The position numbers were made by a program, and so were the translations under genes. A DNA stretch of 32,000 nt from contig CAZPMK010000011.1 in NCBI GenBank assembly GCA_964587915.1, forward strand, positions 7,310 through 39,309, given 5' to 3'. Shown here one piece after another: positions 1 to 32,000 of the stretch; position 1 is the stretch's first letter, and the number at the start of each line of letters is the position of its first letter. The stretch comes from an uncultured Clostridium sp. (GTDB lineage Bacteria; Bacillota; Clostridia; Oscillospirales; Acutalibacteraceae). The notes beneath the pieces were generated by a model. That model was not told the DNA's origin, searched no databases, and was given only the letters and a program-made list of their open reading frames with translations.

Positions 1-1
1 C

Positions 2-274
2 AGAAACATCGCCCTTGTGGTTCAGCTTATAGATATGCGTCATGCACCGACGGCGGATGACATGACCATGCTTCACTTTCTCAAAGAAATGCAGATTCCG
101 TTTGTTATTGCTCTCACAAAAAGCGATAAGCTCAACAAAACCGAGACCGAAAAACGCAGAGCCGAGCTTGATGCCGAGCTTGCCGATTATTCCGACATAA
201 AACGGATTGAATTTTCAGCGGTCAACGGTAACGGAGTTCAGGAGATAAGAGCGGCGGCTGAAAACGCAGTATAA
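2..274 (+). CDS. engB: Ribosome-biogenesis GTPase EngB/YsxC, C-terminal part (5' end lies outside the window)
   Basis: The frame is open from the window edge (RNIALVVQLIDMRH...). LTKSDK is a TKxD G4 motif, followed by an FSAV G5-like segment, matching the EngB C-terminal half. Stop codon at 272-274. Confidence 0.8.
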   Translation, partial: RNIALVVQLIDMRHAPTADDMTMLHFLKEMQIPFVIALTKSDKLNKTETEKRRAELDAELADYSDIKRIEFSAVNGNGVQEIRAAAENAV

Positions 275-289
275 TTCGGAGGTTATTTT

Positions 290-1588
290 ATGTACGTTTC
301 AGATTGTATTTCAATGAACGAACGCGGGCACCTTACCATCGGCAGCTACGATACCGTGGAGCTTGCCAAAAAGTACGGTACTCCGCTGTATGTTTTTGAT
401 GAAAACGAAATAAGGAGAAATTTAAGAGAGTTTAGGAAGTCGATAGATGACGAATACGGCGGAAACGGACTTGTGGTGTATGCAAGCAAGGCATTCTGCT
501 GTAAAGAGATGTGCAGAATATGCAGCAGCGAGGGCGTTGGAATTGATGTTGTTTCCGGCGGCGAGCTTTATACGGCTATTTCGGTCGGTTTTCCTACGGA
601 GAACATTGTATTTCACGGCAACAACAAAACCTATAGCGAGCTTTTAATGGCAGTTGAGAATAATGTCGGCAGAATAATCGTCGATAACATTACCGAGCTT
701 GAAACGCTCGACAGGATTGCTGCCGAAAACGGAAAGACCGTCGGTGTCATGCTCAGAATAAAGCCCGGTATAGATGCCCATACGCATGAGTTTGTAAAGA
801 CGGGTCAGATTGACTCGAAATTCGGCTTCGCTTTGGAGACGGGTGAAGCTCTTGAAGCGGTCAAAATTGCATTGAAAATGCCGAATATAGACCTCAGAGG
901 TCTGCATTGCCACATCGGTTCACAGATTTTCGACCTTGACCCCTTTGAGCTTGCGGCGACGGTAATGCTCGATTTGTTCAAGCAGGTCAAGGATGAAACG
1001 GGAGTTTCCCTCAGAGAGCTGAATCTCGGCGGCGGCTTCGGAATAAAGTACTTGAAAAGCGATCGTCCGAGAGCATACGGCGACTACATGAGAAAGGTAT
1101 CCGCGGCTGTAAATTCATACGCCGAGGAGCTTGGAATGGAAACACCGTTCATACTTATTGAACCCGGTCGTTCCGTTGTCGGTGCGGCGGGAATAACCCT
1201 TTATACCGTCGGTGCGGTGAAAAAAATCCCCGATGTCAGAACCTATGTTTCCGTTGACGGCGGTATGGGCGATAATCCGAGGTATGCTCTTTATCAGTCA
1301 CGCTACGAGGTTCTTTGTGCAAACAAGGCGGATCAAAAGCGTGAATGGACCGTTACCGTTGCGGGTAAATGCTGTGAAAGCGGCGATTTAATTCAGGAAT
1401 GGACGCATATACAGCCCGTTGAGCCGGGGGATACCCTTGCCGTACTTTCCACGGGTGCATATAATTACTCCATGGCATCAAACTATAACAGGATACCGAG
1501 ACCTCCCGTTGTCATGGTCAAGGACGGAAAAGACAGACTTGTTATAAAGCGCGAAACTTACGAGCAAATAATCGAATGTGATATATAA
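290..1588 (+). CDS. lysA: Diaminopimelate decarboxylase
   Basis: 432 aa with a GGAGG SD 6 nt upstream. Motifs are YASKAF (PLP-lysine context), GGGFGI, EPGRS and CESGD, which are typical of fold-III PLP decarboxylase LysA. Confidence 0.92.
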   Translation: MYVSDCISMNERGHLTIGSYDTVELAKKYGTPLYVFDENEIRRNLREFRKSIDDEYGGNGLVVYASKAFCCKEMCRICSSEGVGIDVVSGGELYTAISVGFPTENIVFHGNNKTYSELLMAVENNVGRIIVDNITELETLDRIAAENGKTVGVMLRIKPGIDAHTHEFVKTGQIDSKFGFALETGEALEAVKIALKMPNIDLRGLHCHIGSQIFDLDPFELAATVMLDLFKQVKDETGVSLRELNLGGGFGIKYLKSDRPRAYGDYMRKVSAAVNSYAEELGMETPFILIEPGRSVVGAAGITLYTVGAVKKIPDVRTYVSVDGGMGDNPRYALYQSRYEVLCANKADQKREWTVTVAGKCCESGDLIQEWTHIQPVEPGDTLAVLSTGAYNYSMASNYNRIPRPPVVMVKDGKDRLVIKRETYEQIIECDI

Positions 1589-1608
1589 TCTTTTAAGGAA
1601 GTGACTCT

Positions 1609-2886
1609 ATGCTGCACATTTCCATGCCGGCGGAAAAAGTCCGCCTTGTGTGCTTGCAAACCGACAGATTCAAAACGAGCAGTCTTGTGATTTCTGCGGC
1701 AGTACCTCTTGATGAAAATGCCGCCGCCAACGCTCTGATGCTTCGCCTTCTCAAAAGGGGCTGCAAGAAGTATCCCGATCTTACTCAGTTTTACGGTAAG
1801 CTCGACGAGCTTTACGGTGCTTCCGTTTCTTCCGAAATCAGCAAAAACGGAGATTCACAGGTTCTCAGCCTTGCGGTGAATTGTCTTGATGACAGGTTCG
1901 CTCTTGACGGAGAGAATATCGCCGAGCAGTGTGCAGAGCTTTCGGCGGAGCTGTTTTTTGCACCGAACACAAAAAGCGGCAGCTTCGGTTCGGATGTCGT
2001 TGCGAGAGAAAAACGCCTGCTTGCACAGCTTGTCGAGGAGGAAATGAACGACAAGGGCGATTACGCACGCAAACGGTGTATAAATCATATGTGTACCAAT
2101 GAGCCTTACGGCAGGGATGAGTGCGGCACGGTCGAGGAAATAAAGGCGGTTAAGTGTGCCGACGTTTACGCCGCATGGAAGCGTATGATGTCAACGGCGG
2201 TGTTTCAAATAACCTATGTCGGTTCCGCATCACACGAAAATATAGAAAAGATATTTGCTTCACGCTTTGCCAAAATCAAGCGTGAGCCTGTTGAAATAAA
2301 CACGATATTCTTCAAAAGAGGCGGACGCTTCAACAGATATGAGGAGCAATTCCCCGTAAATCAAGGAAAGCTCGTCATCGGCATGAGAACGGGAATGGAA
2401 AATTCGAGAGACAATCTTTTTGCCGTTATGCTTGCCAATGATATTTTCGGCGGCGGCACGTATTCAAAGCTCTTTGCAAACGTAAGAGAAAAAATGAGTC
2501 TTGCGTATTATTGCAGAACAAGGTTCATTCGTTCAAAGGGAATAACGCTTATCGAAAGCGGAATAGATGTGGATAAAGAGCGTACCGTTTCCGCCGCAAT
2601 AGTCAAACAGCTTGCCGACCTTCGCAGCGGTAACACAGAGCCCGAGGTTTATGAGGCGGCGAAGCTCAGTATGCGTGAAAGACTTACCTTTTCTTCACCG
2701 TCTTCCATAGCGGCATGGTATTCGGCTCAAATTAACGAGCAGGAAATAATCACTCCCGAGGAAACGGCACAGGGCATCGACGAAGTAACACCCGAGCAGG
2801 TTTGCGAGGCGGCGAAGAAGCTGTCGATAGATACTATATTCATGCTCACGGCGGATGGAAGGGAGACTGAAGATGAAAATCAGTGA
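1609..2886 (+). CDS. M16-family (pitrilysin/insulinase-like) peptidase subunit lacking the HxxEH zinc motif; probably the non-catalytic partner
   Basis: 425 aa with an AAGGAAG SD. It is co-linear and homologous in layout to the next gene, but the N-terminal region has no HxxEH (ANALMLRLLKRG sits in the equivalent place). Confidence 0.7.
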   Translation: MLHISMPAEKVRLVCLQTDRFKTSSLVISAAVPLDENAAANALMLRLLKRGCKKYPDLTQFYGKLDELYGASVSSEISKNGDSQVLSLAVNCLDDRFALDGENIAEQCAELSAELFFAPNTKSGSFGSDVVAREKRLLAQLVEEEMNDKGDYARKRCINHMCTNEPYGRDECGTVEEIKAVKCADVYAAWKRMMSTAVFQITYVGSASHENIEKIFASRFAKIKREPVEINTIFFKRGGRFNRYEEQFPVNQGKLVIGMRTGMENSRDNLFAVMLANDIFGGGTYSKLFANVREKMSLAYYCRTRFIRSKGITLIESGIDVDKERTVSAAIVKQLADLRSGNTEPEVYEAAKLSMRERLTFSSPSSIAAWYSAQINEQEIITPEETAQGIDEVTPEQVCEAAKKLSIDTIFMLTADGRETEDENQ

Positions 2887-4144
2887 AGTCAGAAATGAAC
2901 GTCTCGGTGAAAGCGTTTTTTGTGCAGAGCATCCGTCGGGACTGAAAATCTTTGTTTTGCCGAAAAAAGATTATGAATCTGCCTATGCGTTGTACGGTGT
3001 AAAATACGGCTCGATAGATACGAGTATTAAAAACGAAAAAGGCGAGTACGAAGCAATTCCCGAGGGTACGGCTCATTTTCTTGAACACAAGCTGTTTGAA
3101 AGCGAGGATTTGAACGCTTTTGAACGCTTTGCCAAAACTGGTGCAAGTGCAAATGCTTATACGAGCTTTGAAAGAACGGCTTATCTTTTCAAAAGCTCCT
3201 CCGAGATTTCCGAATCTCTTGAAATACTGCTTGATTTTGTTCAAAATCCGTATTTCACCGCCGAAACCGTCGAAAAAGAGCAGGGGATAATCGGTCAGGA
3301 AATACGAATGTATCAGGACCAGCCGAGCTGGCAGCTTATGTTCAATCTTCTGCGTGCACTGTATGCCGAAAATCCCGTGCGAATTGATATTGCCGGCACT
3401 CAAGACTCCATCGCTCGCATTGATGCCGACTTGCTCCACAGGCTTTATAAGGAGTTTTACAATCCCGCAAACATGGCTCTTTGTGTTGTTGGCTGTGTTG
3501 AGCCGGAGGAGATTTTTGCCATTGCCGAACGCTGCATAAAAGGCGGTGAGAGCAAGGTTATAGAACGCAAGTTTGTAAAAGAAAGCGGCAGGCCGGTTCA
3601 GAAATATGTTGAAGAACGCTTCTCCGTTGCTCAAAAGCAGTTTTATCTCGGTTTCAAGGAGCCGCTTGAAAAGCCTTTGTTGACCGTCAAGGAGGAAACC
3701 GCAACCTCTGTTATGCTTGATGCCGTATTCGGAAAATCGTCACCGCTTTTCCAAAAGCTGCTCGGCGAAGGACTTGTTGATATGGGCTTCGCATCGGAGC
3801 TTTTCAACGGCTACGGCTTTTCGTGCGTAATGCTTGGCGGTACGAGTGCGGATCCCGAAAGAGCCGTAGAGCTTATTAAAAGCGAGATTGAAGCTCTGCG
3901 TAAGAACGGAATCGATCCTGCTGCCTTTGAACGTGCTAAAAAGAGAAATTACGGCAGAATGGTAATGAGCTACAACGATGTCGGCGAAACGGCAAATCTT
4001 CTCATGAGTCTTTGCTTCAGCGGACACAAGCCCTTTCATGAGCTTGACGCTTGCAGAGAGCTTACGCTTGAGGATGTCCAAAAACGCCTTGAGCTTCTTC
4101 GCGACGAATGTTCCGCCGTTTCCGTTATCAGTCCGATAAACTGA
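2873..4144 (+). CDS. M16-family zinc peptidase, catalytic subunit (HxxEH present)
   Basis: GTAHFLEHKLFE contains the inverted zincin motif HFLEH. I prefer the ATG at 2873 (MKISEV) because GGGAGA lies about 8 nt upstream. The ORF-track start at 2855 is also possible. The gene overlaps the upstream stop codon (2884-2886). Confidence 0.8.
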   Translation: MKISEVRNERLGESVFCAEHPSGLKIFVLPKKDYESAYALYGVKYGSIDTSIKNEKGEYEAIPEGTAHFLEHKLFESEDLNAFERFAKTGASANAYTSFERTAYLFKSSSEISESLEILLDFVQNPYFTAETVEKEQGIIGQEIRMYQDQPSWQLMFNLLRALYAENPVRIDIAGTQDSIARIDADLLHRLYKEFYNPANMALCVVGCVEPEEIFAIAERCIKGGESKVIERKFVKESGRPVQKYVEERFSVAQKQFYLGFKEPLEKPLLTVKEETATSVMLDAVFGKSSPLFQKLLGEGLVDMGFASELFNGYGFSCVMLGGTSADPERAVELIKSEIEALRKNGIDPAAFERAKKRNYGRMVMSYNDVGETANLLMSLCFSGHKPFHELDACRELTLEDVQKRLELLRDECSAVSVISPIN

Positions 4145-4154
4145 GGAGGTTAAT

Positions 4155-5153
4155 ATGTCTGATTATACTGTGGTATATTTTACCGGAATTGACCGAGGCT
4201 TCAGCGTTCCGAGTGTGCTTGCGGAGTTTTCCGTGTTCGGAATTGATGTCAGCATAAAATGGTACGGTGCAATAATTGCGTTCGGATTCTTGCTTGCCGT
4301 CCTTTTCGGAGGCAGAATAGCCTATAAATGGAAGATGAATCTTGACAAAATGGTGGATGTCCTTATTTACGGAACTCTTGCCGGAATAGTCGGTGCAAGG
4401 CTCTACTATGTATTTTCTAAATGGGATTATTACGGCTCTCATTTGAGTGAAATCCCGAAAATATGGGAGGGCGGTCTTGCTATTTACGGCGGCTTGATTG
4501 CAGGCGTTGTTGCGGCATATTTTGTTTGTCGTGCAAGGAAAATGAATTTTTGGAACTTGCTCGATATCGCCGTGATGAGCTTTCTCATCGGTCAAGGAAT
4601 AGGCAGATGGGGCAACTTTACCAATCAAGAGGCATTCGGAACGAACACGGATTTACCGTGGGGAATGTGGAGTCAAAAGATTGCCGATGATATCATGAGC
4701 CGACAGAGCTTTTTTGCCGACAAGGGTATCATCATGGATCCCTCGCTTCCCGTTCATCCGACCTTCTTGTATGAATCAATATCCTGCCTTGTCGGATTTT
4801 TTGTTCTGTATATCATTTGCCGCAAGGCAAGAAAATTCAGCGGTCAGATTGCACTTTGCTACGGTGTCTGGTACGGCGTTGAACGCACCGTTGTTGAGGG
4901 ACTGAGAACGGACAGCCTCTATATAGCGGGCACGACCATCAGAACCTCACAGGCTCTTTCGGCGGCTCTTGCTTTTGTTTGTGCGGTTCTGCTTATTATA
5001 TTCCTTATAAAATATACGAAGCATCCAAAGCCGATTGACGGCGTTGATTATTTTGCCGAGCTTGAGCTGAAAAAGGAAGAATCACGACAGGAAAACGAGA
5101 AAAGCGATACCGACGGCGATAAGTCCTCGGAGGAAATTGAAATAAATTTGTAA
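4155..5153 (+). CDS. lgt: Prolipoprotein diacylglyceryl transferase
   Basis: 332 aa, polytopic, with a GAGGAGG SD. Carries the Lgt signature GRWGNFTNQEAFG and YGGLIAGV. The C-terminal acidic tail of about 45 aa is additional to the core. Confidence 0.9.
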   Translation: MSDYTVVYFTGIDRGFSVPSVLAEFSVFGIDVSIKWYGAIIAFGFLLAVLFGGRIAYKWKMNLDKMVDVLIYGTLAGIVGARLYYVFSKWDYYGSHLSEIPKIWEGGLAIYGGLIAGVVAAYFVCRARKMNFWNLLDIAVMSFLIGQGIGRWGNFTNQEAFGTNTDLPWGMWSQKIADDIMSRQSFFADKGIIMDPSLPVHPTFLYESISCLVGFFVLYIICRKARKFSGQIALCYGVWYGVERTVVEGLRTDSLYIAGTTIRTSQALSAALAFVCAVLLIIFLIKYTKHPKPIDGVDYFAELELKKEESRQENEKSDTDGDKSSEEIEINL

Positions 5154-5206
5154 CAATATCTTAATCGTTTTATAAAAAATTAACATTATTATATTGGAGA
5201 GGTCAC

Positions 5207-6070
5207 ATGGCACAGCTTATAGACGGAAAGGCAATAAGGGAAAAGGAGCTTGATAAGCTGACTCTTAAAGTCAGAGAGCTTAACGAGCAAAATATTTTTC
5301 CCGCCCTTGCGGTAATTATTGTAGGTAACGATTCCGCATCACGCATATATGTCAACAATAAGAAATCTGCTTGCGAGCGTATAGGAATACGTTCTCTCGA
5401 GTATGTCTTGCCGCAGGAAACAACCACTCGGGAGCTTTTGGAGCTTATCGACAGACTCAATGCCGATGATGCCGTCAGCGGTATTCTCTGCCAGCTTCCT
5501 GTTCCCGAACACATTGACGAAAATGCGGTTTTGGAGCGTATTTCCCCGTCAAAGGATGTTGACTGCTTCCACCCGGAAAATGTCGGCAGACTTTCGATAG
5601 GTGAGGGAGTTTTGGTTCCGTGTACCCCCATGGGCATGGTAACCATGCTTGAGCATGAGGGCGTTGAAATAGCGGGTAAGCATTGCGTTATTATCGGAAG
5701 AAGCAACATAGTCGGAAAGCCCATGGCAATGCTTATGCTTGCACGCAGTGCAACGGTAACGGTGTGTCATTCAAAAACCGTTGATTTACCGTCGATTACA
5801 CGGCAGGCAGATATCCTTGTTGCCGCAGTCGGCATAGCGAAATTCGTTAAAGCCGATATGGTAAAGGACGGTGCCGTTATTCTTGATGTCGGTATGGACA
5901 GAGACGAAAACGGAAAGCTGTGCGGTGATGTTGATTTTGAAGCGGTAAAAGAAAAGGCTTCTTTGATAACCCCGGTGCCCGGCGGCGTCGGACCCATGAC
6001 AATTGCAATGCTTATGCGTAATACCGTTAAGGCGGCAGCGGCACAAGCAGGAAAGGAAGAAATAATATGA
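5207..6070 (+). CDS. folD: Bifunctional 5,10-methylenetetrahydrofolate dehydrogenase / methenyl-THF cyclohydrolase
   Basis: 287 aa with MAQLIDGKAI..., VGNDSASRIYVNNK, GRSNIVGKPMAMLM and PVPGGVGPMT. All are classic FolD blocks. Confidence 0.93.
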   Translation: MAQLIDGKAIREKELDKLTLKVRELNEQNIFPALAVIIVGNDSASRIYVNNKKSACERIGIRSLEYVLPQETTTRELLELIDRLNADDAVSGILCQLPVPEHIDENAVLERISPSKDVDCFHPENVGRLSIGEGVLVPCTPMGMVTMLEHEGVEIAGKHCVIIGRSNIVGKPMAMLMLARSATVTVCHSKTVDLPSITRQADILVAAVGIAKFVKADMVKDGAVILDVGMDRDENGKLCGDVDFEAVKEKASLITPVPGGVGPMTIAMLMRNTVKAAAAQAGKEEII

Positions 6071-6324
6071 GTAACGAAAAAAGACTTTATAGAAGCAGAA
6101 GCAACAAGATCCTTTGCGGAGTTTTGGGCGGATTGGGCGATTATTTCAATATTGACCCCACCGTTCTCAGAGTGGCATACGCACTTCTCTCGGTTTTTGT
6201 TCTCGGAAGCCCGATAATTCTTTATATCATATGTGCTTTGATAATTCCCAAGGAGCCCGAATATCCTCAGCAGCAGTCAGATTATCAGCAGGGGAATTAT
6301 CAGCCGTATAACGAAAACAAATAA
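6067..6324 (+). CDS. PspC-domain small membrane protein
   Basis: LYRSRSNKILCGVLGGLGDYFNIDPTVLRVAYAL is the PspC domain, followed by one TM helix and a Q/Y-rich tail. Its ATG overlaps the folD stop (ATGA). Confidence 0.8.
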   Translation: MSNEKRLYRSRSNKILCGVLGGLGDYFNIDPTVLRVAYALLSVFVLGSPIILYIICALIIPKEPEYPQQQSDYQQGNYQPYNENK

Positions 6325-6348
6325 TTTTGTAAAAATTCAAAAAAACCT

Positions 6349-6377
6349 TTGACATTGGCACGATACTGTGCTATAAT
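6349..6377 (+). promoter_or_regulatory. Sigma-A-type promoter of the rplU operon
   Basis: TTGACA (6349-6354), a 17-nt spacer, then an extended -10 TGcTATAAT (6369-6377). Both hexamers match consensus perfectly. Confidence 0.8.
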
Positions 6378-6460
6378 CTTTCATGCCGCATATTCGAGGC
6401 GGGCATAGCTATGCCCAAAAACAGAAATGTGCCTCAGAGTAGCGAGTCTAAAGAAAAGGA
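6378..6460 (+). promoter_or_regulatory. Structured 5' leader upstream of rplU (probable ribosomal protein L21 leader-type element)
   Basis: An untranslated leader of about 95 nt lies between a consensus promoter and rplU. It contains the hairpin GGGCAT-agct-ATGCCC (6401-6416) and flanking GC-rich pairing segments. Position and gene context match the L21-leader class known in Bacillota. I could not run a covariance model. Confidence 0.5.
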
Positions 6461-6472
6461 TTGATTTTCCGA

Positions 6473-6784
6473 ATGTACGCAATCATCGAAACCGGCGGCA
6501 AGCAGTACAAGGTAGAAGCGGGCGACGCTGTCTACGTTGAAAAGCTGGGCGCCGAAGAAGCAAGCGAGTACACCTTTGATAAGGTAGTCGCAATCGGTAC
6601 CGACGACGGCTTAACCGTTGGTGCTCCCTATGTTGAAGGCGCAACCGTCTCAGCAAAGGTAGTTAAGAACGGCAAGGCAAAGAAGATTACTGTCTTTACC
6701 TACAAGCCCAAGAAGAATTCAAAGCGTAAGATGGGTCACAGACAGCCTTATACCAAGGTTGAAATTTCTGCCATCAATGCGTAA
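6473..6784 (+). CDS. rplU: 50S ribosomal protein L21
   Basis: [14 protein letters not shown]... is the canonical L21 N-terminus. I prefer the ATG at 6473 over the ORF-track TTG at 6461, which directly abuts the AAAGGA SD. Confidence 0.95.
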
Positions 6785-6792
6785 AAGCCCCC

Positions 6793-7110
6793 ATGATTAG
6801 GGTCAGGCTTTTGATCGGTAACGATCGGCTAAAGGGCTTTGAAATCGAAGGTCATGCGGGATTTGCCGTCAGCGGTAAAGATATAGTTTGTGCAAGCGTG
6901 TCCTCGGCAGCTTATATGACTGCCAACACGATTACGGAAATTATCGGAGCAAACGCTTCGGCAAGCGACGGGGAAGCATCAATGAAGCTGCTTCTTAATG
7001 AAGAAAACGAGGCGGCGTTAACCGTTCTCAAGGGCTTCGAGCTTCATGTGACACAACTTTCAAAGCAGTATCCGAAAAACATCAAAATTATCTACGGAGG
7101 TGTCAAGTAA
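6793..7110 (+). CDS. prp: Ribosomal-processing cysteine protease Prp (YsxB family)
   Basis: 105 aa located between rplU and rpmA. GHAGF...DIVCASVS provides the His/Cys dyad of the Prp family. Confidence 0.9.
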
Positions 7111-7391
7111 TGCTTAAGATAAATGTACAGCTTTTCGCTCATAAAAAAGGTATGGGTTCAACCCGTAACGGTCGTGATTCCGAATCCAAGAGACTCGGTG
7201 CGAAGAGAGCGGACGGTCAGTTCGTTCTTGCAGGCAATATCCTTGTAAGACAGAGAGGTACAAAGATTCATCCCGGTAACAATGTAGGTATCGGTTCGGA
7301 TGATACTCTTTTCGCTCTCATCGACGGTACCGTTAAGTTTGAGCGTATGGGCAAAGACCGCAAGAAGGTCAGCGTCTACGCCGCTCAGTAA
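7110..7391 (+). CDS. rpmA: 50S ribosomal protein L27 with N-terminal propeptide
   Basis: [24 protein letters not shown]. The mature L27 begins at AHKKG, and the 9-aa extension is the Prp substrate type. GGAGGTG SD is present, and the ATG overlaps the prp stop. Confidence 0.95.
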
Positions 7392-7406
7392 TTCGGCATT
7401 ATCAAA

Positions 7407-7436
7407 GCCGCTTTGCTTTTGCAAGGCGGCTTTTTC
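7407..7436 (+). terminator. Rho-independent terminator after rpmA
   Basis: GCCGCTTTGC-tttt-GCAAGGCGGC hairpin (one bulge) followed by TTTTT. Confidence 0.75.
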
Positions 7437-7462
7437 CGTTTTAATGGGGATTATACTCAGTG

Positions 7463-7494
7463 AAAAAAGCACTTGCGTTTGCAAGTGCTTTTTT
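7463..7494. terminator. Bidirectional rho-independent terminator (serves putP on the - strand and backs up rpmA on the + strand)
   Basis: AAAAAA-GCACTTGC-gttt-GCAAGTGC-TTTTTT. This is a perfect 8-9 bp stem flanked by an A-tract and a T-tract, 19 nt beyond the putP stop. Confidence 0.8.
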
Positions 7495-7512
7495 GCGTGT
7501 ATGAAAGTTTTA

Positions 7513-9081
7513 TCAGGTTTCGTTGTAGGTGCGTGCTCTCTCAAATTCTTCCTCAATTTCAGCAGAGGGCTTTTTGGTGATAAGCGAGAATACAACGATG
7601 AAAATGCAGGAAACAAGGAATGCGGGCAGAAGCTCGTAAATTCCGAAAATTCCGCCGAGGGGCTTGAGAAGGAGCTTCCAAATGAATACCATTGAACCGC
7701 CCGAAAGCATACCTGCAATCGCACCGGCTCTGTTTGTTCTCTTCCAGAAAAGAGAGAAGAGAATGATGGGTCCGAAGGTTGCACCGAAGCCCGACCATGC
7801 AAAGGAAACAACTTCAAAAATAACGCTGTTTTCGTTCCATGCGATAGCCATTCCGAATATCGTGATAAGCAGAAGAACAACTCTTGAAACGCGCATAATT
7901 TGTTTATCCGTTGCATTCCTTTTAATGACGCTTCCGTACAGATTCTTTGAAAGAGCGGAGGCGGCGATAAGAAGATATGAATCCGAGGAGCTGATTGTTG
8001 CGGCAAGAATGCCTGCCATTACAATACCTGCGAGCAGGGGGTGGAAGAGGAGCTTTGAAAGATTTGCAAAGACATTTTCAGCACCGCTTTGTGTTGCGAG
8101 AGCCGGATCGGTGGAAAGAATATATCTGCCGAGAACACCGATGAAAACGGCGGCGGTAAGAGAAATAACAACCCATACCGTTGCAATGCGGCGAGATCTC
8201 TTGAGCTCGGAGCTTTTGCGTATAGCCATGAAGCGAAGAAGAACCTGCGGAACTCCGAAATATCCGAGACCCCAAGAAGCGGTTGAAAGGATGGTGAGCA
8301 AGCCGTATTCGGATCCTTCACCAAAAAGCGGAGAGCCGTTGACAGCTTGCTGAACTCCGTCGGCATCGACAACAGGCGTTGCAATTGAGGTCAGCGAGAA
8401 ATAACCGGGAATTGCTCTTGCGTTTTCAAGAACGTTTGAAATACCGCCGGCATGGACGATACCGCAAACAAAAACGCCGATAAGTGCAATTATCATAACG
8501 ATTGCCTGCATAAAGTCGGAAGCACTTTCAGCAAGGAATCCGCCGAGGATTGTATAAAGAAGAACAAAGGCGGCACCGACTATCATCATGCTGTGATAGG
8601 AATATCCGAACAGACCCGAGAACAGCTTGCCGCAGGTGACAAAGCAGCTTGCTGCATAAATTGTAAAGAAAATGATGATGAAAATTGCCGATACGGAAAG
8701 AATCACCTTATTCTTTTCATGGTAACGGTTGCTCAGAAAGTCGGGTACGGTTATTGCGTTGCCCGAAACGATTGAATAAGAACGCAGTCTTTTTGAGACT
8801 ATCAGCCAGTTTACATATGTGCCTACGGCAAGACCAATGGCGGTCCAAGCGGCATCGGCGATACCGCACCAATATGCAACACCGGGCAGACCCATGAGGA
8901 GCCAACCGCTCATATCGGAGGCTTCGGCACTCATTGCGGCAACCCATGGTCCGAGAGAACGACCTCCGAGGAAATAGTTGTCGGAATTGGCTTGTGATCT
9001 CTTGGCAAAGAATACGCCGATGAAAATGACTATCAGCATATATCCCGCCATTGCGATAAGCAGTTGCAGCTTTTCGGTCAT
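7513..9081 (-). CDS. putP: Sodium:solute symporter family transporter, most like sodium/proline symporter PutP
   Basis: 522 aa with about 13 TM helices. YFLGGRSLGPWVAAMSAEASDMSGWLLMGLPG closely parallels the PutP/SSF N-terminal signature. GGGAG SD lies 7 nt upstream. Confidence 0.8.
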   Translation of the reverse strand: MTEKLQLLIAMAGYMLIVIFIGVFFAKRSQANSDNYFLGGRSLGPWVAAMSAEASDMSGWLLMGLPGVAYWCGIADAAWTAIGLAVGTYVNWLIVSKRLRSYSIVSGNAITVPDFLSNRYHEKNKVILSVSAIFIIIFFTIYAASCFVTCGKLFSGLFGYSYHSMMIVGAAFVLLYTILGGFLAESASDFMQAIVMIIALIGVFVCGIVHAGGISNVLENARAIPGYFSLTSIATPVVDADGVQQAVNGSPLFGEGSEYGLLTILSTASWGLGYFGVPQVLLRFMAIRKSSELKRSRRIATVWVVISLTAAVFIGVLGRYILSTDPALATQSGAENVFANLSKLLFHPLLAGIVMAGILAATISSSDSYLLIAASALSKNLYGSVIKRNATDKQIMRVSRVVLLLITIFGMAIAWNENSVIFEVVSFAWSGFGATFGPIILFSLFWKRTNRAGAIAGMLSGGSMVFIWKLLLKPLGGIFGIYELLPAFLVSCIFIVVFSLITKKPSAEIEEEFERARTYNET

Positions 9082-9123
9082 GATGCATCTCCCTTTCTTT
9101 TTTAAGTTAAAAATTTATTCATA

Positions 9124-9152
9124 ATTATATCATATATTGCAAGAGAATACAA
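9124..9152 (-). promoter_or_regulatory. Candidate sigma-A promoter for putP
   Basis: On the minus strand: TTGTAT, 17 nt, then extended -10 TGaTATAAT. It lies about 45 nt upstream of the putP start. Confidence 0.5.
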
Positions 9153-9212
9153 GAAAAAATGCAAAAAAAGTTTTGCGGAATTGAAAAAACATTCATCAAG
9201 AGTCTAACTGCG

Positions 9213-9241
9213 TTGACTTTAAGACAATTGTGTGGTAAAAT
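9213..9241 (+). promoter_or_regulatory. Candidate sigma-A promoter for the LbH-protein/glmM unit
   Basis: TTGACT (9213-9218), 17 nt, then TGgTAAAAT (9233-9241). Confidence 0.6.
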
Positions 9242-9319
9242 TAAATTAAAAAAGAATGAATTTATGAATTTACTCGGGTTTTCTAAATAAAATAAAACAG
9301 TTGATGATTTAGAGGAGAG

Positions 9320-9988
9320 ATGGATTTGAACATTAAAACAGCAGAGCTGTTTGACCTTACGCATACAGCGGCGGGGGAGTATCTTGCGAATTTTGAATAT
9401 CCGTGGGAGGCTCTCGGCGGCATAAAAGAGATGATTAAAAATCTCGGCAAAAGTCTTGACAAGAACGAATATAACGAAATCGACGAAAATGTTTGGGTAC
9501 ACAAAACGGCACGCATAGCCGATACCGCCTTTATAGGTGCTCCGTGCATAATCGGCACCGAGACCGAGGTGCGTCACTGTGCATTCATAAGGGGCTCGGC
9601 TCTTATCGGAAGCGGCTGCGTTATCGGAAATTCCGTTGAAGTTAAAAATGCAATTATTTTTGACAGCGTACAGGTGCCGCATTTTAACTATGTCGGTGAC
9701 AGCATTCTCGGCTACCGCTCACACATGGGTGCAGGCTCGGTAACTTCCAATGTTAAGTCGGATAAAACACTTGTCCGTGTTAAAATCGGTGATGAAACAA
9801 TCGAAACAGGCTTAAAAAAATTCGGTGCAATGCTCGGCGATTTTGTCGAGGTTGGCTGTAATTCCGTGCTCAATCCCGGCACGGTAATCGGCAGAAATAC
9901 CAATATTTATCCGCTTTCATGCGTCAGAGGAGTTGTTGAAGCGGACAGCATTTTCAAAACAGGCGGAGTCACCGTCAAAAAGCATTGA
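9320..9988 (+). CDS. Left-handed beta-helix (hexapeptide-repeat) protein resembling the GlmU C-terminal acetyltransferase domain or a sugar-nucleotidyltransferase LbH tail
   Basis: 222 aa with successive hexapeptide turns (IGAPCIIGTETEV, IRGSALIGSGCVIGNSVEV, VGDSILGYRSHMGAGSV, VEVGCNSVLNPGTVIG). There is no nucleotidyltransferase domain. The start could instead be the TTG at 9326, which has better SD spacing. Confidence 0.65.
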   Translation: MDLNIKTAELFDLTHTAAGEYLANFEYPWEALGGIKEMIKNLGKSLDKNEYNEIDENVWVHKTARIADTAFIGAPCIIGTETEVRHCAFIRGSALIGSGCVIGNSVEVKNAIIFDSVQVPHFNYVGDSILGYRSHMGAGSVTSNVKSDKTLVRVKIGDETIETGLKKFGAMLGDFVEVGCNSVLNPGTVIGRNTNIYPLSCVRGVVEADSIFKTGGVTVKKH

Positions 9989-10023
9989 TTTATTATGAAC
10001 AATACGGAGAAAAGAGGTTAACT

Positions 10024-11409
10024 ATGGGCAGATATTTCGGCACTGACGGCTTCCGCGGCGAAGCAAACGAAAATCTTACAGCCGATGAAGCATACAAGGT
10101 AGGCAGATTTTTAGGCTGGTATTTCGGTGAATTAAAAAGAAGAGACGGTATTGAGGAAAGTGCAAAAATCGTTATAGGAAAAGATACAAGGCGTTCAAGC
10201 TATATGTTTGAATATGCACTTGTTGCGGGACTTACCGCTTCGGGAGCGGATGCCTATTTGCTCCATGTTACGACAACTCCCTCGGTTGCATATGTCACTC
10301 GACTCGACGGCTTTGATTGCGGCATCATGATTTCCGCAAGCCATAACCCTTATTACGACAACGGAATCAAGCTCATCAACAAGGACGGCGAAAAGTTAGA
10401 TGAAGCGACAATTGCCTATGTCGAGGATTATTTGGACGGCAAGCTCGAAATTTTCGGCGAAAAAATGTCGGAAATACCCTTTGCAAAGAAAAACTCCATC
10501 GGCAGAACCGTTGACTATGTTTCCGGACGAAACAGGTATATCGGATATTTGATTTCCCTCGGTATGTATTCGTTCAAGGGTGTTAAGGTCGGACTTGACT
10601 GCGCTAACGGCAGCTCATGGAATATCGCCAAATCCGTATTCGATGCACTTGGTGCAACCACGTATGTTATAAATGCCGAACCCACGGGCTTTAATATCAA
10701 CGAGGATGCAGGCTCCACGCATATAGACGGGCTGCGTCGGCTTGTCATTGAAAAGGGTCTCGATGTCGGCTTTGCATATGACGGAGATGCCGATCGCTGT
10801 CTTTGCGTTGACGAAAAAGGAAATGTCATAACCGGTGACCATATTCTTTATATTTGCGGTCGCTATATGAAAGAAAACGGAACCCTCAACAACAACACCG
10901 TTGTTACAACCGTTATGTCAAACCTCGGACTTTACAAGGCATTCGACAATCTCGGAATTGATTACGCAAAAACCGCCGTCGGCGACAAATATGTTTATGA
11001 ATATATGATGAAAAATCATAACCGTCTCGGCGGTGAGCAATCGGGTCATATCATATTCTCAAAGTACGCCTCAACGGGTGACGGCATTCTTACGAGCCTT
11101 AAAGTCATGGAGGTAATCATGGCAAAGAAGCAGCCGCTCAGTAAGCTCGCAGAATCGCTTGTGATTTATCCTCAGGTGCTCGAAAACGTTAAGGTCAAGG
11201 ATAAAGCGGCGGCTCAGGCTGATGAGGATGTACGAAAGGCCGTTGACGATGCGGCAAAGGCTCTCGGGGATTCCGGCAGAATACTTGTCCGCGAATCGGG
11301 AACGGAACCGCTTGTGCGTGTTATGGTGGAAGCCGAAACAAACGAAATGTGTCAAAAATATGTTGACAGCGTAGTAAAGGTCATTCTTGACAAGGGCTAC
11401 GGTATATAA
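10024..11409 (+). CDS. glmM: Phosphoglucosamine mutase
   Basis: MGRYFGTDGFRGEAN N-terminus, phosphoserine loop SASHNP, DGDADR metal loop, GGEQSGH, and RESGTEPLVRVMVEA. I prefer the ATG at 10024 (GGAGAAAAGAGG upstream) over the ORF-track start at 9985. Confidence 0.93.
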   Translation: MGRYFGTDGFRGEANENLTADEAYKVGRFLGWYFGELKRRDGIEESAKIVIGKDTRRSSYMFEYALVAGLTASGADAYLLHVTTTPSVAYVTRLDGFDCGIMISASHNPYYDNGIKLINKDGEKLDEATIAYVEDYLDGKLEIFGEKMSEIPFAKKNSIGRTVDYVSGRNRYIGYLISLGMYSFKGVKVGLDCANGSSWNIAKSVFDALGATTYVINAEPTGFNINEDAGSTHIDGLRRLVIEKGLDVGFAYDGDADRCLCVDEKGNVITGDHILYICGRYMKENGTLNNNTVVTTVMSNLGLYKAFDNLGIDYAKTAVGDKYVYEYMMKNHNRLGGEQSGHIIFSKYASTGDGILTSLKVMEVIMAKKQPLSKLAESLVIYPQVLENVKVKDKAAAQADEDVRKAVDDAAKALGDSGRILVRESGTEPLVRVMVEAETNEMCQKYVDSVVKVILDKGYGI

Positions 11410-11427
11410 AATATAAGTATAAAATTA

Positions 11428-11464
11428 ACGCCTCTGCAACGGTGATGCTGCGGAGGCGTTTTCA
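11428..11464. terminator. Bidirectional terminator between the convergent glmM and icd genes
   Basis: AACGCCTCTGCA...TGCGGAGGCGTT stem of about 12 bp (one G-U pair) followed by TTTT. The complement is preceded by an A-rich tract. Confidence 0.75.
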
Positions 11465-11466
11465 TA

Positions 11467-12633
11467 TTATGCGAGTTTTGTAAGGGCCTCCATTACGTAA
11501 TTGCCGAATTCTTCACAGGTACAGCCATCGGCTCTGCCGGTGATGTGAATCTTCTTTTCTTCGTACATACAAATGTCAAGTGCTCTTTCGAGTCTGTCTG
11601 CTTCGGACTGCTTGCCGATGTGGGAGAGAAGCATGACAGCGGCTCTGAGCATTGAACAGGGATCGGCGTACTGACCTCTGCCCTCGCGAATCATTCTCGG
11701 TGCGGAACCGTGGATTGCTTCAAACATTGCGTACTTTTTGCCAATGTTTGCACTGCCCGCGGTACCTACGCCGCCCTGGAATTCGGCAGCCTCGTCCGTG
11801 ATGATGTCGCCGTAGAGATTGGGAAGAACGAACACCTTGAAATCCTTACGCCTTTTGGGGTCGATGAGCTTTGCGGTGGTGATGTCGATATACCATTCAT
11901 CCGTTGTTATCTCGGGATAATCCTTGCCGACCTCCTTGCAGAGATTGAGGAATTTACCGTCGGTGGTTTTAATGACATTTGCCTTTTGGATTATGGAAAC
12001 TCTGTCCTTGTGATTTCTTCTTGCATAATCATAAGCGAGCTTTGCAATTCTCTTTGATCCTTCGGTGGTGGTGACAACGAAATCCATTGCAAGATCATCG
12101 GTAACATTGACGCCCTTTGAACCTACCGCATAAGCACCCTCGGTGTTTTCACGGAAGAATGTCCAGTCGATGCCCTCTTCGGGAACCTTTACGGGACGCA
12201 GGTTGCAGAAAAGGTCAAGAGCCTTTCTCATTGCAACGTTTGCACTTTCAATGTTGGGCCACGGATCTCCTGCCTGAGGAGTGGTGGTGGGTCCCTTGAG
12301 AATTACGGGGCACTGTTTAAGCTCTTCAAGAACATCATCGGGAATTGCCTTGTTTACGGCAACACGATTTTCAATTGTGAGACCGTCAATGGTTTTGAAT
12401 TCGATTTTGCCGTTCTCAACATCGCTTTTAAGCAAAAATTCAAGAACGCGAGCCGCTTCGTTTGTGATGATGGGACCGATGCCGTCGCCGCCGCAAACGC
12501 CGATGGTCAGCTTGTCGAGCTTGGAATAATCAACAAAATCGCCCTGCTGCTTGATTTCTTCGCTTCTTGCGTCCTGCTCTCTGATAAGAGCTTCAAATTT
12601 ATCGAGTGCATTTTTGATTTGTGCTTCGGTCAT
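11467..12633 (-). CDS. icd: Isocitrate/isopropylmalate dehydrogenase-family enzyme, probably isocitrate dehydrogenase
   Basis: 388 aa with GGDGIGPIIT, NLYGDIITDEAA and HGSAP blocks of the beta-decarboxylating dehydrogenase family. It starts 2 nt after the aconitase stop, which favours an isocitrate substrate. Confidence 0.75.
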   Translation of the reverse strand: MTEAQIKNALDKFEALIREQDARSEEIKQQGDFVDYSKLDKLTIGVCGGDGIGPIITNEAARVLEFLLKSDVENGKIEFKTIDGLTIENRVAVNKAIPDDVLEELKQCPVILKGPTTTPQAGDPWPNIESANVAMRKALDLFCNLRPVKVPEEGIDWTFFRENTEGAYAVGSKGVNVTDDLAMDFVVTTTEGSKRIAKLAYDYARRNHKDRVSIIQKANVIKTTDGKFLNLCKEVGKDYPEITTDEWYIDITTAKLIDPKRRKDFKVFVLPNLYGDIITDEAAEFQGGVGTAGSANIGKKYAMFEAIHGSAPRMIREGRGQYADPCSMLRAAVMLLSHIGKQSEADRLERALDICMYEEKKIHITGRADGCTCEEFGNYVMEALTKLA

Positions 12634-12635
12634 GT

Positions 12636-14579
12636 TTATTTCTCCTGTTCTGAATTTTTCTTTGTGTAATTGAGCAGACCGCCGGCAAGAATCATCGCCG
12701 TTTGTCTGTCGGAGTAGTCATAGCTCAATGCGTATTCTTCGCCCTTGGTTACGTTTCTGAGAGTAACAGCTTTTCCGTCTGCGATTTTTTCACGGATTCC
12801 GTCGAGCGAGAGAATGTCATCGGTGTCGATTCTGTCATAATCCTCGGGATTTGCAAAGGTGAAGGGCATTATACCTGCGTTGATAAGATTTGCACAATGA
12901 ATGCGGGCAAAGGATTTTGCAATTACCGCCTTTATGCCGAGATACAGAGGAACAAGTGCGGCGTGCTCTCTTGAAGAGCCCTGACCGTAGTTTGAACCGC
13001 CTATGATGAAGCCCTTGCCTGCCGCTTTACAGCGTTCGGAGAATTTTTCGTCACACTGCTTGAAGCAGAAATTTGAAAGATAGGGGATATTTGAACGGTA
13101 GGGGAGTATCTTTGCGCCTGCGGGCATTATGTGATCCGTCGTGATATTGTCACCGACCTTGAGAATTGCAGGAGCTTCAATGGATTCGGGAAGCTCATAG
13201 CTTACGGGGAACGGCTTGATGTTCGGGCCGTATTTTATCTCAACTGAATCTGCTTCATCAACGCTTGCAGGTTTTTCAATCATGTTGTCGTTGATGATAA
13301 AGCGTTCGGGAAGATTTATTTCGGGAGCCTCGCCGAGAGTTCTCGGGTCCGTGAGATGTCCCGTAATTGCGGAAGCTGCGGCAACCTCGGGGCTTACAAG
13401 ATATATTCCCGCATCGGCGGTACCGGAGCGACCCTCAAAGTTTCTGTTGAAGGTGCGAAGCGAAACGCCTCGGGACTGCGGAGACTGACCCATTCCTATG
13501 CAGGGACCGCAGGAGCATTCGAGAAGTCTTGCACCGGCACCGAGAATATCGGAAAGAGCACCGTTGAGTGAAAGCATATTGAGAACCTGCATTGAGCCCG
13601 GAGAAATAGTAAGGCTCACATTGGGGGCAACCTTCTTGCCTTTAAGAATGGAGGCAACCTTGAGAAGATCCAAAAGTGACGAGTTGGTGCATGAGCCTAT
13701 GCAGACCTGGCTGATTTCAATTTCGCCGATATCGCAGACCTTTTTAACGTTGTCGGGCATATGAGGCATTGCCGCCATAGGTACGAGCTTTGAAAGGTCA
13801 ATGTCGATTATTTCGTCATATACGGCATCGGCATCGGCAGAAAGCTCGCTCCAATCTTCTTCACGGCCCTGTGCTTTAAGAAATGCCTTTGTAATTTCAT
13901 CCGAGGGAAAAACGGAGGTTGTTGCACCAAGCTCTGCACCCATGTTGGTTATGGTTGCTCTCTCGGGAACGGAAAGAGTTTTAACGCCCTCTCCGCCGTA
14001 TTCGATTATTTTACCTACGCCGCCCTTAACGGACATGATACGGAGAACCTCAAGAATGATATCCTTTGCTCCGACCCACGGTGAGAGCTTGCCCGAAAGA
14101 CGAACAAGAGTCATTTTGGGCATAGTTGTATAATATGTACCGCCGCCCATGGCAACCGCAACATCAAGTCCGCCCGCACCGATTGCAAGCATACCTATTC
14201 CGCCGCCCGTGGGGGTGTGGCTGTCCGAACCGATAAGAGTTTTGCCGGGCTTGCCGAAGCGTTCAAGATGGATTTGGTGGCATATTCCGTTTCCGGGCTT
14301 TGAAAAGAGAAGTCCTCTCTTTTTTGCAACGCTCTGAATGAATCTGTGATCATCGGCGTTCTCGAAGCCTGTTTGCAGGGTGTTGTGGTCAATGTATGCA
14401 ACCGAAAGCTCGGTGCGTACTCTTTCAACGCCCATTGCCTCAAATTCAAGATACGCCATCGTTCCCGTCGCATCCTGAGTAAGAGTTTGGTCTATTCTGA
14501 GACCTATTTCGGTTCCGGGTATCATTTCACCGCTGACAAGATGAGCCTTTATCAGCTTTTGACCGATTGTCATTCCCAT
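12636..14579 (-). CDS. acn: Aconitate hydratase
   Basis: 647 aa with Fe-S ligand contexts IGSCTNSS and CGPCIGMGQ, the GSDSHT motif, and a C-terminal swivel domain (GGSNYGQGSSREHAA). Confidence 0.9.
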   Translation of the reverse strand: MGMTIGQKLIKAHLVSGEMIPGTEIGLRIDQTLTQDATGTMAYLEFEAMGVERVRTELSVAYIDHNTLQTGFENADDHRFIQSVAKKRGLLFSKPGNGICHQIHLERFGKPGKTLIGSDSHTPTGGGIGMLAIGAGGLDVAVAMGGGTYYTTMPKMTLVRLSGKLSPWVGAKDIILEVLRIMSVKGGVGKIIEYGGEGVKTLSVPERATITNMGAELGATTSVFPSDEITKAFLKAQGREEDWSELSADADAVYDEIIDIDLSKLVPMAAMPHMPDNVKKVCDIGEIEISQVCIGSCTNSSLLDLLKVASILKGKKVAPNVSLTISPGSMQVLNMLSLNGALSDILGAGARLLECSCGPCIGMGQSPQSRGVSLRTFNRNFEGRSGTADAGIYLVSPEVAAASAITGHLTDPRTLGEAPEINLPERFIINDNMIEKPASVDEADSVEIKYGPNIKPFPVSYELPESIEAPAILKVGDNITTDHIMPAGAKILPYRSNIPYLSNFCFKQCDEKFSERCKAAGKGFIIGGSNYGQGSSREHAALVPLYLGIKAVIAKSFARIHCANLINAGIMPFTFANPEDYDRIDTDDILSLDGIREKIADGKAVTLRNVTKGEEYALSYDYSDRQTAMILAGGLLNYTKKNSEQEK

Positions 14580-14616
14580 AAGTAACCTCCTGTATATGTG
14601 AAAGAATTTTTATACC

Positions 14617-15078
14617 TTATTTTTCGAGCTTAAAAGTGTATGTGTAGCCGTTTTTAACATAAGTTTGATCAACGCCCTTCGGAGCAACCTCGCCGTTTAC
14701 GATGAAAGACCAATATGTTCCGTCCGTGTTGTAATCTGCGGTGGTTCCATTGACAGTCTTAACGTAAAGTCCGTAATCTCCCTGTTCTCCGGAAATAAGT
14801 CCGATTGAAGAAAGAGCTTCGCCAACGGTGTTTTTATCGGTGCCGATGTCAAATTCAACGGTTTTTCCGTTGCCGTCGATTATTTTAAGGACGAACGAAA
14901 ACTTACCCGTACCGATTTTGGTGCGAACGGAAGCCAAGGTGGTCTGTTCTGAGGTGACCGTCGTTTGAGAAGCGGATACGGTTGTTTCGGTGTCGCCGTT
15001 TGAGGTGCAGGAGCTAAACAGGACGCAAATGCACATAAGTACGCCGACAAACAAAAGGACAGGCTTTGATTTATTCAT
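14617..15078 (-). CDS. DUF4430-like (transcobalamin-beta-domain-like) lipoprotein
   Basis: I prefer the ATG at 15078 (AGAGGT SD 8 nt upstream) over the ORF-track start at 15153. It has a signal peptide with lipobox LFSS-C, a Thr/Ser linker, and a C-terminal YWSFIVNGEVAPKGVDQTYVKNGYTYTF, which is typical of DUF4430. Confidence 0.7.
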   Translation of the reverse strand: MNKSKPVLLFVGVLMCICVLFSSCTSNGDTETTVSASQTTVTSEQTTLASVRTKIGTGKFSFVLKIIDGNGKTVEFDIGTDKNTVGEALSSIGLISGEQGDYGLYVKTVNGTTADYNTDGTYWSFIVNGEVAPKGVDQTYVKNGYTYTFKLEK

Positions 15079-15233
15079 TATGCATACCTCTGATCTTATA
15101 TAATAACTAAAATAAATATATAACATATCACGATAAAATGCAAGCAAAATCATACGATATTAAAATATTTCGTGAATTTGCCGACAAAAAGCAGAATTAT
15201 TTATCACAAAACGGTCAATGCTTATACTACTTG

Positions 15234-15262
15234 AAAACCGAGCCCGAACAACTCGGACTCGG
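15234..15262 (-). terminator. Rho-independent terminator after the aminotransferase gene
   Basis: On the minus strand: CCGAGtCCGA-gttgt-TCGGgCTCGG followed by TTTTC, about 35 nt past the stop at 15296. Confidence 0.7.
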
Positions 15263-15295
15263 CTGTGGTTGACACCGAGAGATAAATCGGAAATG

Positions 15296-16561
15296 TCAGT
15301 CGGAAAGTTTTTCGACTGCGGAGATTTCTACGCACAAGCACAGAATCTCAACCGCCTTGCAGAGCTCGTCCCTTGACGGGAAGGTGGGGGCAATGCGGAT
15401 ATTTTTGTCCTCGGGGTCTTTGCCGTAGGGATAGGTAGCACCTGCACCCGTGAGGGTTACGCCTGCTTCCTTGCAAAGCTGAACCGTTCTTTTTGCACAG
15501 CCGGGGTATACGTCAAGACTTATAAAGTAACCGCCGTTCGGAACAGTCCATTCTGCAATACCCTTGCCCGAGAGCTTAGTGTTAAACGCATCGAGAACCG
15601 CATCGAATTTCGGACGGAGTATTTCCGCATGGCGGAGCATATGCTTTTCGATTCCCGCCTTATTTTTGAAAAATGCCGCATGGCGAAGCTCGTTGAGCTT
15701 GTCGTGACCGATGGTCTGTATCGTCATTCTCTTCTTTATTGCCGCAATGTTCGCATCGGAAGCGGCGAGAGCGGCAACGCCCGAACCGGGATATGTGATT
15801 TTTGATGTTGAACAAACCTCGATAAAATTATCTTCGGTGCCGTATTTTTCGCATTCGGCAAAGATGTTTGCAAGCTCATCGTGCTTGTCATATATATGAT
15901 GAACACAGTATGCGTTGTCCCATATGACTCTGAAGTCCTTTGCGGCGGGCTTCAAAGCGGCAAAGCGTTTTACCGTTTCGTCTGAGTATGTATAACCCGT
16001 GGGATTTGAATACATCGGCACACAGAATACGCCCTTGACCTTTTCATCCTTGACAAGCTCTTCAATCATGTCCATGTCGGGGCCGTTTTTGTCAGAGGGA
16101 ACATTTATCATCTCAATACCGAAATGCTCGAGAATGGCGAAATGTCTGTCATATCCGGGAACGGGGCAAAGAAATTTAATTCCGTCCTGCTTGCACCAAG
16201 GCTCTGCTCCTGCACCGAACATCATGCATTGAGCAATATAGTCATACATAACATTGAGACTTGAATTGCCGAATATAATAAGATTTTGGGGCTTTACATC
16301 GAGAATTTCACAGAACAGTGCCTTGCATTCGGGGATTCCGTCAAGACCGCCGTAGTTGCGTATATCCATGCCGTCGGCGGCTTTGAAATCGCCGAGAAGA
16401 GCAGTGTCAAGCATATCTGCCGACAGCTCAAGCTGTTCCTTTGACGGCTTACCTCTTGCCATGTTGAGCGACAGCCCGAGAGCCTTGTAAGCCTCATATT
16501 CCTTTTTGAGACAGCAGAGCCGTTCGGAAAGCTGTTCTTTTGACATTTCCCGTATATTCAT
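15296..16561 (-). CDS. PLP-dependent aminotransferase (fold type I, aspartate-aminotransferase-like subfamily)
   Basis: 421 aa. STSKITYPGSG gives the S-x-S-K PLP-lysine context, and DNAY precedes it. GGAGG SD is present. Confidence 0.75.
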   Translation of the reverse strand: MNIREMSKEQLSERLCCLKKEYEAYKALGLSLNMARGKPSKEQLELSADMLDTALLGDFKAADGMDIRNYGGLDGIPECKALFCEILDVKPQNLIIFGNSSLNVMYDYIAQCMMFGAGAEPWCKQDGIKFLCPVPGYDRHFAILEHFGIEMINVPSDKNGPDMDMIEELVKDEKVKGVFCVPMYSNPTGYTYSDETVKRFAALKPAAKDFRVIWDNAYCVHHIYDKHDELANIFAECEKYGTEDNFIEVCSTSKITYPGSGVAALAASDANIAAIKKRMTIQTIGHDKLNELRHAAFFKNKAGIEKHMLRHAEILRPKFDAVLDAFNTKLSGKGIAEWTVPNGGYFISLDVYPGCAKRTVQLCKEAGVTLTGAGATYPYGKDPEDKNIRIAPTFPSRDELCKAVEILCLCVEISAVEKLSD

Positions 16562-16598
16562 GAGAATAACCTCCGTTTGATTGATTTATAACCACTAT

Positions 16599-16649
16599 AT
16601 TCTATATCATTTTAAATGATTTTGCAAGACTTATTTTGAAATCTTGCAA
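16599..16649 (-). promoter_or_regulatory. Candidate promoter with an overlapping palindromic operator upstream of the aminotransferase
   Basis: On the minus strand: -35 TTGCAA (16627-16622), 17 nt, -10 TAGAAT (16604-16599). The perfect inverted repeat TTGCAAGA-N12-TCTTGCAA (16622-16649) covers the -35 box. Confidence 0.5.
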
Positions 16650-16731
16650 AAAATGTTTTGAATACGGAGAAAAACACATAACTTTTGCATACTTTCGGAT
16701 TTATAATTCCAATTGTCGCCGCTCCGTGTAA

Positions 16732-16767
16732 AACAAGCTGACTTCGTAAAAACGAAATCAGCTTGTT
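16732..16767 (-). terminator. Probable terminator of the birA-led operon
   Basis: A 15-bp stem, AACAAGCTGA(c)TTCGT-aaaa-ACGAA(a)TCAGCTTGTT, lies 10 nt past the stop at 16777. The U-tract on the minus strand is weak (TTTTAC including stem bases). Confidence 0.55.
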
Positions 16768-16776
16768 ACTGAAATT

Positions 16777-17232
16777 TCACTGTTTGACTTTTACGGCTTT
16801 GTGTGTTATAAAGCCGGCAAGGGGTGAAAGTCCGATGATAACGCTTGAAAGAATCAGCCCAAAATTGCTTTCTTCAAATATGTAAGAAGCATTGACAAAC
16901 GGTACGGAAAGTACGTAGACGGCGGTTGTGATCGGTCCGAAGCCGGTAATAGTCAATTCCAAAATGAAGCAGATTATCCAAGCGAAAATCGGAATGGAAA
17001 CCGTTATTTGGTGGCAAAGGAAGAATTTATCGTTCCCTTTTTTCTTTGAATATACCGCCGCAAATATGTTATAAGCTGCAAATAAAACGAAAAACACTTT
17101 ATCGAGTCTGAGACTGCCGTATCCCAAATCAATTACATCGAAAAGATAAATCTTTCCGGACAGAAGTATGGGAAGAGCCCAAACAATAAGCGGCGAAATA
17201 ATACCCAAGGCAATTTGCGTTTTCGTTTTCAT
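16777..17232 (-). CDS. Small polytopic membrane protein of unknown function
   Basis: 151 aa from the ATG at 17232 (MKTKTQ), which lies 6 nt after GAGGTG. The ORF-track GTG at 17241 is itself part of that SD. Four to five hydrophobic helices, with no motif I recognise. Confidence 0.6.
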   Translation of the reverse strand: MKTKTQIALGIISPLIVWALPILLSGKIYLFDVIDLGYGSLRLDKVFFVLFAAYNIFAAVYSKKKGNDKFFLCHQITVSIPIFAWIICFILELTITGFGPITTAVYVLSVPFVNASYIFEESNFGLILSSVIIGLSPLAGFITHKAVKVKQ

Positions 17233-17242
17233 TTTGTACACC

Positions 17243-17896
17243 TCAGAGCAGAGTCTTGAGAATTTCGGGTTTCCTTGTCGTTATGTTGTCGGGTGCGATT
17301 TTTAGAATGCGTTTCATCTGTCGCGGCTTATCAACCGTCCAAAGAGAAACGAGCAGATTGTGCTTGTGCATTACGGCAACGAATGCGTGCGTTGCGGTTG
17401 AGTAATGCGAATTTATGCCAATGACACCGAGAGACTTTGCTTTATCGGCGAGCTTTTCGGCGGATCTTTTGCAAAACGCTTCACGCAGAGTTATGCGGTG
17501 ATTGAGAAAATAGGGGATTGAAGAATTGTTTTTGACGGTTTCAACCCAATTTTCGCCGACTCCCGTATAAAAAACTCTTTCTGCAAGACCGGATTCGGCA
17601 ACGAGCCTGTCAACCTCGGGAAGATTTTTGGTGGATTTAAGGTCAAGATTTATTTTGCAGGAGTCACTTTTCGCTACTGCGGCAAGAGCTTTGCAGAGAA
17701 GCACGCCTTCGTTCTGTGCCGGAGCGGCGGCGTGAATGATAACCGGTGTTCCGTCGGGTCTGAACGTAACGTCAAATTCAACTGTCTGAGCACCCCATTC
17801 AACGGCTTTTTCAACAGATTCAACCGTGTTTGCCTTTGTGCCGAGAGCACCGGCATGGCAGGTTACGGTAAAGCCGTCGGGCAGTCTGTTTTTCAT
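17243..17896 (-). CDS. Glycerophosphodiester phosphodiesterase (GDPD)-family protein
   Basis: 217 aa. CHAGALGTKANTVESVEKAVEWGAQTVEFDVTFRPDGTPVIIH follows the GDPD pattern H-x-G...NT...A...GA...E-x-D-V...DG-x-x-V-x-x-H. No signal peptide. Confidence 0.7.
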   Translation of the reverse strand: MKNRLPDGFTVTCHAGALGTKANTVESVEKAVEWGAQTVEFDVTFRPDGTPVIIHAAAPAQNEGVLLCKALAAVAKSDSCKINLDLKSTKNLPEVDRLVAESGLAERVFYTGVGENWVETVKNNSSIPYFLNHRITLREAFCKRSAEKLADKAKSLGVIGINSHYSTATHAFVAVMHKHNLLVSLWTVDKPRQMKRILKIAPDNITTRKPEILKTLL

Positions 17897-17906
17897 TTGT
17901 CACACC

Positions 17907-20018
17907 TCATTCCGCTTCATCGATCAAGCCGTAATATCTTCCGAACCAATAGGGAAGAAGATAACTGCTCGGTGACTGTGCCATGCCGGGTCGTCCGCTG
18001 TTGACCCTGTACGGGTTGCTGTCGTAATTTGAAAGTCCTCTTTCGTCAACCGCAAGAGCCTTGAGAAGCTGTTTGCCACCGCCCCATTTTTCTTGAACGG
18101 TATCATAAACAAGGTCTTTCCTTTTTGAATTGAGCATGGCGTAATTGATATAGTCAATCGGCAGGTCACGAAGTACCTGAACCGCGGTATCGAGGTCGCA
18201 TACATCATCGGTGAACGCACCGTACATCAAATTCCAAAGAACACAGTTCTCCGAACGCTCATATTCCCAATGGTGTCTCATTCCCATGAGTATATACGAA
18301 CGGATGAACGGGTCTTTCTCGATACGGAGAATCGTTGCGGAGCAAAGGAAAGCAAGATTGTCGTCAATATGCGTAATCCTGCCGTCATCCTTTTTGTGCT
18401 GAGCGGCGTTGAGGAGATAGTGCTCCTTTGTTGCAAGACGCATGAATTCCGTGCGGTATTTTTCGTCGCCCGACATATGATAAGCAACATCGAGGAACGT
18501 GAGAATTTCAAGGGAATTAACGCATTTTTCCCAAAGCCACATACTGTTTCCGTTCAGCTCTGCGGGATCCCAGCACGCCCAGGTGGTGGGCAGACCGTCA
18601 ACATCGCAAAGACGGTAATGATTTTCAAGAATGTGATCTACTATGTTGCATATGATTTCGCGGATCATTTCTTTTTCTTTTTCATCGGCGCAAAGGTCGT
18701 AGTAGAGGGAGAAGCCGAAGAAATGCCCGGTCATCTCGTCACTCGAGGTCTCACCGAGCCATTCGCATGAGCCGTCGGGAGCCTTGTGCCATTCCGCACC
18801 GTCAATTTGCATATCAAGATTTTTACCGTAATTGTCATCGCCTTCAAATCTGACGGCACGAGCGGTGAAGCCTTTGATACCGCTGACCTTTGTGAGAAAA
18901 GCGGTTGCGTTGATACTGCGGCGAGCCGCCTCGAGAACCTTTTTATCGCCTGTTACGGCATAGCAATAGCAAAGAGCGGCGATGTATGTATGTGTCCAAA
19001 GTCCGTCGTTGTCGGTTATACGGGGCTTACCGGTTGAAATGTCACGGTTTACAACATTTTTTACATCGGTGATATACCCGAGGGAGCGGATATAATATTT
19101 TTCCGCATAGTCAAAAAAGTAGTCAGCTTTTTCTTTCAAGGTCATTTTGCTTTCGCCGATTAAGGATACTCCCGAATCGGTGGCGGTCCAAATACCTTTG
19201 TCGGTAATGAGTGCGGAATTTACCTTTTCCTCACATACCCAGCGTGTTGCGGGCAGATGTTTTGCTTTGCCGTTCTCGATTATGACAATACCGGCTTCCG
19301 TTGCAAGAACAGCTTTGCCGTCATCGGAAAAATCAATGCCGTATATTTCTTCGGCGGGAAGTGCGGCGATTTCCTTGTGACCGTACCAGCCGCAGCCGTT
19401 GTCATATATGTAAGCACCCTTGTCCGTTCCAAGCCAAAGGAAACCGAGCTTTTTATCAAAGGCGGCACAGTTTATTTTGAGTTCGGGCATGGTGCTGTGT
19501 TCGGGATAAATGCACATCCAATGTTTTCTCTTGCCGGCAAAAACAAGAAGTGCTCTGTCGGAAAAAGCAACGATTCTGCCGCAGCCGCAGGCAAGACCGT
19601 TTGCGGGAGCTTCGTTCTCAAGATAGCGTACAAAACTGTCATTTTCAAGGACATAGAGAATTTCAGGAGTGATAACAAAAATCCTGTCTTCTCCGCTGAT
19701 TCCCGTTATATCTTCATTGAACACCTGAAATTCACGAATGAAACCGTTCTCAATTACATATAAAACCGACGAAGCCGAAAAGAAAATTCTGCCGTCGATT
19801 GAGGTAAAGATATGGCTGACGGGGGAGCAGGAAAACGAACCGAAGGAGCCGTCGGGCTTTGTATAGCTCAGACCGCAATCCGTTCCTATATAAACCGTTC
19901 CGTCGGGTGCTTCGGCGAGACAAAGTGCTTTGCTCGATATTAAGCCGTTTTCGGCGGTGAATACCTTACAAGTGCGTTGGGCGTATGTGTTTGATAAATA
20001 ATTTCCTTTTCTGTTCAT
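17907..20018 (-). CDS. Hypothetical 703-aa protein with N-terminal beta-propeller-like repeats and a C-terminal helical (alpha/alpha-toroid-like) domain
   Basis: GGAG SD is present and there is no signal peptide. The first ~290 aa carry repeated xDGxxYIGTDxGLxx-type blades (DGTVYIGTDCGLSY, FLWLGTDKGAYIY, KAVLATEAGIVII, GIWTATDSGVSLI). The remaining ~400 aa are rich in Trp, Tyr and His and helix-like (YIAALCYCYAVTGDKK, WACWDP, WLWEKCVNSLE). The domain calls are made by eye only. Confidence 0.6.
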   Translation of the reverse strand: MNRKGNYLSNTYAQRTCKVFTAENGLISSKALCLAEAPDGTVYIGTDCGLSYTKPDGSFGSFSCSPVSHIFTSIDGRIFFSASSVLYVIENGFIREFQVFNEDITGISGEDRIFVITPEILYVLENDSFVRYLENEAPANGLACGCGRIVAFSDRALLVFAGKRKHWMCIYPEHSTMPELKINCAAFDKKLGFLWLGTDKGAYIYDNGCGWYGHKEIAALPAEEIYGIDFSDDGKAVLATEAGIVIIENGKAKHLPATRWVCEEKVNSALITDKGIWTATDSGVSLIGESKMTLKEKADYFFDYAEKYYIRSLGYITDVKNVVNRDISTGKPRITDNDGLWTHTYIAALCYCYAVTGDKKVLEAARRSINATAFLTKVSGIKGFTARAVRFEGDDNYGKNLDMQIDGAEWHKAPDGSCEWLGETSSDEMTGHFFGFSLYYDLCADEKEKEMIREIICNIVDHILENHYRLCDVDGLPTTWACWDPAELNGNSMWLWEKCVNSLEILTFLDVAYHMSGDEKYRTEFMRLATKEHYLLNAAQHKKDDGRITHIDDNLAFLCSATILRIEKDPFIRSYILMGMRHHWEYERSENCVLWNLMYGAFTDDVCDLDTAVQVLRDLPIDYINYAMLNSKRKDLVYDTVQEKWGGGKQLLKALAVDERGLSNYDSNPYRVNSGRPGMAQSPSSYLLPYWFGRYYGLIDEAE

Positions 20019-20036
20019 TTTTATCGACTCCGTTCT

Positions 20037-20675
20037 TTAGAATACTGTTATGCAGGTTTGCAGATAATTACTTGTTCCCGTTTCTTTAACGGTGAGCATA
20101 TTGTTTCCGAGCTCGCACGATGACGGCACGGTGAATACCAAGGTTGCGATTCCGACTGAATCGGTTTTGATTTGCTCCGAGAGCTTTATTTCGTTCTTTA
20201 ACCCTTTGGTGCAAAACGATGCGGTAAATTCCTTGTTCGGAGTACCCATTATCGTAATGCTCGCTTGCTTGCCGCGGGCTACGGGACTTGTCTTGCTGAG
20301 AATTGACATTCCCTGCGACTTTTCGGGAACGGTCACGTTATTCTTTGTTTCGGAAGGTACATTGACCTTTGTTACTTCAGTCTTGTTCATCTTTGTTACC
20401 GCCGCCGTGGATTTTTCAGTGCGTGCGGTGCTTTCTTGTGATTTTGCCGTATCGGAAGCTGCTTTTTCGGATACGGGAGCCTTTGTCACGTTTTCTTTTT
20501 CGGAGACGGAGGAATTTGTTTTTTCGGTATCATAGGTTGATGTAGTGCCGTCAATCGCCGTCGTTTCGGCAGTGTCAGAGGATGCTTTTGAAATTTCATT
20601 GCCTTTTTCGCTTGTACAAGCGGCAAGACTGACAAAAGCAAGTGTCAGCACGAAGCATATTATTCGTTTTAACAT
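20037..20675 (-). CDS. Lipoprotein with a Ser/Thr/Lys/Glu-rich linker and a C-terminal beta-rich domain
   Basis: Signal peptide with lipobox SLAA-C, about 110 aa of low-complexity linker, then about 80 aa of alternating beta-type sequence (ASITIMGTPNKEFTASF...IATLVFTVPSSCELG). GAGGTG SD lies 8 nt upstream. Confidence 0.7.
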   Translation of the reverse strand: MLKRIICFVLTLAFVSLAACTSEKGNEISKASSDTAETTAIDGTTSTYDTEKTNSSVSEKENVTKAPVSEKAASDTAKSQESTARTEKSTAAVTKMNKTEVTKVNVPSETKNNVTVPEKSQGMSILSKTSPVARGKQASITIMGTPNKEFTASFCTKGLKNEIKLSEQIKTDSVGIATLVFTVPSSCELGNNMLTVKETGTSNYLQTCITVF

Positions 20676-20687
20676 AACAATAACACC

Positions 20688-21368
20688 TCAAATTTTGATT
20701 GATATTTCACCCGATGAAAGCACTTTTACGCTTGAGTCGGGAAGCCTAACCTTTAGATTGCAGTCGTTGTTTATACCGAGTGCAACGGCGGTGAAAGGTA
20801 TGCCGTTTTGAACAAACGAAATATCTCTGCCGAGAAAAAAGAGCCGTTTTTCATATTCGGTGCAAATGAAAGAATCGTTCGGATTATCTGCATATTTCAA
20901 GAGCTTTTCGGCGATTGCATCGGAAAGCACGTCTTTCGGCAAATCGAGATTTATGCTTCCTGCCGCCGTGAGCTGTTCGGGAAATTCGTCGGTCGTAAGA
21001 TTTATTCCTATTCCCACGGAAATATACTCTTTTCCGCCCTCCAAAAAATGCTCGCAGAGAATACCGCACACTTTTTTACCGTCAAGAAAAATATCATTTA
21101 CCCATTTGATTCCGAGATTTTCAACGCCGAAATCTTCAAGTGTCTCGCATACCGCAACTGCGGCGGCGGGGGTAATGAGTCCGAGCGGTCTATCGGGCGA
21201 AAAAACCAAGGTCATATATAATCCCGTGCTTTTCGGAGAAAAAAAGCTCCTGCCCTGTCTGCCTCTGCCGCTTGTTTGTGCATCGGCGGTTATAAGGCAG
21301 GGGAGCGGCAAATCCGCAGCACTTCGTCTTGCATATGAATTTGTTGAGTCGATAATTTCAAAATGCAA
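20688..21368 (-). CDS. birA: Biotin--[acetyl-CoA-carboxylase] ligase, class I (no HTH domain)
   Basis: IDSTN, the biotin loop SGRGRQGRSF, GIKWVNDI, and a C-terminal SH3-like tail. The only in-frame start after the upstream stop is the TTG at 21368. Confidence 0.85.
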   Translation of the reverse strand: MHFEIIDSTNSYARRSAADLPLPCLITADAQTSGRGRQGRSFFSPKSTGLYMTLVFSPDRPLGLITPAAAVAVCETLEDFGVENLGIKWVNDIFLDGKKVCGILCEHFLEGGKEYISVGIGINLTTDEFPEQLTAAGSINLDLPKDVLSDAIAEKLLKYADNPNDSFICTEYEKRLFFLGRDISFVQNGIPFTAVALGINNDCNLKVRLPDSSVKVLSSGEISIKI

Positions 21369-21426
21369 TTTGTTTAACCGATCCGTAGCACTTCACCTCG
21401 ATAAAAGCCTGAGATTCTACTTAAAA

Positions 21427-21455
21427 AGTATACAATAATAAAAAAGATATGTCAA
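21427..21455 (-). promoter_or_regulatory. Candidate sigma-A promoter of the birA operon
   Basis: On the minus strand: TTGACA (21455-21450), 17 nt, TATACT (21432-21427). Confidence 0.6.
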
Positions 21456-21470
21456 CCTAAATTATATATA

Positions 21471-21499
21471 TTGACACATGCCCTTAAAAAGTGTAAAAT
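21471..21499 (+). promoter_or_regulatory. Candidate sigma-A promoter of the glycyl-radical operon
   Basis: TTGACA (21471-21476), 17 nt, TAAAAT (21494-21499). It sits 15 nt from the divergent birA -35 box. Confidence 0.65.
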
Positions 21500-21536
21500 T
21501 AAGCTGTACAATTTTTGAAAAAGGAGGGCGGCTTTT

Positions 21537-22241
21537 GTGCTTGTGCTCCGAAAGGGCTTCAACTATTCTCAGGACGGACCCGGAAACCGTCTTGTTTACC
21601 ACCTTCAGGGATGCAATTTTTCGTGCAAATGGTGCTCAAATGCAGACAGCATTCCGAAAACCAATCCGAATGCACGAGAGTATACCTCGGATGAGCTTTT
21701 TGACGAGATAATACGCAGTCGAATGATGTTCTTTGACGGCGGCGGGGTTACATTTACGGGCGGTGAATGCACACTTTGGCATTCCGAGCTTTTGCCGCTT
21801 TTCAAAAGGCTTCGCGAAAATAATATCGGCGTTGCAATTGAAACCAACGCATCGAGTGTTCACCTTCCCGAGCTTGCAGAGTACATTGATCATCTCATAA
21901 TTGATTTAAAACATTACGATGAGTACGAACATAAAAAATGGGTCGGTGCTTCTCTCGAACAAACGAAAAAGAACATAGAATTTTTCCTTTCAAGCGGCAA
22001 AGAGATTCATATCAGAATCCCCGTCATTGGCGGAGTGAATGCAAATCCCGACGGCTTTGTGCGATATTTTCGGCAGTTTAATACCGAAAAAGCGGATTTT
22101 GAATTTCTTGCGTATCACGAATTCGGCAAGGATAAGTGGCAGGGAAAATACGAAATGAAGAACGCCTTTGTTTCGCCCGAAACCATGGCGGAATTTGAGA
22201 AAAATTTTACCGAAAACGGTTTTAAGGTCATTAAGACATAA
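21537..22241 (+). CDS. Glycyl-radical enzyme activating protein (radical SAM, PflA-size)
   Basis: GTG start 7 nt after AAAGGAGGG. DGPGNRLVYHLQGCNFSCKWCSN carries the CX3CX2C cluster motif in the typical GRE-activase context. GGGVTFTGGE is the SAM-binding GGE motif. At 234 aa with only four Cys in total, it has no ferredoxin-like insert. Confidence 0.9.
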   Translation: MLVLRKGFNYSQDGPGNRLVYHLQGCNFSCKWCSNADSIPKTNPNAREYTSDELFDEIIRSRMMFFDGGGVTFTGGECTLWHSELLPLFKRLRENNIGVAIETNASSVHLPELAEYIDHLIIDLKHYDEYEHKKWVGASLEQTKKNIEFFLSSGKEIHIRIPVIGGVNANPDGFVRYFRQFNTEKADFEFLAYHEFGKDKWQGKYEMKNAFVSPETMAEFEKNFTENGFKVIKT

Positions 22242-22253
22242 GGAGATGCGGTT

Positions 22254-24578
22254 ATGACAAATATTCTTGACAGCAAACGTATAACAGAAATGGCAAAAAA
22301 GCATTTTGCCGAAAAGAGAGCGGGAAAGAGGCTTGACGGCTGGTTTATCGCAAAAGAAAAGGAGCTTGAGCTTTCCGAAAAATATGCGGACAAAAAAGAA
22401 GAAGTCAAAAAGGCTCTTATTTTGAGAGACATTGCCGAGACACTTCCTTTGTATCTTACCGATTCACAGATTTTTGCAGGTACTCAGGACGATGCCTTTG
22501 CGAGAAGCTATGCCTTGATAAATCCTGCTTTTAAGGTTGAGGAATTCAGCGGCTACTGCGATCCTACCGCAGTTTTCGGTGATATCGAACCGAATGACGA
22601 ATTTACCGCAGAGCGTATCAATGCTGCAAGAGAACAATTCTCAAAGACGGAATATTCCGAAAAGCTCAAAGCTGTTTACGGCGAAAACGAGTGCTATACA
22701 AAAGAGGTAATCTTCTTTTTTGAACAGGTAACCGGACATCTTATTCCCGATGTTCGTTTTGCGATAAAACACGGCATAGCCGAAATGAAAAATCTTATTA
22801 AGGATAAAGACGGCGACGGCTACAGAGCTTTTGAAATTGCTCTTGAAAGTGCGGTAATATTTGCAAACCGTTATGCCGATATCGCACATGAGCAGATGAA
22901 ATCCGCTTCCCCCGAAAGGCGTACACAGCTTGAGCTTATGGAAAAAACTCTGCGTAAGGTTCCCGAATACGGAGCGGAAAATCTTTATGAGGCAATTCAG
23001 TCCTTTATGCTGATATGGCAGGTAATGTGCCTCGAACAGACACCCAACCCGTTCGCTTTTTCCGTTGGAAATGCCGACAGAATTTTTGAGCCGTACAGAA
23101 ACGGTCTTGACCGTGAGACAGCGGCGGCACTTTTGAAGCATCTTCTTGTATTCTTCAATGTTGCAGACAGAAGCTGGGCGATTTCTCAGGACTTGATTGT
23201 CGGCGGCAGAGACCTTGAAGGCAATGACCTTACAAACGAAACAACGTATGCATTGCTTGATGCGTATTACGATATGAATTTACCTCAGCCCATACTTTCC
23301 GTAAAGCTCCATAAGAATACACCCGCAAAGCTGTATGAAGAAATGGGCAGATTCCTTTTCAGTCCCGGTGTGCTCACGCCGTCGTTCTTCAATGACGATT
23401 CACTTTTTGCGGTGCTTTCGGCTCACGGCGTTGAGGATAAAGACCTTGAGGATATCGCCGTTGCAGGCTGTCAGGAGCCGCTCATAATGGGCAAGGATAA
23501 CGGAAATACAACCAACACATGGCTCAATCTTCCTAAAATTCTCGAAATGACACTTACGGGCGGAGTTTCAACCGTCACCGGTGAAAAATTGGTTGATATT
23601 GAACCCTGCAAGCTCGAAAATGTCCGTGAAGAATTTTATAAGAACGTAAAGCTCTTTGCGGATGCCATGGCAAAGGCGGGAAACGGCGTATCATCTGCCG
23701 TTTCAACACAGCGAGTACCGTTCCTTTCATGCCTTATGGGAGGACTTGAAAACGGTATTGATGCGAGAGATACCGAAAGACAGGGTACAAAATACAACGG
23801 AAGCGGCTGCCTTATTCACGGCGTTTCCGTTATTGCGGACAGCTTTTCGGCGATTGATAAGCTGCTCAGCGAAAGACCCGAGGATGCAGACCGTCTTGTT
23901 GACGCACTCAAAGCGAATTTTGAGGGCTATGACGAATTGCACGAATTTCTCCTCTCAGCCGATAAGTTCGGCAATAATATTGAGAGTGTGGACAACGAAG
24001 CGGCACAGGTTGCTTCAAAGGTTGCGGATATCGTCGCCGGAGAGAAAAACTATCTCGGCAATCCGTTCCGTCCCGATTTCAGTTCACCCTCCACGCATTT
24101 GCTTTACGGCTATTGGGTAGGAGCAACTCCCGACGGCAGAGGCTCAAGAGATATGCTCGGATACGGTGTTGACCCGCTCTACGGCAGTGCCGAAAACGGT
24201 CTCGGCTTCCGTATGCTGTCAAATATGAAGCTCCCGTTTGAAAAAATGAACGGCGGATATGCTTCGCATCTCGGAATAGACCCCAAATATTTCAAGTCTG
24301 CCACATACGAAGAAAAGGGCATTGAATTCAGAGATAAGGTTATCGCTCCGCTTTTCTTCAATGAGCTTAAAGAGGGCGTTTCACCGTTCTATCTTTATGT
24401 CAACGTTACTACCGCCGAAATACTCAGAAAGGTTCTTGCGGAGCCGAAAAAATATGCTCCGAGCGGTGTGTACATAATGCGTATTCACGGAACGTTCGTC
24501 AACTTTCTTGATTTGTCTCCCGCAATTCAGCAGGATATCATAACAAGACTTGACCCCGCTTCAACCGCTCTTTGCTGA
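22254..24578 (+). CDS. Glycyl-radical enzyme, PFL-like/eliminase-type, substrate unknown
   Basis: 774 aa. The thiyl loop is AVAGCQEP (Cys406 with Glu408; tgt at 23469-23471). The GATPDGR block is present. The C-terminal glycyl loop is VYIMRIHGTFVNFLDLSPAIQQDIITRL, collinear with RVAGYSAYF..L....Q.DII.R of known GREs (Gly746; gga at 24489-24491). Confidence 0.88.
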   Translation: MTNILDSKRITEMAKKHFAEKRAGKRLDGWFIAKEKELELSEKYADKKEEVKKALILRDIAETLPLYLTDSQIFAGTQDDAFARSYALINPAFKVEEFSGYCDPTAVFGDIEPNDEFTAERINAAREQFSKTEYSEKLKAVYGENECYTKEVIFFFEQVTGHLIPDVRFAIKHGIAEMKNLIKDKDGDGYRAFEIALESAVIFANRYADIAHEQMKSASPERRTQLELMEKTLRKVPEYGAENLYEAIQSFMLIWQVMCLEQTPNPFAFSVGNADRIFEPYRNGLDRETAAALLKHLLVFFNVADRSWAISQDLIVGGRDLEGNDLTNETTYALLDAYYDMNLPQPILSVKLHKNTPAKLYEEMGRFLFSPGVLTPSFFNDDSLFAVLSAHGVEDKDLEDIAVAGCQEPLIMGKDNGNTTNTWLNLPKILEMTLTGGVSTVTGEKLVDIEPCKLENVREEFYKNVKLFADAMAKAGNGVSSAVSTQRVPFLSCLMGGLENGIDARDTERQGTKYNGSGCLIHGVSVIADSFSAIDKLLSERPEDADRLVDALKANFEGYDELHEFLLSADKFGNNIESVDNEAAQVASKVADIVAGEKNYLGNPFRPDFSSPSTHLLYGYWVGATPDGRGSRDMLGYGVDPLYGSAENGLGFRMLSNMKLPFEKMNGGYASHLGIDPKYFKSATYEEKGIEFRDKVIAPLFFNELKEGVSPFYLYVNVTTAEILRKVLAEPKKYAPSGVYIMRIHGTFVNFLDLSPAIQQDIITRLDPASTALC

Positions 24579-24586
24579 GGTGAAAA

Positions 24587-25876
24587 ATGAAAATAATCGG
24601 AATCGACATCGGAACGACAAGTATATGTGCCCTTGAAGCGGACGGCGAGACGGGCAGTATCATAAAGAGTCTTTCATACCCGAACAAAGCCTTCATTCAA
24701 GGGAAAATGTCCTTTGAGAAATTGCAGGATCCCGCCGTTATAATGAGCACCGTTGAACGCCTGCTTTCAAGCCTTGATTTGAGCAACGCGGCGGCAATCG
24801 GCTTTTCGGGTCAGATGCACGGAATACTTTATATTGACAAAAACGGCAATGCCGTAAGTCCGCTGTATACTTGGCAGGACGAACGGGGAGCACAGCTTTA
24901 TACCGACGGCAAAAGCTACGCCGAAGTCCTCGGCTGCTTCCCCGGCTACGGACTTGCAACTGATATGTATAATGAAAAAAACGGCTTGATACCCGACGAG
25001 GCCGTAACACTCTGTACCGTTGCGGATTATGCGGCGATGCGTCTTTGCGGGGAGGCCTCTCCGCTTGTACACATCACCAATGCCGCAAGCCTCGGTTGCT
25101 TTGATATCGAAAAATCCCGATTTAAGTGCGATAATCCGAGACTTCCCAAGGTGGTTTCCGATTTTGAAACAGTCGGAAAATTCAAGGGTATTCCCGTTTG
25201 TGTTGCCGTGGGCGACAATCAAGCGAGCTTCATCGGTTCGGTAAAATCGTCAAATGCGGCACTTATAAACGTCGGAACAGGCTCACAGATATCACGACTT
25301 ACCGACAATCCGAATTGCAAGGGCGTTGAAAAAAGACCCTTTGACGGAAAAAGATATCTTGCCGCAGGCTGTTCCCTTTGCGGAGGCAGAGCCTTTGCAA
25401 TGGTTGAAAAACTTTTCCGCGAAGCGGTAAAGGAGACTGCGGGCGAATGCGAATCCTTTTATCCCGTTCTCGACAGACTGCTTTCCGTCAAAGAAAATAC
25501 CGACCTTTCCGCTGACTGCCGTTTTTGCGGAACGAGAGATGAGCCGATGCTCAGAGGCGGACTTTTCGGTATTTCCGAAAGTAATTTCACTGTCTCGGAT
25601 ATCGCCCTTGCCGTTCTTGTCGGCATGACGAACGAGCTGTACGATATGTATGCTCTTTCCGGAGGCGGCGCAGATGAAATAGTATGCTCCGGAAACGGTG
25701 TGCGTAAGAATCCTGCATTGCAGCGGGTCATCAGGCAAATTTTCAATTCCGAAATAAAAATACCTCTTTACGAGGAAGAAGCGGCTTACGGAGCGGCACT
25801 TTCGGCAGGTACGGCTTGCGGAATGTTTTCCGATATTGATGCCGCAAGAGAAAGAATTAGATATACGGAGGCATAA
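24587..25876 (+). CDS. FGGY-family carbohydrate kinase, sedoheptulokinase-like subgroup
   Basis: 429 aa with GIDIGTTS, GFSGQMHGILY, YTWQDERG, VGDNQASFIG, NVGTGSQ, and a C-terminal GNGVRKNPALQRVI...AYGAAL. The order and spacing of these blocks parallel SHPK-type kinases. Confidence 0.75.
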   Translation: MKIIGIDIGTTSICALEADGETGSIIKSLSYPNKAFIQGKMSFEKLQDPAVIMSTVERLLSSLDLSNAAAIGFSGQMHGILYIDKNGNAVSPLYTWQDERGAQLYTDGKSYAEVLGCFPGYGLATDMYNEKNGLIPDEAVTLCTVADYAAMRLCGEASPLVHITNAASLGCFDIEKSRFKCDNPRLPKVVSDFETVGKFKGIPVCVAVGDNQASFIGSVKSSNAALINVGTGSQISRLTDNPNCKGVEKRPFDGKRYLAAGCSLCGGRAFAMVEKLFREAVKETAGECESFYPVLDRLLSVKENTDLSADCRFCGTRDEPMLRGGLFGISESNFTVSDIALAVLVGMTNELYDMYALSGGGADEIVCSGNGVRKNPALQRVIRQIFNSEIKIPLYEEEAAYGAALSAGTACGMFSDIDAARERIRYTEA

Positions 25877-25878
25877 CT

Positions 25879-26910
25879 GTGTTTTACGAAAAACCCGTAT
25901 TTTTTGAAAAGAACCGAGTGTTCAGAGTATATACCGGAGGAAAGCTGTTTGCCGATTTCTTCGGCGACGCCTCAACCGACGGCAATTATCCCGAAGAATG
26001 GGTTGCTTCGAGCGTTCATGCTCTCAACGAGGGAAGCACCGACCCGTATGAGGGAATATCAAAAATCGAGGGCGAGGAGCTGTATTTGAGCGATGCCCTT
26101 GTAAAATACCGTGTCGAGATTCTCGGTGCCGGAGAGGATATCGGCATACTCACAAAAATTCTCGACAGTGCTATACGCCTGCCTGTTCAGGCACACCCCG
26201 ATAAAGAATTTTCCGCAAAATATTTCTCATCCAAATACGGCAAGGAGGAAAGCTGGATAATCCTTGCTACCCGTCCCGATGCAAAGATATTCTACGGCTT
26301 CAAGGACGGTGTGACTCTCGAGGAATTTGAGCGTGCCATTGATGCGAGCGAAAACGGCGGCAACGAAATGGAAAACCTGCTTAAAACGATAGATGTCAAG
26401 GCGGGTGATGTCATATACATTCCCGCAAAACTCGTTCACGCCATCGGCAGGGGTTGCTTGCTTCTCGAGGTTCAGGAGCCTACCGACTTTACCATACAGC
26501 CCGAGCGTTGGTGCGGAGAATATAAATTATCCGATAACGAAATGTATCTCGGACTCAGCCGCAAAAATGCTCTTGAATGCTTTGACATGAAAAAAAGCTA
26601 CCCCGCTCCGCTTAAACCGAAAACGGTTTTGGACGAAAACGGCGTGCTTTACGAATCAATTATCGACAGCGATATTACCGACAGCTTTTCGGTCGGCATG
26701 ATAACCTTGACGGGCGGAAAATTTACTCTCGGCAGGGGAGCGGCAATATATGTTGCTCTTGACGGTGCGGGAACGATAAACGGCGAAAATTATGATAGAA
26801 AAATCAAAAAAGGCGATTACTTCATGATGCCCGCTGCTGCGGCAGGCGGCTTCACGGTAAGCGGAAATATAAAACTTGCAGAGTGCTTTGCAGTAGAGCA
26901 GAAAGGATGA
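25879..26910 (+). CDS. Class I phosphomannose-isomerase-like cupin isomerase
   Basis: GTG start 8 nt after GGAGG. PEEWVAS, the zinc-ligand context VQAHPDKE, ESWIIL, and LVHAIGRGCLLLEVQEPTD together form the type I PMI pattern. 343 aa. Confidence 0.75.
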   Translation: MFYEKPVFFEKNRVFRVYTGGKLFADFFGDASTDGNYPEEWVASSVHALNEGSTDPYEGISKIEGEELYLSDALVKYRVEILGAGEDIGILTKILDSAIRLPVQAHPDKEFSAKYFSSKYGKEESWIILATRPDAKIFYGFKDGVTLEEFERAIDASENGGNEMENLLKTIDVKAGDVIYIPAKLVHAIGRGCLLLEVQEPTDFTIQPERWCGEYKLSDNEMYLGLSRKNALECFDMKKSYPAPLKPKTVLDENGVLYESIIDSDITDSFSVGMITLTGGKFTLGRGAAIYVALDGAGTINGENYDRKIKKGDYFMMPAAAAGGFTVSGNIKLAECFAVEQKG

Positions 26911-26914
26911 TACC

Positions 26915-27544
26915 ATGAAAACAATCAAAATTATTTCACTTGTTTTTGCATTGCTGATAGCTTTTTCGGCTTGCGGAACGGACACGGCGGAAAACACGAC
27001 GGAAATTGATGTCCCTGATACCACCGTTGTTTCATCGTCAAACAGAACAAAGGTAAAATTCACCATGGAAAACGGCGGCAGCTTTGTTATGGAGCTTTAT
27101 CCCGAGTACGCTCCCGATACCTGCGATAATTTTACAAAGCTCGTTTCTTCCGGCTTTTATGACGGCTTGACCTTCCACAGAGTCGTTGACGGCTTTATGG
27201 CACAGGGCGGCGATGCAACTGGAACGGAAAAAGAAAACGATGCACAGCCGATACCCGGTGAATTTGCTTCAAACGGATTTTCTGCCAATACTCTTTCACA
27301 TGAGAGAGGCGTTGTATCCATGGCAAGAACAAGCGACCCCAACTCAGCATCGTCTCAGTTCTTCATTTGCTACGATGACTCCTGCAAGGCTCTTGACGGA
27401 AGCTATGCCGCTTTCGCAAAGGTTATCGAGGGCATGGAGACGGTTGATGATTTCTGCAATGTTGAGCGTGTTTATAATTCCATGGGAGAGCTTGCAACTC
27501 CGAAAGAGCCGTTGCGTATAGCAAAGGCGGAGGTGGTTTTCTGA
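26915..27544 (+). CDS. Cyclophilin-type peptidyl-prolyl cis-trans isomerase, lipoprotein
   Basis: Signal peptide with lipobox AFSA-C, then FHRVVDGFMAQGGD and SMARTSDPNSASSQFFI, which are cyclophilin signatures. Confidence 0.88.
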   Translation: MKTIKIISLVFALLIAFSACGTDTAENTTEIDVPDTTVVSSSNRTKVKFTMENGGSFVMELYPEYAPDTCDNFTKLVSSGFYDGLTFHRVVDGFMAQGGDATGTEKENDAQPIPGEFASNGFSANTLSHERGVVSMARTSDPNSASSQFFICYDDSCKALDGSYAAFAKVIEGMETVDDFCNVERVYNSMGELATPKEPLRIAKAEVVF

Positions 27545-27933
27545 TGAACATTGTCACCTTCAGAGGCTTTCGTGCAACGGATATAGAATTTGCCAATCAT
27601 CACGAAAACGGTACACGCATTGAATTTGAAAACACATATTCATACAATGTTAAGTACGGCACGGATAATAATTGCGTGGGTGAATTTACCGTAGAGGTCA
27701 AGGATAAATCCGCACCCGAAAAATTCCGCATAAAAGCGGTGCTCCTCGGTTCATTCTCCTATGACCCGACTGTTAAAAAAGAGAAAATTCATATTGAGAG
27801 CTTTAAAGAGCTTTTTCCGTATGTGAGAGCAATGGTATCATCTCTCACCGTCAATGCGGGACTGCCGCCCGTAATATTGCCGGCACTCGATATCGAATCT
27901 CAAAGTATATATAAATTCGGCAAAAATTGCTGA
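27544..27933 (+). CDS. SecB-fold (protein-export chaperone SecB-like) protein
   Basis: 129 aa. Its ATG overlaps the cyclophilin TGA (TGATG), and GGAGGTG lies 9 nt upstream. FRATDIEF..., FRIKAVLLGSFSY and ELFPYVRAMVSSLTVNAGLPPVILPALD are collinear with E. coli SecB ([29 protein letters not shown]). Confidence 0.6.
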   Translation: MNIVTFRGFRATDIEFANHHENGTRIEFENTYSYNVKYGTDNNCVGEFTVEVKDKSAPEKFRIKAVLLGSFSYDPTVKKEKIHIESFKELFPYVRAMVSSLTVNAGLPPVILPALDIESQSIYKFGKNC

Positions 27934-27947
27934 GAAGGAGAAGCAAA

Positions 27948-29381
27948 ATGGATATAATGGATATTGCCTCAAAGGGCATCGTGGCTATCACAAGAAATTA
28001 CGGCAAAAAGGTTGCAAAAAAACAGGGCGAAGCTCCCGCAATTGAAAAGGTTGCTCCGTCAGTCATTTCCGGAAGCTGCTACCGTGTGGGCTTTTCAAGA
28101 GAGGAAATAATGCCGAACCTTGACGGCAGAACCTATTGGATAGCGGGTCACGGCTCGGGTCACAAGATGGAGGGTGTTCTCTCACCGGTGTATATCAGTG
28201 CCGTTTGGATTGACTGCGGCGGCGATGAGGGTATGCTCTGGCTGAGTGCCGATATAGTCGGCATGACGAGAATCGAGGTCAACAAGATTCGCTCCATGAT
28301 AATGGCATCCGATAAAATCAAGGGCTGTAAATGTATCAACATAAGCAGTACGCACAGCCATTCCGGCATAGATACTCTCGGCTATTGGGGCAAGCCCAAT
28401 CTTGTCAGCATTCCCTCCGACGGCAAGGACCCCGAATATATGGAAATGCTGATGAATAACGCCGTTAAGGTTGCAGAGGAAGCATACGCTTCAAGAAAGA
28501 GCGGAAAGCTCTATTCGGGCAGAATCTCGATTAAAGGCGGTCTTCTCGGAAAGAGAGACTTTGTTGATAAGCATGAGGTGCTGACCCGTCTGCGTTTTGC
28601 TCCCGAGGACGGCTCTGCCGAAACATGGTTAATCAACATAGGTGCTCATCCCAATTCGCTCGGCGGCGGAAACCGTATGCTCAGCGGCGAATTTCCGTAC
28701 TATATGCGTGAACAGATACTTGCCGACAACGGAGCAAATGTGCTCTTCTGCATCGGCGCAATAGGCGGCATGGATGCCGTAACTCTCGACGAAGAGGACA
28801 GAGTAAATTGCATCAAGCTCCAAGGCAAGCTCTTTGCACAGGCGGCGGAAAGCATTACAAATGACCGTGAGCTTAGCCCGCAGATAAAATATCTTCAGCA
28901 GCCGTTTTATCTTCCCGTCAGCAACTATGTTTTGACTCTGCTTGCGATTCGTCATGTAATGAGTTTTAAGGCGTATGCCTGCAAGGATAGCGATACAGGC
29001 GTTCAGATGATGACGGAAATGACCTATATGACCTTCGGAGACCAAAAACTCCTGCTTTTGCCGGGCGAAAACTTTGTTGATACCGTATACGGAAATTACC
29101 ATTCCGCAGAGGATTCCGCAACAGGCAAGGGTCCCGAAATAAATCCCGTGCCGCTTGCCGAAATTGCAGGTGACAGCGAGCTTATATCGTTCGGCGTAAC
29201 CAACGATATGACGGGCTATGTCGTTCCTCCCAATGATTTTATCCTCAATCCGACACAGCCGTATCTTAACGGATATAAGGACAGATTCGGAAAGAATCAC
29301 TATCACGAAACAAATTCAATGGGCTTTGGAGCACAAAAGGCAATTGCCGATGCATTTGCCGATGTCGTTTCAAGATTCTGA
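27948..29381 (+). CDS. Neutral/alkaline ceramidase N-terminal-domain-like hydrolase (cytosolic)
   Basis: I prefer the ATG at 27948 (AAGGAG 8 nt upstream) over the TTG at 27927. LSPVYISAVWIDCGG...LWLSADIVG...INISSTHSHSGIDTLGYWG resembles the ceramidase-family block ending in THTHSGPGG. No signal peptide. Confidence 0.55.
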   Translation: MDIMDIASKGIVAITRNYGKKVAKKQGEAPAIEKVAPSVISGSCYRVGFSREEIMPNLDGRTYWIAGHGSGHKMEGVLSPVYISAVWIDCGGDEGMLWLSADIVGMTRIEVNKIRSMIMASDKIKGCKCINISSTHSHSGIDTLGYWGKPNLVSIPSDGKDPEYMEMLMNNAVKVAEEAYASRKSGKLYSGRISIKGGLLGKRDFVDKHEVLTRLRFAPEDGSAETWLINIGAHPNSLGGGNRMLSGEFPYYMREQILADNGANVLFCIGAIGGMDAVTLDEEDRVNCIKLQGKLFAQAAESITNDRELSPQIKYLQQPFYLPVSNYVLTLLAIRHVMSFKAYACKDSDTGVQMMTEMTYMTFGDQKLLLLPGENFVDTVYGNYHSAEDSATGKGPEINPVPLAEIAGDSELISFGVTNDMTGYVVPPNDFILNPTQPYLNGYKDRFGKNHYHETNSMGFGAQKAIADAFADVVSRF

Positions 29382-29392
29382 GCATAAAAATT

Positions 29393-29425
29393 CTCCCCGC
29401 CGTCGAAAAGAGGCGGGGAGCTTTT
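29393..29425. terminator. Bidirectional rho-independent terminator between convergent genes
   Basis: CTCCCCGCC-(10 nt loop)-GGCGGGGAG followed by CTTTTG on the + strand. On the - strand the same stem is followed by AATTTTT. Confidence 0.8.
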
Positions 29426-29432
29426 GCATATA

Positions 29433-31388
29433 TCAGTCTTTAATGCAAACCATTGCGTGGATATCAACCTTGGGAACGGTGAAGCGTGTGAAGCCGTCCG
29501 AATATTCAAACGGAATGCTCTCTCCCTGCGGCTCAAGTGTGACGGCAGAGGGAGCTTTTTCGCTCTTGACCGCACAGGCAACGTTATAAAGCGGAACGGT
29601 ATCCTCGATAACCTCGGTGCTCTTGCCTCTTACGGTGGTGTGAGCAAAGAGAAGATGAAGAATACTGCGGTTTTCATTGGCTTGACGGGTCAAAGTAACA
29701 ATTCCGCGGTCGGGAAGTGAAACCTTTACGCTTGCTTCATTGCCGAGCAGCTTTTCAACAAGATGTGCAAAAATCTCTTTGAATATCAAATGACCCTCGG
29801 TTGCGTAAGCTCTGAAAATATCCCAGCCGATATAAGCGACATTTCCTTTTACCGCAACGGCAGGAAGCTGAATCTCGGGATTATTGGGAGCGTGCTGATG
29901 TGAGCAGTAGTGCTCAAGAGTCCTGTTGAAATACGGATTCTGAACTCCGCCGACAACCTCGCAGTCAACAGCATCAAACAGATATGAATGTGCTTTCATA
30001 ACATATTGAGTAGTGCCGTCAACCGTATCAAATTCGGGTATGAAATATGTAGGCTCAAATTCATTTGCACCCTTGTATTTTGCACCGATATCAAGGAAGA
30101 ATTCTCCGTTCTTAACAAGTGCTTCACCGCTTGCAATAACCTTACCGCCGTTTGCGACAAAGGCTTTGATTTTGTCAACAACCGCATCGGGAATGTTAGC
30201 CATATCGGGGAGAACAAGCAGCTTATAGGGCGTGAGGTCGGCATTGGCATCTACGAAATTGTAAAGGCGGTGCGTTTCAAGGAGCATTCTGTTTGCTCCG
30301 ACATCGCTTGACTCTCCCTTTTCGCGGGAAACGATGGCCTCCGCACTCAAAACGGCGATATCGGCTTTGTTTATCGCATCGTTCAGCCACGGCTCTTTCT
30401 GCTCAATGAGAGAATAAGCCTTGCCGATAAGATTGTAGGTTGACATATTCATCTCGCCGAGCGGGTGCATTTGGTCGCCGACTGAGCAGCCGCCGCCGTT
30501 TGCAACGCTCAAAGATGTTTCATAAATGAGGGCGTTGGGATGCTTAAAGCCGCCGAATTCACCCCATGCATTGTGGAATTTACCGGTCATGCCGATAAAA
30601 TCATAATCCTTGAGTGTGCGGACATAAGCGGCAGAAAGCGGGAAATGGTCGTAGCCCCAGCCACCGGTGGGCAGACTTTCAAGCTCGAGATGAGTGTTGC
30701 AGTCGATAAGGTCGTAGCCGCCCTTGGGGATGTGCCCCGCATTGTGAAAAATTGTTGCGGTGTCGCTGTACTTTCTTACTGCTGCATTCGTTGCGGCGGT
30801 GTATTTGTTAAAGGTAATCATCGAGAATTTTTCTCTGTCCTCGGCACTGTTTACGTCAAGTCCGAGAGCCTTCATATCGGCAAGACACTTGTCGCAGTAG
30901 CAAACTCTCGGTGAAACAATATCAAGGAAGATGCCGCAGGGGTTGTATTTCTGCATAACTTCTTCAATTTGAGCACAAAGAAAATCAAGATAGCTTGTGT
31001 TGAAGCACAGATAATGGAAATGTACGAGCTGAAGCTCCTTTTCGTGCTCTGCGGGATCGGGTGACCAGTGGTGATGCCATTCGGGATGACGGGGAACCTC
31101 TTTTTCGTCAAGACCTGCGGAAATATACACGGGAGCACGCACGCCGATTTCCTTGCAGGCTTCAAGCTGTGCACCGAGCAAATCAAAATCAAGACCGGGG
31201 TGCATTTCATTTACCTCGGTGGGATGATAAGAATATCCGTGATGGCATTTTGAAAAAACGGTTATCGAATCAACATGACCTGCCTTTAATGCAGACTGAA
31301 ATTGCTCCTTGCTGAAATCCTTGCCGACAGGCAGAGTACCGTTCGTATGAAAGTCAAGATGTATCTGTCTTTTTCTGAGCTTATACAA
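29433..31388 (-). CDS. Putative glycoside hydrolase of the GHL6 type with a GH42-trimerisation-like middle domain
   Basis: 651 aa with a TTG start 6 nt after AGGGAGGG. The N-terminus RQIHLDFHTNGTLPVGKDFSKEQF...VDSITVFSKCHHGYSYHPT is the pattern I associate with 'hypothetical glycosyl hydrolase 6' TIM barrels. The central VLPDMANIPDAVVDKIKAFVANGGKVIASGEA resembles the GATase-like domain of GH42 enzymes. The family call is from memory only. Confidence 0.55.
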   Translation of the reverse strand: MYKLRKRQIHLDFHTNGTLPVGKDFSKEQFQSALKAGHVDSITVFSKCHHGYSYHPTEVNEMHPGLDFDLLGAQLEACKEIGVRAPVYISAGLDEKEVPRHPEWHHHWSPDPAEHEKELQLVHFHYLCFNTSYLDFLCAQIEEVMQKYNPCGIFLDIVSPRVCYCDKCLADMKALGLDVNSAEDREKFSMITFNKYTAATNAAVRKYSDTATIFHNAGHIPKGGYDLIDCNTHLELESLPTGGWGYDHFPLSAAYVRTLKDYDFIGMTGKFHNAWGEFGGFKHPNALIYETSLSVANGGGCSVGDQMHPLGEMNMSTYNLIGKAYSLIEQKEPWLNDAINKADIAVLSAEAIVSREKGESSDVGANRMLLETHRLYNFVDANADLTPYKLLVLPDMANIPDAVVDKIKAFVANGGKVIASGEALVKNGEFFLDIGAKYKGANEFEPTYFIPEFDTVDGTTQYVMKAHSYLFDAVDCEVVGGVQNPYFNRTLEHYCSHQHAPNNPEIQLPAVAVKGNVAYIGWDIFRAYATEGHLIFKEIFAHLVEKLLGNEASVKVSLPDRGIVTLTRQANENRSILHLLFAHTTVRGKSTEVIEDTVPLYNVACAVKSEKAPSAVTLEPQGESIPFEYSDGFTRFTVPKVDIHAMVCIKD

Positions 31389-31420
31389 AAAAAGCCCTCC
31401 CTATAAAATAATACAACAGT

Positions 31421-31449
31421 AATATAACATATTTTTTATTGAAGTGCAA
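31421..31449 (-). promoter_or_regulatory. Candidate promoter of the GHL6-like gene
   Basis: On the minus strand: TTGCAC, 17 nt, then extended -10 TGtTATATT. Confidence 0.5.
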
Positions 31450-31456
31450 CAAGTAT

Positions 31457-31485
31457 TTGACTTGTGACGCGGATTGTGCTAAAGT
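31457..31485 (+). promoter_or_regulatory. Candidate promoter of the right-edge gene
   Basis: TTGACT (31457-31462), 17 nt, TGcTAAAGT (31477-31485). Confidence 0.5.
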
Positions 31486-31538
31486 TTTCTGCGAAAGTAA
31501 ATTAAAAAAACCGACACATTTTCGGAAAGCGTGAGTTT

Positions 31539-32000
31539 ATGCTTGATTTTATGAAAGAAAAACAGTCCTCTTGGGAAAAAATCGCCGAAAGCGGCAAAGA
31601 GGTCGTCATATACGGCACGGGAAACGGTGCAGATAAAGTAATCGATGAATTTCACCGTCTCGGAATAAAAATAAAGGGCGTAACCGCAAGTGATGATTTT
31701 GTCAGAGGTCAGAATTTTCGGGGCTTTACCGTTAAAAAGCTCAGCGAATTTGACGGAGATTTTATTATTACTCCCGCCTTTGCAAGCTGTATTCCCGAGG
31801 TTATGGAGCGTATTTATTCCCTTGGAAAGAATTACCGAGTAATCGTGCCCGTCGTTCCCGTATATGGAGAAGAGATATTCACAAGAGATTTTCTTAGCAG
31901 GAATGAAGCTGCTGTTTGCGAAGCATATTCGCTGTTCGAGGAAGAATCAAGGAAAATTTTTGCGGCCTGCGTTGATTTTATGTTCGGCGGGGAGCTGAGT
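31539..32000 (+). CDS. Partial CDS (3' end outside the window); the N-terminal Rossmann-like region is reminiscent of N-termini of some FkbM-type methyltransferases
   Basis: This ORF is not in the supplied track because it has no stop in the window. My own translation runs 154 codons open to the edge: MLDFMKEKQSSWEKIAESGKEVVIYGTGNGADKVIDEFHRLGIKIKGVTASDDFVRGQNFRGFTVKKLSEF... The glycine-rich VIYGTGNGA turn is present. The product assignment is weak. Confidence 0.55.
   Translation, partial: MLDFMKEKQSSWEKIAESGKEVVIYGTGNGADKVIDEFHRLGIKIKGVTASDDFVRGQNFRGFTVKKLSEFDGDFIITPAFASCIPEVMERIYSLGKNYRVIVPVVPVYGEEIFTRDFLSRNEAAVCEAYSLFEEESRKIFAACVDFMFGGELS

What the first reader, a model, noticed from the sequence alone, without database searches (positions are those of the whole stretch)
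21471..26910. Orphan glycyl-radical enzyme module: activase + divergent GRE + sedoheptulokinase-like kinase + PMI-type isomerase
Four genes follow one consensus promoter with gaps of only 12, 8 and 2 nt. They encode a radical-SAM activase, a 774-aa GRE with an eliminase-type Cys-x-Glu thiyl loop (GCQEP), an FGGY kinase of the sedoheptulokinase subgroup, and a type I phosphomannose-isomerase-like cupin. None of the hallmark partners of characterised GRE systems is present. There are no microcompartment shell genes (choline or propanediol), no aldehyde or alcohol dehydrogenase, no sulfite or taurine genes, no P5C reductase (hydroxyproline), and no small decarboxylase subunits. A kinase plus an aldose/ketose isomerase suggests that the radical step acts on a sugar, polyol or anhydro-/deoxy-sugar, or on its phosphate ester. 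To my recollection, which I cannot verify here, E. coli PflD/YbiW-type GREs were recently assigned as 1,5-anhydrohexitol-6-phosphate dehydratases. That would be a precedent for sugar-phosphate GREs. This operon differs from that arrangement by using a soluble kinase instead of a PTS, adding a PMI-like isomerase, and lacking an adjacent aldolase. It may therefore encode a variant or new radical carbohydrate route.
Basis: partly seen in the sequence, partly recalled or inferred. Interest (0 to 1): 0.8.

Follow-up and report, generated by a model that had tools for sequence, protein, structure and literature searches.

The report
Uncharacterised sugar-linked glycyl radical enzyme operon
A real four-gene operon encodes an intact radical enzyme from a widespread but unstudied clade, always partnered with a sugar kinase, so it probably marks an unknown oxygen-sensitive route for breaking down a fructose- or mannose-type sugar in gut and sediment anaerobes.

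Summary
A near-consensus promoter (21471-21499) precedes four + strand genes separated by 12, 8 and 2 nt. They encode a radical-SAM activase, a 774-aa glycyl radical enzyme (GRE; GCQEP Cys loop, RIHG glycyl motif), an FGGY kinase and a PMI-like cupin.

The GRE belongs to no characterised family. It fails every NCBIfam cut-off and is 19-24% identical to all solved GREs, including PflD and YbiW.

Its clade is large: 438 GTDB species, plus Bacteroidota, Spirochaetota, Caldatribacteriota-like and other Firmicutes contigs. The catalytic His, Cys and Glu are invariant in 160 sequences, and the glycyl-motif Gly in 158.

In 58 non-redundant loci, activase-GRE-FGGY is the conserved core (kinase in 48). 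The PMI-like cupin is an accessory (18/58). It is fixed in this window's Acutalibacteraceae lineage, often followed by a GH38 alpha-mannosidase.

Elsewhere the core sits in GH32 fructan-type PULs. It also occurs next to GH116, GH38, GH130, D-lyxose/mannose isomerase, polyol dehydrogenases, monosaccharide transporters and, rarely, an FSA-type aldolase.

I infer a radical C-O cleavage on a neutral fructo/manno-series sugar or anhydro-/polyol derivative. The substrate is unresolved.

Verdict: a new variant of a known kind and a good experimental target.

The parts
21471..21499 (+). Sigma-70-type promoter: TTGACA, 17-nt spacer, TAAAAT
   Evidence: Matches 11 of 12 consensus positions, tied for best in the scan of 20600-31500. 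Sequence read directly. A divergent promoter-like site for birA lies back-to-back at 21455-21427 on the - strand.
21537..22241 (+). GRE-activating radical-SAM enzyme, 234 aa, short form without a Cys-rich insert
   Evidence: Radical_SAM 2e-19 and Fer4_12. TIGR02494 PFLE_PFLC scores 145.8 bits, below its cut-off. The CNFSCKWC cluster motif is present. Alignment A6 shows that it lacks the roughly 55-aa 4-Cys insert kept by orthologues in other phyla. It is adjacent to the GRE in 47 of 58 non-redundant loci.
22254..24578 (+). Glycyl radical enzyme of an uncharacterised clade, 774 aa. Key residues: His162, Cys406-Gln407-Glu408, Arg743-Ile-His-Gly746
   Evidence: PFL-like 2.4e-102. No NCBIfam cut-off is reached. 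His162, Cys406, Gln407 and Glu408 are invariant in 160 family sequences; Gly746 is kept in 158. AF2 model has pLDDT 91.6 and pTM 0.93. The nearest folds are the glycerol and propanediol dehydratases (TM 0.84-0.86), then PflD (0.83).
24587..25876 (+). FGGY-family carbohydrate kinase, 429 aa, sedoheptulokinase/xylulokinase-like
   Evidence: FGGY_N 9e-14 and FGGY_C 9.1e-07, both above cut-off. The best NCBIfam hit is XylB at 91 bits, far below its cut-off. The best PDB hit is only 2.9e-07. Orthologues at 37-43% identity lie next to the GRE in Cellulosilyticum, Mangrovibacterium, Tannerellaceae and a spirochaete. NCBI names the Cellulosilyticum orthologue sedoheptulokinase.
25879..26910 (+). Type I phosphomannose-isomerase-like metal cupin, 343 aa
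   Evidence: MPI_cupin_dom 1e-07. TIGR00218 manA scores 79.7 bits, below its 116.2 cut-off. Full-length match to B. subtilis PMI 1QWR at 2.2e-19, with the VQAHPD, GKEESW and VHA motifs aligned. Orthologues at 34-35% identity occur in L085 and L087. It is present in 18 of 58 non-redundant loci.

Best explanation
The cassette is one transcription unit. It encodes a catalytically competent GRE of a previously uncharacterised clade, with the signature GCQEP Cys loop and R-I-H-G glycyl motif, together with its own activase.

Shown:
- The activase-GRE-FGGY kinase trio is a conserved functional module in several bacterial phyla.
- The module sits in carbohydrate-utilisation loci.

Inferred mechanism:
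- The activase installs a radical on Gly746.
- The Cys406 thiyl radical abstracts the hydrogen from a carbinol carbon of a neutral, hexose-sized sugar.
- Glu408 deprotonates that hydroxyl, and His162 protonates the oxygen on the neighbouring carbon.
- That oxygen leaves as water or as the ring oxygen. This is the chemistry of the diol dehydratases and of the YbiW/PflD ring-opening isomerases.
- The product is a deoxy-keto sugar. The FGGY kinase phosphorylates its terminal hydroxyl, or phosphorylates the substrate beforehand.

Inferred substrate: it most likely belongs to the D-fructose/D-mannose series. Candidates are a fructopyranose-like ring such as 1,5-anhydro-D-mannitol or fructose itself, or the corresponding polyol.

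Inferred role of the cupin: the PMI-like cupin, or in one relative a D-lyxose/mannose isomerase, connects the manno-aldose to the fructo-ketose branch. In related genomes it takes mannose released by the neighbouring GH38 alpha-mannosidase.

The enzyme works like a C-x-E eliminase/isomerase GRE, but it is not a member of any characterised family.
For: The unit is real: spacing, promoter and domains are confirmed.

The enzyme is intact.
- His162, Cys406 and Glu408 are invariant in 160 sequences; Gly746 is kept in 158.
- The model is confident and has a GRE fold.

It is distinct from known GREs.
- All NCBIfam scores are far below cut-off.
- It is 24% identical to PflD and 21% to YbiW.
- Representative search: the clade's own relatives score 1115, 911 and 655 bits, a sister clade 300-400 bits, and generic GREs about 200-230 bits.

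The module is conserved.
- The four genes persist in about 68 of 80 Acutalibacteraceae/Clostridia loci, including those with unrelated flanks.
- In 58 non-redundant loci, FGGY occurs in 48, the activase in 47 and the PMI-like cupin in 18.
- The FGGY pairing extends to the P0125 clade and to the sister clade.

The context is carbohydrate use.
- SusC/SusD-GH32 PULs carry activase-GRE-FGGY and an MFS transporter.
- GH38 lies downstream in Acutalibacteraceae, and independently beside a 45%-identical clade.
- GH116-FGGY-GRE is tightly coupled.
- A spirochaete has GRE-GntR-FGGY-PMI-GH130.
- L104 has activase-GRE-FGGY-D-lyxose isomerase-aldose epimerase-PfkB, beside a ROK regulator and a ribose-type ABC transporter.
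- Zn-ADH and mannitol dehydrogenase-family genes occur, as does an FSA-type aldolase 31 nt after the kinase in L150.

There is a precedent for sugar-acting C-x-E GREs: YbiW and PflD (PMC13450708).
Against: No substrate was or could be tested here.

The accessory genes are each present in a minority of loci, and sugar islands often mix pathways.

A radical route for a sugar as easy to metabolise as fructose or mannose has no obvious energetic rationale.

A genuine mannose-6-phosphate isomerase cannot act on the deoxy-keto products expected from this chemistry. It must therefore be a feeder enzyme, or have a different substrate.

The order of the kinase and GRE steps is unknown.

The tendency of the PMI-like gene to be absent from GH32 loci (0 of 6 against 18 of 52) is not significant. 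One-sided p is about 0.09 by my own arithmetic.

The original paper on YbiW/PflD (Ma et al., JACS 2024) is not in the held library. I could not check whether it already mentions this clade.
Confidence: 0.55

Rival explanations
1. This is a soluble-kinase version of the known 'radical glycolysis'. 1,5-Anhydroglucitol or 1,5-anhydromannitol is imported by an ABC or MFS transporter and phosphorylated by the FGGY kinase instead of a PTS. The GRE, a functional analogue of YbiW/PflD, then opens the ring to give 1-deoxyfructose-6-phosphate. A housekeeping or adjacent FSA-type aldolase cleaves that product.
For: There is a precedent: two separate GRE clades already perform this reaction (PMC13450708; PMC12441222). 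An FSA/TalC-type aldolase lies next to the module in L150 and L159. GFO/IDH/MocA and Zn-ADH genes nearby could be anhydrofructose reductases. No PTS genes were seen in any of the gene tables or recurrent neighbour clusters examined, so a kinase would be needed.
Against: The GRE is only 21-24% identical to YbiW and PflD and is no closer to them than to the diol dehydratases. The PMI-like isomerase, the D-lyxose isomerase and the mutarotases have no role, because anhydrohexitols lack a carbonyl and an anomeric centre. The GH32, GH38, GH116 and GH130 neighbours are unexplained. The aldolase is adjacent in only 2-3 of 58 loci.
Confidence: 0.2
2. The GRE is a polyol dehydratase, an enlarged glycerol-dehydratase-type enzyme. 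It converts a hexitol, pentitol or tetritol into a 1-deoxy-ketose, which the FGGY kinase phosphorylates. This gives fermenters a redox-neutral entry for reduced polyols.
For: The sister clade's best solved relative is glycerol dehydratase (505 bits), and the model's nearest folds are the glycerol and propanediol dehydratases. FGGY kinases typically act on polyols and open-chain-prone ketoses (own knowledge). Polyol dehydrogenase genes and ribose-type or CUT1 ABC transporters occur nearby.
Against: This does not explain the PMI-like cupin (18 of 58 loci), the mutarotases or the glycoside hydrolases. Polyol dehydrogenases in the same loci would compete for the same substrate.
Confidence: 0.12
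3. This is an ordinary short-chain diol dehydratase (glycerol or 1,2-propanediol) that merely sits beside unrelated mannose genes: a kinase, PMI and GH38.
For: It has the C-x-E motif and the conserved His shared with those enzymes. The top structural matches are GD and PD.
Against: The TIGR01774 score is 239 bits against a 678-bit cut-off. The loop that lies close to the substrate in those enzymes (own recollection) is deleted, and the neighbouring pocket motifs are replaced (alignment A1). There are no microcompartment, propanediol or aldehyde dehydrogenase genes. The GRE-FGGY adjacency is kept across phyla and in bare three-gene operons, which chance co-location does not explain.
Confidence: 0.04

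Closest known systems
YbiW and PflD: 1,5-anhydroglucitol-6-phosphate and 1,5-anhydromannitol-6-phosphate C-O lyases/isomerases of E. coli and relatives
   Same: Both are PFL-like GREs with a C-x-E Cys loop, the conserved His and an adjacent activase. Both act in sugar metabolism and need a phosphorylation step. In a few family loci an FSA-type aldolase is adjacent, as with fsaA and fsaB in E. coli.
   Different: Identity is only 21-24%, and the PflD equivalog model scores 167 bits against a 1109-bit cut-off. The partner is a soluble FGGY kinase instead of a PTS. A PMI-like cupin and glycoside hydrolases are partners. The Cys loop reads GCQEP rather than GCVEL or GCIET, and the glycyl motif RIHG rather than RVAG. 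An 11-residue loop is deleted and 2 residues are inserted in pocket-forming segments.
B12-independent glycerol dehydratase (1R8W) and 1,2-propanediol dehydratase (5I2G, 9RCO)
   Same: These are the nearest folds (TM 0.84-0.86) and the best sequence matches among enzymes of known function (1.2e-54). They share the C-x-E motif and the general-acid His.
   Different: Identity is 22-24%. There is no microcompartment or downstream dehydrogenase. The pocket loops are remodelled. The genomic context is carbohydrate use rather than short-chain diol use.
Archaeoglobus fulgidus PFL2 (2F3O), a GRE of debated function
   Same: It is the best PDB sequence hit (4.6e-55).
   Different: It has GCVEI and RVAG motifs, is only 22% identical to the model over the structural alignment, and its function is itself unknown (PMC13450708).
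E. coli mannosylglycerate system (MngB, a GH38, followed by phosphomannose isomerase). This comparison rests on my own knowledge.
   Same: A GH38 hydrolase is combined with a phosphomannose-isomerase-type step in relatives of this window.
   Different: That system has no GRE and uses a PTS. Here GH38 is absent from the window itself.

Membership tests
Glycyl radical enzyme superfamily (PFL-like) | PFL-like ten-stranded barrel domain | tested here: met
   PF02901 at 2.4e-102 over residues 27-619. AF2 model has pLDDT 91.6, with TM 0.80-0.86 to solved GREs.
Glycyl radical enzyme superfamily (PFL-like) | C-terminal glycyl radical motif (RVxG-aromatic) with the radical-bearing Gly | tested here: met
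   The variant R743-I-H-G746-T aligns with RVAG of 2F3O, PflD and YbiW. Gly is kept in 158 of 160 family sequences. Pfam PF01228 itself gives no hit at E <= 0.001; only the GrcA model TIGR04365 hits weakly, at 1.9e-4.
Glycyl radical enzyme superfamily (PFL-like) | Catalytic Cys on the Cys loop and a cognate radical-SAM activase | tested here: met
   Cys406 is invariant. The activase, with a CX3CX2C motif, lies 12 nt upstream and is adjacent in 47 of 58 loci.
Glycyl radical enzyme superfamily (PFL-like) | Formation of a stable glycyl radical | not testable with these tools
   Needs anaerobic activation and EPR.
C-x-E GRE 1,2-eliminases/isomerases | Glu two residues after the catalytic Cys, plus a general-acid His (GD His164 position) | tested here: met
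   C406-Q407-E408 and His162 are invariant across 38 diverse GREs, including generic eliminases, and across 160 family members. Their roles are taken from PMC13450708.
YbiW/PflD anhydrohexitol-6-phosphate isomerases | Sequence membership (PflD equivalog NF007437; close similarity to YbiW or PflD) | tested here: not met
   167.5 bits against a cut-off of 1109. Identity to E. coli PflD and YbiW is 24% and 21%.
YbiW/PflD anhydrohexitol-6-phosphate isomerases | Neighbourhood of PTS components and an FSA-type aldolase | tested here: not met
   The E. coli loci carry frwCBD/ptsA/fsaB and fsaA. The window has no PTS or FSA gene. FSA is adjacent in only L150, L154 and L159.
YbiW/PflD anhydrohexitol-6-phosphate isomerases | Conversion of AG6P or AM6P to 1-deoxyfructose-6-phosphate | not testable with these tools
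   Needs an enzyme assay.
B12-independent glycerol/diol dehydratases | Membership of the TIGR01774 PFL2-3 subfamily; microcompartment or diol-pathway neighbours | tested here: not met
   239 bits against a cut-off of 678. No shell-protein or dehydrogenase genes were found.
FGGY carbohydrate kinases | FGGY_N and FGGY_C domains | tested here: met
   52.1 bits (cut-off 28.8) and 29.3 bits (cut-off 27).
Sedoheptulokinase subgroup of FGGY kinases | Assignment by a subgroup-specific model or by activity | tested here: inconclusive
   None of the FGGY equivalog models that hit is for sedoheptulokinase, and none reaches its cut-off. The only support is NCBI's name for a 43%-identical orthologue.
Type I phosphomannose isomerase | manA equivalog score; the Gln/His/Glu/His metal-site motifs | tested here: inconclusive
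   TIGR00218 scores 79.7 bits, below the 116.2 cut-off. The alignment to 1QWR is full-length, and QAHPD, GKEESW and VHA align with the PMI motifs. The roles of the metal ligands are recalled from my own knowledge, not tested.

The most novel reading that the evidence does not exclude
The GRE acts directly on a mainstream dietary hexose: D-fructose in its pyranose form, or a fructose phosphate. Mannose would feed in through the PMI-like or lyxose-isomerase cupins.

The reaction would be a YbiW/PflD-type radical ring-opening/dehydration to a deoxy-diketo-hexose, which the FGGY kinase traps. This would be a radical, oxygen-sensitive alternative entry of fructan- and mannan-derived sugar into central metabolism. 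It would be encoded inside GH32 PULs and beside GH38, GH116 and GH130 genes.

PflD's substrate, 1,5-anhydro-D-mannitol 6-phosphate, is by the C2 symmetry of mannitol the 2-deoxy analogue of fructopyranose 1-phosphate (my own chemical reasoning). The chemistry is therefore plausible.
Probability: 0.17. Interest if true: 0.9.

Novelty: new variant of a known kind. Interest (0 to 1): 0.72.

Why it matters
GREs carry out reactions that anaerobes cannot otherwise perform, and each newly assigned clade has revealed an overlooked gut or sediment pathway. Examples are choline to TMA, hydroxyproline, isethionate and anhydroglucitol.

This clade is abundant. It occurs in 438 GTDB species and in many rumen, human-gut, digester and sediment contigs. 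It is strongly conserved: the GRE is about 83% identical where neighbouring genes are 50-65%. It is also wired into fructan- and mannoside-type sugar loci.

Assigning its substrate would add a second, independent radical route in carbohydrate catabolism. It would also give a function to genes now annotated 'hypothetical' or 'pyruvate formate-lyase family'.

The conserved gene trio and a cultured host (Cellulosilyticum sp. I15G10I2) make the question directly testable.

Tried and rejected
- Filing the GRE under a known family. No NCBIfam equivalog or subfamily cut-off is met for the query, for distant clade members or for the sister clade. The structure search gave no preferred relative.

- Literature. 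Eight full-text searches found only the YbiW/PflD work. No paper links this clade, an FGGY kinase, GH32 PULs or lyxose isomerase to a GRE. The primary paper (Ma et al., JACS 2024, 146:26187) is not held.

- Treating the downstream PPIase, SecB-like and 484-aa genes, or the upstream birA and 703-aa genes, as part of the module. Rejected, because they are syntenic only in close relatives and vanish while the four-gene cassette persists.

- The arginine-biosynthesis genes upstream, and the rubrerythrin-fusion gene inserted after the PMI-like gene in relatives. Both are unrelated housekeeping genes.

- Inferring a phosphate-binding site from alignments. Family-specific Arg276, Arg306, Arg505 and Arg653 were noted from the invariant-residue lists. 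Without model coordinates their position in the pocket cannot be judged, so this is inconclusive.

- Mutual exclusion of the PMI-like gene and GH32 (0 of 6 against 18 of 52 loci). Not significant.

- One Pfam call failed on wrong coordinates.

- Structure prediction for the kinase and the cupin was not attempted. Only single sequences were admissible, which usually gives poor models.

Full report
**1. Observation**

The window carries four + strand ORFs:
- 21537-22241, 234 aa, GTG start
- 22254-24578, 774 aa
- 24587-25876, 429 aa
- 25879-26910, 343 aa, GTG start

They are separated by 12, 8 and 2 nt. A TTGACA-17 nt-TAAAAT promoter-like site lies at 21471-21499. It matches 11 of 12 consensus positions, tied for best in the region. 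An AAAGGAGGG ribosome-binding site precedes the first start codon.

Pfam and NCBIfam identify the four products:
- a radical-SAM GRE activase with a CX3CX2C motif
- a PFL-like glycyl radical enzyme (2.4e-102)
- an FGGY kinase, with both domains above cut-off
- a cupin with the mannose-6-phosphate-isomerase cupin domain

The cupin aligns over its full length to B. subtilis PMI 1QWR (2.2e-19). The QAHPD, GKEESW and VHA motifs are in register.

The GRE has the Cys loop GCQEP. Its C-terminal RIHG aligns with the RVAG glycyl motif of solved GREs.

The rest of the window is housekeeping plus a few glycosidase-like genes. There are no microcompartment, aldehyde or alcohol dehydrogenase, sulfite or P5C-reductase genes.

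The + strand run continues after a 4-nt gap, with no terminator-like site at the 26910/26915 junction. The next genes are a lipoprotein cyclophilin, a SecB-like protein and a 484-aa protein. These are not co-conserved beyond close relatives.

**2. The GRE is intact but belongs to no characterised family**

- NCBIfam: 239 bits against the PFL2-3 subfamily model (cut-off 678). It scores at most 176 bits against every equivalog, all with cut-offs of 1000 or more. These include hydroxyproline dehydratase, the sulfopropanediol dehydratases, PflD and CutC.
- Solved structures by sequence: best hits are A. fulgidus PFL2 (4.6e-55) and glycerol dehydratase (1.2e-54). PflD scores 1e-39 to 1e-45 and YbiW 4e-25.
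- Structure: an AlphaFold model built on a 38-sequence alignment is confident (pLDDT 91.6, pTM 0.93). Foldseek places it about equally far from all eliminase- and isomerase-type GREs. Glycerol and propanediol dehydratases give TM 0.84-0.86, PflD 0.83 and YbiW 0.82, all at 19-24% identity.
- Search of 1.84 billion cluster representatives: the clade's own full-length relatives score 1115, 911 and 655 bits (64%, 55%, 44% identity). One 746-aa relative lacking the catalytic Cys scores 465. A sister clade scores 300-400 bits, and generic GREs about 200-230.

The clade and its sister share derived features in alignment A1:
- GCQEP instead of GCVEP
- R[IV]HG instead of RVAG
- a two-residue insertion (LEQxPNPYAFS)
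- an 11-residue deletion before the SQN-GG strand
- STPSTH instead of S-x-S-x-x-V

From my recollection of GRE structures, these segments contribute pocket residues in glycerol dehydratase and CutC. The pocket therefore looks remodelled and probably enlarged.

Across 160 family sequences, His162 (the general-acid position of glycerol dehydratase), Cys406, Gln407 and Glu408 are invariant. Gly746 is kept in 158. This is a functional enzyme under strong constraint.

**3. Distribution**

Family-specific peptide patterns found relatives in 438 GTDB species genomes. The best 80 are Acutalibacteraceae or Clostridia MAGs from ruminant, horse and human gut, at 75-93% identity.

More distant members (44-67% identity) occur in several other lineages and habitats:
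- Cellulosilyticum sp. I15G10I2, an isolate
- Mangrovibacterium and Tannerellaceae (Bacteroidota)
- a spirochaete
- Caldatribacteriota-like contigs
- contigs from a range of environmental, sludge, animal and human-gut metagenomes

Public annotations read 'hypothetical protein' or 'pyruvate formate lyase family protein'.

**4. Conserved partners**

Within the 80 genome loci, the four-gene order activase-GRE-FGGY-PMI-like is kept in about 68. This includes loci L049-L080, whose flanks are entirely different.

In the closer loci (L003-L047), identities to the window proteins run about 80-84% for the GRE. The PMI-like protein runs 72-81%, the activase 59-70%, the kinase 56-64% and the neighbouring BirA 48-59%.

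I then combined genome, contig and metagenome loci. I collapsed them to GRE groups below 85% identity and kept those with at least 6 kb of flank. That left 58 loci.

| Neighbour | Loci (of 58) |
|---|---|
| FGGY kinase | 48 |
| Activase | 47 |
| PMI-like cupin | 18 |
| GntR/periplasmic-binding-fold regulator | 9 |
| ROK protein | 7 |
| GH32 | 6 |
| GH38 | 5 |
| Ribose-type ABC transporter | 5 |
| Zn-dependent polyol-type dehydrogenase | 5 |

Several loci are bare activase-GRE-FGGY operons.

The kinases next to the GRE in Cellulosilyticum, Mangrovibacterium, Tannerellaceae and the spirochaete are orthologues of the window kinase (37-43% identity). PMI-like orthologues (34-35%) occur in the spirochaete and in the Caldatribacteriota-like contig.

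The more divergent P0125 and P0334 clades, and the sister clade, also pair the GRE with an FGGY kinase, though of other subfamilies.

The activase-GRE-FGGY trio is therefore the functional core. The PMI-like cupin is a frequent accessory that is fixed in this window's lineage.

**5. What the surroundings say**

- In eight of 20 more distant Acutalibacteraceae/Clostridia loci examined, a GH38 alpha-mannosidase immediately follows the cassette. In L071 it follows the GRE directly.
- An unrelated clade has GH116-FGGY-GRE with 3- and 2-nt gaps. A divergent activase-GH38-nucleotidyltransferase-GHMP kinase arm lies beside it (also 53).
- In Bacteroidota the trio sits inside SusC/SusD-GH32 PULs next to an MFS transporter. 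From my knowledge of Bacteroides fructan PULs, a fructokinase would be expected there.
- A spirochaete has GRE-GntR-FGGY-PMI-like-GH130.
- L104 has activase-GRE-FGGY-D-lyxose/mannose isomerase-aldose 1-epimerase-PfkB kinase as one tight operon. It lies beside a ROK regulator and a ribose-type ABC transporter.
- L133 adds a Zn-ADH and a mannitol-dehydrogenase-family gene.
- L150 has an FSA/TalC-type aldolase 31 nt after the kinase, and L159 has one nearby.

The imported compound is thus a free, monosaccharide-sized carbohydrate.

The accessory enzymes are fructosidases, mannosidases, two kinds of manno-aldose/ketose isomerase, mutarotases and polyol dehydrogenases. They converge on the D-fructose/D-mannose series. 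Each accessory is in a minority of loci, so this is a lead and not a proof.

**6. Mechanism**

Shown: an intact C-x-E GRE with the conserved general-acid His, a dedicated activase and an obligate kinase partner.

Inferred from the established chemistry of this GRE class (PMC13450708):
- The thiyl radical abstracts the carbinol hydrogen.
- Glu deprotonates the hydroxyl.
- The oxygen on the adjacent carbon leaves as water or as a ring oxygen.
- Hydrogen return gives a deoxy-carbonyl product.

The FGGY kinase resembles xylulo- and sedoheptulokinases only weakly. It would phosphorylate the terminal hydroxyl of the substrate or of the product.

Such chemistry cannot yield a 2-hydroxy-aldose. A PMI-type isomerase therefore most plausibly acts as a feeder, from manno-aldose to fructo-ketose, free or phosphorylated. 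It is unlikely to act on the GRE product.

PflD's substrate, 1,5-anhydro-D-mannitol-6-phosphate, is by the C2 symmetry of mannitol the 2-deoxy analogue of fructopyranose-1-phosphate (my own reasoning). A fructopyranose-like ring, either anhydromannitol or fructose itself, is thus a chemically coherent candidate.

I give the general explanation about 0.55. The specific readings follow:
- anhydrohexitol pathway with a soluble kinase: about 0.2
- direct action on fructose or a fructose phosphate: about 0.17 (counted inside the general explanation as its boldest form)
- polyol dehydration: about 0.12
- ordinary diol dehydratase: about 0.04

**7. Comparison with known systems and novelty**

The enzyme works like a C-x-E eliminase/isomerase GRE. 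It fails the tested membership criteria of YbiW/PflD (sequence and neighbourhood) and of the glycerol/diol dehydratases (subfamily score and neighbourhood).

A 2026 review of the superfamily lists no enzyme with these partners. It also notes that whole clades remain unassigned (PMC13450708).

Within the held literature I found nothing on this clade. The library is incomplete, and the key 2024 JACS paper could not be read.

I rate it a new variant of a known kind, with interest 0.72.

Noticed in passing
window 21537-22241; L083:9119-9988, L084:9108-10004, L086:9119-9988, L087:9117-9992: The activase of this window's lineage, and that of L085, lacks a roughly 55-aa insert. Orthologues in Cellulosilyticum, Bacteroidota and the spirochaete keep it. 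Their insert holds only four Cys (C...CxxC...C), enough for one auxiliary cluster rather than the two of PflC/YbiY-type activases.
   Followed up: partly
window 26915-29381 (+); L171:1628-3775 (-): A lipoprotein cyclophilin, a SecB-like protein and a 484-aa protein with a weak neutral-ceramidase match follow the cassette with a 4-nt gap and then overlapping starts. They are syntenic in 30-40 close relatives only. A clear 715-aa neutral-ceramidase homologue also lies beside the GH116-FGGY-GRE unit of a distant clade. This may be coincidence.
   Followed up: partly
protein P0130 (no locus): A 746-aa relative (39% identity) has GDE in place of GCQE on the Cys loop and RVPG at the glycyl motif. 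It is apparently a Cys-less, probably inactive paralogue.
   Followed up: no
alignment of 160 family GREs, column of Gly746: One sequence has Ala at the glycyl position and Asp at the preceding His. It could be an assembly error or an aminoacyl-radical-type variant of the kind reviewed in PMC13450708.
   Followed up: no
window 21427-21455 (-) and 20688-21368 (-): A second 11-of-12 promoter-like site (TTGACA-17-TATACT) points the other way towards birA, back-to-back with the cassette promoter. birA is the upstream neighbour in 40 of 80 related loci.
   Followed up: no
L008:14687-15901, L037 (same position): In many relatives a roughly 400-aa gene is inserted between the PMI-like gene and the cyclophilin. 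It appears to fuse a flavin-reductase-like domain, rubredoxin-type Cys motifs and a rubrerythrin-like domain. This reading is by eye from the sequence and was not run against Pfam.
   Followed up: no
window 9320-11409 (+) and 7513-9081 (-): A hexapeptide-repeat transferase-like ORF overlaps the start of a phosphoglucomutase/phosphomannomutase gene, and a sodium:solute symporter lies just upstream. All are about 10-14 kb from the cassette. No link to the cassette was established.
   Followed up: no
window 17907-20018 (-) and 29433-31388 (-): A 703-aa protein with only a weak regulator-propeller match is syntenic in 40 relatives. A GHL6/GH42M-type putative glycosidase also flanks the cassette. 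The GH38 gene that follows the cassette in more distant relatives is absent from this window.
   Followed up: partly
L159:15098-21530 and L150:15557-19953: Two gut-metagenome loci carry the GRE module beside arrays of further FGGY kinases. These are interleaved with xylose-isomerase-like TIM-barrel proteins or an L-rhamnose isomerase, which suggests multi-sugar or polyol islands.
   Followed up: partly
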